Positions 1-64,000 of a DNA stretch of 64,000 bases are shown piece after piece. The notes beneath the pieces are model-generated. The model had not been told where the DNA came from. It made no database searches and saw only the letters and a list, made by a program, of their open reading frames with translations. This DNA is from Candidatus Thalassarchaeaceae archaeon (GTDB lineage: Archaea > Thermoplasmatota > Poseidoniia > MGIII > CG-Epi1): the NCBI GenBank assembly GCA_963577905.1, contig CAUYZR010000001.1, positions 66 to 64,065 on the forward strand, written 5' to 3'. Position 1 is the stretch's first letter, and every line of letters begins with the position of its first letter. A program made the translations under genes and the position numbers.

Positions 1-795
1 ATTATAGAATTCATCAATTTCGTCAGTACAACGCGAACTTTCGTAGCTTATACTTTGTTGACTCTCAATATCATATTTATACAATAATGAGGGACTGGAA
101 ATCTCAAAGTCCAGATGCTCAGAGTAGTGTCTGACCTCAAAGTACGATTCGTATGCATCGTCCCGATAACCCCCCCCTGGAACATCATTTTGAACCCCTT
201 CTACATCAAACCAGGAAAATTCACCCACATAACCCAATGCAGCAAAAAGCAGGACTATGTAAGCAACACAAATTATCTGGGTCCCAAGGTTAGCTTCCTC
301 GGTAAGTTTGCTGAATGAAAAACTAAAGCTACCAGGGGATGATTCAGTTTGGATATTGTATTCCTTGTCCTTACCTAATTCAGCATAATCAGTATCCTCT
401 TCTATATCTCCGGATCTTTCTTGTTCAGTAAGTTTGCTGAAATCAAGATCTTCATCTTCATAGAGTACGGCTCTCAGCTTTTCCCTTTCCCAATAGATTG
501 CAGTCCCAAGTAATGACAATGCGGCAAACAGGATGTATTGTCCAAGATTGAATTTGGCTATTCTTTCAATGTAATCAACTTCTTCTTTCGTAATCTCCGA
601 ATCTAGACATCCGTCCTCATCAATGTCCCTCTCGCTCGCGTCTTCTTCTGGGCACTTGTCCCTGTCGTTAGTTACCCCATCTCCATCGTCATCGGAGATA
701 ATGAACATTGGAGGCTCATCATCTTCTGCATAGTAGGGGTAGATTGCAATCAGGAAAAAGGCAAATAGAACAGCTATCAACGGTCCAAATCTCAT
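1..795 (-). CDS. Membrane protein, N-terminal part. The CDS runs off the window start. It has a signal/TM segment and an acidic DxDxDG calcium-binding-like motif (thrombospondin-type-3-like).
   Basis: Hand translation of the minus frame from ATG at 793-795 shows no stop down to nt 1, so the tool's track omits it. N-terminus MRFGPLIAVLFAFFLIAIYPYYA, then DDDGDGVTNDRDKCPEEDASERDIDEDGCLD, then two further hydrophobic helices. Confidence 0.45.
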   Translation of the reverse strand, partial: MRFGPLIAVLFAFFLIAIYPYYAEDDEPPMFIISDDDGDGVTNDRDKCPEEDASERDIDEDGCLDSEITKEEVDYIERIAKFNLGQYILFAALSLLGTAIYWEREKLRAVLYEDEDLDFSKLTEQERSGDIEEDTDYAELGKDKEYNIQTESSPGSFSFSFSKLTEEANLGTQIICVAYIVLLFAALGYVGEFSWFDVEGVQNDVPGGGYRDDAYESYFEVRHYSEHLDFEISSPSLLYKYDIESQQSISYESSRCTDEIDEFYN

Positions 796-1149
796 CTATA
801 TCTCACAGACCCCATGACAGTATCTTTTTTTTGCCATTTGCTCATAGATATAGTCCAGAATGTTCATAATTAGAGGCAGGTGTGAAAGAGCCCAGATGGG
901 TTTGGCCCACCATATTTTCCGGCTCAGATAGACCACCGCCTTGGCACCCCCGTATACTTTTCGATTGTTCCCTATGACCTTCATCTCGGGTAGGTAATCG
1001 CCTTTTTTGATATTCAGTAATTTCATCACGGTGTGATTCTGCAAGGGCCTGATTCTGCAATCCCTCTTTTCCAGAGATGGTTTGAAAGTGTGAGCCCCTG
1101 AAGTACAGAAGAGGCATGACGCGTCATAGAGTAACCAAGTGGAGTTCAT
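796..1149 (-). CDS. DCC-family thiol-disulfide oxidoreductase (DUF393-like)
   Basis: N-terminal LLYDASCLFCTSGAHTF resembles the YDGxCxLC motif of DUF393; small 117-aa protein. Confidence 0.45.
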   Translation of the reverse strand: MNSTWLLYDASCLFCTSGAHTFKPSLEKRDCRIRPLQNHTVMKLLNIKKGDYLPEMKVIGNNRKVYGGAKAVVYLSRKIWWAKPIWALSHLPLIMNILDYIYEQMAKKRYCHGVCEI

Positions 1150-1874
1150 CCTAGGACCGGACTATTCCAATAGACCATCGCCAGTGCAAAGATTGCTGCA
1201 ATTATGCCCAGATATGCTGGTTTGCTCCACATTATGACCTTGGATCCATCCAGAGGTTGTACGGGTATCATGTTGAATCCTCCTAGTATAAGATTTATTA
1301 CAATTATGAATCTTGCTAATTCCCCAAGCAAGGATATCGGCCAATCGAGACCAGCAGTGAAAATATAGATTGGTAAGGCTACAATGGCAATAGCGATATT
1401 TGTTAAGGGCCCCACAGCGGCGATAATACCATTCTGTCGGTCCGTTATCCTTCCAGACACCATTACTGCACCAGGTGCCGCTAAAAGAAAACCGAATGCA
1501 GACATGGCCAGAGCAAAGTACAATCCATTCTTGTTGCCTCTGTATTCTGCCCAGCAACCATACTGTTGCGCCATCCATTTGTGTGCTAATTCGTGTAGTA
1601 GAAATCCAGTCATCACCGCTGCAAAGGCAAGTGGCAAGGTTGTAATCAGAATACTTGGCTCATCTATTACGACGAATAGCCCATTGCTCAGAGCCAGAGC
1701 AAAGGCTAGTGTCAGGAAGCCAATTGATTCTCTGAGTTGTTCCTTTTCATAATCCGAGAAGGCCATTTTGCTATGAGGCCTTCGATTTATCTGAACAGGT
1801 TCTCCCCATCCATCAGACATTACGTGTCTTACTTGAAAAGTTTGATTCTTGAGTGATGGATCTCTCCACATCAT
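1146..1874 (-). CDS. Site-2 protease family (M50) zinc metallopeptidase, integral membrane
   Basis: HELAH (HExxH) motif within a hydrophobic helix (FLLHELAHKWMAQQYG) and multiple TM segments. 4-nt overlap with the downstream gene. Confidence 0.65.
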   Translation of the reverse strand: MMWRDPSLKNQTFQVRHVMSDGWGEPVQINRRPHSKMAFSDYEKEQLRESIGFLTLAFALALSNGLFVVIDEPSILITTLPLAFAAVMTGFLLHELAHKWMAQQYGCWAEYRGNKNGLYFALAMSAFGFLLAAPGAVMVSGRITDRQNGIIAAVGPLTNIAIAIVALPIYIFTAGLDWPISLLGELARFIIVINLILGGFNMIPVQPLDGSKVIMWSKPAYLGIIAAIFALAMVYWNSPVLG

Positions 1875-1944
1875 TCAAATCCATACGAGGTGGATTAAGA
1901 TAGTTATGTGACTAACAGTTTAAACAGTGGCATAATCCTAGGCT

Positions 1945-2172
1945 ATGATGGACGAGGTAGAGACCCTGAAACAGAAAATAAAGGATCTAGAATCACAACT
2001 GGAGGAACAAAAAGAGATACACGAAATCCAATTGAGCAAGGTCAAATCCGAGAACTATGAGGCTCTAGAAGCCTCTCAGACACGTTATCAGGCCGAATTG
2101 GAGATTCAACAGACGAATTTCCAGCGACAGATTGCTGGGCTTAAGGCCAAGCTGAATTCATTCGAAGCCTGA
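1945..2172 (+). CDS. Small coiled-coil protein, hypothetical
   Basis: 75-aa ORF, strongly heptad-like and Glu/Gln/Lys-rich. No recognizable motif. Confidence 0.3.
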   Translation: MMDEVETLKQKIKDLESQLEEQKEIHEIQLSKVKSENYEALEASQTRYQAELEIQQTNFQRQIAGLKAKLNSFEA

Positions 2173-2221
2173 CCAATTTCACAATAACGTTAAATTCCAG
2201 CCCTCTAAGCTGGACACACAA

Positions 2222-2299
2222 GCTCCCGTGGTGTAGTCCGGCCCATCATCTCGGCCTTTCGAGCCGAATACCCGGGTTCAAATCCCGGCGGGAGCACCA
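2222..2299 (+). tRNA. tRNA-Glu (anticodon TTC), 3' CCA encoded
   Basis: Cloverleaf folded by hand: acceptor GCTCCCG/CGGGAGC, anticodon stem TCGGC/GCCGA with loop CTTTCGA, T-arm CCGGG-TTCAAAT-CCCGG, discriminator A then CCA. Confidence 0.85.
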
Positions 2300-2316
2300 T
2301 TTAATTAACCGTCAGG

Positions 2317-3255
2317 TTGAACAAGATGATGTCTACCAGTGAGTTGAAGAGAACGATGTTAATCGCTCTTGTGGGCGCCCTTGCAATTTCTTTTGCTCCA
2401 ATATTGTATAGCGTTTCTGGTCTAAATCCACTAAGTGGGGCTTTTTTCAGAATGATCTATGCTCTCCCCTTCCTTGCTTTGATTATCTGGTTCCGAGGTA
2501 TAGATGATAACCGGACCTTCAACACGAGACTGATTGCGATTGGAGCAGGAATCGTCTTTGCTCTTGATTTTGTAGCATACCATAGTTCAGTTGACTGGAT
2601 AGGTGCGGGCATTTCAACACTAATTGGCAATTCTCAGGTTCTTATAGTGACATTGATGAGTTGGTGGCTATTCGGTGAGAAGCCAAATCTCTCCATTCTA
2701 ATTGCCTTACCTATTGTAATGCTCGGTTTGTTATTAATATCGGGTATATGGGACGACGAACCTTATGGATCAAATCCAGTTAGAGGTGTTATTGCTGGCA
2801 TTACTGCCGCCGTTTTTTACTCGGGTTTTTTAATTATATACCGATTTGCCAATAGAGAACTTGCGCCTGCAACGAATCTACAATTCGATTCTACAGCAGG
2901 TTGTGTTTTTGGACTTTTAGTTCTTAGTATCTTGCCCCTGCAAGCTTTACATATCGAGCCAATTGATTTCCAACCTACATGGCCAGGCCATGGTTGGATC
3001 CTTTCACTAGCTATTGTGGGCCAAGTCTTTGGATGGTTAGCAATATCTTATTCATTACCTAGATTGCCAGCAGCACATACTTCATTTGTCCTTCTTCTCC
3101 AACCCGTTTTAACAATAGTGTGGGGAGTTATACTGCTATCAGAATTACCTTCTATTCAGCAATTCTTGGGTATGTGTTTGATATTGGGCTCAATTGTAGG
3201 AGTTACGGTCTATGGTTCAGTTGAGGATGGCACCGAGGGCGAGATAGAAATCTAA
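2317..3255 (+). CDS. EamA/DMT-superfamily transporter (10 predicted TM helices)
   Basis: 312 aa, two duplicated 5-TM halves typical of EamA domains. Hydrophobic throughout. Confidence 0.65.
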   Translation: MNKMMSTSELKRTMLIALVGALAISFAPILYSVSGLNPLSGAFFRMIYALPFLALIIWFRGIDDNRTFNTRLIAIGAGIVFALDFVAYHSSVDWIGAGISTLIGNSQVLIVTLMSWWLFGEKPNLSILIALPIVMLGLLLISGIWDDEPYGSNPVRGVIAGITAAVFYSGFLIIYRFANRELAPATNLQFDSTAGCVFGLLVLSILPLQALHIEPIDFQPTWPGHGWILSLAIVGQVFGWLAISYSLPRLPAAHTSFVLLLQPVLTIVWGVILLSELPSIQQFLGMCLILGSIVGVTVYGSVEDGTEGEIEI

Positions 3256-3302
3256 CCCCCCCTTCCATGTAGAGGGGGCACCCCCTTGGTATTGTTGGTA
3301 GG

Positions 3303-3337
3303 CTGTCTACAAATTTTCGGAAATTGATATATAATCT
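3303..3337 (+). repeat. Copy 1 of a 35-bp direct repeat containing a BRE/TATA-like sequence
   Basis: ctgtctacaaattttcggaaattgatatat(a)atct; 34/35 identical to the copy at 3535-3569. Lies 15-20 nt upstream of the ATG of the small ORF at 3343/3355. Confidence 0.7.
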
Positions 3338-3342
3338 AAAGG

Positions 3343-3525
3343 TTGTGTAAAATAATGAGTGGTAAAGATGTTGACGGTTTCGTAATGGCTGCAAAAGAGA
3401 GGTATGGGCTTGAAAAAAGAATTGTGAAATTAGAACTGTTTATGAAATATCTTTTACAAAGCGAAGTATCTCTAAAGAAATATAACGAGTGGCTAGAAAG
3501 TAAAGGTTATGAAATACGTAGATGA
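3343..3525 (+). CDS. Small hypothetical protein (60 aa) bracketed by the direct repeats
   Basis: ORF with TATA-like atatataa about 20-28 nt upstream. No recognizable domain. Confidence 0.25.
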   Translation: MCKIMSGKDVDGFVMAAKERYGLEKRIVKLELFMKYLLQSEVSLKKYNEWLESKGYEIRR

Positions 3526-3534
3526 TATTTTTTC

Positions 3535-3569
3535 CTGTCTACAAATTTTCGGAAATTGATATATTATCT
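3535..3569 (+). repeat. Copy 2 of the 35-bp direct repeat (promoter-like)
   Basis: Same 30-nt core ctgtctacaaattttcggaaattgatatat, followed by tatct. Confidence 0.7.
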
Positions 3570-3829
3570 CCCAAATAGCCAATAAAAGAAGCCACCAATA
3601 TCTGGTTTTTCACAATGACATCGTTGATTCTTTGGTATTCCTCTAAGTACCATTTCGATATGCTGGCCACATCCTGTCCAAGTTGCTTTTTGACATCTCC
3701 GACAGGTTGCTTTACTACACATATTTGTTTCACACTATGTGGACTTAATGTAATTTCACCCACCCCTTTTTGACCCCCTCCAAAATAGGGACATATGAGC
3801 CCAAAACGACGTGCAAAGTCAAACAGCAT
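3539..3829 (-). CDS. Hypothetical protein (about 96 aa from an internal Met)
   Basis: The track ORF 3539..3967 would overlap tRNA-Ser, so the start was trimmed to the first Met downstream of the tRNA (ATG at 3827-3829). No motif. Could be spurious. Confidence 0.2.
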   Translation of the reverse strand: MLFDFARRFGLICPYFGGGQKGVGEITLSPHSVKQICVVKQPVGDVKKQLGQDVASISKWYLEEYQRINDVIVKNQILVASFIGYLGDNISISENL

Positions 3830-3846
3830 GTCGTCTGATGGTATTT

Positions 3847-3933
3847 TGGCGCCGAGGGCGAGATTTGAACTCGCGAGGGATTGCTCCCACGGGCTTTCCA
3901 GGCCCGCGCTATACCGGGCTAAGCGACCTCGGC
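3847..3933 (-). tRNA. tRNA-Ser (anticodon GGA), type II with long variable arm, 3' CCA encoded
   Basis: The reverse complement folds: acceptor GCCGAGG/CCTCGGC, anticodon stem CGGGC/GCCCG with loop CTGGAAA, long variable arm TGGGAGCAATCCCTC, T-arm GCGAG-TTCAAAT-CTCGC, then G-CCA. Confidence 0.85.
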
Positions 3934-4028
3934 TTGCCATTGTCACTTTGAGAGGGGGTTTTAGCATTAATCAGGGCATATACTTATTACGAGACCTTTC
4001 AGCTGAATAGACAGTTATAGAGGTAATT

Positions 4029-4400
4029 TTGAAAGAAAAGGAAAGATTACAGGAAGAAGAAAGAATAAAGATTCAGGAAGAAGAAAGAATAAAGATTCAG
4101 AAAGAAAAGGATAGGGCCCTAAAAGAGCGATTCAAGTCCATTGTTGAACTGTTGAAGGAAACTTACTATCCAGGTCATGCCACCACTGCTAGACGTGTCA
4201 TTGAAAGGCACCTCATTCGTGAATTTGGACTGAAACCTAGACAGGCTACTTACCATGGTGCAGCCATAATAGAATTATTACAGGACCATGAACTTATCCA
4301 ACCGTTACCCGAGGTAGATGCAAATGGGCAACCATTCACCAAGAAAAAACGGCCCTTGTTGAAGATAAACATCAAGAAATTACAGGATTACAAGACTTAA
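4029..4400 (+). CDS. Hypothetical protein with an N-terminal tandem EEERIKIQ repeat
   Basis: 123-aa ORF; a perfect 24-bp tandem duplication at 4053-4100. No known motif. Confidence 0.3.
   Translation: MKEKERLQEEERIKIQEEERIKIQKEKDRALKERFKSIVELLKETYYPGHATTARRVIERHLIREFGLKPRQATYHGAAIIELLQDHELIQPLPEVDANGQPFTKKKRPLLKINIKKLQDYKT
4053..4100 (+). repeat. Perfect 2x24-bp tandem repeat (gaagaagaaagaataaagattcag) inside the CDS
   Basis: Direct inspection of the sequence. Confidence 0.9.
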
Positions 4401-5581
4401 TTTAGTTCTGACGCAATCTTATCCAGTATCTTATTCGAAATTTCTACCTTGCTACCGGAGTTCCACTCGGTATTTTTCTTGTCAACAATCGCAACCTTGC
4501 ATTTATCCGATCCCATTGACTTTGAATGATTGGCTATAACACAGTTCGCATTTTTCAACAAGACCCTAGCCTTTGCCAGTAATTCTTTTTCGCTAATCCG
4601 GGCTCCCAGTTTGAAAACATACAATAGCCCCTTATGTTTCTTTCGGATGCTATTGATTATCTTTGGTACATTCTTCATTTTTAGAGTTATTGGTTTTGCC
4701 GAATCCAATTTTCCCTTGGCTTGTTCAGGTATGAAATCAGATAGTGCAGCAGGCACGATAACTGCGTCGTAACGCTTCATACTCTTCACTAGGCCCTTTA
4801 ATTTTGAAAGAGCTTCGAAGCGTGTGGTCTTGATCCAGTTTCCGCATTCATAGTTGGCATTACCCAACCACAAGTCGACATCAGCCCCCATTGCAAAAGC
4901 TGATTCGGCCAAAGCAATGGCCATCCTTCCGCTTGATCTGTTGCTGACTACTCTCACCTCATCAATAGGCTCACTACTGCCCCCACCTATGATCAGAACC
5001 TTCTTTCGATTCAGCGTCTTGGGGCCGGCCATATTACATGCCTCAGCTACCAGTCTTTCCTTGGAAGGCAACTTGGCCTTTCCTTCAATCATCACCGGTT
5101 CAATCACATTCGCGAATTTCTTGACAACCTTTATGTTTTTCTGGATAATATCCGAATTTGACATATTCTTGTCCATTGCTGGTGCTACAATCATAGGTGT
5201 CTTGGCCCCAATACAGGTCAACGCTACCAGCATGGGCGGGTTGTCACCGATTCCATTCACCATCTTTCCAAGACTGGTTGCACAACAGGGAGTGATCATT
5301 AACAAATTAGCTTCGTGTCCTGCGATAACATGTTCAACTTGTCCCGTAATCTCTTTGATTATGGGTTTTCCACAGGCGAATTCGAGTGATTTCTCACCGA
5401 CCAGTTCCAGAGCCGCCCGATTGGCAACTACAGTTACCCTAGCCCCATATCTCAGCAGTTCACGTATGATTCCAACGGTTTCCACACAGGATACTGACCC
5501 CGTCACTCCTACCCAGACGTTCTTGCCTTCTAGATAATTACCCTTACGTTCAACATTGTTGGCTGGATGATTAGGGTTCAT
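4397..5581 (-). CDS. coaBC: Bifunctional phosphopantothenoylcysteine decarboxylase / phosphopantothenate-cysteine ligase (CoaBC)
   Basis: N-terminal flavoprotein domain (KNVWVGVTGSVSCVE..., ITPCCATSLGKM) and C-terminal DFP/CoaB domain (KKVLIIGGGSSEPIDEVRVVSNRSSGRMA). The start was chosen at the internal ATG (5579-5581) that overlaps the upstream stop as TAATG. The full ORF would extend to 5659. Confidence 0.85.
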   Translation of the reverse strand: MNPNHPANNVERKGNYLEGKNVWVGVTGSVSCVETVGIIRELLRYGARVTVVANRAALELVGEKSLEFACGKPIIKEITGQVEHVIAGHEANLLMITPCCATSLGKMVNGIGDNPPMLVALTCIGAKTPMIVAPAMDKNMSNSDIIQKNIKVVKKFANVIEPVMIEGKAKLPSKERLVAEACNMAGPKTLNRKKVLIIGGGSSEPIDEVRVVSNRSSGRMAIALAESAFAMGADVDLWLGNANYECGNWIKTTRFEALSKLKGLVKSMKRYDAVIVPAALSDFIPEQAKGKLDSAKPITLKMKNVPKIINSIRKKHKGLLYVFKLGARISEKELLAKARVLLKNANCVIANHSKSMGSDKCKVAIVDKKNTEWNSGSKVEISNKILDKIASELN

Positions 5582-6486
5582 TAATTCTCCGCGAGTAGTT
5601 TGATTGTTTTTCGGTATTTGTCCAGTACCAGTTCGATTTGCGTCTCTATTTTGGCCCATCCTTTTTTCAGTGAACTGTAGCGCAAGTGGAATGCACTTGT
5701 GGGCGGTCCACCATCTTCGGCTCTGCAGCGTTCTATAAATCCCAGAGAAATAAGCCGATTTAAGTGACGATACGCGGTGGGTCTGGTTGTCTCTATCCAG
5801 GCTGCAATCTCTTCCGCCGTCCAGGCCCTATCAGGCCTCTGGAAAAAACATTCATCAATTATCTTGTAAGGCATTGATTCACGGTATGGATAGTGGTGAT
5901 TTGAGAACAGTCCAATCCCTCTTCCCAGAGCACCCAATTCTAATTCGTAGTTCTGATCGGTTTCCATTCTAATTTCCCTGATATCTATCCCAAAGGATTC
6001 GTCCTTCTCCAGAATCATCATACCTTCAGGTACAGTCTCCTTGGCCTCCTTTAAGGTCTGATTCAGGTTGCTTACTATCTTCCGATAAGTGTCAAGACAG
6101 ATTCTGGCCCTGTTCTCCACACCTGCCCATGCCTTTTGCAGGTCATAGTGCCATAGTCTGACTTTCTTTGGGTCCTCCGCCTTCCCTGGAAAATCCTCCG
6201 TCAGAAATCCTGCTTCACGTAGCCACTGTAAATGTCTGTAGATGCCCTGTAAGGGAACACCTAGTTCAGTTGCAATGTCCGAGGTCGTCCATGAATGCGT
6301 GGGTTCCGGAATCAAACATTTGGTGAAGAGTCGAATCCCTGTCTTTGCTCTTTTGGTTTCCCTTGACCTAGGCCCATCAGTTCCTAAAAACCCTATGGCT
6401 TGCAGAAAATCTGCGGCTAAGTTTTCCTTACCTCCACCATAGGTCTCATTCAGATTCCGAATTCTCAATTTGAACATCAGTTCCAC
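5581..6486 (-). CDS. Putative DNA-binding protein with two winged-helix-like segments
   Basis: Two HTH-like stretches (ATELGVPLQGIYRHLQWLREAGFL and TAEEIAAWIETTRPTAYRHLNRLISLGFIE). No further assignment possible. Confidence 0.35.
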   Translation of the reverse strand: MELMFKLRIRNLNETYGGGKENLAADFLQAIGFLGTDGPRSRETKRAKTGIRLFTKCLIPEPTHSWTTSDIATELGVPLQGIYRHLQWLREAGFLTEDFPGKAEDPKKVRLWHYDLQKAWAGVENRARICLDTYRKIVSNLNQTLKEAKETVPEGMMILEKDESFGIDIREIRMETDQNYELELGALGRGIGLFSNHHYPYRESMPYKIIDECFFQRPDRAWTAEEIAAWIETTRPTAYRHLNRLISLGFIERCRAEDGGPPTSAFHLRYSSLKKGWAKIETQIELVLDKYRKTIKLLAEN

Positions 6487-8378
6487 TCCTTGGTATCCAG
6501 CTTTTCCAGGATTCGGGCCTTGAATTTCCGGGCTTTCTGGTTTCCAGGATTCAATGCCAGAAGTTTATGGAGATCTCCCATTGCGTCACCAAGTTTCTTA
6601 GAATCATGATGAGCCTCAGCCCTTTCCCACAAAGCACCTTCATCCTCTGAATCAATGTCCAGAATCCGAGATAGTGCCATAATCAACAATTCACGCTTGT
6701 CTTGAGCACGGTAAACATTGGTCAGTTTTCTCCATCCTCTCTTAAAATCGGGTCTGATATTGACGGCCTTTGAATAACCTTTGGAATCTGCTCTTTCGTA
6801 GTCTCCTAAACTAAAGTAAATGTCACCTCTGACCATATAGGGACGAAAGTCCTCTTCCATCAGGGCAATCGATTTTTCAACCGATTTCAAGGCTTCTTTG
6901 ACTCTTCCAAGTTTGGACTGGACCCTTCCCAATCCAAGATATGCAAGTCCGTGATTACTTTCTAGTTCTAGGGCAATAAGATAGGCTTCCTCCGCGTCCT
7001 CCATCTTCTCAAGTCGTTCTTTTATCTGCCCTAGTCTCAACCATGCGTCTCCGAAAGTGTAACTTATCTCGGTCGAATTCTGGAAACACTCCTCGGCATC
7101 GTCCCATTGCCGAAGTTTACGATGCAAATTCCCTTTTTCAAACCAATGATTCTCGTTGTGTGGGTCAATTTCCAGTGCCATAGAATAGTATGTTATAGAT
7201 CTGGTGTACTCTCTGTGCCCAGTCAGTGCTCTGGCCTTACTAAGCCACATCCTTGAATCTTGCATCAAAACACCGTCCCGCTGAGCTCTTCTGATTAATC
7301 TTCCAGCCACTTCCAGTGAACGGCTGGGATATCCAGTATCAAGAAATTCCTGAGCTTCCTCTAGCATTCTTTCCCTTGCTTCTCGATCGGTTCTCCTCAG
7401 AATGAAAAGAAGGCCAGAGCCTGTCATTGGCAGTCCACCCCCAATGAATCCACCTGAAGCTAGACTGGGTTCAATCAACCATCCAATTCCTGCCAGACCT
7501 GCAATATAACATCCGATCACAAAACCTGCCAATTGGTATCTTCTATGGTGTAGACCTGCAAGCCCCATTCCAAGAAACAACAAAGGTATTAGAAGTAGCC
7601 AAACCGATTCTTCAATCCAATTAAAGACTGACATCAAAAGGACAATGGTTAGTATTAGTGACCCACCAAAGGCAATGGCTAGAGCATAGGGTACCAGCCC
7701 TCTTTCCAGAAGTCCGAGGCCATAGATCAACATAACTATTCCCAGACTCCCGGCGTAAACTGCAATTGTGGTTACAGCCCTGAGTGAGATATCACCATCA
7801 CAACTTATCTCGGTGTATTCCGTCAGGCACGAATTTTCACGAATCTCGTAAACTATGAAGAACAGAGTGATTAGAACACTCCCTATCGATAGTATAAGTC
7901 CTGACGTCCTGACATCGGCATTTTTCTTGATTTCGATATTATGGACATTAAATGAGATTAGAATGCCCAGACCACAGGCCGTCAGCAGAAAAATAGCCAG
8001 TGCGGTTCCCACATACTTCAGAACCTCCAATTCAGTGAAGTTCCAGGCAATGAAATTGAAGATACTAATAATAAAAATAATGAGAGCACTGATAACTACA
8101 GAACGACTCTTCCCATCCAGATAGCGGATAGTGTCCTTTATCTTTCTCTTAATGAGAGGATCCACAGGTTCTTTCTCTTCTTCTACGCCTAATTTTGTGG
8201 TATAATCTATTGGTGCCAATTCTTCTTCATCGGATTCTTTGGTCTCAGTATCTATTTTTTCTGAATCCTCATCCTTAGATTCCACATTTTCATCAATGCT
8301 TTCCTCTTTGGAATCACTTTCAGAATCAGTCTCCTCAGCCATGCTACCTTGTAAAGATTTTATGGTAATATAATACAA
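6477..8378 (-). CDS. Polytopic membrane protein with an acidic N-terminus and C-terminal TPR repeats
   Basis: Asp/Glu/Ser-rich first 60 aa, then about 9 hydrophobic helices, then TPR-like repeats (xxYYSMALEIDPHNENHWFEKGNLH... AYLGLGRVQSKLGRVKEA...). Confidence 0.5.
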   Translation of the reverse strand: MYYITIKSLQGSMAEETDSESDSKEESIDENVESKDEDSEKIDTETKESDEEELAPIDYTTKLGVEEEKEPVDPLIKRKIKDTIRYLDGKSRSVVISALIIFIISIFNFIAWNFTELEVLKYVGTALAIFLLTACGLGILISFNVHNIEIKKNADVRTSGLILSIGSVLITLFFIVYEIRENSCLTEYTEISCDGDISLRAVTTIAVYAGSLGIVMLIYGLGLLERGLVPYALAIAFGGSLILTIVLLMSVFNWIEESVWLLLIPLLFLGMGLAGLHHRRYQLAGFVIGCYIAGLAGIGWLIEPSLASGGFIGGGLPMTGSGLLFILRRTDREARERMLEEAQEFLDTGYPSRSLEVAGRLIRRAQRDGVLMQDSRMWLSKARALTGHREYTRSITYYSMALEIDPHNENHWFEKGNLHRKLRQWDDAEECFQNSTEISYTFGDAWLRLGQIKERLEKMEDAEEAYLIALELESNHGLAYLGLGRVQSKLGRVKEALKSVEKSIALMEEDFRPYMVRGDIYFSLGDYERADSKGYSKAVNIRPDFKRGWRKLTNVYRAQDKRELLIMALSRILDIDSEDEGALWERAEAHHDSKKLGDAMGDLHKLLALNPGNQKARKFKARILEKLDTKEWN

Positions 8379-8404
8379 GTATTAAAACTGATTGTTAGTT
8401 AAAT

Positions 8405-9115
8405 TTAATGGCTACAACCGCAACTACTGCCCTGATTTTGGCTATCCTTTGAACTACTACCGCTACTACAACCACAGCTACCGCCACTACTACATCCACA
8501 ACTACCGCCAGTGGATTGTTGAGGGAGGGGTTCCGTATAATATGGATTTACACCTTCGTCATGATTAGTCATATCAACAATTTCATTTATTTCATCAACT
8601 TTTGCTATAATATACGATTCAACACCTTGTTTCAAAGTAACACTTGAGGCACTACATCCTTGACATCCACCACCCATAGTTACGTATGCCTTTCCATCAG
8701 AAACATTGTTAAGAGTAATTACACCACCATGTGATGCAATGCTTGGATTTACATCATTCTTAATTAATTCGTTTACTTTGTCAAATAATTCACTATTACC
8801 AGTATCCATTGCAACTTCAGTTACTGGAGCTTCTCCACTTTCCATTTGATCTCTAATTACAATACCAATTTCTTTACCGATAGCGGGCCAGCTTTCTACA
8901 TTGTCTCCAGTTAATGTGACAACCTGTCCAGCAATATTGACTTGAGCAATATATGGCAAGTCCAAAAGTTTCTTAGCTAAAGGTGAATTATCCGTGTTTG
9001 ATTCGCGATTGAAAGATACTGAAGCTCTTGAAAGTACTTCACCATCTAGAACAAACCTACATTTCTGTGGATCGGCCGTTGGCTCACCACGTATTCGAAT
9101 CTTCTGTGCTAACAT
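8405..9115 (-). CDS. NfuA/NifU-like Fe-S cluster scaffold with a Cys-rich C-terminal tail
   Basis: NifU C-terminal-domain CxxC (GGGCQGCSAS) preceded by an Nfu_N-like domain. The tail is GGSCGCSSGGSCGCSSGSSSKDSQNQGSSCGCSH. Confidence 0.65.
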   Translation of the reverse strand: MLAQKIRIRGEPTADPQKCRFVLDGEVLSRASVSFNRESNTDNSPLAKKLLDLPYIAQVNIAGQVVTLTGDNVESWPAIGKEIGIVIRDQMESGEAPVTEVAMDTGNSELFDKVNELIKNDVNPSIASHGGVITLNNVSDGKAYVTMGGGCQGCSASSVTLKQGVESYIIAKVDEINEIVDMTNHDEGVNPYYTEPLPQQSTGGSCGCSSGGSCGCSSGSSSKDSQNQGSSCGCSH

Positions 9116-9156
9116 GATTGTTTACCTCTATGCTGATTAATAAAGATTTGTTATAT

Positions 9157-10530
9157 TTAAACATTAAAGGAGGCGTTTTCTACAGCTTCCTCTCCAAGTT
9201 GTCTAAGGAATGTAAATGTGTATATTCCTGAATTAGCTCCAGGGCTTGGATCATCGAAGGCAAATTTCACACCATATCTTCCAACCGGTACCGATTCTAA
9301 AATTTTCACATTTGGCGGAATCTCTTCTTCTTTAATTAATTGCACGCCGGTAATTTCATCGACACAATGGGCACAAGGGCACTTGAATCGTACATTAAAA
9401 GCTGAAATGATATGTTCAACATTATCTTGCCATTTGATAACTAAAGTTTTACCATCGTTTGCTAAATTTATTTCTTGTGGTGAAAATGGAGATAATTCTT
9501 CATTTGTAACAATCATCATTGCTTCAACTGCGATCAAAGAGGCAATAGATTTGATATTTTCATCTTCGACAAATTTTCCAGTATCCATAGCTTCTCGAAG
9601 TTCTTGCCTTAGTGAAATTTGACCTAATAAAGGCAAATCAAACTCTTCTGCGGCCGATGTTCCTCCTCCTTCTCCAAAGATATGGTAGACTTCATCTGAT
9701 CCCGGAGGTGTGAAACCAGTCATGTTTTCAACAATTCCTAATATTGGTATTTTGACTTGTTGGAACATACGCAATCCTTTTTCAGCAATAGTATGTGCAA
9801 TTTCTTGTGGAGTTGTTACAATAACAGCTCCAGTTAATGGAACTGATTGTGAAAGAGTGAGCTGAATATCTCCAGTACCTGGAGGCATATCAACAAACAA
9901 GTAATCTAAGTCTCCCCAATCTACAGCTCCTAAAAATTGTTGAACTAATTGTGATGCAATAGGTCCTCTCCACACAACGGGAGTATCTTTGTTTGCTAGG
10001 AAACCCATAGACATTATTTTCATTCCATGTGCTTCGACAGGTTCTAGAACTCCTTGCTGTGAACCTCCCATTTGGTGATCGCCAAGACCAACCATGTTAG
10101 GAATACTTGGTCCATAAACATCAATATCTAAAATACCAACTTTTGCACCAGCTTTAGCAAATGCTTCAGCTATACATACAGTAACTGTAGATTTTCCAAC
10201 TCCACCTTTTCCAGATGCAATTGCAATAATATTTTTTACGTTTTTTAGAGAATTAGGTGTACTTGGTGCATTCAACGAGGGTAATCTCTGGACTTCCCAG
10301 TCCTTCTTTATCTCAATCTCCCCAATATCCTTGACATCTTTTAGAGCTTCTCTACACTTTTGAGCAATAATTTCATGGCCTGGCATTAGAGGTGCAGGTA
10401 ATCTTAGAGAGAATCTTAAGGTATCTTTTCCAATAGTCATTCCCTTGACATATCCTAGTGAAATAATATCTTTTTTGAAATAAGAATCAGTTACCGTGGC
10501 TAATGCATCAGTTATTTCTTTTGCATCCAT
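9157..10530 (-). CDS. Mrp/NBP35/ApbC-family Fe-S cluster carrier ATPase with an N-terminal DUF59-like and a C-terminal Cys-containing domain
   Basis: Deviant Walker A IAIASGKGGVGKST. 457 aa, longer than minimal Mrp. C-terminal CPCAHC motif. Confidence 0.8.
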   Translation of the reverse strand: MDAKEITDALATVTDSYFKKDIISLGYVKGMTIGKDTLRFSLRLPAPLMPGHEIIAQKCREALKDVKDIGEIEIKKDWEVQRLPSLNAPSTPNSLKNVKNIIAIASGKGGVGKSTVTVCIAEAFAKAGAKVGILDIDVYGPSIPNMVGLGDHQMGGSQQGVLEPVEAHGMKIMSMGFLANKDTPVVWRGPIASQLVQQFLGAVDWGDLDYLFVDMPPGTGDIQLTLSQSVPLTGAVIVTTPQEIAHTIAEKGLRMFQQVKIPILGIVENMTGFTPPGSDEVYHIFGEGGGTSAAEEFDLPLLGQISLRQELREAMDTGKFVEDENIKSIASLIAVEAMMIVTNEELSPFSPQEINLANDGKTLVIKWQDNVEHIISAFNVRFKCPCAHCVDEITGVQLIKEEEIPPNVKILESVPVGRYGVKFAFDDPSPGANSGIYTFTFLRQLGEEAVENASFNV

Positions 10531-10578
10531 GTTTCAATATTCATTTGGTACGTCTATATGGAAGTTATCTTGAAAAAA

Positions 10579-10698
<120 letters not shown>

Positions 10699-10718
10699 CA
10701 GCTCTCGATTTAGAGCCT

Positions 10719-10727
10719 GTATATATT
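10719..10727 (-). promoter_or_regulatory. TATA-box-like element (atatatac on minus) about 25 nt upstream of the 5S rRNA 5' end
   Basis: AT-rich tatatat sits at the position expected for an archaeal TATA box relative to the mature 5S end. A T-tract (10571-10580) follows the 3' end. Confidence 0.4.
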
Positions 10728-10734
10728 GTTTAGT

Positions 10735-12597
10735 TTAGCCTTCATCATCACCAGATTGATCAGAATCGTATCTTACACCATCAGTCCACATTGTTTGATG
10801 CCAGTATGAACCGGTGAAATCGGCATCAGTTACTGTAGCACCTGAAAAGTGTGCGAACTTAAGGTCAGTATAACGGAGGTCTGCGTCAGTCAGGTTAGAC
10901 CAATAGAGGGCTGCGTCAGTCAGGTCAGCATAAGTGAGGTATGCACCAGTCAGGTCAGCATAATAGAGGATTGCACCAGTCATGTCAGCATAACTGAGGT
11001 CTGCATTGGTCAGGTCAGCATAAGTGAGGTCTGCACCAGTCAGGTCAGCCTCAGAGAGGTCTGCACCAGTCAAGTCAGCCCCATAGAGGTCTGCATTGGT
11101 CAGATCTGCATCAGTCAGGTCAGCTCCATAGAGGTCTGCATTGGTCAGATCTGCATTAGTCAGGTCAGCCCATCTCAGGTCTGCATTGGTCAGGTTGGCA
11201 TATCTCATGTCGGCATTGTACAGGTTGGCAAATCCTAGGTAGGCATTGGTCAGGTCAGCATCATAGAAGGATGCGTGAGTCAGGACAGAAGCAGTGAGCA
11301 TTGCGTCAGTCAGGTTAGCACTGTGGAAATTTGCGTTAGTCATGTCACAAAGATAGAAAAGGGCACTTACTCCGGTATCTGGAACCGTGGTCATGTCAAC
11401 CTGATAGAGGATTATACCTCTCATGTCAGCCCTGTGAAAGATTGCACCCGTTAAATCAGCATAACTGGCGTCTGCACCAGATAGAACAGCATTATGGAAG
11501 GATGCGTTAGTCAGGTCAGCATTAGAGAGGTCTGCATCGGTCAGGTCAGTTGCATGGAGGTAGGCATTGGTCAGGTCAGCATTAATGAGGTATGCACCAG
11601 TCAGGTCAGCCCCATAGACGTTAGCGTCAGTCAGGTTAGCCTGAAAGAGGAATGCACCAGCCAAATCAGCATAACTGAGGATTGCATTGGTCAGGTCAGC
11701 CTGAAAGAGGCCTGCACCAGTCAAGTCAGCATAACTGAGGTCTGCATTGGTCAGGTCAGCATAACTGAGGTCTGTATCTAGTAAATTGATGCCCGTTAAG
11801 TATAATCCGGACAAGTTCTGGCTACTCAGGTCTGCACCTGCACAATTACCGTAAGGAACTAATTGACAGGAAGTCAGGTTTTCCAATTCATTAATTCGAT
11901 CCTGCATTTCTTCCATATCATAGGACATTTCTTCCATGTCGTAGGACATGTTGCTCATTTCCCATTGCATATCATAAATAGCATCCCAAATGTCATCTAC
12001 CTGTGAATTCAAATCATCAATTTCATAACCTATGTACCAAATAGTATTATTCAATTCATTTATAGAATAATAAATCTCATTTATGTCGTCATAGATTTCA
12101 TCGTTAGTGCTGTGCATTTCATCATACAGTTCGTCCGTTGTGTTCCACATGTTATTTTGTATGTATTCCAAATCACTCCACAACGAATCTATGTCGTTCC
12201 ATGCGTCATCTAGTTCGCTATTGACGTTATCAAAATCACCAGACACGATATTCCAGACTTCATCCCCATTCAGAGTAGTGTCTGTATCTTCAGAACAGAC
12301 CCATTCATCACCAGTGTATCTAGCAATTTCATCTTCTCTGCATCCTAAGGCCTCGAGTGCATCTGGAGAATCAGTCATTCCACTGACTTTAGTCTCCAGT
12401 AAAGCCAGTTTGGCTTCTTCTGCATCTAATCTTGAAGTAAGTAGATTTACGTCATTTTCTAAACCTTCTAGGTCGTTTTCTCCTACAGGTTCAATAGTAT
12501 CTTTCTCTTCTTGTTCTGGCGTATCATCTTCACCAAAACCCAAACATCCGCTGAAAATTAGTAGGAAAGCTAGCCCCAATGTGGCGACTTTGTTCAT
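10735..12597 (-). CDS. Secreted pentapeptide-repeat protein, probable lipoprotein, with an N-terminal coiled-coil/acidic region
   Basis: N-terminus MNKVATLGLAFLLIFSGCLGFG (signal peptide plus lipobox-like SGC). About 340 aa of A(D/N)LxxA(D/N)Lxx pentapeptide repeats. An upstream W/Y-Asp-rich periodic segment. Confidence 0.7.
   Translation of the reverse strand: MNKVATLGLAFLLIFSGCLGFGEDDTPEQEEKDTIEPVGENDLEGLENDVNLLTSRLDAEEAKLALLETKVSGMTDSPDALEALGCREDEIARYTGDEWVCSEDTDTTLNGDEVWNIVSGDFDNVNSELDDAWNDIDSLWSDLEYIQNNMWNTTDELYDEMHSTNDEIYDDINEIYYSINELNNTIWYIGYEIDDLNSQVDDIWDAIYDMQWEMSNMSYDMEEMSYDMEEMQDRINELENLTSCQLVPYGNCAGADLSSQNLSGLYLTGINLLDTDLSYADLTNADLSYADLTGAGLFQADLTNAILSYADLAGAFLFQANLTDANVYGADLTGAYLINADLTNAYLHATDLTDADLSNADLTNASFHNAVLSGADASYADLTGAIFHRADMRGIILYQVDMTTVPDTGVSALFYLCDMTNANFHSANLTDAMLTASVLTHASFYDADLTNAYLGFANLYNADMRYANLTNADLRWADLTNADLTNADLYGADLTDADLTNADLYGADLTGADLSEADLTGADLTYADLTNADLSYADMTGAILYYADLTGAYLTYADLTDAALYWSNLTDADLRYTDLKFAHFSGATVTDADFTGSYWHQTMWTDGVRYDSDQSGDDEG
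10800..11805 (-). repeat. Intragenic degenerate 15/30-bp periodic repeats encoding the pentapeptide-repeat domain
   Basis: Recurrent caggtcagcatan(n)gaggtctgca units. They also generate antisense ORFs rich in VSQVSI. Confidence 0.8.
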
Positions 12598-12645
12598 GTA
12601 TTGGTAAATTTAGGCAATACAAAAAGTATTGCCTGAACAGAAATT

Positions 12646-12721
12646 TGGTGCAGGCGCCGGGATTTGAACCCAGGTTGAGGGGTTGGAAACCCCTAGTCAT
12701 ACCAGGCTAGACCACGCCTGC
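12646..12721 (-). tRNA. tRNA-Gly (anticodon TCC), 3' CCA encoded
   Basis: The reverse complement folds: GCAGGCG acceptor, anticodon stem AGGGG/CCCCT with loop TTTCCAA, T-arm CTGGG-TTCAAAT-CCCGG, then A-CCA. Confidence 0.85.
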
Positions 12722-14836
12722 TTAAATCTGTATTTTGAACTGTGATCCGGGTCCACAGCCCTCTGGGACCTTGACGTTCACTAATTGTCCTGTAGGCGCC
12801 TTAATCTGTATCTGTTGCCCAGCCATCACGCCATCCGGGACGGTCACAGTTAGAATCATTGGAGCTGCTGGTGCGGCAGTAGGTGGAGGAGCCTGAGGTT
12901 GTGGTGGAGGAGCAGTATCTGGAATTGCAGCAGTACTTGGAGGAGCCTGAGGTTGCGGTGGAGCCGCAGCCGGTGGAGGAGGTGCTTGGGGTTGAGGGGG
13001 TGGCGCAGCAACGGGTGGCGGAGCAGTTTGGGGAACTGCAGCAGTACTAGGTGGAGTCTGATTTTCCATACCGGCCCATTCATCACTGAAATCATCCACG
13101 TTCTCCTCAGAACCGCCAAATGCACCTTTTGATTTTTGTTGTAAACCGAATACTGCTGCACTTCCCAATCCGATTATCAGGACTATGGAAACTAACCAGA
13201 TGGGATCAACAGGAAAATCACTTTCCTCAGATAGTTGGTCGGTTTCAGGTCCTGAGGCAGTTGCGATAGTCTCAACCCTGAAGGTTAGTGTCGTTTCGTC
13301 AAAGACCGAAGGATCACCTCCTGATTCAGCTCTTATTGTCAGAGTAGCCTGATCACCGGCAGCACTGTCCGGGGCGGTCACACTTATGTAAAGAGGTTCT
13401 TCTCCAGAGGCTACAATGGTAATCGGATCCGGGACAATCAGTGTCCAGTCTGCTCCTTGCCCAGGTAAGAATATAGCAGTTAATGTAACTAGATCATTTA
13501 CCTTGGCAAGGTTTTTCAGCGTGATAATCCTTTTCAGTTTATTATCTTCATCGCGTTCATCTGTATAAGAGGAAAGACTAAAGGCCTGCCCTGCAGGCAA
13601 GTCTATCTGGTCACTTCCAGGAACGATTAGCTGTACGTTGTATTCGCCTTCAACTCGAACTTCGATCTCCAGTTCTATAATACCTACATTGTCACTGTCA
13701 TCAGTAACCTTGGCCTGTACAATGATGGTCACTACCTCTCCTGCATCAGCACTGGAAGAGATTGTTACCTTAGCACTGGATGAGCTGGAAGTTGTAAGTT
13801 CTTCAAAAGCGTCCAGAGTTCCAGTTCCATCTGTGAATGACCAGCCTTGATCAGGTGGATTACCAGGGGTTCCACGATACCAATCTTTCTTGACAATTTC
13901 GTAATTGACGCTCTCAGACCATTTGTTCAGTATTCTAAAGTTGAATGTAATAGTCAATCCAGGCTCTCCAGATCCACTTTGTGAGACTGCGTCCAACCCG
14001 AGCCCGTAGTAGACTCTGACGTAAGTGTTCAGATCCAATGTGTCGGTGGCATCATTTGAATTTTCTGAAGTTGCAGTAATGGTCAATTCATCACTTTCGC
14101 CATAATTTACACTGCTCACCGAGCTAACAGTCAAAGTAACTATCTGATTTGAGAATGGATCTATTGTAACCGAGTTTTCACTAAAACTGGAATCCCAGTC
14201 ATTCGAAGAAATCGCAAGGCTGATTGTATCTTGCCGATTACCATCATTATTGACTTGGACCTGATAAGTTTTTTCCCCACCTACATCTACAGACCCCTCA
14301 CTTGATCCACTTTCGGCAATCACTAGAGAAACTTCAGCTTTCTCGTTCACATTTACAGTAAGCTGGATGGTCTGTTCTGTTGTTTCCGGATCATTCTCAT
14401 CGTTGTCTCTGCACCTGAGGTCTACATTGTACTCCCCATACAATGCATTTTCCGTGGCTCGAATAGTTACAGTTATTCCTTCTACAGTTCCATTATCACC
14501 TACATTGACGGATGCTAAATTCGTGGATTCAGATCCTATTGAGGTTTGCCCATCATGGCTCCACCAAGTCCTCAATCCGCTGCTCTGTAAATCGCCGTCA
14601 TTGGTGATATCTAGCTGGAATTCTTTAGGATCAGTAAAGAGATTCTCTATCTCTACTTTGAGGTCTATAGTGCTATTGGCATCTATATTTCCAGAGCCAT
14701 CACTAGGGTCATCAAACCGGAATTCAAATTCAGGTTCATCAGCCGCAGCTTCACCCAGAAAAAAGCTGATACTAATCAGCAAAGTCACTAAAGTTAGAGT
14801 TCTTACCCCAGTCATATCAGGTTTAGTTCTAGCCAA
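12722..14836 (-). CDS. Large surface protein: signal peptide, extracellular Ig-like/beta-rich region, single TM anchor, Pro/Ala-rich tail and a small C-terminal domain
   Basis: N-terminal signal/TM helix LVTLLISISFFLGEAAA. Ser/Thr/Asp/Asn-rich repetitive body. TM helix WLVSIVLIIGLGSAAVFGL near residue 545. Then PQAPPPPAAAPPQPQAPP repeats. The stop codon abuts the tRNA-Gly 5' end. Confidence 0.5.
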   Translation of the reverse strand: MARTKPDMTGVRTLTLVTLLISISFFLGEAAADEPEFEFRFDDPSDGSGNIDANSTIDLKVEIENLFTDPKEFQLDITNDGDLQSSGLRTWWSHDGQTSIGSESTNLASVNVGDNGTVEGITVTIRATENALYGEYNVDLRCRDNDENDPETTEQTIQLTVNVNEKAEVSLVIAESGSSEGSVDVGGEKTYQVQVNNDGNRQDTISLAISSNDWDSSFSENSVTIDPFSNQIVTLTVSSVSSVNYGESDELTITATSENSNDATDTLDLNTYVRVYYGLGLDAVSQSGSGEPGLTITFNFRILNKWSESVNYEIVKKDWYRGTPGNPPDQGWSFTDGTGTLDAFEELTTSSSSSAKVTISSSADAGEVVTIIVQAKVTDDSDNVGIIELEIEVRVEGEYNVQLIVPGSDQIDLPAGQAFSLSSYTDERDEDNKLKRIITLKNLAKVNDLVTLTAIFLPGQGADWTLIVPDPITIVASGEEPLYISVTAPDSAAGDQATLTIRAESGGDPSVFDETTLTFRVETIATASGPETDQLSEESDFPVDPIWLVSIVLIIGLGSAAVFGLQQKSKGAFGGSEENVDDFSDEWAGMENQTPPSTAAVPQTAPPPVAAPPPQPQAPPPPAAAPPQPQAPPSTAAIPDTAPPPQPQAPPPTAAPAAPMILTVTVPDGVMAGQQIQIKAPTGQLVNVKVPEGCGPGSQFKIQI
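12841..13090 (-). repeat. Pro/Ala-rich coding repeats (about 60-bp period) in the surface-protein tail
   Basis: Repeated ggaggagcctgaggttg(c/t)ggtggag units. They also create spurious antisense ORFs. Confidence 0.7.
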
Positions 14837-14903
14837 CGCACGATATAAATTTTGTGCTGGTAAATGAGTAAAGCCTATACGTGCCTATCTATCTTACAAA
14901 AAC

Positions 14904-15716
14904 GTGGAGATAACCGACAACCATTTTCATTTGGATCCATCTGGTAGAAAGGAATTGGCAGTTAAGGATTTCATTAAGGCTGGAGGAACTCGTTTAGTGT
15001 TGGTCCATAAACCATATGGTTCCTGGAAAAAGATAGATAGTTTTCAAAGCCAAGTTAAAACGACTCTAAAATTGGCAGAGAAGGCCAGAGAAACAGGTGC
15101 CAAGGTAGCAGTGGTTGCAGCACCTCACCCGATCGAATTGCTCAAACTTCTTGAATTCAATTCATCTTCACAAGCCTCGGAGATTTATTTCGAGGCCGTG
15201 GATTATTGTACATCTCTTGTTGATGAGAAAAAAACGGTTGGATTAGGTGAGTTAGGTCGCCCCCACTTCGAAGTCGAACCTACAGTTTGGGATTTGGCAA
15301 ATGAGGTTCTGACTGAGTCTCTATCAAGGGCCAAGGAGGTCGATGCTGCGGTAGTTCTTCACACCGAATCCGCTACCCCTGAAGTTATGGCCGACTTATC
15401 TCGGATTGCTTCCAATGCTAAATTTCCTAAGTCCCGTCTAGTCAAACACTATGGTGGGCCGAGTGCGCTTGAAGACCCACATGGAATCGTGGTTTCTCTT
15501 ATCTCCTCTTCAACCAATATTGAAATTGCGGCCAAATCCGAATTTATGCTGGAAACTGATTATCTGGATGATCCACAGAGACCAGGTGCTGTAATGGGGC
15601 CCAAGACCGTACCTCGTAAAACACACAAGGCTCTCGAGAATAACATTCTATCCAAGGATCAGGTTTACAACATACATACCCGACTACCAGATTCAGTCTA
15701 CCGTGAATTTCTTTAG
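14904..15716 (+). CDS. TatD-family metal-dependent hydrolase/nuclease
   Basis: TatD motifs in order: DNHFHLD, VGLGELGRPHF, VVLHTESA, VKHYGGPS, LETDYLDDP. Confidence 0.6.
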   Translation: MEITDNHFHLDPSGRKELAVKDFIKAGGTRLVLVHKPYGSWKKIDSFQSQVKTTLKLAEKARETGAKVAVVAAPHPIELLKLLEFNSSSQASEIYFEAVDYCTSLVDEKKTVGLGELGRPHFEVEPTVWDLANEVLTESLSRAKEVDAAVVLHTESATPEVMADLSRIASNAKFPKSRLVKHYGGPSALEDPHGIVVSLISSSTNIEIAAKSEFMLETDYLDDPQRPGAVMGPKTVPRKTHKALENNILSKDQVYNIHTRLPDSVYREFL

Positions 15717-18700
15717 ATTTCCACTTTTTCGTCGGACTTAAGTTCCCATTCAAGATTCATTCTCCATTGCCTGCACCATGCCTCTATGACGTGCCTTTCC
15801 TGGTTCCCACCCTTAAATTCAGTAATCACAACATCTTTTCCTCTCTTTGACATCTTGAAGGCACCAGTCATTCGAGTTGAACTGAAAATCACGTTACAGG
15901 CTCCCAATCCAAATTTTTGTTTTGCCTCCTGACTCAGATAATGCGATAGCCGGTCAGCTTGTGTAAGAACAAAACTGCCTTGGAAAAGGTGCCCTTTGAC
16001 TCTTTCCAGATCCTCACTTATGATCCAGTACAAGGTCTCACTTCCTTCCTTCAAAAATCCTTTCACCAGAATTCCTTCTTCTTCCAGTCCTGAAAGTATT
16101 TTTCTTAGTTCAGCCATTGGAATCTCGCCCTTCAGCAGCATTCCAAGGTCCTCCGCAGAGATAATTCCAAAGGATAATATCAGTCTCTTGACAACCTTGA
16201 GTTTGGCCTCATCAGCCTCGTAAATTCGATTGACTGGTAAAGTGCGATAATTTCCTCTTGTAGTTCGTACCAGATTAAGGGACTGGTACAATCGGCTCAG
16301 AGATCGTTTGAACGAGTCCGGATCCATACCACTTCTTCTATAGAGTTCCTCACGTGGCAAGCCTTTGGAATCTATTGCCAGAGCTAAAAGCCTTCTATCC
16401 TCGGGTTCTGAAACTATGTTTCTGGCATCACGGTAGATTATAGCATCTCTTACGGTACAGTAGGTAGAGTAACCAGGAATCATCACACCTTGTACTATTT
16501 CCATTTCGTTACCGTAATCCCGAGGATGGAAGAAACGTCCTTGAATTCTCAAGGAAAGTTCATATTCTGAACGTATACCCCCCATCTTATTGAATGCTTC
16601 CATTGCATTTCTGAATCTCCTTTCAGGGTGTATCCTCTGTTTCCAAAGCAAGTATCCGTATATCTCTCGTTTCTGGTAGGACTGATTAATAACTGGGCCT
16701 TTGACCAACCATTCCCTTATTCTCTGATATCCCTTGCTTTCAAATTTCTTTATTATGGTCGCGTCGAGTTCTTCTATTCGTGTACCGGCAAAGGCTTTGA
16801 CTCTAATAATATTGCTGTGAAAGTTCTCTTGATATGTTGCAAATTCATCCAAAGCGTCTAGAAACTCCTCAATTTCCAAAACCTCATTCAACACTACCTC
16901 TCTGATATCTAGTAACCCTGACATGGCCCAGGCTTCCATATATCCTGCGACCATTCCCCCAGATACGACCGGATGTGTCCAGGCTTCACCATATTGGGCG
17001 TACATTTCTCTTCGGACATGAGTGAGGAGTGGATCTCTCCAGGAAATAACCCTCGTCACCTTTTTTTCCTCAGTCTTTTTTATATTTTCAACTTCCTCAG
17101 TTAGGCAATAGGTGAATAAACGCGTAGCTCCTACGACAACTAGTCTAGAAACTATATTCTCTTCTTGTAGCTGATTCAAAATACTCCTTGTGACATTGAG
17201 TGGCATTCCGCATTCCCTTCTTAACTCGGCAAAAGTAAGAGGGCCAATTCCCCGTAATTGGTCGATGACCAGTTTCTTTTCAGGTTCTTCAGGAGATTCG
17301 TATTCTGTTAGTAATCGGTATCGATTGTGTGTTGTCCAGGGATTACGATTTCGGTTGTAACGGTGAATCATCAGTTTTTCTTCTAAGATCCTTAATGCCC
17401 CATGTACCATTTCGGGTTTCAGTTCCAGTTCCTTAGTTATTTCGCTTTTGGTAACTGGTGGGCTTCTTTTGAGCATATCCACAATCAGGCTTTGTATTTT
17501 TCCCTCAGGTTCCTTTCTGAACAAGGCCTGGTACATCCCAACTTTATTGGCAGGCACGTACCTTAATTTTCCTCCTGAAAACCTCCCCTGTAATATCGCA
17601 TCTGAATCTCTCCACTCCCACCACTCCTCAAGATCAGGATTGTCTAATCTATGAAATGCGGTTCTTGGAGAGGCGACGTCACTATGCTGATCAAAAAGCG
17701 TTTGTAAGCTTGAAAACTTCTTGAATAGTTTATAGTCAATAAACTCTCTTAGAATCCTGTCAGGAACGACATCTATGTCTCCATGCGATTGTGCTTCTAG
17801 ATAGATTACATCTTCAGCCATCAAATATTGGGGTGTACTTTGGCCCAGGACAAAATTCCCACCTTGAATAGTACCCTGTTCTTCTAAATCATAAAGCGAT
17901 TGGCTGATGACTTCCTCTGGTAATCTGAGTTCAAGAGCGATCTCTTCTACAGCTCTCGGTCCAACAAAACCGATATGTTTTGTAATAAGGTAATCCAGTG
18001 CTTTTTCATATGATGCATTCTTCTCAATTTTCCGTTTGATGAATCCATCTACCATTCTGCAAACAAGATAATTTCTTTCTAATTCATCACTAATTTTTTT
18101 TGATTTGATAGCTTTCAGCCCCTTCAATTTATTGTAGACCTTTTCCGCTTCTTTCGATAATTTTTCGTCAGAACCATAGGCGGTCCTGTAGTAGGGAATC
18201 AATTCGGGAGTTACATAGAGAGGTTCTTTTTCTCCAGTCCAGACAGATTCAACAATTTTTTCATCAATCATCTCGTGGCATAATTCTTGCATTTCGGTCG
18301 CGATTATGTCAGACATTCGGTAGATTGATTTCCCTTTGTCATTCAATAGATAGATTCCACCGATCTGGCGAATAGCCTGAATCGCACCTTCTTTCGTACC
18401 GACAATCGGTTTCTTTTCATTGAAGTGACTGTCTATCAATTCTTTTTCAAATCTTGGTTTGTCTCCGTCTCCCTGTTCTAACACCCTCCCTAGGACCTGG
18501 GCATGCAACTCTCTCAGGAGTGCAGAACGGTCTTCCATCAGGACTATGTCGCTAAGACCAGAAAGTATCAAGGAATGGGAAAAGGGAGAAGGCACGGGTG
18601 CATAATTCCGATATTCAATACTTCTTTTTCCACTTTCAATCTCATCCAGTATGAGCTGAGCATTGCTAATGTCAAAAGCATCATATAGAATCTCACGATA

Positions 18701-21049
18701 AGCTTCCTCGAGCATTGGGAATGAATCAACTTGATTGATTGCTTCTAGTACCTGAGAGGTCCTTAGTTGCTGTCTGGGCATCGATATTTCACGCCCTTTG
18801 TAGTTGCGTAGCACCATGAATGAGCGGTTGGCACAGTGGCGAAAGCGCTGAGCAAATACTTCGGTGTTTTTGATTGCCTTTCTGAGCAGAGGTTCAAGGT
18901 CCTTGGGCATCAGCCTGTCCGCCAAACCTTCGATTGCTAATCTGCTAGGAAAGGTCAGCAGGAATGCATCATCGCTCAACGAGATTCTTATGCTACTTCC
19001 TATTTCTTTTCCAAGTTGATAGGCAAAGGCTCTGGAAAGGGCATCATTGACCCTCCTTCCGAACGGGAAATGAAAAATCGCTCCGTTGCGTCCCCTATTG
19101 TCAATATATCCCTCGACCATCAATCTCTTATCAGAGGGTACAAATCCACAAATCTTCTTTTGTTCATCAAGGTGGGAGATTATTGTTTTAGCAGCTCCCT
19201 GATCCAGTCTAAAATCCTCTTCCAACCACTTGATTATTTCTTGTTCAGGCTTCTCAAGCTTCTCCTCCATTTCTGCCCTGAATCTTCCTACAGCCTCAGA
19301 CAGGTCAAAAGAGCGAGGTAACATTTCTCCAGACCATGATGGAACAGTAGGTTTCCTACCTAGACCATCCTTTACTATAACGGTAGATCTCTTTGTCTCT
19401 ATGAATTGATATGTTCTTCCACCTAATACAAATATGTCATTCCTCGAAAGATTCTCAACGAACTTTTCCGATAAATTACCTAATTGTATGCCTCTCCCCT
19501 CAAGTACGACAGCATAATTGATTTCTTGGGGGATTGTACCAATATTCATGTTGTAGATTTGTCGCACCCCTCTTTTGATACCAATCTCTTTTGATTTCTT
19601 ATCATACCATATTTTAGGATAGACTCCGTGATTCTCTAGTGCATCCCCTCCCAGAAAATCAAGAACCTCAAGGAACTCATGCTTGGATAGGTTGCGGTAT
19701 GGATATGCCGATCTCACAAGCTCATACATTTCGTCACTATCCCATTTGCGGTCTAGGGACATTCCAATGATAGATTGGGCCAGCACGTCGGTGGCATTTT
19801 CAGGAATAGAAACTCGATCTATTTGCCCTTCGTATGCAGATCTGACTAGGACTGCACATTCGATTAGGTCATCAGAATCAAATACAACCAATCTTCCTTT
19901 GGAAATTTCACTTAGGGCATGTCCGGCCCTCCCAATTCGTTGGAGTCCTTTAGCGATTGATTTAGGTGATCCTATTTGGACAACAAGATCAACGTACCCG
20001 ATGTCAATTCCTAACTCCAGGCTTGTCGATGAAATCACGACATCCATTTCACCGGCTTTGAGTTTCTCTTCCACATCCAGTCTCATTTCTTTGGACAAAG
20101 AACCATGGTGTGCTGCCAATTTCTCTATACCTCTCTCTTTCAATTGCATGGAAATTGATTCAGTTCCAGCTCTGGTGTTGGTGAAGATCAGGGTAGTCCT
20201 ATGGTCATTGACCAGATCAACCAGCAGGTCGTACATTTTTGAATTAATCACTTCTGTAGAGTGAAGGGTTAGATTGTCGACAGGACAGATAACCCTTAGA
20301 TCCAGATGTTTTCTTTCTTTAACATCCACGATGTTCACAAGCCTAGGTTTTCCGTTTTTGTACCCGCCCAGAAAACCAGCTATATCCTCGATTGGGGCCT
20401 GTGTCGCAGATAAGCCGATTCTTACAGGATCTCCATCAATAATCTGTGCCAGCCTCTCTACCGAAAGGGAAAGGTGAGTTCCTCTCTTGTTATTGGCTAG
20501 ATCATGTATCTCATCCAGTATGATGTATCTTGTTTTTCTGAAGTGGGCCCTGAATTTTTTTGATGATAAAAGGAGGCCTAGGCTTTCAGGGGTGGTGATG
20601 AGGATGTGAGGTGGTTTTCTTACCATTCTTGCCCTCTCCTTGAGCGAGGTATCACCAGATCTAACAGCTACCTTAATTTCGGGAATATCCACTTTTCCCT
20701 TAGCTGCCAGTTCAATCATCTCATCCAAAGGTTGTTTGAGATTTCTATCAATATCATTCGCCAATGCTTTCAGAGGAGAGATGTAGATGGCGTGCACTCC
20801 TGTTTCTAGGTCACCATCCTTGTGTATTCTAAAAAAGTCATTTAATATGCTGAGAAAAGCGGTAAGGGTCTTTCCTGAGCCGGTGGGACTTGAGACCAGC
20901 ACGTTTTCTTTTTTAGAGATTAATGGGACAGCCATTGCCTGCGGTGGTGTCAGGTCTTCAAATTTATCATTGAACCATTTCCGAACAAGTGGTTCGAATC
21001 CACCCAGTACTTCTTCTTTACTACTTTTATCAGTAATGTAATTTACCAT
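15713..21049 (-). CDS. lhr: Lhr-type large SF2 DEAD/DEAH helicase with a long (about 900 aa) C-terminal extension rich in winged-helix-like segments
   Basis: Walker A SSPTGSGKTLTAF, DEIH box (ILDEIHDLANNKRG) and helicase C motifs in the first about 850 aa, matching the Lhr core order. The track ORF extends to 21160, so the start was trimmed to MVNYITDK to match the spacing upstream of GSGKT in Lhr and to avoid the tRNA/promoter region. Confidence 0.75.
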   Translation of the reverse strand: MVNYITDKSSKEEVLGGFEPLVRKWFNDKFEDLTPPQAMAVPLISKKENVLVSSPTGSGKTLTAFLSILNDFFRIHKDGDLETGVHAIYISPLKALANDIDRNLKQPLDEMIELAAKGKVDIPEIKVAVRSGDTSLKERARMVRKPPHILITTPESLGLLLSSKKFRAHFRKTRYIILDEIHDLANNKRGTHLSLSVERLAQIIDGDPVRIGLSATQAPIEDIAGFLGGYKNGKPRLVNIVDVKERKHLDLRVICPVDNLTLHSTEVINSKMYDLLVDLVNDHRTTLIFTNTRAGTESISMQLKERGIEKLAAHHGSLSKEMRLDVEEKLKAGEMDVVISSTSLELGIDIGYVDLVVQIGSPKSIAKGLQRIGRAGHALSEISKGRLVVFDSDDLIECAVLVRSAYEGQIDRVSIPENATDVLAQSIIGMSLDRKWDSDEMYELVRSAYPYRNLSKHEFLEVLDFLGGDALENHGVYPKIWYDKKSKEIGIKRGVRQIYNMNIGTIPQEINYAVVLEGRGIQLGNLSEKFVENLSRNDIFVLGGRTYQFIETKRSTVIVKDGLGRKPTVPSWSGEMLPRSFDLSEAVGRFRAEMEEKLEKPEQEIIKWLEEDFRLDQGAAKTIISHLDEQKKICGFVPSDKRLMVEGYIDNRGRNGAIFHFPFGRRVNDALSRAFAYQLGKEIGSSIRISLSDDAFLLTFPSRLAIEGLADRLMPKDLEPLLRKAIKNTEVFAQRFRHCANRSFMVLRNYKGREISMPRQQLRTSQVLEAINQVDSFPMLEEAYREILYDAFDISNAQLILDEIESGKRSIEYRNYAPVPSPFSHSLILSGLSDIVLMEDRSALLRELHAQVLGRVLEQGDGDKPRFEKELIDSHFNEKKPIVGTKEGAIQAIRQIGGIYLLNDKGKSIYRMSDIIATEMQELCHEMIDEKIVESVWTGEKEPLYVTPELIPYYRTAYGSDEKLSKEAEKVYNKLKGLKAIKSKKISDELERNYLVCRMVDGFIKRKIEKNASYEKALDYLITKHIGFVGPRAVEEIALELRLPEEVISQSLYDLEEQGTIQGGNFVLGQSTPQYLMAEDVIYLEAQSHGDIDVVPDRILREFIDYKLFKKFSSLQTLFDQHSDVASPRTAFHRLDNPDLEEWWEWRDSDAILQGRFSGGKLRYVPANKVGMYQALFRKEPEGKIQSLIVDMLKRSPPVTKSEITKELELKPEMVHGALRILEEKLMIHRYNRNRNPWTTHNRYRLLTEYESPEEPEKKLVIDQLRGIGPLTFAELRRECGMPLNVTRSILNQLQEENIVSRLVVVGATRLFTYCLTEEVENIKKTEEKKVTRVISWRDPLLTHVRREMYAQYGEAWTHPVVSGGMVAGYMEAWAMSGLLDIREVVLNEVLEIEEFLDALDEFATYQENFHSNIIRVKAFAGTRIEELDATIIKKFESKGYQRIREWLVKGPVINQSYQKREIYGYLLWKQRIHPERRFRNAMEAFNKMGGIRSEYELSLRIQGRFFHPRDYGNEMEIVQGVMIPGYSTYCTVRDAIIYRDARNIVSEPEDRRLLALAIDSKGLPREELYRRSGMDPDSFKRSLSRLYQSLNLVRTTRGNYRTLPVNRIYEADEAKLKVVKRLILSFGIISAEDLGMLLKGEIPMAELRKILSGLEEEGILVKGFLKEGSETLYWIISEDLERVKGHLFQGSFVLTQADRLSHYLSQEAKQKFGLGACNVIFSSTRMTGAFKMSKRGKDVVITEFKGGNQERHVIEAWCRQWRMNLEWELKSDEKVEI

Positions 21050-21166
21050 GTTTTTCGAAACGTTATCTGCCGCAGAATAGCGAAGGGTGTAATAGATTAT
21101 GGGTCTCACCTCAAACCCAATAAAATGTGATAAACTCTTTTTAGGCCCCTTCGGTCGCAAAAAAGA

Positions 21167-21241
21167 GCCACCGTGGCTAAGGGGTATAGCGGTGCCTTGG
21201 TAAGGCGCAGGTCGTGGGTTCGATTCCCACCGGTGGCTCCA
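21167..21241 (+). tRNA. tRNA-Thr (anticodon GGT), 3' CCA encoded
   Basis: Acceptor GCCACCG/CGGTGGC, anticodon stem GTGCC/GGCGC with loop TTGGTAA, T-arm GTGGG-TTCGATT-CCCAC, discriminator T then CCA. Confidence 0.8.
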
Positions 21242-21826
21242 TTATTCTACATAGTAGGCCATATGCCCTTTAGCCCATTTTGTAATATCCACAGCATCCA
21301 CTTTTTTGAATCTGGATTCCATTTTTCTTTCAGAGTCCCGGAAGACTTCATTATCTTTTCCTGGTGAAGACCTAGATTTTAGCATAAGAAATCCACATTT
21401 CGGCCCAAAAAAATCATAGTTCCGGATGAATATTTCGACTTGGTCTCTTTGAGCAACGTCCTGATACAAGATATCCGGAATGCCGGTATGAGGGCTATAT
21501 TTTTTTGGAAGCTGGGCATCACCTAGGAATGGAATTATGTTCCTTCTTTTCTCAACAAGGACAAGTAGCTCAGCCATTGCTACTGATGAGATATCAACTC
21601 CGATTATTCGGCCCCCATGACATATATGGCTCAAGAAACTAACAGTATTACCCTCTGCAGCCCCCAGATAGAGAATATTGCTCTTTTCTTCAAAAGGCCA
21701 TTCTGGTCCACCAGCTAGAACATATGCCGAAAGTTTGGAGTGATAAGGATTCCAGCTAATCCATTTCTTATTCTTCTTGAGTTCTAAAAAGCCTTTTTTT
21801 TTTCTTAAGTAATCAGGTAATACCAT
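21242..21826 (-). CDS. flpA: Fibrillarin-like rRNA/tRNA 2'-O-methyltransferase (short N-terminus)
   Basis: WNPYHSKLSAYVL, ILYLGAAEGNTVSFLSHI, IIPFLGDAQLP and DILYQDVAQRDQ match the fibrillarin signature blocks (WNPxRSKLAA, VLYLGAASGTT, NIIPIIEDAR, DVAQPDQ). 194 aa, against about 230 typical. Confidence 0.85.
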   Translation of the reverse strand: MVLPDYLRKKKGFLELKKNKKWISWNPYHSKLSAYVLAGGPEWPFEEKSNILYLGAAEGNTVSFLSHICHGGRIIGVDISSVAMAELLVLVEKRRNIIPFLGDAQLPKKYSPHTGIPDILYQDVAQRDQVEIFIRNYDFFGPKCGFLMLKSRSSPGKDNEVFRDSERKMESRFKKVDAVDITKWAKGHMAYYVE

Positions 21827-21829
21827 GAA

Positions 21830-23896
21830 TTAGGCAAGTCCCTGTTTTTCAGCTTCGATTGCATCTTTTATTCCAGGATCGACAATTCCAGTCCATGGTT
21901 CAGCACCTATTATATTTGAGGAATCTATTCCTTCTACCCAGAGTTCAATACCCTCAAAGCTGCTTCGTGTACCTTCAGGAACTGTGAATTTGTATTTGGT
22001 CGATTCGGTGGTTGGCAGTCCGATGGACCAGACAACCTGATTTCCTTCTCTCTTACCAGGTCTGGGTTCAGCATCCTTGATCTCATGTCCTAGAACTTCA
22101 GCCCTGAGCTTGAAATTAGCTGATCTCAAGCGATAATTTATTATCTTTATTTCAACCTCGATTTGGCCATTGTTGAATTCAATTTCTTCCTCGATCCAGA
22201 CCACGTCCATGATAGCTGCAACAACCTTGTCCAGATTTGGAACAGGCTGCCCAACGATACTTGATGCCTTTTCCGCGATTGCCGGCAATATTTTTTGTAC
22301 CAAGTCAAATTTTTCAGTTACTTTTTCCCTCTTTTTCTGTTTTTTCAGGTGTCTTGACAGTGTCTTTGCATTGTTACGTAGAGCTAATTTAATTTCTTTT
22401 TTGATTTCACTTATATCTGCAACTGCCTCTTTGGCCTCGGAAGTGAATGGGATGTTCGTTGATGCTACGTGTACCAGGATTATGGCAGGTCCATTCGGAG
22501 TGCCTTTGCCAGCTCTTTGTTCCAAACCATACTGTCTCCAATTTATGCCCTGTATAGCCTTGGTGATGGCACAACCACCGGCCTGATAAAGCAATGGAAC
22601 TCGGTTGGCAAATCGGAGGATCTGAACTGGCTGATCCTTAGGAAGATTACCTCCGTAAACCATTCCGACCTCCACTAGGAAGGGAGTTCCCGAAAATACG
22701 GATGGAGTACGGCTAATCGGTAGCGTGTAAAAATCAGGTCGATATTCATCCAGTACCTGCTTCAGTCCTAGTTTGATCAGTTTCGGTCCAATTGGGACTA
22801 GAACTCCACTCGTCGGAGTCCGGATCGAGGTTGTTTTGAAAGCATCTATCATTCCCTTCGCCTCAATTCTAGTGATATCCTGTGGCCTAACAATAGAGGA
22901 TAGTCTTGCTTTTTCCAGTACGCCACTAATGCTCTTTGAACCCATGGATGACAAATCATTGCGCAGAAATCGAGCCATCTGGTGTTCTGAACTGTGATGA
23001 GCCATACGTATCAGCTGGCCCAACTCTACACCATGTGGATGCGGCTTTACACCTTCACTGGGTAGTTTTGGATTTTCCTGACTAACCCTCTCAAAAATGG
23101 TTGTATTTTTTTCTGGATTGGTAAAAATTATCTTGGCATGGGGATTGACAATAGCAGTTGATTTCAGGTATTCCAAGACAGAAGGCCTTGCTTCCCGATA
23201 TCTTCCCTTGATTGCAAATTCAACCCTTGTACCATGATGCTTCTCAGGATAAATTCCATCCTCATCCGGTTCAGCAACCTCATCTTTCCATACAAAGTCC
23301 TCAGTCCTCTCAACATTGCCTCGGTTATTCCGAGTGTCCAGTTTCATAGTTATACGTATAGCTAAATGCTCCTCTGATATTCGGGTGCTGATAGTAGCAG
23401 ATCTCCCAGTCGTCAGTTGACCGTACATTATTGCAGCCGAGATTCCAATGCCTTGCTGTCCCCTAGATTGCTTACCACTTCCAAAGCGTGAACCATACAA
23501 CAATCTTCCAAAAACATTCGGGACATTCTGCTCTATAATTCCAGGGCCATTATCCTCTATTGCAATGCTTAATTCATCCCTTGCCAGGCTTTCAAGTTCA
23601 ATTTTCAGTTCGGGAAGAATGCCAGCCTGTTCACAAGCATCTAGGCTATTGTCGACCCCTTCCTTGACTGCAGTTATCAGGGAATGGGTAGGATTATCAA
23701 AACCCAATATGTGGCGGTTCTGTTCAAAGAACTCAGAGACTGGAATATCACGCTGTTCCTTAGCCAACTGGTGAGCTTTCGTTTTTTTGGCAGTTACCTT
23801 CTTTTTGGCTTCTTTCTTTTCCGATTTAGGGTGCTCTACCTGAGGCTCTTCAGGTTCAATTGTTTCAGTTCCAAATTCAAAGGTCGTTTGACCCAT
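21830..23896 (-). CDS. top6B: DNA topoisomerase VI subunit B (GHKL ATPase)
   Basis: Bergerat-fold motifs AVKEGVDNSLDA, IEDNGPGI and GxxGxG-like GSRFGSGKQSRGQQGIG, plus a transducer region. 688 aa. Confidence 0.85.
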   Translation of the reverse strand: MGQTTFEFGTETIEPEEPQVEHPKSEKKEAKKKVTAKKTKAHQLAKEQRDIPVSEFFEQNRHILGFDNPTHSLITAVKEGVDNSLDACEQAGILPELKIELESLARDELSIAIEDNGPGIIEQNVPNVFGRLLYGSRFGSGKQSRGQQGIGISAAIMYGQLTTGRSATISTRISEEHLAIRITMKLDTRNNRGNVERTEDFVWKDEVAEPDEDGIYPEKHHGTRVEFAIKGRYREARPSVLEYLKSTAIVNPHAKIIFTNPEKNTTIFERVSQENPKLPSEGVKPHPHGVELGQLIRMAHHSSEHQMARFLRNDLSSMGSKSISGVLEKARLSSIVRPQDITRIEAKGMIDAFKTTSIRTPTSGVLVPIGPKLIKLGLKQVLDEYRPDFYTLPISRTPSVFSGTPFLVEVGMVYGGNLPKDQPVQILRFANRVPLLYQAGGCAITKAIQGINWRQYGLEQRAGKGTPNGPAIILVHVASTNIPFTSEAKEAVADISEIKKEIKLALRNNAKTLSRHLKKQKKREKVTEKFDLVQKILPAIAEKASSIVGQPVPNLDKVVAAIMDVVWIEEEIEFNNGQIEVEIKIINYRLRSANFKLRAEVLGHEIKDAEPRPGKREGNQVVWSIGLPTTESTKYKFTVPEGTRSSFEGIELWVEGIDSSNIIGAEPWTGIVDPGIKDAIEAEKQGLA

Positions 23897-23937
23897 TCAA
23901 TGGTTATAAGTGCCAATAATTAAGCAGACTCCCCAAG

Positions 23938-24387
23938 TTAGAGGAAGTTAATCTTACAGAATCTCGATTTTGGAATCTGGTTCTTGATCAGACTTCCATT
24001 CCAGTGCCCACATCCTAGAACTCGGTCTTTGTGCCTCACCATTACGAAACCCGGGACCACGTCTAATCCGCGTTCAGGGGCCAGGTCTTTCCCGCTGCAA
24101 TAGCTGATGGTCTCATTACCATCAAGTTCAATAATATTTTTTGTAACGTACTTTCCAAATAGTTGTAGAAAGTTGGTTGTCGGTTTGGGCGTTTTGTCCA
24201 GACGAAAAACGCATAGTCCAATACTTTCGGGTTTAATTCTTTTTAATTCTTCAGGACCGATGTAGATTCTATTCTTTGAGCCTACGTACCATCGGTAGTT
24301 TTCTAATTTCTCTTGATTGATTCCAAAACGCTCCAGACAATATTCTTGAATTAAACTGATTCGTTCAGAATCAAGTATTCTCAACAT
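23938..24387 (-). CDS. PUA-domain protein (Nip7-like partner of the Nop2/Sun methyltransferase)
   Basis: C-terminal PUA-like segment GKDLAPERGLDVVPGFVMVRHKDRVLGCGHWNGSLIKN. 7-nt overlap with the upstream Nsun gene. Confidence 0.45.
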   Translation of the reverse strand: MLRILDSERISLIQEYCLERFGINQEKLENYRWYVGSKNRIYIGPEELKRIKPESIGLCVFRLDKTPKPTTNFLQLFGKYVTKNIIELDGNETISYCSGKDLAPERGLDVVPGFVMVRHKDRVLGCGHWNGSLIKNQIPKSRFCKINFL

Positions 24388-25301
24388 TTTTCCAACCTCG
24401 TAACAAAGAAGGCATCGGTGTCATTATGGTGAGGCCAGATTCTCATACACTTTTCTACTTCTTTGTTATATCGTTTCCCATTCCACTCAGTTATGCCGGG
24501 ACTAGTTTTTAGACCGTTTATCCCAATATTTTCTACTTTGACTGGCTGATTATCAATAATCTCACTGATTACCCTCTCGTTTTCTTCAGGAGAAAAGGTG
24601 CAGGTTGAATACACAATCGTACTTCCGGAAGGTGCCATTTCGCAGGCCTTGTTCAATAGGCCTTTCTGAAGTTTGGTAAAACGCTTATAATCTTTTTCTG
24701 TCCACATTCTGGCAACAGCATTCTTCTTGCGTATCGTGCCTTCTGAGCTACATGACGCATCGACTAGGTACAGGTCGGCTTCCGTATTTGGAAAGGATTT
24801 GAAATCTCTAAGTGTAACGGTAGCATTTGTTACACCTAGTCTATCCAGATTTCCTCTCAATGATTTCAATCGAGTATGTCTTGAATCATTTGCTATTATG
24901 TGGCCCTGATTCTGCATCATATCAGCTATCTGGGTTGTTTTTGAGCCAGGGGCAGCACAACAGTCCAGAATAGTGTTGTTGTCAATCACATCTTTTACAA
25001 TCAAGGGAGGAATCATAGAGGTCAATTCCTGAATATAGATCTGGCCGACAAAGTGTTCTAGACTGCTACCCAGATTATTCAGTTGGGATACATATGCGTT
25101 ATCATTCCATGGAACTTCTGTTATTTCAGAATCATAATTCTTGAGTTGTTCCAGTATATTCTCTTTATCTCCCTTGAGAGTGTTAATTCGGAATGATTGT
25201 TTGAGTGGTTTGTGGATAGCTTCTGCGAATTCCAATGGATTATCTACTAAAACACTGTAGCGTTCAATGATTCCTTGACGTATCGTCTGAAACGGTTCCA
25301 T
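24381..25301 (-). CDS. Nop2/Sun (NSUN) family RNA cytosine-C5 methyltransferase
   Basis: SAM motif DCCAAPGSKTTQIADMM, the catalytic pair (DASCSSEG and TCTFSPEENE) and a Rossmann order typical of RsmB/Nop2. Confidence 0.8.
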   Translation of the reverse strand: MEPFQTIRQGIIERYSVLVDNPLEFAEAIHKPLKQSFRINTLKGDKENILEQLKNYDSEITEVPWNDNAYVSQLNNLGSSLEHFVGQIYIQELTSMIPPLIVKDVIDNNTILDCCAAPGSKTTQIADMMQNQGHIIANDSRHTRLKSLRGNLDRLGVTNATVTLRDFKSFPNTEADLYLVDASCSSEGTIRKKNAVARMWTEKDYKRFTKLQKGLLNKACEMAPSGSTIVYSTCTFSPEENERVISEIIDNQPVKVENIGINGLKTSPGITEWNGKRYNKEVEKCMRIWPHHNDTDAFFVTRLEKC

Positions 25302-25303
25302 AC

Positions 25304-26617
25304 CTAAGCCCTTATCACGCGGGCTTTTGGATTTTTCACGGTTGCCATTATGTTTCTGGTATCTACTATCAATTTGGCATATTTTCCCAGTGCAGGGTAG
25401 TCAATACTGGTGTGATCGGTGGTTATTACAATTGCATCTTGTTCTTCTATGGTATTCTTCGTTAAATCTAGATTCTTTAGCGAACTCACATTTTCCACAT
25501 AAGGATCATGGTAGTTGATTTTGCCTCCTTTATGTTTAAGCAGATCCATTATTCTTAAAGCAGGTGATTCTCTAACATCGTCGATGTCTTTTTTGTAGGC
25601 CACCCCTACGATTAGAATTTTACTACCCCTAATGCTCTTCTTATCATCGTTTAATGCCCTTCCAATACGGTGAGCTATATGTTCAGTCATTTTCCGATTA
25701 ATCTCACCAGCTAATTCGATAAACTTTGTCTCAATATTGTATTCCTTTGCCTTCCATGAAAGATAGAAAGGGTCAATAGGGATGCAATGCCCTCCCATTC
25801 CAGGTCCCGGATAAAATGGCATAAAGCCAAACGGTTTGGTCTTGGCAGCATCAATTACTTCCCAAATATTAACTCCCATTCGACTAAAGACCAGTTTCAA
25901 CTCATTTACCATTGCTATGTTTACAGCTCTGAAAATATTCTCCATCAATTTTGTTGCCTCAGCAGTTTCTAGTGAGCTAACTTCAACGGTTTCTGAGACG
26001 ATGTTCTTGTACAAGTCGCTGGTTAACTGGAGACAGTCATCAGTCAAACCTCCCATTACTTTTGGTATCGCCGAAACGGAAAATTCCTTGTTTCCAGGAT
26101 CTTCCCTCTCTGGTGAATAAGCTAGAAAGAAATCTTTTCCAGCCTTCAGTTTGGATTTTTCTAGGATGGGTTTGACAATCTCCCTAGTTGTGCCAGGATA
26201 TGTGGTTGATTCAAGTACAATCAATTGTCCTTTTTTCAAGTTTTTACCGATTTCTTTAGATGCGCTTTCGATATAACTCATGTCAGGCTGTTCATGCACA
26301 TCAAGAGGAGTAGGTACGCAAATTATCAGGCAATCCATATTCCCGGTTTCTGAAAATTTATTTGTAGAAGATCCATTATTTTTCTTCACAAATTCTTTCA
26401 TCGATTTGGCAGGAATATGTTTAATCACCTGTTTTCCAGAATTGATATCTTTTACTCGTGCTGAATCGTTATCAAAACCAGTTACAGAGAATCCAGTTCC
26501 AGCAAATTCTAATCCTAGAGGGATTCCAACATAGCCCATTCCAATAATCCCAATCTTGGCTTTTTTGTCCTTGATTTTCTTCTCAAGTTCATCAATCAGG
26601 CCACTCATTATAGTCAA
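25304..26617 (-). CDS. Nucleotide-sugar 6-dehydrogenase (UDP-glucose/UDP-ManNAc dehydrogenase family)
   Basis: N-terminal NAD-binding KIGIIGMGYVGIPLGLEFA, catalytic Cys region PGPGMGGHCIPIDP, about 437 aa. Confidence 0.8.
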   Translation of the reverse strand: MTIMSGLIDELEKKIKDKKAKIGIIGMGYVGIPLGLEFAGTGFSVTGFDNDSARVKDINSGKQVIKHIPAKSMKEFVKKNNGSSTNKFSETGNMDCLIICVPTPLDVHEQPDMSYIESASKEIGKNLKKGQLIVLESTTYPGTTREIVKPILEKSKLKAGKDFFLAYSPEREDPGNKEFSVSAIPKVMGGLTDDCLQLTSDLYKNIVSETVEVSSLETAEATKLMENIFRAVNIAMVNELKLVFSRMGVNIWEVIDAAKTKPFGFMPFYPGPGMGGHCIPIDPFYLSWKAKEYNIETKFIELAGEINRKMTEHIAHRIGRALNDDKKSIRGSKILIVGVAYKKDIDDVRESPALRIMDLLKHKGGKINYHDPYVENVSSLKNLDLTKNTIEEQDAIVITTDHTSIDYPALGKYAKLIVDTRNIMATVKNPKARVIRA

Positions 26618-26643
26618 TCTACAAGACAGGGGTATAAATTACG

Positions 26644-27663
26644 TTATATTTCAGTCATCCATCCGAATTCGTCTTTTCCAGTTCCAAACTGAATGGCTGT
26701 TAGTCCGTCATAAAGTTTTTTGGTCATCTTGCCCACCATGCCTCCTGAAAAGATGTGTTCTTTACCTTGATAGTTTATGGATCCTATTGGTGCAATAATC
26801 GCTGCAGTACCTGCACAGAAAACCTCATCTGCTGACAGGGCCTCATTAACACTGATTCGCCTTTCTTCGATCTTTAGGCCCATTTTTTCATGTGCCAGAT
26901 ACAACACTGATTCCCTAGTCACTCCCGGGAGTATGGAACCCGTCAGTTCCGGGGTAATTATCCTGCCGTCAATTATTGCAAAGAAGTTGGCCGCACCGAC
27001 TTCCTCAATGTATTTTTCCTCGGCAGCGTCAAGATAAATCACCTCAGCATACCCCTGCTTCTTTGCTAATCCACTGGGCAGCATCCCAGGTACATAATTT
27101 CCTATTGCCTTCACGCCCCCCGTCCCTTTCAGTGGCGCCCTGTGATAGTCATTGGTAACTATGAGTCTTATTGGCGCCAGCTCTCCTTTGAAGTAAGGAC
27201 CTACTGGGCAGACATACACTACAAAGGTATATTCCGTCGACGGTGCGACACCTAACCCAGCCCCGGATCCAAATATAATTGGCCTGACATACAGCGCTCC
27301 CTGTTCGGTGCTGGGGATGTAGTCTGCGTTATCCCTTACCACTTTCTTGGCCGCATCCAGAAACAGATTCGCAGGTATTTCGGGCATAGAAAGTCTGGAA
27401 CAGCCTCTAGCTGCCCTCTCAGCATTCTTTTCCGGTCTGAAGATTACAGTTTTTCCATTATTCCATTTGTAGGCTTTCATACCCTCAAATAGGCCTTGAC
27501 CGTAGTTCAGTACTCCGGCTGCAGGAGATATCCGCAGATCATCAAAAGGAACTATGCTTCCAGATTGCCATTCACCTCCCAATTCACACTTGGCCACGTA
27601 CATCGACCTGGTTTTAGTGAAATTGAAAGTCAGGTTATCAAGGTCGATGTCGTTTGATTTCAA
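26644..27663 (-). CDS. ilvE: Branched-chain amino-acid aminotransferase (fold-type IV PLP enzyme)
   Basis: Long-form BCAT order with VLNYGQGLFEGMKAY, TGGVKAIGNY and EVFCAGTAA. 339 aa. Confidence 0.75.
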   Translation of the reverse strand: MKSNDIDLDNLTFNFTKTRSMYVAKCELGGEWQSGSIVPFDDLRISPAAGVLNYGQGLFEGMKAYKWNNGKTVIFRPEKNAERAARGCSRLSMPEIPANLFLDAAKKVVRDNADYIPSTEQGALYVRPIIFGSGAGLGVAPSTEYTFVVYVCPVGPYFKGELAPIRLIVTNDYHRAPLKGTGGVKAIGNYVPGMLPSGLAKKQGYAEVIYLDAAEEKYIEEVGAANFFAIIDGRIITPELTGSILPGVTRESVLYLAHEKMGLKIEERRISVNEALSADEVFCAGTAAIIAPIGSINYQGKEHIFSGGMVGKMTKKLYDGLTAIQFGTGKDEFGWMTEI

Positions 27664-28973
27664 TTGTTGTTCTCCATGAATTTTTGCAATCTATCTTCTA
27701 AAACTGGGATATCTTTCGAATCTATAAAGGATATGCAAACCCGCAACCCTTCATGCCTATTTGAGCCGGTCGATTTTAGAGTAATTGTTGAAATTCCATA
27801 TTTCAACAATTCCAGCATTAGGTGGTTCCCGTCATAGTTAGGATAGGACATTGTAAGATAGAAACCGTCGCCTACAGGCTCATCCATGTCCTTGTCATAA
27901 ACTTGTTTAAAACCGTATTTCAAGAATATTTTCCTGACGTGGCTTGCCCTTTTCCCATAAATTCGGGTAGTATCTATAAAATTGAAATCACCCTTGGCCG
28001 CACTTTCAAGCATTTTTGATAGGGCATACTGTGCAGTGTGGCTGGCTCCCGAGGTCGTTACGTACAAGCCCCCAAGGGAAAATGCGTGGCCAAATCGGCT
28101 CCTTCCACAAAACGATTTCAAACCCTCGAATTCCTGTTCGTTGAGTTCAGGAGAGATGACTGCGATTGCACATCTTGGTCCAGGGAATGAGAAAGCCTTG
28201 GATGCTGAGATTAGTGTAATCCAGTTGGTACCGAATTTGCCAATCGAAGGTATGTATGGTTCTGAGTATGGTACCGAATAATCTTTTCTGAAATCCATTC
28301 CCAAATACGCGAGATCCTCAATCGCCAGTATTTGATTCTCATCACATATTCGGGCTATTTCTTTCAATTCTTCTTTAGTCAAACAAGACCAGCTAGGGTT
28401 GTTTGGTGAGGACCATAGAATTCCTCCAATATCTCCCTTGGAAATCCGTTTTTCCATTGCTTCCACTAGTTCTGGCCCTCGATTATCATACAGTTCGATT
28501 CCATCACTTTCCAATCCGAGAAAACGAGCTTGATATCTGGTTACTGGGAAGGTTGGGTCAAGATATAATATAGTCTTCTTTCCCGGATGCATATTCCCCG
28601 CTAGGGCTTGTGAAATGTATCCACCTTGCAATGATCCACATGTAGGTATTACATGTTCAGGTTTCACATCCAAATCGAGAAACGCCTTAACAAAATCACT
28701 TCCAGCTTTCTTCAATTGCGGGATTCCATCAAAGGGTGGATAAGTACCTTGTAAACCGTCATCGATAGCCTTTTTCTCAGCTTCCTTTGCGATATCAGGA
28801 GTAGGAATGTTAGGAATGCCCATCTCCATCCTTACAAATTCAATTCCACATTCTTTACTTATAAGAGATGCCAAACGATTGGTCTCACGTATTGACAAAT
28901 TGTTAGAATCGTACCCAGTTTCATTGAAAATTTTGGACAGCGTCCCTTTAGGTATCGGTACTGATTTTGTCAA
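27660..28973 (-). CDS. Class I/II PLP-dependent aminotransferase
   Basis: PLP-lysine context ISASKAFSFPGPRCAIAV, SPNNPSWS, and 437 aa. Specific substrate not assignable. Confidence 0.6.
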   Translation of the reverse strand: MTKSVPIPKGTLSKIFNETGYDSNNLSIRETNRLASLISKECGIEFVRMEMGIPNIPTPDIAKEAEKKAIDDGLQGTYPPFDGIPQLKKAGSDFVKAFLDLDVKPEHVIPTCGSLQGGYISQALAGNMHPGKKTILYLDPTFPVTRYQARFLGLESDGIELYDNRGPELVEAMEKRISKGDIGGILWSSPNNPSWSCLTKEELKEIARICDENQILAIEDLAYLGMDFRKDYSVPYSEPYIPSIGKFGTNWITLISASKAFSFPGPRCAIAVISPELNEQEFEGLKSFCGRSRFGHAFSLGGLYVTTSGASHTAQYALSKMLESAAKGDFNFIDTTRIYGKRASHVRKIFLKYGFKQVYDKDMDEPVGDGFYLTMSYPNYDGNHLMLELLKYGISTITLKSTGSNRHEGLRVCISFIDSKDIPVLEDRLQKFMENNN

Positions 28974-29066
28974 ATGTTAGGCCTCTAAATGAAGTTCAGG
29001 AGAGCCTATGCTAAAAGGTTTGCATAATCTTTATAATGGATTTATTGCTTTTGATAAGTAACTAAT

Positions 29067-29873
29067 ATGATGCCAGTTGAGTTAACAGGTAATTTATTCA
29101 AGGAACTGAGAGGGAGAGCCTGTCGACTTCTTGCTGTGGAGGGCTGGACTCAGTCTAGATTGGGCAAGTCATTGGGTGTCAGTCAAGTGATGGCTGGCAA
29201 TTATTTGCATACATTACCAACGCATTTTGCTGAACCAATAGAGAGTGACCTAGAAGAGGCAGCCCAATCATTGGCAGAGATATTGAAAAGCGGTGACGTT
29301 TCGCGATGGACACTTAAGCTGATAGTCGACGAACAGGAATTAAGTCTTCGTTTTCCATTTCAAGATAGTCGTGAGACAACATTGGTCCAGATCGCAGGTA
29401 TGAGAAGACGCCTTTCGAATTTGATTCCTCTTTTGTCCCCTCAAGTCAGGGTCAATATTGCGATGGCTACTAGTGATGCTGTTGACAAATCGGGAATCGC
29501 AGCTTTTCCTGGTCGTCTGACTCCAGTAGATGGCCGAGCACGCCCCTTATATTCACCTAAATTTGGTGGTTCTTCTCATCTATCTAATTTACTCTTGGAT
29601 ATTCGTAAATTCAATTCCGATGCTTGCGTGATAATAAATCTGAGATGGGATTCTGTTGTCTTAGACCTGCTAAAAAGAATGCAAATCCATCCTTTGGTAT
29701 TACAAAGAGAAGGTGAAAATCTGGTGATAAGTAAGGAAGTTGTCAAAACTGAAGTTCTTGTAGATGAGGGCGGTCATGGTTTTGAACCTTCGCTGTATGT
29801 ATTTGGTGACTCCACAGAAAGTGTGGCTAGAATTGTAGAGGAGCTGGGGCATTCATTGGAGGTTATGGCGTGA
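29067..29873 (+). CDS. HTH + ThiN-like domain protein, a possible ThiR-type thiamine regulator
   Basis: N-terminal HTH (GWTQSRLGKSLGVSQVMAGNY). The rest is ThiN-like by size and content. The call rests largely on context with the downstream SSS transporter and TPK. Confidence 0.35.
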   Translation: MMPVELTGNLFKELRGRACRLLAVEGWTQSRLGKSLGVSQVMAGNYLHTLPTHFAEPIESDLEEAAQSLAEILKSGDVSRWTLKLIVDEQELSLRFPFQDSRETTLVQIAGMRRRLSNLIPLLSPQVRVNIAMATSDAVDKSGIAAFPGRLTPVDGRARPLYSPKFGGSSHLSNLLLDIRKFNSDACVIINLRWDSVVLDLLKRMQIHPLVLQREGENLVISKEVVKTEVLVDEGGHGFEPSLYVFGDSTESVARIVEELGHSLEVMA

Positions 29874-31309
29874 TTTCAGTAGGCATAGGATATATTCTTC
29901 TGCTTGCGACGCTTGTGTTTTTTACCTGGCTAGGATATCGAGAGTCAGTTGGCAAGGAATTGGATAATGACCAATTCCTGTCGGCGCGAGGCAGCCAGAA
30001 TTGGATCATGATTGGTTTAAGTCTGTTCGCATCGGGAATGGGTGTGTGGATCCTGTTTGGACCTTCGGAAGTTGGATATTATGGTGGTTTTTACGACGTA
30101 ATGGGCTATGCTTTGTCTTCTGCAACCCCTTTTCTGTTATTGGCATATTTAGGGCCATTAATCAGAAAATTAACACCAGAGGGCGTAACTCTTGCAGATT
30201 ATGTTCGTCAAAGAATGGGCCGCACGATGCAAATCTATGTGGGAGTAATTTCTATAATTTACATGTTCACATTCATGTTTGCAGAATACATTGCGATAGG
30301 TAGAGCAGTTGAATTCTTATCGGGTATAGATTCACTGGTTCCGATTATAGGGGTTGCACTGGTCACGACTTTCTATACTGTAATGGGTGGCTTGCCAGTA
30401 TCTATTAAGACAGATCGTATTCAGGCATTTTTCATAGTCTGGTTGATAGGCTGCATCGTTATTTTTATCTTCAATGAAGGAATTAGCAGTACTTTTGATG
30501 ATGCCAAAGCATACACACCAGAAGATTTGGAATATGGATGGAAACATGGCAGTATCAGTGACTATTCAACCTTTGAAGCTGGTCTGGCTCTTGTTTTGGC
30601 AATAACTGCGGCTGAGATGTTTTCACAAGGTAACTGGCAGCGTACATGGGCCTCGAAGGATGATAATTCTTTACAGAAAGGTGCTCTCCTAGCATCCCTA
30701 CTGTGTTTCATCGCAGTCTTGCTCTTTGGTTTTCTAGGAACCACCGTAGCAGGTAGAGGTTCTCTCTCAGATCCTTCACTATCGTTCTTCGAATTAATTC
30801 ATGACTATCCTGAAGCAATTCTGTCAATGTTCCTAGTTCTTGGAATCGCTTTGGTATGCTCTAGCGTTGATACACTCCAGAATGCGGTTGTTGCAGTAGT
30901 GTCCCGAGATTTATCAGATTCTAGGTTGGGTCTACAGGAAGCACGTTATGTCACACTTGCTACAGTGCCTGTTGCTATAATATTGACCTGGTACTTTGCT
31001 GATGATGCCCTCAGTGTATTCCGAATATTTCTTGTGGCTGATTTATTTGCTGCAGCCACAGTATTGCCCATTTTCCTGTCCCTCTCAAATAGAATCACTT
31101 CGACAGGTAGTTTGGTTGGGGCCATCTTTGGTTTGATTTCTGTTGTTATTTACGGAACAATAATATCGGATTTGCAAACAGGTATCGATTACTTGACGAA
31201 TCCCGTTAATGAGTATGGCCTGGCCAATCTATGGATCTTCGTATCAGCTCTTGCAGGTTCAGCCTTCGTCACTATTGCTGTCTCTGAATTTGAGAATAGT
31301 CAATCATGA
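29870..31309 (+). CDS. Sodium:solute symporter family (SSS) transporter, ThiV-like
   Basis: 479 aa, about 13 TM helices. N-terminal SSF signature region (SARGSQNWIMIGLSLFASGMGVW). 4-nt overlap with the upstream gene. Confidence 0.7.
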   Translation: MISVGIGYILLLATLVFFTWLGYRESVGKELDNDQFLSARGSQNWIMIGLSLFASGMGVWILFGPSEVGYYGGFYDVMGYALSSATPFLLLAYLGPLIRKLTPEGVTLADYVRQRMGRTMQIYVGVISIIYMFTFMFAEYIAIGRAVEFLSGIDSLVPIIGVALVTTFYTVMGGLPVSIKTDRIQAFFIVWLIGCIVIFIFNEGISSTFDDAKAYTPEDLEYGWKHGSISDYSTFEAGLALVLAITAAEMFSQGNWQRTWASKDDNSLQKGALLASLLCFIAVLLFGFLGTTVAGRGSLSDPSLSFFELIHDYPEAILSMFLVLGIALVCSSVDTLQNAVVAVVSRDLSDSRLGLQEARYVTLATVPVAIILTWYFADDALSVFRIFLVADLFAAATVLPIFLSLSNRITSTGSLVGAIFGLISVVIYGTIISDLQTGIDYLTNPVNEYGLANLWIFVSALAGSAFVTIAVSEFENSQS

Positions 31310-31908
31310 GGAAGCAAGAAATCGCCTTCTATCAGTAACAGGTTACCGCTGTGGCATTCAATTGTCACCTTTCCCGAGGCTCCAATCTCGTTATGAATGC
31401 CTCTGCCACCGATTCTTAGCTTCTCATGCTGTAGATTCCATCTTGCACCTTCTACACTGATACGTGCCTCAGGCATAGCGATTAGCGAGAAGATAGTGTT
31501 TTCGGGACCTTCTATGGTCTTAGATTCATCAACACAATGTATTGTAAATTTATCATCAATTAATTTGACCCTTGAATCAAATACTATACCCAAAGCTGCT
31601 AGCGTATGGTCGATTCTTCCTCCTGACCATCCTATAACTATAACTTCTTCTGCCCTCTTTTCGAATGCATGGTCCACTGCCTTTTCCAGATCCGTTTTCT
31701 GGACATTTTTATTTGAAATGGTCCATTCTTCGAGCTTAGTGATTGTCTTGTCAGATACCGAATCCAAATCACCTATAATCACATCAGGGGTGATATTATA
31801 CTTCAATAACCTATCAGCCCCAGCATCTGCAGCTATTACTAGTGAATTTTTTGCTAGTTCTATGACTTTACTATCCAATGGTCTGTTACCAACGACTAGT
31901 GCTCTCAA
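31300..31908 (-). CDS. Thiamine pyrophosphokinase
   Basis: VIAADAGADRL...PDVIIGDLDS motif and C-terminal thiamin-binding beta domain. 202 aa. Confidence 0.65.
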   Translation of the reverse strand: MRALVVGNRPLDSKVIELAKNSLVIAADAGADRLLKYNITPDVIIGDLDSVSDKTITKLEEWTISNKNVQKTDLEKAVDHAFEKRAEEVIVIGWSGGRIDHTLAALGIVFDSRVKLIDDKFTIHCVDESKTIEGPENTIFSLIAMPEARISVEGARWNLQHEKLRIGGRGIHNEIGASGKVTIECHSGNLLLIEGDFLLPHD

Positions 31909-33089
31909 ATCAAATCGCCAATTTCCGCCAGAATCTCAGGGTGGTGTTCTTCTAAGACCGCCAAAATTCCAGCTACTGTTGGTTCTTCCACTCCGACGTC
32001 AGCCATTGTCTTGACCACAGCATCTATTGATTCCGGTTCGACCTCTGTCAGTTTTGTTTTTGCTAGATATGAATGATAGAGCCGGTCTTCCATGACCTTT
32101 CTCCATTCCATATCATATTCCTGCATTGCTTCTTTAGAGTAATCCTTTGTTTTAGTGGCCTTTCCAATTATACGTCCGGCAATTTCTCCAGACAGACAGG
32201 CGTTTGCCACCCCTCCTCCTGTAATGGAATCAATTTGTCTTGCAGCGTCTCCAACTAGGATAACACCAGCCCCAGCGGTCTTCTCCAGAGGTTCCGAAAG
32301 AGACACACCACCGCCCTGAATATCAATACATTTTCCTTTCGAGAAATGTTTGTGATTCTCTATAAACTGGTCCAATAATACTTTTATTTCTCCTGGATCC
32401 TTAACTCTACTGACCATGCATCCAATCCCTACATTGGATTCGTTCGACGATTTTGGGAATGACCAGATATATGCTCCTTTGCTCCCCTTTGCCAGGTAAA
32501 ATTCGCAATATTCAGGATCTATATCCAAGTCAATCAGAGTGTACTGCAATGCCCCACACATATCGGCAGGTTTCCGATGGGTGGGTAGGTTCGCCCATCT
32601 CCCAACTTGGGACTCAAACCCATCTGCCCCAACAACAACGCCACATGTTATCTCGGACTCTTTGCCGTTCGAATCACGAATCTTTACCCCGCCAACATAT
32701 TCTCCATTCCAAAGCAAATCTGTGACAGTTACTCCAGTTCTTACTTCCGCTCCATCATCCTCTGCCAATTTAGCCAGAAATTGGTCCAGTTTATCACGAT
32801 GTATGACCATCCCAACCTCGGTACCCAGATTGTCATCCTCTATCGTCAAAGAGTTTCCATTGGGTGAATAGATCTTTGCGCCTCTCACTCGATTAGCGAT
32901 CCAATCCCCTTCCAGTGGTACACCAACCATTTCCAGCCATTTTGGTGCTATTCCTTCTCCACATCGAACCGGCACCCCGATTTCGTCCCTTTTTTCCAGA
33001 AGGAGTGTTCTGGCCCCGTTTTTAGCTGCGAATCTGGCAGTTGTGCTACCCCCTGGCCCAGCGCCTACCACAACAGTATCGTAATCCAT
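31905..33089 (-). CDS. Geranylgeranyl reductase family FAD-dependent oxidoreductase (digeranylgeranylglycerophospholipid reductase-like)
   Basis: DTVVVGAGPGGSTTARFAA FAD motif, RCGEGI, and 394 aa. Confidence 0.8.
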   Translation of the reverse strand: MDYDTVVVGAGPGGSTTARFAAKNGARTLLLEKRDEIGVPVRCGEGIAPKWLEMVGVPLEGDWIANRVRGAKIYSPNGNSLTIEDDNLGTEVGMVIHRDKLDQFLAKLAEDDGAEVRTGVTVTDLLWNGEYVGGVKIRDSNGKESEITCGVVVGADGFESQVGRWANLPTHRKPADMCGALQYTLIDLDIDPEYCEFYLAKGSKGAYIWSFPKSSNESNVGIGCMVSRVKDPGEIKVLLDQFIENHKHFSKGKCIDIQGGGVSLSEPLEKTAGAGVILVGDAARQIDSITGGGVANACLSGEIAGRIIGKATKTKDYSKEAMQEYDMEWRKVMEDRLYHSYLAKTKLTEVEPESIDAVVKTMADVGVEEPTVAGILAVLEEHHPEILAEIGDLI

Positions 33090-33172
33090 GACCTCCCAGT
33101 TTGATTGATTATAAAATGTTTACATGACTAGAACTGGAGAATTTACAAGATTTTGGGAGTTATGCATCTATT

Positions 33173-34129
33173 TCAGAAATGAATGCTTCCTTTGGGAGAT
33201 ACCAATGTCCGGCTTAAATCTTTTTCAAATGAGATTGCTGGTCCAATTACACAATCCTCTATGATACCACCATATCCCTTGACATCAGATAGTATGACCG
33301 TTCTCCTGATTACACACTTTTCCATTTTGGCATTAGGTCCTATTATGGCATTGGGACCAATAATACAGTCCTGTAATTCTGCACTTTCATGAATAAGTGA
33401 AGGTCCTCGTATGCTTGCCCCGCTATGAGCTGCAGTTCCATTATTACCAATGGATTTGAAGTTGGCTTCCAGATACGATTCAGGCGTTCCTGAATCAATA
33501 AAGTATCCTTCAAATGGGAAACCATACAATCCATTACCAGCTACTTTGGGGTAGATGTCTCTTTCAATAGAGATTTTCTGATTCGGAGGTATCATTTCCA
33601 GCACTTCAGGTTCAAGTAGATATGTTCCCGCGTTTATCAGATTTGATAGTTCTGTACCTCTTTCAGGTTTCTCTTGGAATTGTAATATCTGTCTCTCTTT
33701 CAGTTCGACTACTCCGAATCGGTTTGGATCTTCAACTTCCCACAAGGCCAGTGTACCCTTTGCTTTGGTCCTGATGTGTTGTTCCAGCATTTTGCTTAGG
33801 TCTACGGAGGTTACTACATCACCATTGAACACAGCGGTAGTCCCTGTAACATGATTGATGCAGTTTCTCATTGCCCCACCAGTGCCTAGAGGTTTTTCTT
33901 CAGGTACAATAATTATTTTTTTTCCAATATCCCTTCCCTCAAAATATGTTTTCATCTCGTATAGGCCATAATTTACGGCTAAAATTGCCATATCAAAAAC
34001 TTCTGGCAGATTTCTGACCATTAGTTCCACCATCGGTACGTTTGCCAAGGGAAGCAATGGCTTTGGAACTGTATGAGTCAGTGGCCTGAGTCTGGTCCCA
34101 AGTCCTCCAACCAGAATTATCGCTTCCAT
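33173..34129 (-). CDS. Sugar-phosphate nucleotidyltransferase with a C-terminal left-handed beta-helix (GMPP/GlmU-like)
   Basis: MEAIILVGGLGTRLRPLT signature and a hexapeptide-repeat C-terminus (IIGPNAIIGPNA). Confidence 0.75.
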   Translation of the reverse strand: MEAIILVGGLGTRLRPLTHTVPKPLLPLANVPMVELMVRNLPEVFDMAILAVNYGLYEMKTYFEGRDIGKKIIIVPEEKPLGTGGAMRNCINHVTGTTAVFNGDVVTSVDLSKMLEQHIRTKAKGTLALWEVEDPNRFGVVELKERQILQFQEKPERGTELSNLINAGTYLLEPEVLEMIPPNQKISIERDIYPKVAGNGLYGFPFEGYFIDSGTPESYLEANFKSIGNNGTAAHSGASIRGPSLIHESAELQDCIIGPNAIIGPNAKMEKCVIRRTVILSDVKGYGGIIEDCVIGPAISFEKDLSRTLVSPKGSIHF

Positions 34130-34133
34130 GTTA

Positions 34134-34697
34134 TCAGTTATCTAGGCGATGATGTATTAATGTTATACAGGCTGAACTCAGCAAACTTTCTTTTCCCAAA
34201 CTAATTTTTGGTAATTTCTTCAATATTTCCATTTCTTCTTCGGTTGGATTCTTGTCGTCTCCAAGTACAAACGTATTTGCGTCATTCATCACGACTTCAC
34301 CATTTTCACTGAGGAGTACCGGATTAGGCAACTTTTTCAAGACTTTATCCAAACCTATTCTTTCCATGGTTATTCCAGGGCTTGTTTCCATTGGTTCAGT
34401 CCCATTTTTGAATTTTATCAATCCATTTCTGATAAGGGCTGCCGTCGAACGCTCATCAGGATTTAGATAACGAATCTTCTCGCCACTAAAATGGACCGTG
34501 ACTGGAGGATTTGGAGGACCATTTAGAATCAACCAGATGTCAGTATCACGCCTTATACCGTGTGATTTCCAAAGGGCAGTGGTGACACACCTAACCAGAA
34601 CATCAAGTCTCCCAGCACCTCCGCAAAGATCATCCAATTTCCAATCCGCAACGGTATGTGCTCGGTGTCCAATTATCACAAAGTTTCTGTCGGCCAA
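34134..34697 (-). CDS. tRNA (pseudouridine54-N1)-methyltransferase TrmY-like (SPOUT, COG1901)
   Basis: GGAGRLDVLVRCVTTALWKSHGIRRDT and RYLNPDERSTAALIRN resemble TrmY conserved blocks. Located 30 nt downstream of tRNA-Gly on the same strand. Confidence 0.5.
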   Translation of the reverse strand: MADRNFVIIGHRAHTVADWKLDDLCGGAGRLDVLVRCVTTALWKSHGIRRDTDIWLILNGPPNPPVTVHFSGEKIRYLNPDERSTAALIRNGLIKFKNGTEPMETSPGITMERIGLDKVLKKLPNPVLLSENGEVVMNDANTFVLGDDKNPTEEEMEILKKLPKISLGKESLLSSACITLIHHRLDN

Positions 34698-34726
34698 GGA
34701 TAGGGTCTACGCTGGTTGGATTAAAT

Positions 34727-34802
34727 TGGTGCGGGTGCCGGGATTTGAACCCGGGTTGGTGGCTTGGGAAGCCACAGTCATGCCAGACTAGACCACACCC
34801 GC
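34727..34802 (-). tRNA. tRNA-Gly (anticodon CCC), 3' CCA encoded
   Basis: The reverse complement folds: GCGGGTG acceptor, anticodon stem GTGGC/GCCAC with loop TTCCCAA, T-arm CCGGG-TTCAAAT-CCCGG, then A-CCA. Confidence 0.85.
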
Positions 34803-34813
34803 TCAGTCCAAGA

Positions 34814-37147
34814 TTATTTTTTCGTCTTTTTCTTTGGGGTTTTCTTCTTCGGCGTTTCTTCTACCATTTCGGCGTCTTGAACATCATCAAAGTTCCATTC
34901 CTCAACCTTTCCAAAATCTTTGTTCTTCATCTGCCTTAGGCTGAATGTGGCCATCATTACCGCCCCCACTGCAAATGCTAACACACCAGGATAAATCGAA
35001 GGTTCCTCAGTTAATCCCAAATAGATTCCTGAAACAGCCATTGCTGCCAAACCAATTCCCATTATGGCCTCCCCGGCGATTAATCCAGAGGCAAACAGTA
35101 TTCCTGGGCTGTGAAGTTTCTCTCTTTCTTGCGATAATTTCTCTTCTTGCCCTTTCTTGAAAAGTTCAGGTCTTTCTTTCTTTAGAGGGCTATTGAATTT
35201 GCGGTCAATGTACATCTTTATCATTCCCCCAATGAATATCGGGACAGTCATCTTGAGACTGAGGTACATTCCAACGGCTACAGCCATTATAGATATATTC
35301 AATCCGCCTCTGTCTCTTATCCAGAGTTGTGTGGCTCCAACAAGTAGACTCCCTGAGAATAAGAATGCAGGTATTGCGCCCTCTAGAAACCCTCCGATTA
35401 GGAAAAGGACGTAGGCACAGATCAGAATGTTAACATATTCACCAGTATGTCTAAGTGCTATCAGACAAAATGCAATTCCGGTCCCCATGAAAACCATGGA
35501 CCAGTCCATTCCACCACCTAGGATTCCATTTGTTATACTAGCCATCAAAAAGGCCTGAGGGGCCTCAAGATCCCCATTGATGATCTGGTCTGCAAGTAAA
35601 TTAAGAACCAGAGGAATTACTAGAGCTCCTGCTGCAACGCCCACGATTTGCCCAATCTGCTGGCGCCATGGTGTGGCCCCAACTATGTATCCAGTTTTCA
35701 GATCCTGAAGATTATCCCCAGAGATTGCTCCTGCACAAGCTACGAATGCTGCTACACCTATGACTGCAACTTGTAATTCAGCCGTGTTTTCACCACCATA
35801 CACCAGACTGTTCAACAACGCAAAAGTTGTTGCAGTCAGAATAACTACGATAATCGTTACTCCTGAAAGTGGATTGTTGCTGCTTCCTACTATACCTGCC
35901 ATATATCCTGCCACTGCAGCAAATAGAAATCCAGCCGTGAAAATTATGACCAGTGATAGTATTGCAGGTAGTAGTAGTCCGGAAACAAGCCACACCATGA
36001 AGAACATGGGAACTGCCATTGCAACACTGGTCACAGCGATTGATCTTGCAGGAAGATCCTCATCGGTTCGTAGTTCACTGCCTTTGGTAACGGTCTGTTT
36101 GGTTGCTTTAATCATTTCAGTGATACCTTTGATTAGAGCTTCACGCATGATTACCAAAGTGTACAATCCACCAACTAGCATAGTTCCTACTCCTACCATT
36201 CTTCTTCGGCCGTTGATATGATTTGCATAATCGCCGTAATTAATCACATCTCCAGACATTGCGGCACTCGTGATCTGTTCTATGAATGCATCAGTCGGAT
36301 TTAGAAGAGTACTCGCTATGGGCATTATGACAATCGCCCCTAAAAGTCCTCCAAAGAAAACAAAACTGGCAATTGCAGGGCCAACAATGTATCCTACACC
36401 TAGTAAGGCAGGGGAGAATTCAGCACCAAAGTAGAAAGTCGTTTTCGATTTGGCATAGGCAGCCGAGGAATTCAATTTTCCAGTAAAGGTGTAGAAACCT
36501 TGCCAACCATGTTCCCAGAGTCCAATACTAACTTGTTTCATTGTATTATCTACAGTTACCATTAGTGAGGACAGAATCTTGTACGCGGCACCGAAGGCAA
36601 TACCAGCAAAGATTGGCATTACCTGAGAACCCCCTTTCTCTCCGGCAACTAGCACTTCTGCGCAGGCCACACCTTCCGGATATGGCAATTTTTCCTTGAC
36701 TATGAAGATCCTTCTAAGACTTATCGAGAACATGACTCCGATTGTGCCACCAACCAGTGCTATTATCAGGGTCTTGAAATATGGAAATTCGGACCAGCCA
36801 ATCTCACCATTACTGGTCTGATTCATCACTAGAAGTGCAGGTAGAGTAAAGATTACTCCTGCGGCCAGTGATTCGCCTGAAGAAACGGCTGTTTGAACCC
36901 AATTATTCTCAAGAATATTTGTTCCTTTTGAAATATTGGCTTTTGCCAGACTTCTCAGAACAGCCATTGATATGACTGCCGCAGGAATAGAAGCACTTAC
37001 CGTCATTCCAACGTACAATCCTAGATAGACATTCGCAGCAGTCAGAAGCATTCCTAGAACAATGGCTAGAATGATTCCTTGTGTTGTTATTTCGGGTAAA
37101 ATGGTTGTTGCTGAAACGTAAGGTTTGTGTTCTTCATTGGATACCAT
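34814..37147 (-). CDS. OPT-family oligopeptide transporter-like membrane protein
   Basis: 777 aa, 15-16 predicted TM helices, Gly-rich helices, Lys-rich C-terminus. Assignment by size and topology only. Confidence 0.5.
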   Translation of the reverse strand: MVSNEEHKPYVSATTILPEITTQGIILAIVLGMLLTAANVYLGLYVGMTVSASIPAAVISMAVLRSLAKANISKGTNILENNWVQTAVSSGESLAAGVIFTLPALLVMNQTSNGEIGWSEFPYFKTLIIALVGGTIGVMFSISLRRIFIVKEKLPYPEGVACAEVLVAGEKGGSQVMPIFAGIAFGAAYKILSSLMVTVDNTMKQVSIGLWEHGWQGFYTFTGKLNSSAAYAKSKTTFYFGAEFSPALLGVGYIVGPAIASFVFFGGLLGAIVIMPIASTLLNPTDAFIEQITSAAMSGDVINYGDYANHINGRRRMVGVGTMLVGGLYTLVIMREALIKGITEMIKATKQTVTKGSELRTDEDLPARSIAVTSVAMAVPMFFMVWLVSGLLLPAILSLVIIFTAGFLFAAVAGYMAGIVGSSNNPLSGVTIIVVILTATTFALLNSLVYGGENTAELQVAVIGVAAFVACAGAISGDNLQDLKTGYIVGATPWRQQIGQIVGVAAGALVIPLVLNLLADQIINGDLEAPQAFLMASITNGILGGGMDWSMVFMGTGIAFCLIALRHTGEYVNILICAYVLFLIGGFLEGAIPAFLFSGSLLVGATQLWIRDRGGLNISIMAVAVGMYLSLKMTVPIFIGGMIKMYIDRKFNSPLKKERPELFKKGQEEKLSQEREKLHSPGILFASGLIAGEAIMGIGLAAMAVSGIYLGLTEEPSIYPGVLAFAVGAVMMATFSLRQMKNKDFGKVEEWNFDDVQDAEMVEETPKKKTPKKKTKK

Positions 37148-37225
37148 GTTGCTTCCTCATTTCTCAAACAGTCATAAAGGCTTATGGGCCTCCGCAGTTT
37201 TTAAGCTCCCACTCTCTGCCATCTT

Positions 37226-39940
37226 GTGAGTGATGGTCTTTCTCTTCGCTTCTTTCAAGACTCAGGTTTTACCCGGCAGAAGTGTGCAAAGTGCGATGGC
37301 TTCTTCTGGTCGACCGTTGAGCGCGAGCTTTGTGGGGATGCACCTTGTGTTGAATATTCTTTCATTGGTAAACCCTTGTTCTCCAAACCAATGAATCTTG
37401 ATGAGGCTCGGGAAGCGTTTCTCAGTTTCTTTGAGAAGCACAATCATACTAGAGTCCCTCGAGCTTCGGTGGTCGCTCGCTGGCGAAATGACATATATCT
37501 TTCGATTGCATCCATAGCAGTTTTCCAGCCTCATGTCACAAGCGGTTATTCCAAGCCACCTGCGAATCCATTGACGATCTCCCAGCCCTGCATTCGTTTG
37601 AACGATCTGGAATCGGTTGGACGTAGTGGCCGCCATTTGACTACTTTTGAAATGATGGCTCATCACGCCTTCAACACTGAGGAGCAGAACATCTATTGGC
37701 AGGACCGTACGGTTGAATTATGCCATGAATTTTACACAGGATTGGGATTGCCTGGTTCAGAGATAACATACAAGGAAAATCCGTGGGTCGGAGGAGGTAA
37801 TGGTGGTGAGGCTTTGGAGGTCCTGGCTGGAGGACTGGAACTAGCCACTTTGGTATTCATGGATCTTGAGGAGGACCCTGATGGAGATATAGAACTCAAG
37901 GGCATAAAATTCAAAAGAATGCCAAGATCGATAGTTGACACCGGGTATGGCCTCGAAAGGTTGGTCTGGGCGTCACAAGGAACTCCTACCATCTATGAAG
38001 CGGTTTTTCCAGACGCAGTTTCGCATCTCACTAAGCTTACAAATCTGAAGGATTCTCTGGAAAACTCCAGTTCAATCATATCCGAGAATGCCAAAATATG
38101 TGGAGTATTGTCAATAGACTATGGTTCGGATCTGACTGAACTAAGACAGAAGGTACTTGATCGACTTAATGCCGCAGGACATTCCATGACACTTCCGGAG
38201 TTTACCTCTGCCATTGAACCCTTGGAGAAATTGTTTGCAGTGGTAGACCATTCACGAGCCCTTGCCTTCATGTTTGGAGATGGAATCGTACCGAGTAATG
38301 TCAAGGCAGGTTATCTTGCTCGTATGGTCCTTAGAAGGGCAGCATTGTTATTGAGGGATCTCGATGCACAGGATGCTTTGTCTGAAATGGTATCCCACCA
38401 TATCGATACTTTTTCTGCGACCTACCCTGAAATTGGAGCTAACAAAGCCCACATATTGGATATGGTAGCGCTTGAACAGGAACGTTTCACTCAGACCCTT
38501 GAGCGAGGCCGTCGTACCGTACAGCGAGCTATTGGTTCAGGGGGTATAGATCAGGACAAACTCCTGGAATTGTATGATTCCCAAGGGTTACCACCTTCTG
38601 TGGTCAGCGATTTTGCGAGTGAGTTAGGTCATTCAATCGAAGTCCCCGATGGGTTTCTTGCTATGGTTGCTGAACGACATCAGGGTGAAACAAAGACTGA
38701 AAAGAAAAAACCAGTTTTCATCGATGCAGAACCAACTAATCTGGATTTTTACAAGGACATGGAGAAGAGATCTTTTTCATCAGAGGTTGTCTTCTCTGAT
38801 ATCGGCCAGATATCTCTGAAGAACACTTTGTTCTATCCAGAAGGAGGAGGCCAATTGAGTGATACGGGTGTAATTGCCTGGAGTGGCAAAGAGAGTCAGG
38901 TGGTCGAGGTCCATAAGGTAGGTGATGTAGTTGTTCACCGTCTGGAAGGGGAAACTCCTCCGGTCGGAACCCAAATCTCGGGCACAGTCGATGATGAACG
39001 CCGTTCGGGACTGAGTCGGCATCATACAGCCACGCATTTGGTCGGCGCCGCAGCTCGTAAAATTCTGGGACCCCACGTCTGGCAAGCAGGAGCCTCCAAA
39101 TACGTGGATCGAGCTAGATTGGACATCACCCATCATCGAAGGCTCACACGGGACGTGATTGACAATCTGGAGTCTATGGTTAATCAGTTGATTGTTGAGG
39201 ATCATCCCGTGACGACGGGATTCCATAGCAGGGAAGATGCAGATAGAGAGTATGGCAATACCCTGTATCAAGGAGGCGCACCCAATTATCGAGAGGTACG
39301 TGTGGTTGAGATCCCGGGTGTTGATGTGCAGGCATGCGCAGGAACTCATGTCGTCTCAACCTCTAAATTAGAGGCCGTCAAGGTTTTGAGGACAGAGCGG
39401 ATACAGGATGGTGTGGAACGCATAGAATTCTCGGCAGGACCTGACGCAATCAAGGCAGCCCAGAGGGAAAGAGCATTACTGGAAGAGACGGCCGGGGAAT
39501 TGGGTGTACCTGTAGACCAAGCTCCATCCGCTGCCCAAAAATTCGTCAAAGAGTGGAAAGAACTCCGCAATCGGGTTTCTTCGCTGGAAAAAGAGCTGGC
39601 CTCTCTAAAATCATCAGATTTGGAAGGTGAAAAGATTGGAAATCTCACTTTCTATGCACAAAATCAGGGAGAGACTGATTTTGCTGAGGTTCAGAAGTTA
39701 GTAAGAGAGCTTACTTCAGGAAAAGATACAGTGGTTACAATGGGGTGCTCCAAAGGCGATAGTGGTACGGTGATTCTGGCAAAATCCGATTCCGTAAATC
39801 TGGATTGTGATGAGATTCTCAAGAAGGCATTGTCCACAGTTGGTGGTAGTGGAGGTGGCAAGGAATCCTATGCACAGGGTGCTTGTCCAGAGAACAAACT
39901 CTCCGCAGCCTTGTCTGAGATAAGAGATTTGGTTTCCTAA
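37226..39940 (+). CDS. alaS: Alanyl-tRNA synthetase (archaeal type)
   Basis: Editing-domain zinc motif HHTATHLVGAAARKIL, second metal-binding motif CAGTHV, and 904 aa. Confidence 0.9.
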   Translation: MSDGLSLRFFQDSGFTRQKCAKCDGFFWSTVERELCGDAPCVEYSFIGKPLFSKPMNLDEAREAFLSFFEKHNHTRVPRASVVARWRNDIYLSIASIAVFQPHVTSGYSKPPANPLTISQPCIRLNDLESVGRSGRHLTTFEMMAHHAFNTEEQNIYWQDRTVELCHEFYTGLGLPGSEITYKENPWVGGGNGGEALEVLAGGLELATLVFMDLEEDPDGDIELKGIKFKRMPRSIVDTGYGLERLVWASQGTPTIYEAVFPDAVSHLTKLTNLKDSLENSSSIISENAKICGVLSIDYGSDLTELRQKVLDRLNAAGHSMTLPEFTSAIEPLEKLFAVVDHSRALAFMFGDGIVPSNVKAGYLARMVLRRAALLLRDLDAQDALSEMVSHHIDTFSATYPEIGANKAHILDMVALEQERFTQTLERGRRTVQRAIGSGGIDQDKLLELYDSQGLPPSVVSDFASELGHSIEVPDGFLAMVAERHQGETKTEKKKPVFIDAEPTNLDFYKDMEKRSFSSEVVFSDIGQISLKNTLFYPEGGGQLSDTGVIAWSGKESQVVEVHKVGDVVVHRLEGETPPVGTQISGTVDDERRSGLSRHHTATHLVGAAARKILGPHVWQAGASKYVDRARLDITHHRRLTRDVIDNLESMVNQLIVEDHPVTTGFHSREDADREYGNTLYQGGAPNYREVRVVEIPGVDVQACAGTHVVSTSKLEAVKVLRTERIQDGVERIEFSAGPDAIKAAQRERALLEETAGELGVPVDQAPSAAQKFVKEWKELRNRVSSLEKELASLKSSDLEGEKIGNLTFYAQNQGETDFAEVQKLVRELTSGKDTVVTMGCSKGDSGTVILAKSDSVNLDCDEILKKALSTVGGSGGGKESYAQGACPENKLSAALSEIRDLVS

Positions 39941-40324
39941 TTATCTAGTCTCAACCATTATGCAGGAATTTACCAGATACTTTATTCCATTCGTACCTTC
40001 CAACCATGTTTCCAGTTCATCACTTTCGGAACCAGGTTGGAACCATAGATGTTCGATTCCTAGTTCCACAGCTTCTTGTGCTACTTTCATTGCAATCGGT
40101 GGAGGAACAACAAAGTTGACTATGTCTGGTAGTTCTTCCATCATTCCTATTGAAGCGTAGGCCCGGTCCCCTTCAATCAGCTTATCTTTAGGATTTATAG
40201 GTACTATATCATATCCCTTAGAACGTAGTTCAAGATAGATCCGGTTCCCGAATTTATGAGGTTCATTGGAAGCACCGACTAGTGCAATCCGGACATTTTT
40301 CTGTTTCAACTTTTGTAGAACCAT
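39941..40324 (-). CDS. CoA-binding domain protein (YccU-like)
   Basis: VRIALVGASNEPHKFGNRIY...GYDIVPINPK pattern, 127 aa. Confidence 0.65.
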   Translation of the reverse strand: MVLQKLKQKNVRIALVGASNEPHKFGNRIYLELRSKGYDIVPINPKDKLIEGDRAYASIGMMEELPDIVNFVVPPPIAMKVAQEAVELGIEHLWFQPGSESDELETWLEGTNGIKYLVNSCIMVETR

Positions 40325-40412
40325 CTTAGTGTCTTATAATCATTCTATTTTTAATGTTTGAGATGGGGTGCGGAAACGCTCATTAGCCGTAGCATTTTTT
40401 GTAGCCTGAATC

Positions 40413-40439
40413 CGGGGGACATAGTCCCCCGTTATTTTT
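40413..40439 (+). other. Perfect 8-bp stem / 3-nt loop hairpin (cgggggac-ata-gtcccccg) followed by ttattttt, just upstream of topA
   Basis: Direct inspection. Resembles an intrinsic-terminator-like or attenuator-like structure. Confidence 0.5.
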
Positions 40440-42741
40440 GGGCTTTAGAAAAAGATATTTAATCCACCTTTCCGGCAGTCCTTCAATGGATTTAGTGATT
40501 GTTGAATCTGGTGCCAAAGCCAAGACAATCCAAAAATATTTGGGTAAAAATGTACTGGTAAGGGCCTCTGTTGGTCATGTTCAGGACTTACCTACAAAGG
40601 GAAAAGATGGCAGTAAAGCATTGTGGAGTCATACTGATACTAGTCTACCAGATCCTCCTTGGGGTTGGACTGAAAGAGCGGAGAAGACAGTAAAACGTAT
40701 TATTTCAGACAGCCGCCGTAAGAAGGTAGATAGAGTTCTTATCGCTACAGATCCAGATAGAGAAGGAGAATTTATAGCCTGGAGACTTGCTGAGTTACTT
40801 TCGGAATTTGGTGATATTCAAAGAATTACTTTCAATGAAATAACTGAAACAGCGATAAAAGAGGCTTTGCAAGCAGCAGGTACGGTAGACATGAATCTTG
40901 TTGATGCAGCTAAGGTTCGTAGATTTATGGATCGTTTGATTGGTTATCGAACTTCACGCTTTGCTAGGTCTTGGAACTTAAGTTCCATGGGGCGCGTTCA
41001 AACTCCAACGTTAGGTTTTGTAGTTAAGCGTGAAAAAGAAATTCAAAAGTTTATTCCAACTCCTTATTGGGCAGTTCAAGCTATTGCTTCGGGAATAGAT
41101 TTTAGAGTTCGATTTCATGATAAGGATGATTCTTTAGTCTGGAAAGATGAAAAAGGGAAGATTAATGTTCATCGTACAAATGATTCAAATTTGGCCAATA
41201 AAGCCTATGAATATTTGAATCTAGAATCTCAATTAACTGCTAAGACTGTGTCTTTAAATGATTACAAAAGACGTCCTAAACCACCTTTTACCACAGATAC
41301 ATTACTTCAGGCTTCTGGAAGCAAATATAGTTGGCGACCAAGTAATACTATGCGTATCGCTCAAGGACTTTATGAGGCCGGTCACATAACTTATATGCGA
41401 ACGGATTCAACGCGTACTAGTGCATCTTCCCGTGATAAGGCAAAGAACTTTATCACTTCCAAATGGGGTTCCGGATTTGTAGGGAAAGGTTCTGTCAGTG
41501 GAAAGCCAAAATCAGGTGTTCAGGATGCACACGAAGCAATTAGACCAACTAATCCATTGTCTGAATTACCAAATGGTTTAGATGAATCTCAGACACGTTT
41601 ATATCGTTTAATTTGGTCAAGATTCATCGCTAGTCAAATGTGTGATTCCGAGTGGACCAGTATGAAAATACAGGCACAACTTGAAACATTTGATAAATTA
41701 TTGGATGGAGATACTAAGTGGAGAGTAAAACCGGGTTGGGAATCTGCATTTGAAGTAATTGACCGAGCACCTCCTTCTTCACCGCCTTCTCCTGAAATTA
41801 CAGAAGGTAGCAAAATTAAGTTAGACAATAAAGAAGGTAATCCAAAATTAATTGAGGATCAGACAAAACCTCCTGCCCGCTATACACAACATGGTTTGGT
41901 TGCTCTGATGAAATCAGAGAGTATTGGTCGCCCTTCTACATATGCCGCAACTATTAAGAAATTATTAGATCGTAAATATTGTAGCGATACAAAGGGCCGC
42001 CTTAAGCCAACTGTGGAAGGAGTGTTGCTTTGTGATGAAGTAGTTCCGTTTTATGATTCCGAAAAAGAAAAAATAAGTTTATTTTCTTCATCTTTTACTT
42101 CTGAAATGGAATCAGATTTAGACCTGATAGAATCGGGAGTAAAAGATTCAGTCAGGGTCTGGGACGATTTTGTATCTTCATTTAGGGGCTTACATGAAAA
42201 AGCATTGGAAATGAAGAAGGAAAGACCAACACGGAGACAGATTGAATATTATGGGCGCTTGGCATCCTTGATTTCAGATGAGGATCTTAACAAAATTCTG
42301 GATGGCCGGGACCCATTTTCAATGGATGGCGAGAAAATTGGTGAGGTTATAGACGGACTGAAAAAAGCTACTGCGGATGTTGTCTTGCCTGCATCAGCTA
42401 AGCAACTATCATACATTGAAAACTTAGCCAGTACATTGGAACTTAATGAATCAGCGGCTTGCGAGTTGGTTGAATTAGAACGTTTTGATGAGTTGACAGG
42501 TGGCAAGTCGGGAACTGCAAGTTCATTGATAAGCAAGCTACGAGAAAAGACCGATTCCATACCTCGGAAGCCGAGCCCAAAACAGCTAAATTTCATTAAG
42601 AATCTGGTTAAGAAGGCTGAATTGGAAGAGGAAGCAGCCTGTAAATTAGTTGGAGCAGACACCTATTCCGATCTTTTGGGGGGGCGTCAAGGAACTGCTA
42701 GCAAGTTGATAGAAACCTTGCGCAAGCGCTCTGCAAAGTAG
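40438..42741 (+). CDS. topA: Type IA DNA topoisomerase (Topo I/III-like) with two C-terminal repeats
   Basis: Toprim N-terminus (DLVIVESGAKAKTIQKYLG), DxD (ATDPDREGE) and catalytic Tyr region (GHITYMRTDSTR). The true start is probably MDLVIV at about 40486. Confidence 0.85.
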   Translation: MGFRKRYLIHLSGSPSMDLVIVESGAKAKTIQKYLGKNVLVRASVGHVQDLPTKGKDGSKALWSHTDTSLPDPPWGWTERAEKTVKRIISDSRRKKVDRVLIATDPDREGEFIAWRLAELLSEFGDIQRITFNEITETAIKEALQAAGTVDMNLVDAAKVRRFMDRLIGYRTSRFARSWNLSSMGRVQTPTLGFVVKREKEIQKFIPTPYWAVQAIASGIDFRVRFHDKDDSLVWKDEKGKINVHRTNDSNLANKAYEYLNLESQLTAKTVSLNDYKRRPKPPFTTDTLLQASGSKYSWRPSNTMRIAQGLYEAGHITYMRTDSTRTSASSRDKAKNFITSKWGSGFVGKGSVSGKPKSGVQDAHEAIRPTNPLSELPNGLDESQTRLYRLIWSRFIASQMCDSEWTSMKIQAQLETFDKLLDGDTKWRVKPGWESAFEVIDRAPPSSPPSPEITEGSKIKLDNKEGNPKLIEDQTKPPARYTQHGLVALMKSESIGRPSTYAATIKKLLDRKYCSDTKGRLKPTVEGVLLCDEVVPFYDSEKEKISLFSSSFTSEMESDLDLIESGVKDSVRVWDDFVSSFRGLHEKALEMKKERPTRRQIEYYGRLASLISDEDLNKILDGRDPFSMDGEKIGEVIDGLKKATADVVLPASAKQLSYIENLASTLELNESAACELVELERFDELTGGKSGTASSLISKLREKTDSIPRKPSPKQLNFIKNLVKKAELEEEAACKLVGADTYSDLLGGRQGTASKLIETLRKRSAK
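42355..42741 (+). repeat. Two about 55-aa tandem C-terminal repeats in TopA
   Basis: ASAKQLSYIENLASTLELNESAACELVELERFDELTGGKSGTASSLISKLREK versus PSPKQLNFIKNLVKKAELEEEAACKLVGADTYSDLLGGRQGTASKLIETLRKR. Confidence 0.75.
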
Positions 42742-42742
42742 G

Positions 42743-43258
42743 ATGGTTAGGTTTTTTTTTGCTTTGGAATGTCCTGGATTGGAGACTGAAAGCTTACCTA
42801 GAACCTATATTTCGGAGAAAGCTCGAAATTATCATATTACGATTGCTTTCCTAGGCGAGAGACCTAATCCTGAGTTTGAGATCCAAAGAGTTGCTGATGT
42901 CTGTATTGGTAGATTTCCATTGGAATTGGAATACCAGAAGTTGGGAGCTTTCCAGAAACCATCTAATGCACGAGTCTTGTGGATGGGAGTTAAATCTTCA
43001 GGCATTCAGGATTTGGCGTCCAGAGTAAGGCTAGTTTCTAAGTCTGAGGACCGCCCATTCTTGGCTCATGTGACGATTGCCAGATTCAGGAAGCAGACCA
43101 ATTTGGAAGATCTTATTTCAAAACATGTAGATACGCAATTTGGTAAGGGTTCAGTGTCAAATCTTATTCTTTTCAAGTCTGAACTGACAAGGCCGGGAGC
43201 AATTCACACCCCGCTTTATTCAGTAGATGGGAAGGGCAAGGTCGAGCATTTAACATAG
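42743..43258 (+). CDS. thpR: 2H-family RNA 2',3'-cyclic phosphodiesterase (ThpR/LigT-like)
   Basis: Two HxT/Sx motifs (YHITIAFLG and AHVTIARF), 171 aa. Starts 1 nt after the topA stop. Confidence 0.75.
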   Translation: MVRFFFALECPGLETESLPRTYISEKARNYHITIAFLGERPNPEFEIQRVADVCIGRFPLELEYQKLGAFQKPSNARVLWMGVKSSGIQDLASRVRLVSKSEDRPFLAHVTIARFRKQTNLEDLISKHVDTQFGKGSVSNLILFKSELTRPGAIHTPLYSVDGKGKVEHLT

Positions 43259-43277
43259 AATCTATTGGACCTCTGAA

Positions 43278-44885
43278 ATGAAAACCTTTGAACACAAAAA
43301 TCTGAAGGGTGATTCTCTCGAGGATCGCGACTACCAGTCCAATATATCGGAAGCTTGTCTGAAGCAATCAACTATGGTCATCCTTCCAACAGGAATGGGA
43401 AAGACCATAATTGCCCTACGAGTGATATTGGAAAGATTGAATGTAGGTCCCGTTTTGTTGATGGCACCTACGAAGCCTTTAGCTCAACAGCATGCTGAAT
43501 TCTTGGAAGAACACATCAGTTCACGAGTAAATTTGTTTACTGGGGCTATTCCTCCCCTTCAACGTGAGCCTCTGTGGAAATCCTCAGGAATTATAGTTTC
43601 AACGCCTCAGGTTGTTTCAAAGGACATTGAAAATGAGAGGGTGTCTCTGAAAAGCTTCTCATTATTGATTTTTGACGAGGCGCATCGGGCGGTGGGGAAT
43701 TACGCCTATGTTTCGATAGGACGTCATTATTTATCCGTTGCAGATAATCATCTGGCAATAGGTATGACTGCTTCACCAGGCAGTTCTAAATCTGAGATAA
43801 TTCGCTTGTGTCGCGATTTAGGTATATCTGCAGTTGAGAAAAGGGACGAGACAGATCCAGATGTGATGCCTTATATTCAGCCAATCAAAACAAGTTGGAT
43901 TCGCGTTGAGATGCCAGTTTCGGTCAAGCATATCGCAAACCAGTTGAGAGGTTTGCAAGATTATCTATGTGGGAAATTGTACAAACAAGGTCTGTTGGAT
44001 AGGCCACGTAAGGTTTCCACTACAATGCTGTTGGAAGCTGGAAGGAAGTTACAAGCACAGTACATTCGGACTAAACCTAGAACTCCACCTCAGATTTTTA
44101 ATTCAATGACAACTCAAGCCATGGCTATGAAAGTAGCTCATGCCGTACTTACAGTCGAGACTCAAGGTATAGTTCAATTCTTGGATTATGCGGTACGAAT
44201 AGAGAAAGAGGCCAAAGAAAAGAAGAGAGGTAACAGGGCAAACAAATGGCTTCATTCAAACTCAGATTGGAAGGCCGCGGTCGAAATAGCCAAGTCAAAC
44301 AAGGCTGACCATCCAAAACTGCAACGTCTAATTGAATTGGTCCAACTACAGCTCCAGTCCGGTTCATCTCGCTTCATAATCTTTGCAGAAATACGGCATA
44401 CTGCAACCTTGATAGTAGAGAACCTGAAAACAATTGAGGAGGCTAGACCAGTTAGATTTGTAGGTCAGAGTTCCCGTGAGAATGACAAAGGAATGACTCA
44501 AAAGCAGCAGAAGGAAATTTTATCCCGTTTCAAGGATGGCGAATTCAATATACTGGTAACGACATCAGTTGGCGAGGAAGGTCTGGACATACCCTCTACA
44601 GATGCTGTCATGTTCTATGAGCCAGTCTCGTCAGCTATAAGATTGATTCAACGACGGGGTCGAACCGGACGCAATAGACCTGGCGAGGCATTCATTTTTG
44701 TAACGTCCGAAAGCAGGGATGAAGCTGCACTCTGGAGCAGCAAAGGCAAAGAGAAGAGAATGCATGACTTATTCTCTGCAGGAAGAATGGAGATTGACTT
44801 GCCAACACACGAAGAATTAGCAGGCACGAACATTATTGAGAAACCAGCGGATGGTTCTGCGCAAACAACTTTTCGAAGTGATTAA
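43278..44885 (+). CDS. Hef/FANCM/RIG-I-like SF2 helicase (helicase domains only, no nuclease)
   Basis: DYQ...ILPTGMGKT (motif I), FDEAHRAVGNYAY (DExH), MTASPG, and RecA2 motifs ILVTTSVGEEGLDIP and QRRGRTGR, with an inserted domain between the RecA folds. Confidence 0.7.
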   Translation: MKTFEHKNLKGDSLEDRDYQSNISEACLKQSTMVILPTGMGKTIIALRVILERLNVGPVLLMAPTKPLAQQHAEFLEEHISSRVNLFTGAIPPLQREPLWKSSGIIVSTPQVVSKDIENERVSLKSFSLLIFDEAHRAVGNYAYVSIGRHYLSVADNHLAIGMTASPGSSKSEIIRLCRDLGISAVEKRDETDPDVMPYIQPIKTSWIRVEMPVSVKHIANQLRGLQDYLCGKLYKQGLLDRPRKVSTTMLLEAGRKLQAQYIRTKPRTPPQIFNSMTTQAMAMKVAHAVLTVETQGIVQFLDYAVRIEKEAKEKKRGNRANKWLHSNSDWKAAVEIAKSNKADHPKLQRLIELVQLQLQSGSSRFIIFAEIRHTATLIVENLKTIEEARPVRFVGQSSRENDKGMTQKQQKEILSRFKDGEFNILVTTSVGEEGLDIPSTDAVMFYEPVSSAIRLIQRRGRTGRNRPGEAFIFVTSESRDEAALWSSKGKEKRMHDLFSAGRMEIDLPTHEELAGTNIIEKPADGSAQTTFRSD

Positions 44886-44932
44886 CGAACATTAAGAACT
44901 AATATTATACCGACCTGTGCAAATGGTTTGAT

Positions 44933-45601
44933 ATGCGGAGAAAACCAACAGTTCCATTAAAGGAAGAAGTAAAGTATGGGCATGGTTTCTTTAGAGGTGA
45001 AAAATGCCCTCTCAGTGGAGAGGAAGGTGTATTGATAATGTCCCCAAGACATTTGGATCAGTTTGGAAGGATTATGGCAGGAGTTCTGCGTCACTTCCCG
45101 GACAAATTCGATCTTGAGATGGACAAGCAAGGCTGGGTTGAGGCGACTGACTTTGTTGAGGCAGTAAAGCTTCAGAGACGTCATTTTCATTTTCTGGAAA
45201 CTAAACATTTGCAAGCAGTAGTAGAAACAGATCCCAAGGGCCGTTACCAGTTGAATAATGGCAGGCTGAGAGCAACTTATGCCCACACACTTGATCTGGA
45301 TTTAGATCTACCCACAGACCAGAATCCTGAGCACTTATATTTTGCCTGTTCTAAAGATGACTCTGACGAATATCTGGAACACGGATTATATCCTGGTGAT
45401 CGTAATATGGTTCATCTTTCGAGTACAAGATTAAATGCTTTGGAGGCTGGCCGTCATATTATTGGTAAACCCATTGTCTTACTGGCTGACGTCAGGGCTG
45501 TTGAAGGGGCAGGTCATGAGATTATGAAAGCAGGTACGACAGTCTATCTAACCAAGGATATTCCTGGTGAATTTCTCAAGAAACTTCCAGACAGTACGTA
45601 G
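44933..45601 (+). CDS. kptA: RNA 2'-phosphotransferase Tpt1/KptA
   Basis: R-H-x-R-x-R catalytic tetrad context (VLRHFPDKF...DKQGWV; RLRATYAHTLDL; EHGLYPGDRNMVHLS) in Tpt1 order. The true start is possibly the Met at about 45038. Confidence 0.7.
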   Translation: MRRKPTVPLKEEVKYGHGFFRGEKCPLSGEEGVLIMSPRHLDQFGRIMAGVLRHFPDKFDLEMDKQGWVEATDFVEAVKLQRRHFHFLETKHLQAVVETDPKGRYQLNNGRLRATYAHTLDLDLDLPTDQNPEHLYFACSKDDSDEYLEHGLYPGDRNMVHLSSTRLNALEAGRHIIGKPIVLLADVRAVEGAGHEIMKAGTTVYLTKDIPGEFLKKLPDST

Positions 45602-45616
45602 GTTATTGCAATTACC

Positions 45617-47173
45617 ATGCAGTCCGAGAAGCAGAATTTGGAAAGGCATTCAGTCGCTCGGGTACTGATTAGCGTTAGTGACAAATCTGCAATTGATGCC
45701 TTTTCAAAGTCACTAGTAAAGAATGGGATTGAGATTGTTTCTACAGGCGGAACTTCTAAGATTCTGTCTGAGAATGGAATTGCAGTAACGCCTGTAGAGG
45801 ATATTACGAAATTTCCAGAAATGATGAATGGCCGTGTAAAGACTCTACATCCACTAATATTTGGGGGCATTCTTGCAAGAGACTCTGATAAGTCTGAAAC
45901 AGAGCAATATGATATAGGAATAATTGATATGGTGGTTTGTAACCTGTATCCATTTGGAGATGTAGCATCCAAGGGTGTTGACATGGATGCACTGATCGAA
46001 GAGATTGATATTGGAGGACCCAGTCTGCTTCGGGCCGCAGCTAAAAATCATGCAAGAGTCGCAGTTGTTACCGATCATTCGGATTACGCCTGGATTTCCA
46101 AGGAAATTGAGGCCGGAGGCCTTAATCTGGAACAACGCCGTCAATTAGCTTTGAAGGCATTTAGGCACACGGCTGAATACGATACAATAATTCAGAATGA
46201 ACTGAGTTCTAGATTTGGTGAGGAAGATTTGCCTTCCTCTTTACATATTGCAGGGGTTGGTAGTCCACCTCTCAGATATGGTGAGAATCCACATCAATCC
46301 GCTATCTTTTATTCTGATACATTAGTTAAGGGCCCTTGCGTCTCAAATTCTGCCCAGATTCAAGGTAAACAGCTCAGCTACAACAATCTTCTGGATTTCG
46401 ACGCTGCCCTAGCAATGGTAGTGGAGTTTGATGAACCCACTGCAGTCATTGTAAAGCACAACAACCCTTGTGGTGCGGCCAGCGCCAGTAATCTGTCCGA
46501 AGCGTATGAGCTAGCTGTCAAAACGGATCCCCAAAGTGCTTTTGGAGGTATAGTGGCCTTCAATCGAGAGGTTGATGAGGATTTATCAAGGAGAGTGATC
46601 TCAGCATTCAAAGAAGGGGTTATCGCCCCTTCCTTTACCAGTACTGCTATTGAGGTTCTATCGGAAAAAGAAAATCTCCGGGTCTTACAGACAATGGAAC
46701 TTTCAGATTATCAGAGTAGCCCCTCCCTTCGTTCTCTTAATGGCGGATGGCTTTTTCAGGAAGCCGATGATGTTTCGATGGATTTATCAGAATGCAAGGT
46801 AGTGACTAAACGTAAACCCACGATTCGTGAGTTAGAAGGATTGCAATTTGGCTGGAAGATAGTGAAACATGTCAAAAGCAATGCTATCGTGTTTACACAG
46901 CATAAAAGAACTATTGGTATTGGGGCAGGTCAGATGTCCAGAATCGACTCAGTTAGAATTGCAGTTTCCAAATCGATTCCTGATGCCCAAAAGACAGTTA
47001 TGGCCTCTGACGCGTTCTTTCCTTTCAGGGACGGAATTGATGAGGCTGCCAATTCTGGTGTAACGGCTATTGTCCAACCCGGCGGTTCAGTTCGTGATCA
47101 AGAGGTCATCGATGCAGCAGATGAATATAATATAGCCATGATTCTCACAGGAATCAGGCATTTCAGGCATTAA
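45617..47173 (+). CDS. purH: Bifunctional AICAR transformylase / IMP cyclohydrolase
   Basis: MGS-like N-terminal domain (RVLISVSDKS...STGGTSK...GRVKTLHP) and AICARFT C-terminal domain. 518 aa. Confidence 0.9.
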   Translation: MQSEKQNLERHSVARVLISVSDKSAIDAFSKSLVKNGIEIVSTGGTSKILSENGIAVTPVEDITKFPEMMNGRVKTLHPLIFGGILARDSDKSETEQYDIGIIDMVVCNLYPFGDVASKGVDMDALIEEIDIGGPSLLRAAAKNHARVAVVTDHSDYAWISKEIEAGGLNLEQRRQLALKAFRHTAEYDTIIQNELSSRFGEEDLPSSLHIAGVGSPPLRYGENPHQSAIFYSDTLVKGPCVSNSAQIQGKQLSYNNLLDFDAALAMVVEFDEPTAVIVKHNNPCGAASASNLSEAYELAVKTDPQSAFGGIVAFNREVDEDLSRRVISAFKEGVIAPSFTSTAIEVLSEKENLRVLQTMELSDYQSSPSLRSLNGGWLFQEADDVSMDLSECKVVTKRKPTIRELEGLQFGWKIVKHVKSNAIVFTQHKRTIGIGAGQMSRIDSVRIAVSKSIPDAQKTVMASDAFFPFRDGIDEAANSGVTAIVQPGGSVRDQEVIDAADEYNIAMILTGIRHFRH

Positions 47174-47805
47174 TGGAACAACTCTGGATTTATTGTGAGA
47201 TGTGTGAGGAGGAGAGTTCTCATGAGATTCTCAAAAGTAAGACCTCCACTAGGCGCGGTTTCAGTTTTCAGGGAGTTGTCCAGTGCCTTGAATGCAATAC
47301 AACAGGCCATGCAGAAATTAAAGAGGATCCCCCTCTCTCACTGAAATTGCGCCTATCTGATGATAATGAGACCCTCAATAATACTTTAGATGTGGACCGT
47401 GGTGTTCTAATCAGAGTTGGTCAGACTCGACCGCATCCGGATGGCCTCATTCTTATTACTAGCCTTGAATTGGGCAATAAACGCCCGTCACAGGCATTCT
47501 CACAGGAAAGGCCTATTGTATGGGCCAAGAGGGCAACTCATGCTAAAGTTCGTTTTGCAATTCATGAGGGCGAATCCACCAGTTCCTTCAAACAGGAATT
47601 TGAATCCGAGAAAGAATTCTATGTAGGTATGTTGCTACAACTTCAGGGCAGACGTTCTAAAGTCAAAGCGATAAATTTGCTTGGCGGTAAATCCGTAAAA
47701 GTAGCATTTGCTTCAGAGATATCAAGAGTTACGTGCTTTTATTTAGCAGATAATAAGTCAAGGCGCAAGGAATCGAAATCTAATGGAAGAAGAAATCGAA
47801 ATTGA
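47173..47805 (+). CDS. Hypothetical protein with an N-terminal CxxC...CxxC zinc ribbon
   Basis: CEMCEEESSHE...CLECNTTGH. ATGA overlap with the purH stop. Confidence 0.4.
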   Translation: MEQLWIYCEMCEEESSHEILKSKTSTRRGFSFQGVVQCLECNTTGHAEIKEDPPLSLKLRLSDDNETLNNTLDVDRGVLIRVGQTRPHPDGLILITSLELGNKRPSQAFSQERPIVWAKRATHAKVRFAIHEGESTSSFKQEFESEKEFYVGMLLQLQGRRSKVKAINLLGGKSVKVAFASEISRVTCFYLADNKSRRKESKSNGRRNRN

Positions 47806-48988
47806 TCCTGAAATAAAAGATTTGGATAAACCGTCTTCCGACGAAAAGTTGAATACAAGACCGAAGATAATAACAAATTTTGAAATTCTCCAGATAATAT
47901 TTTCTAGAAAAACTGCTCCCCACGCTGTAGCATTGTCTATTTTCTTGATTGTTTTGGGTGTACTTAGCCAGAGTTCCAGTCAATTCTTGGTAGATCTGAT
48001 TCTGATATTGGGATTCGGTTTTTCGGTGGGATATCTCATGACTGCCGTCCTGATGCGTTTTGATTTCGTAAGAAATTTTTCAATAGGGAACTATCGCACC
48101 ATATTGGTAGTTCCGCTCACGTTATCATCGCTAGTGTCTCTGTCAATTTGGTATGTATTTGGTTTTACAGAGTATGGCGATCGTTTGAAGGACCTATTGT
48201 CCTTGGGCTTGGTAGTTATCTTTGTGATCTGGCAGTTTGCCCAAGCTTGGTGGATGCGCGTCCCATTCAAGGAACTGGCTATTAGCCGAATGTCCAAGGT
48301 AGTGAGTAGAGACCAATCTAGTTTTGGGAAATTGGCCAACGTTATTTCTCCTCTCTTCTGGTCAATAATGGGTTTTGGTATATTCTCATTTCTGGAGTCC
48401 CAAGGTACTGATTTCAGTTCCACGTTCAAGATAACGTGGTTTGTGATTATGGCATTTCTAGGTTCAGTAACATTTTACCTTCTTTTCCGTATGAATTCAA
48501 AACACTGGTCAGACCCTATGATATCGGTTTTTTCTGCATACTTTGCTATTGGTTATTGGGGTTTTCTGGCCTATCATGTAGGTGTCATGTTATATTCTCG
48601 TGAGAATCAACCCAGTTTCGTGTTTGATTTGATATTTATGGTCATTACGATTATGCTGGTCATATACTCTCTATCGGCTCAGGCCCTTCGGTCCGAAACA
48701 AGGAATGAAGCGAGTGATAGCAAACCTAGGAGCAATATTTTGAATCGCCATAATGTTATCTTCTATGCAATTTCTTTCACTGCAGCTTATGGTGCAAGTA
48801 GCTTTTTCCTCGCTTCCAAGGGAACCCTGTTCGTGGATAATATCAAAAGTGTGGGTTTCATCTCCCACTTGATAGTAATCGTATCAGGGATATTAGTCTT
48901 ATTACTGGTCAACTATACTGCATTGGTAGGCCGAGGTCTGATTGATCGGGGTTTCGTAGAGTCGATACGTACCCCAAAGGATAATTAG
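47783..48988 (+). CDS. Hypothetical polytopic membrane protein
   Basis: About 10 hydrophobic helices, no motif. Overlaps the upstream gene by 23 nt. Confidence 0.4.
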   Translation: MEEEIEIDPEIKDLDKPSSDEKLNTRPKIITNFEILQIIFSRKTAPHAVALSIFLIVLGVLSQSSSQFLVDLILILGFGFSVGYLMTAVLMRFDFVRNFSIGNYRTILVVPLTLSSLVSLSIWYVFGFTEYGDRLKDLLSLGLVVIFVIWQFAQAWWMRVPFKELAISRMSKVVSRDQSSFGKLANVISPLFWSIMGFGIFSFLESQGTDFSSTFKITWFVIMAFLGSVTFYLLFRMNSKHWSDPMISVFSAYFAIGYWGFLAYHVGVMLYSRENQPSFVFDLIFMVITIMLVIYSLSAQALRSETRNEASDSKPRSNILNRHNVIFYAISFTAAYGASSFFLASKGTLFVDNIKSVGFISHLIVIVSGILVLLLVNYTALVGRGLIDRGFVESIRTPKDN

Positions 48989-49008
48989 TATATTCGAATT
49001 AACAAATC

Positions 49009-49236
49009 ATGAATTGGTTGGGATTGTTCACTTTGAGTTCCGCCACAGACCCTGAGTTGGCACCTCATGCCTATCTGCTTTATCTTTTGCTTTGGACATT
49101 TTTTGTTGGTTTGTTTGTTTTATTCTTATTTCCAGTTATAGGTAAAACTCTTGGGTTCATAGTAATAACTATTCTGATATTGGTTTTTGTGTCAATGATC
49201 GTATATTTCCATAAAACCGGTCTTTTTGCAGATTAG
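49009..49236 (+). CDS. Small membrane protein (2 TM)
   Basis: 75-aa hydrophobic ORF. Confidence 0.3.
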   Translation: MNWLGLFTLSSATDPELAPHAYLLYLLLWTFFVGLFVLFLFPVIGKTLGFIVITILILVFVSMIVYFHKTGLFAD

Positions 49237-49662
49237 TTAATAAGTTATTTCAGTTCTATTTCCAAATCCTTTAGTATTGTCTATGAGTCTCGCCCATGTT
49301 ATTCTGAATTCGTACAAATTCACTTTTTCCAATGCTTTTGATAATTCCTCATTGGTTCTTATGTAGGGATATTTTCTGAGGTAATTTTCCCAGTATTTTT
49401 CGTTGGCCTGATTTAGTTCACCTTTAAGCTGTAATCCTTTGATTTCTTTCCATTCCAGTCCATCGTCCTGTATAGTTGCGGCACACATCTTGTTTATTTC
49501 TAAGTTCTTGATGTGATCAGATTCAGGACTGCTAATGAATACAAGTGAAGTTGATTTCTTGATGATTGCATAGAATACGGCTGCAGCCCCAGTTCCACCC
49601 TTGCCATGGGTGGCTAGAGTCATGGTATTGTGATTCTCCATAAATTCGGGGATATCATCCAT
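49237..49662 (-). CDS. Pyridoxamine 5'-phosphate oxidase-like FMN-binding split-barrel protein
   Basis: NTMTLATHGKGGTGAAAVFYAI pattern, 141 aa. Confidence 0.55.
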   Translation of the reverse strand: MDDIPEFMENHNTMTLATHGKGGTGAAAVFYAIIKKSTSLVFISSPESDHIKNLEINKMCAATIQDDGLEWKEIKGLQLKGELNQANEKYWENYLRKYPYIRTNEELSKALEKVNLYEFRITWARLIDNTKGFGNRTEITY

Positions 49663-49735
49663 TATACAATCGACATTAGGCTTAAGTTTATAATATAGTC
49701 CGTGTGGCGCCTCATTCCCGTCGAGGTTTATTCAC

Positions 49736-50188
49736 GTGACAACACATTATGACGTACCCGGAGAGCACTTGGTTGGCGCGCTTGCCAACAGCCTAAAGAG
49801 CGTGGATGCTATTCAACCTCCCGATTGGTCAAATTTTGTCAAGACTTCAATGCATAAGGAACAATCACCAACACAGCCAGACTGGTGGTATTTCCGGACT
49901 GCCTCAGTTCTTAGAAAGATTGGTGTTAATGGCCCCATTGGGACAGAACGTTTATCCCGTCACTATTCAGGAGCCCATGATAGAGGTTCTAAGCCCAATC
50001 GAAGCAGTAATGGAAGTCGAAAGGTGCTTAGATTAATAATGCAACAACTCGAGATTGCAGGTTTCATAGCAAAATCGAAAAAGAGCGGCCGGCGTTTAAC
50101 ACCCAAAGGGCAGTCTGTGTTAGATAATACAGCCTTTGTTGTCAAGAAGAAACTGGAAAAGGAGATGAGTTCACTCAAAAAATACTAA
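49736..50188 (+). CDS. rps19e: Ribosomal protein S19e
   Basis: [29 protein letters not shown] and [14 protein letters not shown] blocks. Confidence 0.85.
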
Positions 50189-50343
50189 TGTCAAGTAGGA
50201 AAGCTTATGCCCGTAAATTACGCTTGAATAGATTAGTTAAACGTAATCGCAGAGTCCCAGCCTGGGTGATTCAGAGAACCAACAGGAGATTCACTAACCA
50301 TCCTAAACGCCACTTCTGGCGTCGTGGTAAACTTCACAGGTGA
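50188..50343 (+). CDS. rpl39e: Ribosomal protein L39e (51 aa, below the ORF-track length cut-off)
   Basis: Hand translation gives [51 protein letters not shown], the L39e consensus (KKLRLAKA..NRRVP.WV..KTNRR...HPKRR.WRR.KL). TAATG overlap with rps19e. Confidence 0.8.
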
Positions 50344-50348
50344 TATGA

Positions 50349-50675
50349 ATGGTTGACGATGAATTAATGCTGGAAAGGTTGTACACAATTCCATTGCGCA
50401 AGCTTCACAAGGTTCCACGCACTCGTAGAGCTCCTGTAGCAATAAGAATGGTTGAGGATTTCATAACTAGGCACATGAAACCCGAAAGAGATGGTGAGAT
50501 ATTGACAACCACATCTGAGGCCCGTAGGGGAAGTGGTGAGGAGAAGCAGCTGTTTATCGATCCACCTGTAAATCAATATATCTGGTCTCGTGGAATCGAA
50601 AAACCACCTTCAAAGGTTCGCGTAAGAGCTTTGAAATTTGAAGATGGTAGCGTAGTGGTACACCTCGCCGAATAA
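50349..50675 (+). CDS. rpl31e: Ribosomal protein L31e
   Basis: YTIPLRK...RTRRAPVAIRMVEDFITRHMK pattern, 108 aa. Confidence 0.85.
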   Translation: MVDDELMLERLYTIPLRKLHKVPRTRRAPVAIRMVEDFITRHMKPERDGEILTTTSEARRGSGEEKQLFIDPPVNQYIWSRGIEKPPSKVRVRALKFEDGSVVVHLAE

Positions 50676-50679
50676 CCCC

Positions 50680-51357
50680 ATGGCCTTACTTCAAAGGGAT
50701 CTTTTCAATAGTCCTTATGTGGGTGTTTTTTGCACTACTAATGAGGTTCTGACCTTGATACCTCCAGGCATACCTAAGGATGATGTAGAGGCTATTTCTG
50801 GTGCTTTAGGGACCACAGTTGAACCTGTCACTATAGGTGGTAGTCGTGTGGTGGGAACTCTAGTGGCTATGAATGGTCATGGATTACTGGTTTCAAACAT
50901 AGCGACATCTCGTGAAATTGAAAAATTAGAGAAGTTAGCTTCTGATTTTAATTTACGACTGGGAGTAATATCTGATCGTTCCAATGCAATAGGAAACAAT
51001 TTTCTGGTCAATGACAGTGGAGGGTTCTGCAATGAGAGGCTGGGCTCCCAAACAAGAGAATTAGCACAAGAGATTCTTGGAGTAGAAATAACACCTAAAT
51101 CATTGAATCAGATGGATACCTTGGGCATGATTTGCTGTGTGACTAACAAGGGAGGGCTTTGCCATCCTGACATAGAAGCCCAAGATCGGGAAAGGATGGA
51201 AAGAAGTCTAGCTGTTCCTATTATGGAGGGAACTGTAAACTTCGGTATGCCCTTGGTAGGCGCTGGGGTTGTAGCCTCATCGAAAGGGGCAGTCTGTGGT
51301 AGGCAAAGTACAGGTGTAGAATTGGGTAGAGTTGAAGAGGCCCTCAGTCTTTTTTAA
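50680..51357 (+). CDS. eif6: Translation initiation factor 6 (aIF6)
   Basis: Pentein-repeat protein, 225 aa, immediately after L31e in the conserved archaeal S19e-L39e-L31e-aIF6 order. Confidence 0.8.
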   Translation: MALLQRDLFNSPYVGVFCTTNEVLTLIPPGIPKDDVEAISGALGTTVEPVTIGGSRVVGTLVAMNGHGLLVSNIATSREIEKLEKLASDFNLRLGVISDRSNAIGNNFLVNDSGGFCNERLGSQTRELAQEILGVEITPKSLNQMDTLGMICCVTNKGGLCHPDIEAQDRERMERSLAVPIMEGTVNFGMPLVGAGVVASSKGAVCGRQSTGVELGRVEEALSLF

Positions 51358-51868
51358 GCTTAGAAAGAATACTTGTTACAGCCCCAATCTCCGTATCCAA
51401 TCCAAGTTTGATTTTCTTACTGGTAATATCAAGATGATAATTGGAGTTTGACATTATTCCCTTTGTAATTTGGTTCCGATGTTCGTCACAACCAAATACC
51501 AAGGCAATTTTCTCGTTCTTGGCCAAGGTTGCAATATTGTGGTAATTCTTTGATTTGACCTTATCTGGTTCAGACGTACAAATTACAATAGTTCCTACAT
51601 TCTCCGGTAAAGGTAATTTTGTAATTTGCACCCATCCTTTTTTTGCCAATTCGATGAATCTTTGCCCCCCTTTTCCAATGCTAGTCGAGGGGGCCATTTT
51701 TTTAGCAAATTCAGTAGGTGAATCCCTTATTCCAAAATTGGCCAAGGTTAGGTGTAAATCATACGCGATACAGAGAGGTACAACTCTAGCAATCCATCGT
51801 CGATGAATCTCACTTATTTCATCACTTTTTCTAGTGTTTAACAGTACTACGTTTAGGGGTGGTGTCAC
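51344..51868 (-). CDS. SPOUT-superfamily RNA methyltransferase-like protein (aTrm56-like by size)
   Basis: About 174 aa with a C-terminal knot-like GxDTEIGAVTSIL segment. Weak. Confidence 0.3.
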   Translation of the reverse strand: MTPPLNVVLLNTRKSDEISEIHRRWIARVVPLCIAYDLHLTLANFGIRDSPTEFAKKMAPSTSIGKGGQRFIELAKKGWVQITKLPLPENVGTIVICTSEPDKVKSKNYHNIATLAKNEKIALVFGCDEHRNQITKGIMSNSNYHLDITSKKIKLGLDTEIGAVTSILSKLKKD

Positions 51869-51938
51869 TATGCCGTTAGGGGAGTCCCTTTTAAGGGGGT
51901 ATATTCATACGCTTTAGTATTAATTTGAGGGTAAAATC

Positions 51939-54524
51939 TTGACAGAAGAAACTACAGATACAATTCTAAAAATTAGCATAGAGAAGGAGATGCGTAAGTC
52001 CTATTTGGATTATGCGATGTCAGTTATTGTAGGGCGTGCGCTACCTGATGCTAGGGATGGCCTCAAACCAGTGCATCGCAGAGTTCTCTATGCCATGAAA
52101 GAGATGGGTTCAGGGTCTCGTTCAGCCTATAAGAAATCAGCTAGGATTGTTGGAGATACCATGGGAAAATATCACCCCCATGGAGATCAGTCCATTTACG
52201 ATACGATGGTACGGATGGCTCAGGATTTTTCACTACGTTACCCACTGGTAGATGGTCAAGGCAATTTCGGTTCTGTTGATGGTGATAAAGCGGCAGCCAT
52301 GCGTTATACTGAGTCACGTCTGGCTTTGATCGCAGATTCAGTTCTATCGGACATTGATGAAGGTACGGTTAACTTTAGGGAGAATTATGACGGTTCATTA
52401 CAAGAGCCGACCGTTCTTCCAGGTCTGCTTCCAGGTCTTTTGGTCAATGGTTCATCAGGTATAGCAGTAGGTATGGCTACCAATATGGCACCGCACAATC
52501 TGTCTGAAATTATTGCTGCTTTAAATCTGTTAATTGAGAACTCTAGAATTCCACTCGCTGAGATAATGGCCGTCCTTCCAGGTCCCGACTTTCCCACAGG
52601 AGGTACAATAATGGGGCGCAAGGGAATTTTTGATGCGTATACTGTTGGTCAGGGATCGGTTAAGATGAGAGCAAAGATAATTCATGAATCTGATGATAAA
52701 AATGAATATCTAATAGTTACAGAGCTTCCTTTCATGGTTCAGAAGAATCGTCTTTTGGAAGAGATTTCCAAGATGATACGTGACAAGAAAATAGAAGGTA
52801 TCCGGGATATCCGGGACGAGTCTGATCAAAAAGGGATGCGTGTTGTATTCGAGTTGAAGCGAGACTCTTCACCTATGATTGTTGAGAATCAACTGTACAA
52901 ACATTCAGTTCTTGAGACAAGTTTTGCGATAAATAATGTAGCTTTGGTTAAGGGCCAACCTAAACGCATGAATCTGATTGAACTTTTGAAGGTTTATTTG
53001 ACCCATCGTCGGGAAATTGTCACCAGACGTACTAAATATCGATTAAAGAAGGCAGAGGACAGAGCTCACATTGTGGAAGGTTTATTGCTAGCCATATCGA
53101 AAATGGATAAGGTGATAGCATTTATCAGAGGTGCGGCAGGTCGAGACGCAGTTATAGATGGTCTACAGAAGAAGTTCTCACTGAGCAAAATCCAATCCAA
53201 AGCAATTGCAGATATGCGACTTTATCAACTATCACAGCAGGATGCAGATGAAAGAAGGAAAGAATTAGAGGATCTCAAAAATACAATGGCTGAGCTGAAA
53301 TCAATTTTGGATGATCGTGACAAGGTAATGTCTATAATCAAGGAAGAGCTACAGCAGTTGGACGAGAAACATGGTGATGCGCGAAGGTCAGTCATATCTG
53401 ATTTCGATGGAGATTTGAATACAGAGGATCTCATTCCTCGTTCTCAAGTGGTTGTAATGCGTACCTTTGAGGGGTACATTAAACGTGTTGGTCTGGATGA
53501 GTATCAGGCCCAGCATAGGGGAGGCAAGGGTAGAATAGGAATCAAAGCCAAGGAAGGGGATTTCCCCGTCGAATTGTATTCTATGGGTTCACATGACTAT
53601 ATTTTGTTCTTTACCACGGCAGGCAGTATGTATTTCCTGAAGGCTTGGCAAATTCCAGATGTATCTCGTTACTCCAAGGGAACGCCATTGGTCCAGTTAC
53701 TTCAGAAATTGGATGAAGGACGTAAAGAAAAGGACGAGAAAGTACTATGTATGCTACCAGTTGCTAACATTAGTGGCGATGGTCACTATTTCTTGTTTGC
53801 AACTAAGAAGGGAATTATCAAGAAGACACGCCTAGAGGAATATTCGTCCAGAATTAAACGAGCTTGGGCCAGTGATCAGGGCTTCCGAGCTATTACTCTC
53901 AAGGATAAGGATGAATTAAGAGGAGTTGCTATTTCAGAGGGCGATAGTCAGGTTATGCTTGCAAGCAAAGGAGGTATGGCCAATCGTTTTTCGGAAGGTG
54001 AAGTAAGAATAGTGGGCCGTAATGGTCAAGGTGTTATTGGAATGCGTCTGAAGGATAAGGATGAGGTTATTGGCATGGCCTTAGTAGATGATGATGAGAT
54101 TCTGTTAACTATAACAGAGAAAGGATATGGTAAGAGAGCCAATGCAGATAATTACCGATTAACTAGGCGTGGTGCCAAGGGAGTTCTCAATATCAAAGTC
54201 GACGAAAAGAGTGGATATGTTGTCGCCATTATGACGCCTGGTGACGCTAATCAGATTTTGGCAACTACCTCTTCTGGAAAAGTTATTCGCACCCATGTTG
54301 ATACTATAAGACTGATTGCGCGTTTTGGCCGTGGTGTAAAAGTGATGGCAGTTGATGATGATGAGACTGTTGTCGCTGTAGCCCTGCATAATGAAGATGA
54401 TGAGGAGAGGAATGTCGACCCTCATAGCAATGGAGAAGTGTGCTCAGAATGCAAATCTGGAAAACTGGTCCTTGATGACGGAAAATATGTGTGCGGTACA
54501 TGTGGATTGATTAAGGATGCGTGA
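51939..54524 (+). CDS. gyrA: DNA gyrase subunit A with a C-terminal CxxC...CxxC zinc ribbon
   Basis: [37 protein letters not shown], active-site Tyr region ([11 protein letters not shown]), beta-pinwheel C-terminal domain. C-terminal [22 protein letters not shown]. Confidence 0.9.
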
Positions 54525-55446
54525 GAACCCAGTAGACGATATTGCTATTGATTCCAAGACAACGCTTGCCGATTTAAATTCGCAGTTTGCAAAAGCAGGT
54601 GGTTTTGTTGCAGTCAAGGTCGCTACCGCCACATCCATAATTCAGGATATGAATCAAGGAGAATGTACCAAATTTATTTCATTCCCAGCAGACATTATGG
54701 CAACCGGGACCCGAGGCCTGCTTCGACAATTTGTGGAAAGAGGAATGATCGATGTGATTGTCACTACTTGTGGAACTCTAGATCATGACATAGCTAGAGT
54801 ACTGTCCGATTATTATCACGGTGATTTTGTGATGGATGATCAACAATTGAGGAAGGAAGGCGTTAATCGTCTGGGGAATGTTCTGATTCCTGATGAATCG
54901 TATGGAATCCCGATTGAAAACTGGATCCAGCCGATTCTCTCTGAACTTTATAATAAGGACAAGCGCTGGATTCCCTGGAGGATCTGGCATGAGCTTGGAT
55001 TGAGACTAGCAGACGAGGAAAAAGGTTCAGAATCATTGCTGGCAACCTGTGCCAAGAAAGGTATCAAGGTCTTTGTTCCAGGTCCAACAGACGGAGCAGT
55101 CGGTTCACAACTCTGGATGTTCTGGCAAACTCACAAGGATTTTACTTTAGATATTTTAGCCGAAGAGCATGAACTCTCAGATATTGTACACGAAGCTGAT
55201 TCAACAGGTGCAATAATAGTTGGAGGCGGAATCTCCAAACATCATACGATCTGGTGGAATCAATTCCGAAACGGTCTAGATTATGCAGTCCAAGTCACTA
55301 CAGCTCCCGAATGGGATGGTTCTCTCAGTGGTGCCCGTGTGCGTGAAGCAGTTTCCTGGGGCAAGGTACAACCTAAAGCAAGACGCATAACAGTCGAGGG
55401 AGATGCTACGGTGCTGCTACCCTTGATTCTGGGTCCATTATTATGA
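54517..55446 (+). CDS. dys: Deoxyhypusine synthase
   Basis: DHS blocks [31 protein letters not shown] and [10 protein letters not shown]. Overlaps the gyrA end by 8 nt. Confidence 0.85.
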
Positions 55447-56204
55447 GAGCTATAGTCCGTGGGATACCCTCTTCTTATGAGAAAGGGCTGGCAAAATATT
55501 TCGGCACTGGTCCTACAGACATAGAAGAGGCCAGGTCCCAGCACAAATCCTATGTTGCTAAGCTCATGGAGCTTGGAGTTACAGTTAAGGAAATAGAACC
55601 ACATGATTCCTATCCAGATTGCTGTTTTGTAGAGGATCATGCTGTTGTCGCGGGTGATTCGGCCTTGATTACGAATACCGGCCATGATAGCCGACTCGGA
55701 GAGAAGGCAGCAGTCCAAGGCGCCTTGGAAGAGGATTTAAACCTAGTTTTCATGGAGTCTGAGGCTAGAATGGATGGTGGCGACGTCCTTCAGTTTGGTA
55801 ATCAATTTCTGGTTGGTAACAGTACTAGGACCAATGAGGCTGGAATTCAGTGTCTGAAGGATTTTGTTGAAGCCCGCGGTTTTATGATGTATGTAATTCA
55901 GGTCCCTAGTAATTCATTGCATCTGATTTCAATTTGTACTTCTCCTATTCCTGAAGTTCTACTGGCACCTAAAGGCTGGTTCACTCGATCTGATTTTCCA
56001 TCCGATGCTGAAATTCTCTGGATTCCTGATAAGGAAGCCTATGCAGCAAATGTATTGTCATTTGGGAAGGATGTAATGGTTGCAGCTGGTTATCCTCATA
56101 CTTCTCGATTGCTGGAAAATAAAGATTTGACCTTGCATTCCATGGAGATGTCCCAATTCAAGGCTGCAGATGGGTCTCTTACTTGTCTTTCAGTCTTGTA
56201 TTAA
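55443..56204 (+). CDS. DDAH-family amidinohydrolase (guanidino-group-modifying enzyme superfamily)
   Basis: Collinear with DDAH: YPDCCFVEDHAVV, GNSTRTNEAGIQ, KEAYAANVL...AAGYPHT, and C-terminal catalytic Cys DGSLTCLSV. 4-nt overlap with dys. Confidence 0.7.
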   Translation: MRAIVRGIPSSYEKGLAKYFGTGPTDIEEARSQHKSYVAKLMELGVTVKEIEPHDSYPDCCFVEDHAVVAGDSALITNTGHDSRLGEKAAVQGALEEDLNLVFMESEARMDGGDVLQFGNQFLVGNSTRTNEAGIQCLKDFVEARGFMMYVIQVPSNSLHLISICTSPIPEVLLAPKGWFTRSDFPSDAEILWIPDKEAYAANVLSFGKDVMVAAGYPHTSRLLENKDLTLHSMEMSQFKAADGSLTCLSVLY

Positions 56205-56237
56205 TAACTATAATTCTTAATACAATATCCTAATTGA

Positions 56238-57578
56238 TTGAGCCTTATGGTAGTGATTGATAGTCCTGCAAAGATAGAGAATGCTTCGGGAAGGTTGGGG
56301 GTTCTGATGCCAGGTCTTGGAGCTGTAAGCACTACTTTCATTGCAGGGACATTAGCCATTCGAAATGGCCTGTCCAGACCGATAGGTTCATTGACTCAAA
56401 TGGGTTCTTTGCGGCTTGGAAAAAGAACCGAAAAGCGCGAAGTCGATATCAAGGATTTTGTTCCTTTAGCCAATCTCGATGATCTGGTTTTTGGAGGTTG
56501 GGATATATTCGAGGATAATTGCTATGAAGCGGCCGTCAAGGCCGGTGTCATCGATGTATCTCTTTTAGATCAAATAAAGCCCGAGTTGTCATCAATAAAA
56601 CCTATGAAGGCGGTTTTCGAGAAGAAATTCGTGAAGAAATTAGATGGCACTTATGTAAAATCAGCCAAAGGCCATCGAAAACGGATAGAAGCTCTCAGGC
56701 AAGATATACGGAATTTTAAGAAAGAAAATAAGGTTGACCGGGTGGTCATGATATGGTGCGGTAGTACGGAAGTCTATCAAGAACCCAAAGATTCAATTTA
56801 CGAGTCGTTTGAGTCATTTGAGAAGGCGTTGGACTCGGATAATCCTTCCATTGCCCCTTCAATTTTGTATGCCTATGCTGCTCTGAAAGAAGGTGTGCCC
56901 TATGCCAATGGAGCTCCTAATCTGTCTGTTGATTTTGATGCAATGTATTCCTTGGCATCCCAGGAGGGGGTACCAATTGCGGGCAAGGATTTCAAAACAG
57001 GTCAGACACTCATGAAGACTATTTTGGCACCAGGTTTCAAGGCTCGTAGGATAGGTATAGATGGTTGGTTCTCGACCAATATTCTGGGAAATAGGGACGG
57101 TGAGGTACTGGACGATCCCGATTCTTTCAAGACCAAGGAAGTATCTAAACTGGGCGTCCTCGAGCAAATACTGGAACCTGAAAAATATCCTGAATTGTAC
57201 GGAGATTTATACCACAAAGTTCGAATAAACTATTATCCCCCTAGAGGAGACAACAAGGAAGGGTGGGACAACATTGACATCAAGGGTTGGTTGGACTATC
57301 CAATGCAGATAAAGGTGAATTTCTTGTGCAGGGACTCAATTCTAGCTGCTCCGTTAGTTCTTGATCTGGCCCTCTTCCTTGATTTATCAAATAGAGCAGG
57401 TATGCACGGTATTCAGGAATGGCTTTCGTTCTATTTCAAGTCACCAATGTGCAATCCGGATTTGTATCCGATACATGATCTGTTCGCACAGAAGGCCAAG
57501 CTGGAGAACACGCTTCGCCATTTAATGGGTGAGACTCTCATTACTCACCTTGGTCTGGATTATTATTACGAGGAATGA
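56238..57578 (+). CDS. myo-Inositol-1-phosphate synthase family protein
   Basis: Archaeal MIPS-like blocks (YANGAPNLSVD, GQTLMKTILAP, LVLDLALFLDL). 446 aa. Confidence 0.6.
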   Translation: MSLMVVIDSPAKIENASGRLGVLMPGLGAVSTTFIAGTLAIRNGLSRPIGSLTQMGSLRLGKRTEKREVDIKDFVPLANLDDLVFGGWDIFEDNCYEAAVKAGVIDVSLLDQIKPELSSIKPMKAVFEKKFVKKLDGTYVKSAKGHRKRIEALRQDIRNFKKENKVDRVVMIWCGSTEVYQEPKDSIYESFESFEKALDSDNPSIAPSILYAYAALKEGVPYANGAPNLSVDFDAMYSLASQEGVPIAGKDFKTGQTLMKTILAPGFKARRIGIDGWFSTNILGNRDGEVLDDPDSFKTKEVSKLGVLEQILEPEKYPELYGDLYHKVRINYYPPRGDNKEGWDNIDIKGWLDYPMQIKVNFLCRDSILAAPLVLDLALFLDLSNRAGMHGIQEWLSFYFKSPMCNPDLYPIHDLFAQKAKLENTLRHLMGETLITHLGLDYYYEE

Positions 57579-58588
57579 TGAAAGCAGTAGTTGTCACAAA
57601 ACATGGGGGCCCCGATAACATGGAGCTCCAGGAGCTTCCAACACCCTCTCCCGGGCCAGGAGAAGTTTGCATCCGAGTTTCCAGAGCTGGAATCAATTTT
57701 GCAGATATTCTTTCCCGCATGGGACTTTATCCTGGTTCTCCCAAACCACCCTTTACACCAGGAATGGAAGTTTCAGGAACGGTACATGAGGTTGGTCCGG
57801 ACGTAGAAGGTTTTGAACTTGGAGACAGGGTTGTCGGTTCTGGTACCAAGGGCGGTTATGCTACCCATACAATCGCCAAAAAAGAGGGTGTCTTCAAGAT
57901 TCCAGACGAGATTACTTTTGATGTGGCTGCCGCTTTTCCAGCAGTTTATCTCACTTCGTATCTGATGATCATCCATCCCGGAGCCTTACAGAAGGGAGAA
58001 TCGATATTGATTCATGGTGCTGCAGGTGGTGTAGGGCTGGCTTCAATAGAACTGGCTAAGATCGCGGGTGCCAAAACGATATTTGGTACATGTTCTCCAA
58101 GTAAGCACGATTTTATTCAGGAAAAAGGTGTCTTACCAGTTGATAGAGACAATTTTCTGGCTGGGATAATGGAATGGACCGATGGCAAGGGAGTGGAATT
58201 GGTCCTGGATCCAATAGGAGGCGAGCATCTAATGCAATCCTATCGCTGTCTGGGTTCTGGTGGCCGAGTATGTTCGTTTGGTATATCAGATATGGCTCCA
58301 GGCAAGAAAAAGAGCCAATGGAAACGCTTCAAGTCCTGGATGACCTTTCCCAAGTTTGATCCATTGAAGATGATGACCAGTAACAGGGGCGTATTTGGAA
58401 TACACTTGGGCCGTTGGAGGAACTGGGAACGACTGGACAAGGCCAGAAAAGATCTGATGAAGTGGATTGATGAGGGCAAGATAAATCCCCATGTGGACAA
58501 GGTTTTCCCTTCAGAGAAAGCGGCAGAGGCCCATCATTACATTCAGGATCGGAAGAATATTGGTAAGGTTCTTCTGAGTTTCGATTAA
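57575..58588 (+). CDS. Zn-independent MDR-family NAD(P)H quinone oxidoreductase
   Basis: MKAVVVTKHGGPDNMEL...GINFAD and LIHGAAGGVGLASIELAK Rossmann motif. 337 aa. Confidence 0.7.
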   Translation: MMKAVVVTKHGGPDNMELQELPTPSPGPGEVCIRVSRAGINFADILSRMGLYPGSPKPPFTPGMEVSGTVHEVGPDVEGFELGDRVVGSGTKGGYATHTIAKKEGVFKIPDEITFDVAAAFPAVYLTSYLMIIHPGALQKGESILIHGAAGGVGLASIELAKIAGAKTIFGTCSPSKHDFIQEKGVLPVDRDNFLAGIMEWTDGKGVELVLDPIGGEHLMQSYRCLGSGGRVCSFGISDMAPGKKKSQWKRFKSWMTFPKFDPLKMMTSNRGVFGIHLGRWRNWERLDKARKDLMKWIDEGKINPHVDKVFPSEKAAEAHHYIQDRKNIGKVLLSFD

Positions 58589-58655
58589 CTCCAAACTTTT
58601 TTTGGCTTTGTTTTAAAGGGAATGACTTAGAAAACCCTAAAAGCATGGTGACTCT

Positions 58656-59210
58656 GTGACCATGATGCAGCCACGACGTTCATTGGCGATAAGGGATATG
58701 AAAAAGAGTGACTGGCCTACTGTTTCCCGAATCTACAGTGAAGGAATTCAGACTGGTTGTGCCACCTTCGAACCGGAACCTCCCGAATCTTGGGAGGACT
58801 GGGTGTCGGGAAGAATACCGGAAGGATGCCTCGTCCAGGAGGATGATGGCCACATAATTGGCTGGGCCACCATGAGTACCATCTCCAGCCGTTGTGTTTA
58901 CGGTGGTATCTCAGAGGTCAGTATCTATGTCTCGAAGAATGATCAAAGAAAGGGTATTGGCACGCAACTGTTGAAGGCCCTGATTGCTCGCTCCGAAAAA
59001 CTGGATATTTGGACCCTCCAAGCCCAAATGTTTTTGGAGAACCATTCAAGCCTAAATCTTCATTTGAGATGTGGTTTTCGCGAAGTGGGCCTACGGGAAA
59101 AGATAGGACTGATAACCTTCGGAAAATTCAAGGGCCAGTGGAAAGATAATGTCCTCTTGGAGCGCAGAAGCAAAACTGTTGGTACCTCTTCCACAGAGAG
59201 AGGGCTATAG
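58656..59210 (+). CDS. GNAT-family N-acetyltransferase
   Basis: QRKGIGTQLLKALI motif A, 184 aa. Confidence 0.65.
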   Translation: MTMMQPRRSLAIRDMKKSDWPTVSRIYSEGIQTGCATFEPEPPESWEDWVSGRIPEGCLVQEDDGHIIGWATMSTISSRCVYGGISEVSIYVSKNDQRKGIGTQLLKALIARSEKLDIWTLQAQMFLENHSSLNLHLRCGFREVGLREKIGLITFGKFKGQWKDNVLLERRSKTVGTSSTERGL

Positions 59211-59379
59211 TTCGAGGTCCGAAAGTAGCTCCGAAGTAGCGATTCAAAATCTTGAACCAGATTATAGCCTTCATCGAGGAGTTATAGATCCTAATCAATG
59301 GTAGTGGACATGGAATCCAGAAAAATATACCCTGCATCGTGCACTTATGTTTTAAAGTGGGCATACAGTTCGTAACCCA

Positions 59380-59775
59380 ATGACTGACATTAATGTGAAG
59401 TTGAAGCACAATCTGGAAGATGCCAACACACTTTTCAAAATTCTTTTTGCAGCAATCAAGATTGGTGAGCCCGCATCCAAAAGAAAGATTGCAGATGTCG
59501 CAGACATATCTTCACAATTGGTTGATTACCATATTGACAAGTTGGTGGCTAATGGCCAATTGATTATAGTAGACTCAAAATATATGGCTCAGAAAGCGTT
59601 CTTGGATCAAAGCATATACAAATTTTTGAAAGAGAAAGTGATAACTCAGGCTTTAGTTGATAATATTGCGTACAAACTTGACTTCAGTCAGGCCGAGGTT
59701 CAGGACAATGCAGTTCTTGAGGAATCGATAATTACTCTTTTGAAGCTTTTCACTATTGAATTGAAAGAGAAGTGA
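59380..59775 (+). CDS. Hypothetical protein, possible winged-helix DNA binding
   Basis: 131 aa; KRKIADVADISSQLVDYHIDKLVANGQL resembles a wHTH recognition region. Confidence 0.25.
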   Translation: MTDINVKLKHNLEDANTLFKILFAAIKIGEPASKRKIADVADISSQLVDYHIDKLVANGQLIIVDSKYMAQKAFLDQSIYKFLKEKVITQALVDNIAYKLDFSQAEVQDNAVLEESIITLLKLFTIELKEK

Positions 59776-60029
59776 TAATTTCCAAAAAGTTTTTTTTGGC
59801 ACTGTTTTATATACTACGGAGCCAAATTTTAGTTATGCGCAGAAGGCATATGTTAGGAGAGCACGAAAAAACCCTTTGCGGTTGGGGTCTAACAACTGGT
59901 GAGCTATCACAGATGAAAAGAATGGAAAACAGATACGTTAATTGTAAACGTTGTTTGGATAAAATGATGGAATTACCAGAGCCTCTGAATAGTAAAAAAG
60001 TGAGCAGAGGAAATCCAATCAATGGCTAA
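59772..60029 (+). CDS. Small hypothetical protein with a CxxC pair
   Basis: 85-aa ORF. Overlaps both the upstream gene (4 nt) and the downstream beta-propeller gene (8 nt). Confidence 0.2.
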   Translation: MIISKKFFLALFYILRSQILVMRRRHMLGEHEKTLCGWGLTTGELSQMKRMENRYVNCKRCLDKMMELPEPLNSKKVSRGNPING

Positions 60030-62715
60030 AAAAATCGACGTTTTTGGTAAATCGTTAAACACCCCAAGAACGATGTTGGACCTATCCTCGCCTCAACCGG
60101 AACCTTTTGGTGGTATCCCTTCTGGCGTTTTTGCAGTTTTTGCAGTTATTATTCTTGGTATTTCTCTAGCTTCTTACATTCCTGATGGCGATACACCTCA
60201 GGATACTGGCCTTACTGAATCACAATCTGAGTACCTAGAAGACATTCTTTCGGACAGATCTCGTAGTTCACCGACTTTATCAACTTATGATTCCTGTGGT
60301 TATCTTGAGATTGATTTGAAAGAACATCTGAAAGAGGAGATGCGTGTTAATCTGGGAACAGGTTCGTACTACTATGGCGGTTGGGGAATGGTAGATGACA
60401 TGGTTATGGTTGGGGAGCCAGAGATGGCAATGGCTGAAGGAGACATGGACAATTCTGCTCCATCTACGGGTTCCTCAGAGAAAAGTTCCTCGGGACCCGT
60501 GGAAGGTGTTGATTACTCAGGAACTAATAATCAAGAACAAGGAGTGGATGAAGCTGATTTTGTTAAAACAGATGGATCCTATATTTACCTTGTAAATCAA
60601 GGATACAGTGATTGGGGAGTCTATCCCTCTGGTAAATTACATATTCTTGAGATCCCGGAAGTTGGTAATGTTTCGTATTTGTCCAATATTTCAATCGAAG
60701 GCCGTCCTCATGAAATGCTTTTAGTGGATGATAAAGCAGTAGTTTATTCTAATGTTTACATATACAGTTACTACGAGGAGGAACATCCACTGGCCGATAA
60801 TCTGAGAACAGAGTTCAAGAGAGAAAAGGCAGAGACTGTTACTGTTGTATCTGAAGGCGCGCCCGAGCCTGTTAAGGAGAGTACAACATCCAGTGAAAGT
60901 AAATCCGGTTCTCGTGCAGAGAATGATGGTGTTGAATCCGATGAGAAAGAATCTGAAGAAGAAGAACGCGAAGAAAATTGGGAAGACGAGGAATATTATT
61001 ATGAGTATTATTATCGAACAACATCATTCACTAAAATTACAGTATTGGATTTGACCAATAGAAGTTCTCCTCAAGTGTCCAGAGAACTTTACATCGAAGG
61101 TGACTATCAAACAGCTAGGGAATCAGATGGTACAGTCCGTATGGTCTCTTATGGTTGGATGGAAATATATGGCCTGAAAACCTGGCTGGAATTTGATTAC
61201 AGGTATTGGGATCTCGATTGGGAAAGTTCAGAAAGAGAGAAAATGTGGATGGAGACGATGAATGAGACAATAGAGTATAACGATAAAATAATTAACAGTA
61301 TTTCATTGGACAATCTTATTCCTCGCATTTACGAAAAGTCAGGCTCTAACATTACAACACATAAGTATTCAGAATCGGGAGAAGGCAATTGCCAGAATTT
61401 TGCGGCTGCGGTAGATGGTGCAGGACAGGGCGTAACATCGATATTGACCCTTGATCTGTTGGAGGACACTTTCAGTTTCAATGCCGACCATATCCTGAGC
61501 AATTGGGCTACCGTCTATGCCTCTGGAAATGTGATGGTAATGGCTGAATCAGCTTGGGATTCATGGTGGTTTTGGGGTGATGATGACAATCAGCTTGAAG
61601 AAATGACAAACATTCATGTCTTTGATATTTCTAGCCCTGGCCAGACAGATTACATTGCCAGCGGAAGGATAAACGGTACTATTCAGGATCAATTTTCATT
61701 GTCAGAGTATAATGGGGACATTCGTATCTGCTCTACTACAGGCCAATGGGGCAGGTGGTGGATGGAAGATCCTGAGCCAATGGTCAGTCACGTCTTTGTT
61801 CTGGGACTCAATGCGGAAGGAACCCAGTATGACGTCATAGGTCACGTGGGTGGAATCGCAGAGGATGAGCAAATATGGTCCGCCCGTTTCATTGGCGACA
61901 AGGCCTATCTTGTGACTTTCAGGAATATCGATCCTTTATGGACAATAGACCTTAGCGAGCCTACTAATCCCAGAGTCATTGGTGAACTTGAGGTTCCAGG
62001 CGTTTCTACCTATATTCATCCAATGGGCGATGATCATCTCCTTACAATAGGAATTGCTGGTGATGAGGATGGTCTGGAATGGGGAGTTACCCAGATATCG
62101 ATATTTGATGTCAGTGACTTTTCGAACCCGGTACTGGAAAGTTCACTCAGGTTGACCCCTGCACCGGAAAATGAATATGACTGGTCATATTCTTACAGCG
62201 AGGCGACCTACGAACACAAGGCCTTTCAGTATTGGGAAGCTGATGGTATACTCGCAATTCCAATGTCAACTCAAAGATACTATTCGGATATCAAGGAGAT
62301 TGACGGTCGATTGTATTATGCAAGTGGTTATGAATACATATCCAAATTAATGCTGATAAATGCAAAACCTGGTGAGGATCTCGCAATTTACGATGAAATA
62401 GATCATTCCTCCTTCTACAATTCCAGTTATTCATGGGATAGTCCTGATGTCAGACGTAGCATATTCATGGGTGGAGGAGACTACATTTATGCCATCAGTG
62501 AGAAAGGAGTCACCGCCCATAATGTAGATACGATGGAAAGAACGGGTTTTGTCGAACTTCCTTCAGACAATAAGCGGAATAATTACGCAGAATATTACTA
62601 CGATGATGTTGTCGATGCTATTGAAGTAGAACCTGATGAAGATGGTGACGAAGATAGAGAAGATTCCGACAGCAGTTCAGACTCTGAAGACGGCTCAACA
62701 GGTTCTGAAGGTTAG
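60022..62715 (+). CDS. Membrane-anchored secreted beta-propeller domain protein (PF09826-like), with acidic low-complexity inserts
   Basis: N-terminal TM (VFAVFAVIILGISLASYI). The GVDEADFVKTDGSYIYLV block is characteristic of the archaeal/bacterial beta-propeller family. Many W/Y/D-rich blade-like segments. EEEEREENWEDEEYYYEYYY low-complexity region. Confidence 0.6.
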   Translation: MAKKIDVFGKSLNTPRTMLDLSSPQPEPFGGIPSGVFAVFAVIILGISLASYIPDGDTPQDTGLTESQSEYLEDILSDRSRSSPTLSTYDSCGYLEIDLKEHLKEEMRVNLGTGSYYYGGWGMVDDMVMVGEPEMAMAEGDMDNSAPSTGSSEKSSSGPVEGVDYSGTNNQEQGVDEADFVKTDGSYIYLVNQGYSDWGVYPSGKLHILEIPEVGNVSYLSNISIEGRPHEMLLVDDKAVVYSNVYIYSYYEEEHPLADNLRTEFKREKAETVTVVSEGAPEPVKESTTSSESKSGSRAENDGVESDEKESEEEEREENWEDEEYYYEYYYRTTSFTKITVLDLTNRSSPQVSRELYIEGDYQTARESDGTVRMVSYGWMEIYGLKTWLEFDYRYWDLDWESSEREKMWMETMNETIEYNDKIINSISLDNLIPRIYEKSGSNITTHKYSESGEGNCQNFAAAVDGAGQGVTSILTLDLLEDTFSFNADHILSNWATVYASGNVMVMAESAWDSWWFWGDDDNQLEEMTNIHVFDISSPGQTDYIASGRINGTIQDQFSLSEYNGDIRICSTTGQWGRWWMEDPEPMVSHVFVLGLNAEGTQYDVIGHVGGIAEDEQIWSARFIGDKAYLVTFRNIDPLWTIDLSEPTNPRVIGELEVPGVSTYIHPMGDDHLLTIGIAGDEDGLEWGVTQISIFDVSDFSNPVLESSLRLTPAPENEYDWSYSYSEATYEHKAFQYWEADGILAIPMSTQRYYSDIKEIDGRLYYASGYEYISKLMLINAKPGEDLAIYDEIDHSSFYNSSYSWDSPDVRRSIFMGGGDYIYAISEKGVTAHNVDTMERTGFVELPSDNKRNNYAEYYYDDVVDAIEVEPDEDGDEDREDSDSSSDSEDGSTGSEG

Positions 62716-62756
62716 CACCTAACTGCTAAATAACCATAGAAAATAGCTGAATCATT

Positions 62757-63566
62757 ATGATTCAGCTGAATGATGTGCATAGACACTATGTGATGGCATC
62801 AGAGACGATTAGGGCCTTGGATGGAATAACTCTAAGTATCCAAGAAGGCGAAAGAATAATTTTGTTGGGACCTTCCGGATCGGGTAAAACAACACTGCTC
62901 AATTGCCTTTCAGCGTTAGATAGCCCTACCGAAGGAAGTTACATTTTTGATGGTGAACCAGTACCTATATTGTCAAGTTTACCACCTAAAAGGCGAATCA
63001 CTAGGCCAGATAGTTTCTTTTTGGGAATGGGAGTAGATGTTTTTAATTTTGGGGTTAAAATTTTATTTTGGATTCCAGAATATTTTACCCATTCTCTACC
63101 AACTGCACGTAGCAATGAGAAAATGACGACCTTCCGTAGAAAGAATGTTGGATACGTTTTTCAATTTTACAATTTGCTACAAGATTTAACGGTCATGGAA
63201 AACGTTATGCTGATACAAGAGCTTTCAGGTGGGCGTGATATTAATCGAGCTGAAGAGATTCTGAAATTAGTTGGTCTAGAAGGAGAAATGAATCGTTTTC
63301 CTTCTGAGATAAGTGGAGGGCAGCAACAAAGAGTTGCTATCGCACGAAGCATAGCCAAAAAGCCTAAACTTCTTTTGGGTGATGAATTGACAGGAAATCT
63401 TGATTCGGAAACATCTGCTAAAGTTATGGACGTTCTTATTCAAGCCTGTAAATCAGAAGGCATAACTACAGTAATGGTCACTCATGATGAATCGTTGGCA
63501 AAGTATGCCACACGTGTAGTACGTTTAGATAGTGGCAAGATAAAGTCGGATGAGCAGGTATCCTAA
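62757..63566 (+). CDS. ABC transporter ATP-binding protein (MacB/LolD-like) with an atypical about 50-aa insertion between Walker A and the Q-loop
   Basis: Walker A GPSGSGKTTLLN, signature SGGQQQRVAIARS, Walker B LLLGDELTGNLD, H-loop VTHD. Insert about 62943-63111. Confidence 0.8.
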   Translation: MIQLNDVHRHYVMASETIRALDGITLSIQEGERIILLGPSGSGKTTLLNCLSALDSPTEGSYIFDGEPVPILSSLPPKRRITRPDSFFLGMGVDVFNFGVKILFWIPEYFTHSLPTARSNEKMTTFRRKNVGYVFQFYNLLQDLTVMENVMLIQELSGGRDINRAEEILKLVGLEGEMNRFPSEISGGQQQRVAIARSIAKKPKLLLGDELTGNLDSETSAKVMDVLIQACKSEGITTVMVTHDESLAKYATRVVRLDSGKIKSDEQVS

Positions 63567-63571
63567 GAGTA

Positions 63572-64000
63572 ATGTCTTTTCTTCTAACTAAAAGATTAGC
63601 ACGTAGCCTTTGGAGAACCAAAATACGCTTAGTTGCAGTGATTTTTATGGTGGTTATAGGTGTTTTAGGAGGGATTTCAATGGGAGGTTATGCTACCAAC
63701 GTGGCTGTACTCTATAATAATATTTATGAAGATGACGAAGAGGGAGTAAATCTTCCAGATATCTGGGTAAATCTTCCAGGTGGTACTTGGTCTGAAGAGG
63801 AATCTCAGAATCTTTGTGATAAATTTGAAGAGGATTTCCCTGTTGATTCCCCTTCAATAGACAAATGTGAACCTAGATTGGTTGTTGATGGGACTCTTTT
63901 CCATTCATGGTCTTTCAGAGACGAAATAGAGTCAGGTGAGGAGATTCTGGTCACTGCTGTCTGGCACGGTATCGATGAAGGTGAAGTTGATAAGGTTTGG
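63572..64000 (+). CDS. ABC transporter permease (FtsX/MacB-like), N-terminal part, running off the window end
   Basis: Starts MSFLLTKRLARSLWRTKIRLVAVIFMVVIGVLGG (N-terminal TM of FtsX-type permeases) followed by a periplasmic domain. No stop before nt 64000. Confidence 0.55.
   Translation, partial: MSFLLTKRLARSLWRTKIRLVAVIFMVVIGVLGGISMGGYATNVAVLYNNIYEDDEEGVNLPDIWVNLPGGTWSEEESQNLCDKFEEDFPVDSPSIDKCEPRLVVDGTLFHSWSFRDEIESGEEILVTAVWHGIDEGEVDKVW

Follow-up and report, generated by a model that had tools for sequence, protein, structure and literature searches.

The locus described here raises the question of whether a predicted guanidino-group hydrolase, whose gene overlaps the end of the deoxyhypusine synthase gene, takes part in the modification of aIF5A or in some other branch of arginine-derived metabolism. 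It lies in the window, a stretch of 64,000 nucleotides from a Candidatus Thalassarchaeaceae archaeon of Marine Group III (MGIII) of Poseidoniia. An earlier note had proposed that the hydrolase, which resembles dimethylarginine dimethylaminohydrolase (DDAH), acts on a guanidino-containing intermediate or precursor in the supply of the aminobutyl donor.

Gene arrangement and identity of dys

The following features make up the locus:

51939-54524, + strand: gyrA (DNA gyrase subunit A, 861 aa), first gene of a co-directional run, with a C-terminal CxxC...CxxC extension
54517-55446, + strand: dys (deoxyhypusine synthase, DHS, predicted to be the canonical archaeal type; 309 aa; Pfam DS, NF002294)
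55443-55446, + strand: ATGA junction shared by the TGA stop of dys and the ATG with which the DDAH-like gene starts, read directly
55443-56204, + strand: DDAH-like gene (predicted pentein guanidino-group hydrolase of DDAH fold, 253 aa; DDAH1 match, AF2 and Foldseek)
56238-57578, + strand: INO1 (myo-inositol-1-phosphate synthase; Pfam NAD_binding_5, 2.8e-103), downstream neighbour of the DDAH-like gene
57575-58588, + strand: zinc-type alcohol dehydrogenase / quinone oxidoreductase-like gene (ADH; Pfam ADH_N and ADH_zinc_N), overlapping INO1 by 4 nt

The gyrA assignment is backed by NCBIfam NF004043 (1059.6 bits, cut-off 902) and by Pfam matches to DNA_topoisoIV and to six DNA_gyraseA_C stretches. 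The overlaps of 8 nt between gyrA and dys (ATGCGTGA) and of 4 nt (ATGA) between dys and the DDAH-like gene had been reported in the earlier note, and both are right by the ORF coordinates and by direct reading of the sequence. The start codons are backed by N-terminal alignment with homologues. Short same-strand overlaps are ordinary in the window, also between unrelated genes: at least 12 such junctions overlap by 1-23 nt. Because the gyrA/dys and INO1/ADH junctions are equally tight, the overlap of dys with the DDAH-like gene is no evidence of pathway coupling. The window holds no aIF5A gene, and the window genes examined include no ornithine carbamoyltransferase (OTC), carbamate kinase, ornithine aminotransferase (OAT), SpeD-like, ODC or spermidine synthase gene. 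An OPT oligopeptide transporter gene is also present in the window.

The dys product matches Pfam DS (2.4e-102), exceeds the equivalog-level cut-off of NCBIfam NF002294 (416.8 against 350 bits), and aligns with PDB 8put (1.8e-79) and human DHS (~2-3e-53). Its K283 (the catalytic Lys, in SWGK), E277 and W281 align with K329, E323 and W327 of human DHS. Judged by the equivalog score together with the catalytic Lys, dys is a canonical archaeal DHS. Leu270 occupies the position of human Asp316, as Leu does in the agmatine-coupling enzyme CdmS. Two archaeal DHS structures, 8put and 7cmc, have the same Leu, so it is not diagnostic of agmatine use.

Fold and family of the DDAH-like protein

The DDAH-like protein aligns over its full length with human DDAH1 (1e-28). 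Foldseek placed its AF2 model (pLDDT 92.8) closest to DDAHs, human and Pseudomonas enzymes included (6szq, 1h70 and 3bpb; TM 0.89-0.92, E ~1e-23), and by this model the protein is a five-fold beta/alpha propeller (pentein) of ~250 residues. Pfam returned the ADI and DDAH_eukar families and no other, with PF02274 matching residues 107-153 only. On each of the three NCBIfam DDAH equivalog models (NF045660, NF045658 and NF045659) the protein falls short of the cut-off, scoring 149.6, 120.7 and 49.6 bits against 340, 450 and 300. JGI labels its homologues dimethylargininase. We rejected two other assignments. Arginine deiminase proper (ArcA, EC 3.5.3.6) disagrees with the length of 253 aa and with a TIGR01078 score of 19.5 bits (cut-off 489); membership of the AguA/DIH or SpeB/DUH groups disagrees with the Pfam matches, the DDAH fold and the retention of Arg84 and Arg129, the presumed carboxylate binders.

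The active site fits a free arginine-type amino acid

We mapped the active-site residues of human DDAH1 onto 86 homologues from MGIII, Marine Group II (MGII) and Flavobacteria, and all nine active-site and ligand-binding residues are invariant (86/86):

55611-55637, + strand: YPDCCFVED block with D59, E64 and D65 (human DDAH1 D73, E78 and D79)
55686-55844, + strand: R84 (DSRLGE), D111 (MDGGD) and R129 (RTNEAG) (human R98, D127 and R145)
55914-56186, + strand: His160 (SLHL), D243 and Cys248 (DGSLTC) (human H173, D269 and C274)

The FVED (residues 62-65), TN-E-G (RTNEAG, 129-134) and C-terminal Cys (Cys248) blocks recognised in the earlier note are therefore all present. By alignment, the catalytic triad Cys248-His160-Asp111 is complete, D59 would bind the alpha-amino group, E64 and D65 would form the guanidine clamp with D243 as a second clamp, and R84 and R129 are taken to bind the alpha-carboxylate. 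Human R98, the counterpart of R84, is presumably an alpha-carboxylate binder. A review of crystal structures assigns the alpha-amino group of the ligand to human D73, the alpha-carboxylate to R145 and the role of catalytic acid to D127, and the roles of D73, E78, D79 and D269 used here come from the same review (PMC10958460). The position of human L271, in the leaving-group pocket, is Ser in the DDAH-like protein; it does not discriminate between substrates, because Pseudomonas DDAH has Gly there.

Since D59, R84 and R129 are invariant, the substrate would be a free arginine-type amino acid; agmatine, a guanidino-polyamine or a residue within a protein would not suit the site. This argues against the agmatine-type, guanidino-intermediate or peptide-bound substrates suggested by the earlier note. 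Furthermore, the DDAH/deiminase reaction yields a ureido group and not the free amine that deoxyhypusine requires.

Conservation of gene order in MGIII

Of the 31 MGIII loci in which the upstream side is visible, 29 have dys followed by the DDAH-like gene (L010-L031, L033, L041, L042, L045 and L001-L003), and in these the pair always lies within one gyrA-dys-DDAH(-INO1) block. The 4-nt overlap, as ATGA or GTGA, is present in 26/26 loci of MGIII-Epi (epipelagic-type) species, the loci in which both genes were called. The DDAH-like proteins of these loci are 61-93% identical, so that gene order and the exact overlap have been retained even where protein identity has dropped to 61%. Wherever an MGIII locus shows INO1, it lies next to the DDAH-like gene, with a gap of 0.4-1.6 kb in L042 and L045. 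In one MGIII lineage of bathypelagic type, ~9.7 kb has been inverted, and a breakpoint falls precisely at the junction of dys with the DDAH-like gene; both genes remain intact and INO1 still adjoins the DDAH-like gene. The nearest non-Poseidoniia relatives of the window dys have no DDAH-like neighbour.

The identities of the two genes and their operon-like pairing, as given in the earlier note, are upheld by profile matches, fold and conserved order, and the adjacency is not confined to a single genome, recurring in most of the MGIII loci and in a subset of MGII. The coupling proposed between them fared unevenly: the recurrent adjacency speaks for it, whereas the proposed substrate class, the use of the overlap as evidence and the lineage split by the inversion speak against it.

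Gene contexts in MGII and Flavobacteriales

In MGII, a DHS-family gene lies directly upstream of the DDAH-like gene in 7/46 GTDB loci and in three further loci (L092-L094), and its partner there is a SpeD-family gene. This gene is only 26% identical to the window dys, and by a rough a-posteriori estimate its recurrence at this position has a 0.4-2% probability by chance. The recurrence hints at a possible looser link to dys, in which both genes draw on arginine-derived metabolism. The order SpeD-like, DS, DDAH-like is seen in part of MGIIb, while in most MGII loci the SpeD-like/DS pair lies apart from the DDAH-like gene. The SpeD-like genes that co-occur with the DDAH-like gene, in MGIIb and in Flavobacteriales, have an intact ESH self-processing motif. 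SpeD-family orthologues of MGII have been shown experimentally to be L-arginine decarboxylases and are clustered with speY (PMC10407285). The commonest neighbour of the DDAH-like gene in MGII encodes an M28 peptidase with a lipoprotein-type signal, a context that would fit the use of peptides and amino acids.

Homologues from marine Flavobacteriales are 46-52% identical to the DDAH-like protein and adjoin argS. Their loci encode OAT (TIGR01885, 681 bits), OTC (571 bits) and carbamate kinase (357 bits), clustered in 6/6 loci, and contain no arcA. By its gene content the cluster resembles an arginine deiminase pathway, with the DDAH-like protein as the sole candidate for the first step. Neither the window nor the MGII/MGIII loci showed OTC or carbamate kinase clustered with the DDAH-like gene. 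A total of 322 relatives of the DDAH-like protein were confirmed in the genome collection, and the protein appears widespread in the whole archaeal class. We conclude that these proteins form a clade of their own, widespread in MGII and MGIII and transferred to marine Flavobacteriales.

Proposed function and alternatives

We propose that the DDAH-like gene encodes a hydrolase that converts free arginine (or methylarginine) to citrulline and is carried in a housekeeping operon, a reading to which we give about an even chance and which draws substrate, product and the lack of pathway coupling from the fold, the catalytic and substrate-binding residues, the gene structure and the synteny. The cytoplasmic enzyme would hold a free L-arginine-type amino acid by its alpha-amino group (D59) and alpha-carboxylate (R84 and R129), clamp the guanidino group between D65 and D243, and hydrolyse it to a ureido group, giving L-citrulline. 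L-arginine is the most likely substrate, which would make the enzyme, a short protein of DDAH type, the functional counterpart of an arginine deiminase; N-omega-methylarginines are second candidates. The choice between arginine and methylarginine is a guess from gene context in another phylum, because the protein scores far below the NCBIfam DDAH cut-offs and gives no more than marginal matches to arginine deiminase models. A likely role is arginine catabolism in a protein-degrading marine heterotroph. The gene would be co-transcribed with gyrA, dys, INO1 and the ADH-like gene because, in this streamlined genome, housekeeping genes that are unrelated to one another are crowded together with overlapping ends. 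Probably, then, the enzyme is not a step of (deoxy)hypusine synthesis: its active site suits free arginine-type amino acids, and arginine degradation is more likely than a missing step of aIF5A modification.

Of the other readings, that of a true DDAH is unlikely. Such an enzyme would convert free ADMA or MMA, released from digested eukaryotic (phytoplankton) proteins, to citrulline and methylamines, and so salvage nitrogen and carbon beyond the reach of arginase or ADC. The nearest solved structures and sequence models are all DDAHs, every DDAH ligand-binding residue is retained, the JGI label agrees, and both the extracellular M28 peptidase of MGII and the citrulline-using enzymes of Flavobacteriales fit citrulline as the product. 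However, the scores of about 150, 121 and 50 bits are far from the equivalog cut-offs, and the class-wide spread and the ATP-yielding OTC/carbamate kinase cluster suggest high-flux arginine and not rare methylarginines. It is distinctly doubtful that the enzyme supplies precursors, turning arginine into citrulline (or on to ornithine) so as to feed or balance the polyamine pool used by DHS. On that account arginine would be shared with a SpeD-type arginine decarboxylase in a module of arginine use and not in a hypusine pathway. The co-occurrence of ESH-intact SpeD-like genes with the DDAH-like gene in both MGIIb and the unrelated Flavobacteriales, the flavobacterial cluster of argS, OAT, OTC and carbamate kinase, an active site that fits arginine and a fold near that of the ornithine-making ArgZ/AgrE are consistent with it. 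Against it stand the lack of SpeD-like, ODC, OTC and spermidine synthase genes among the window genes examined, the low score on the NCBIfam arginine dihydrolase model, and the fact that arginine degradation competes with the agmatine route and does not feed it.

We consider improbable the proposal nearest to the earlier note, in which the enzyme takes the place of SpeB or AguA without being homologous to them and acts on an intermediate derived from agmatine, removing or converting its guanidino group. The substrate could then be agmatine, bis(guanidino)homospermidine or a guanidinobutyl-lysine of aIF5A, and a DHS/SpeY-type enzyme that uses agmatine would be the source. It would be just as surprising if the Poseidoniia enzyme were a third non-homologous guanidino-processing partner, beside SpeB and AguA, of an agmatine-using DHS-family enzyme, and we place equally little weight on its completing an archaeal pathway to deoxyhypusine or homospermidine that depends on agmatine. 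The conserved dys-DDAH-like operon of MGIII, the SpeD-like, DS, DDAH-like order in part of MGIIb with its arginine-decarboxylating SpeD (PMC10407285), the partner required by the product of bacterial SpeY and the question of agmatine-dependent DHS in archaea (PMC13625781), the Haloferax agmatine-transfer model (PMC5178350) and Leu270 all favour such a role. Yet the two Arg and the Asp are invariant even in MGII copies beside SpeD-like/DS genes, and residues for an alpha-carboxylate and an alpha-amino group would repel, or be useless for, cationic substrates without a carboxylate. Deiminase chemistry would also leave a carbamoyl group, so that the route would require an additional amidase, and none is adjacent; the MGII clusters described in the literature already hold speB; the SpeD-like/DS pair and the DDAH-like gene lie apart in most MGII loci; Leu at the D316 position is shared with 8put and 7cmc; and the inversion parted dys from the DDAH-like gene in one MGIII lineage. 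Least probable is an amidinotransferase that passes the amidino group of arginine via Cys248 to an amine acceptor, for example a polyamine. The superfamily, the catalytic triad and the logic of arginine binding are shared, and the polyamine amidinotransferase HsvA and others are among the fold matches (TM 0.75-0.82), but the protein is nearer to hydrolytic DDAHs (TM 0.9, 27-34% identity), amidinotransferases are just 15-16% identical and ~100 residues longer, and no acceptor-related genes lie nearby.

If the arginine reading is true, it adds a widespread clade of predicted short DDAH-type enzymes with which MGII/MGIII and marine Flavobacteriales probably begin the breakdown of arginine (or methylarginine). 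MGII and MGIII rank among the most abundant groups of planktonic archaea in the sea, and the finding would bear on the recycling of protein nitrogen by heterotrophs. If the agmatine route is true, it would bear on deoxyhypusine synthesis in archaea possibly without spermidine, and on the agmatine-dependent archaeal DHS asked about in PMC13625781. On either reading, the pairing of dys with the DDAH-like gene offers a cheap, well-defined assay panel.

Comparison with known systems

The closest known enzymes are human DDAH1 (PDB 2JAI) and P. aeruginosa DDAH (PDB 1H70; EC 3.5.3.18), which share with the DDAH-like protein the size of ~250 aa, the five-bladed pentein fold, the Cys-His-Asp triad and the residues for the alpha-amino, alpha-carboxylate and guanidine groups. 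Identity to them is just 27-34%, the curated DDAH thresholds are failed, and the gene contexts of the clade point to arginine, unlike the methylarginine metabolism of DDAH. ArcA belongs to the same superfamily and catalyses the chemistry predicted here (guanidino to ureido plus ammonia), and the flavobacterial homologues sit with arcB-like, arcC-like and rocD-like genes at the place expected of arcA. However, ArcA has ~400 aa with an extra helical domain, and matches the 253-aa protein with TM 0.77-0.79 at 11-13% identity. The N-terminal domain of the arginine dihydrolases ArgZ/AgrE (PDB 6JV0 and 6LRF) is DDAH-like, of similar size (TM ~0.87) and acts on free L-arginine; these are long multidomain proteins of 15-16% identity, and their NCBIfam Arg_dihydro model gives 21 bits (cut-off 450).

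Bacterial SpeDA-SpeY-SpeB/AguA clusters make homospermidine from agmatine by way of bis(guanidino)homospermidine (PMC13625781, PMC10407285). SpeY joins two agmatine molecules, and what it makes requires a ureohydrolase or iminohydrolase partner (PMC13625781, which also explicitly raises the question of an agmatine-dependent DHS in archaea). This arrangement is mirrored in part of MGIIb, with the DDAH-like gene at the place of SpeB/AguA. Unlike the arginase-fold SpeB and AguA-type agmatine deiminase, the DDAH-like site appears built for an alpha-amino acid, and in the window no SpeD-like gene was found among the genes examined and dys encodes a canonical archaeal DHS. In Haloferax volcanii (Euryarchaeota), HVO_2297-2300 link aIF5A, an agmatinase and DHS, and a model has agmatine transferred to aIF5A (PMC5178350). 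As here, DHS is linked to a guanidino enzyme and the deoxyhypusine donor of the host archaeon is not established; the Haloferax partner, however, is an arginase-fold, urea-releasing, agmatinase-like protein clustered with aIF5A, whereas the window has a DDAH-fold protein in a block flanked by gyrA and INO1.

Gene arrangement and its conservation in Marine Group III

The earlier note described dys, the deoxyhypusine synthase (DHS) gene, as overlapping both gyrA and a gene for a protein with the fold of dimethylarginine dimethylaminohydrolase (DDAH-like), and the ORF table and a direct reading of the sequence bear this out:

51939-54524, + strand, gyrA, 861 aa
54517-55446, + strand, dys, 309 aa
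55443-56204, + strand, DDAH-like gene, 253 aa

The gyrA and dys genes share 8 nt (ATGCGTGA), and dys and the DDAH-like gene share 4 nt (ATGA, 55443-55446). Short overlaps between genes on the same strand occur at at least 12 junctions in the window gene list, including gyrA/dys and INO1/ADH (myo-inositol-1-phosphate synthase and an alcohol dehydrogenase-like gene, 57575-57578), so that the 4-nt overlap speaks for a shared transcript and not for a shared pathway. The remainder of the window is of housekeeping character (Lhr-type helicase, topoisomerase VI B, topoisomerase I, alanyl-tRNA synthetase, OPT oligopeptide transporter, geranylgeranyl reductase). A scan for the GKHGxAK motif found no aIF5A within the 64-kb window, and queries from other loci found no homologues there of the SpeD-like, ornithine aminotransferase, ornithine carbamoyltransferase or carbamate kinase genes.

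Several other features of the window were recorded. GyrA ends in an extension of about 45 residues with a CxxC...CxxC zinc-ribbon-like motif (54432-54512, residues 832-858; weak Pfam Zn_ribbon_RRN7 match, 8e-4, below cut-off), directly followed by the dys start codon, and MGIII relatives have GyrA proteins of 829 to 892 aa. Three topoisomerase genes lie within 33 kb, namely topoisomerase VI subunit B (21830-23896, −), a type IA topoisomerase (40438-42741, +) and gyrA; no gyrB adjoining gyrA was identified in the window. The Lhr-type helicase (15713-21160, −) is very long at 1815 aa, with an AlkZ-like DNA glycosylase region at its C-terminus and winged-helix domains. At 10735-12597 (−) a pentapeptide-repeat protein of 620 aa (Pfam Pentapeptide 2.9e-85), its N-terminus signal-like, adjoins another large predicted surface protein (12722-14836).

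We scanned one genome per GTDB species for the DDAH-like gene, which yielded 322 confirmed relatives, and kept the best 80 loci for tblastn with the window proteins and clustering of the neighbouring genes. Marine Group III (class Poseidoniia) supplies the nearest relatives of both the DDAH-like protein and the block as a whole, with DDAH-like identities of 93% in UBA136 and 61-69% in CG-Epi MAGs. Among these best 80 of 322 loci, epipelagic-type MGIII have the block S19e-L31e-eIF6-DUF531-gyrA-dys-DDAH-INO1-ADH wherever the upstream side is visible. An ATGA or GTGA overlap between dys and the DDAH-like gene is present in 26/26 epipelagic-type loci with both genes called. A high-GC MGIII clade (L041/42/45; DDAH-like identity 51-52%) keeps the gyrA-dys-DDAH order with a spacer of about 30 nt. 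Three bathy-type MGIII loci (L038, L040 and, at 3-10634, L102) show an inversion of some 9.7 kb that takes in a helicase and gyrA-dys, and one of its breakpoints falls precisely between dys and the DDAH-like gene. There dys (62% identity over 261 aa) is still fused to gyrA on the opposite strand and the DDAH-like gene is still paired with INO1.

Deoxyhypusine synthase of MGIII and the DHS-family protein of MGII

The window dys product is unambiguously a deoxyhypusine synthase as judged by sequence: it matches Pfam DS (2.4e-102), NCBIfam NF002294 (416.8 bits, cut-off 350), PDB 8put (1.8e-79) and human DHS (about 2-3e-53), and it has the catalytic lysine (K283 in SWGK). It is closest to TACK-type DHS (Caldarchaeales, Thermoprotei, archaeon HR04; 42-54% identity) and not to the DHS-family protein (DS) of the sister order MGII, which suggests replacement or transfer of DHS within Poseidoniia. 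The two genomic contexts examined of these closest relatives outside Poseidoniia had no DDAH-like neighbour. MGII DS keeps the catalytic lysine (SWEK), is 25-26% identical to window dys and about 25-30% identical to all canonical DHS representatives, and has as its best NCBIfam model the bacterial 'homospermidine biosynthesis protein'. By these comparisons the sister orders carry very different DHS-family enzymes; the MGII one may act on aIF5A, in polyamine synthesis, or in both.

D243/D316 of human DHS, against F204/L286, have been said to separate the agmatine-coupling CdmS/SpeY from human DHS (PMC10981699). At these sites Ser and Leu stand in window dys, Asn and Tyr in MGII DS. We dropped the residue pair as a sign that MGIII dys depends on agmatine because it fails to single this enzyme out: solved archaeal DHS structures share the Leu (8put with Thr and Leu, 7cmc with Leu at the second site).

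Neighbours of the DDAH-like gene in Marine Group II

Forty-six MGII loci were among the best 80 of the 322 relatives, and the gene most often found beside the DDAH-like gene in this set encodes an M28 peptidase (about 530-640 aa) that has a lipoprotein-type signal, an N-terminal hydrophobic segment ending in a lipobox-like ...AGCFG/AGCLG (for example L004 6876-8522 and L076 8801-10543). The peptidase gene adjoins the DDAH-like gene in both orientations and occurs in MAGs labelled Poseidonia as well as in those labelled Thalassarchaeaceae. In 7/46 MGII loci, and in L092-L094, a SpeD-like gene (120-161 aa; 142 aa in the GTDB loci) and a DS gene (314-336 aa) lie directly upstream of the DDAH-like gene on the same strand, at about 75 nt. 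In MGII the upstream neighbours of the DDAH-like gene fall into about 14 families; with 1,800 or so genes assumed per genome, a DS gene would again come to lie upstream of it by chance with a probability of 0.4-2%, on a rough a-posteriori estimate. The SpeD-like and DS genes are themselves tightly paired, from a 4-nt overlap to 15 nt apart (L076 6471-7866; L090-L098), and the pair was present in 9/9 MGII DS contexts examined, with or without the DDAH-like gene alongside; in most MGII loci pair and DDAH-like gene are unlinked.

The DDAH-like protein

The DDAH-like protein aligns end to end with human DDAH1 (1e-28), and the sequence blocks named in the earlier note are all in place (FVED 62-65, RTNEAG 129-134, and DGSLTC with Cys248). 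An AlphaFold2 model built on 13 homologues (pLDDT 92.8, pTM 0.89) gave the following structural matches:

Structural matches of the AlphaFold2 model (TM score; identity)
Human and Pseudomonas DDAH: 0.89-0.92; 27-34%
ArgZ/AgrE arginine dihydrolase domain: about 0.87; 15-16%
Amidinotransferases: 0.75-0.82; 15-16%
Arginine deiminase: 0.77-0.79; 11-13%

All three curated NCBIfam DDAH equivalog models were missed (scores of 150, 121 and 50 bits for cut-offs of 340, 450 and 300, respectively), and the protein belongs to a new, separate clade within the DDAH fold, with a putative activity. Homologues are named 'arginine deiminase-related protein' in one NCBI record, 'hypothetical protein' in another and 'dimethylargininase' at JGI; searches of the literature gave nothing relevant on DDAH in Marine Group II/III or on an arginine deiminase of DDAH type.

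We aligned 86 homologues (MGIII, MGII and Flavobacteriales) and located in them the ligand and catalytic residues of human DDAH1. D59, E64, D65, R84, D111, R129, H160, D243 and C248, equivalent in that order to D73, E78, D79, R98, D127, R145, H173, D269 and C274 of human DDAH1, are invariant in 86/86. Human R98 presumably has a role at the alpha-carboxylate. In the human enzyme the alpha-amino group is bound by D73 and the alpha-carboxylate by R145, the guanidine is clamped by D79 and D269, and the catalytic triad consists of C274, H173 and D127 (PMC10958460). With the residues for both alpha groups kept, the predicted site is suited to a free arginine-type amino acid. The position of human L271, in the methyl leaving-group pocket, was dropped as a marker of arginine versus methylarginine; it is Ser in 86/86 homologues, but Gly in Pseudomonas DDAH.

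Homologues in marine Flavobacteriales (L007, L034-L037, L039) are 46-52% identical to the archaeal protein, values that indicate inter-domain transfer, and have no DHS neighbour. In all six loci the DDAH-like gene is divergent from argS and is followed by ornithine aminotransferase (TIGR01885, 681 bits), with ornithine carbamoyltransferase (571 bits) and carbamate kinase (TIGR00746, 357 bits) also there; a SpeD-like gene is usually present and arcA is absent from 6/6. The cluster resembles an arginine deiminase-type pathway whose first enzyme has the DDAH fold, the DDAH-like protein being its only candidate for citrulline formation, and this context is positive evidence for an arginine substrate. 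Adjacency of a DHS-family gene and a DDAH-like gene, which the earlier note proposed to follow across related genomes, occurs in MGIII and part of MGII, and is lacking in the bathy-type inversion, the Flavobacteriales and the two TACK-type contexts.

Substrate and role

The DDAH-like protein is most likely a hydrolase of free arginine (or methylarginine) to citrulline. A true DDAH supplying citrulline from methylarginines would also fit the flavobacterial citrulline-using cluster, but the ATP yield of the pathway and the wide spread of the gene in Poseidoniia make it less likely. The earlier note had instead suggested that the enzyme could act on a guanidino-containing intermediate or precursor in aIF5A (deoxy)hypusination. 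Direct action of this kind, in (deoxy)hypusine or homospermidine synthesis, has its strongest support in MGIIb. MGII SpeD homologues were found by experiment to be L-arginine decarboxylases, and speB and speY were described as clustering with them (Li et al. 2023, PMC10407285); bacterial SpeY joins two agmatines, and its product then needs a SpeB-type ureohydrolase or AguA-type iminohydrolase (Li et al. 2026, PMC13625781). With its gene order SpeD-like, DS, DDAH-like, MGIIb thus has a guanidino-modifying enzyme where bacterial SpeY clusters would have SpeB/AguA, and Li et al. 2026 asked whether archaea have agmatine-dependent DHS enzymes.

We nevertheless consider this role improbable. The MGIIb copies beside SpeD-like and DS have alpha-amino and alpha-carboxylate binding residues identical to those of all other homologues, and two arginines at the carboxylate position would serve no purpose with agmatine, with bis(guanidino)homospermidine or with a guanidinobutyl group borne by a lysine of a folded protein. 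The chemistry of DDAH and deiminases leaves a carbamoyl group, which would call for an additional amidase, and no amidase gene adjoins; speB is already part of the published MGII clusters (PMC10407285). Most MGII loci have the SpeD-like/DS pair apart from the DDAH-like gene, and one MGIII lineage parted dys from it with neither lost.

That the DDAH-like gene follows dys is most likely a result of the packing of operons in a streamlined genome, and may also reflect a loose shared theme of arginine-derived metabolism. The gyrA/dys overlap has a parallel in Crenarchaeota, where DHS and aIF5A cluster with topoisomerase genes (PMC5178350).
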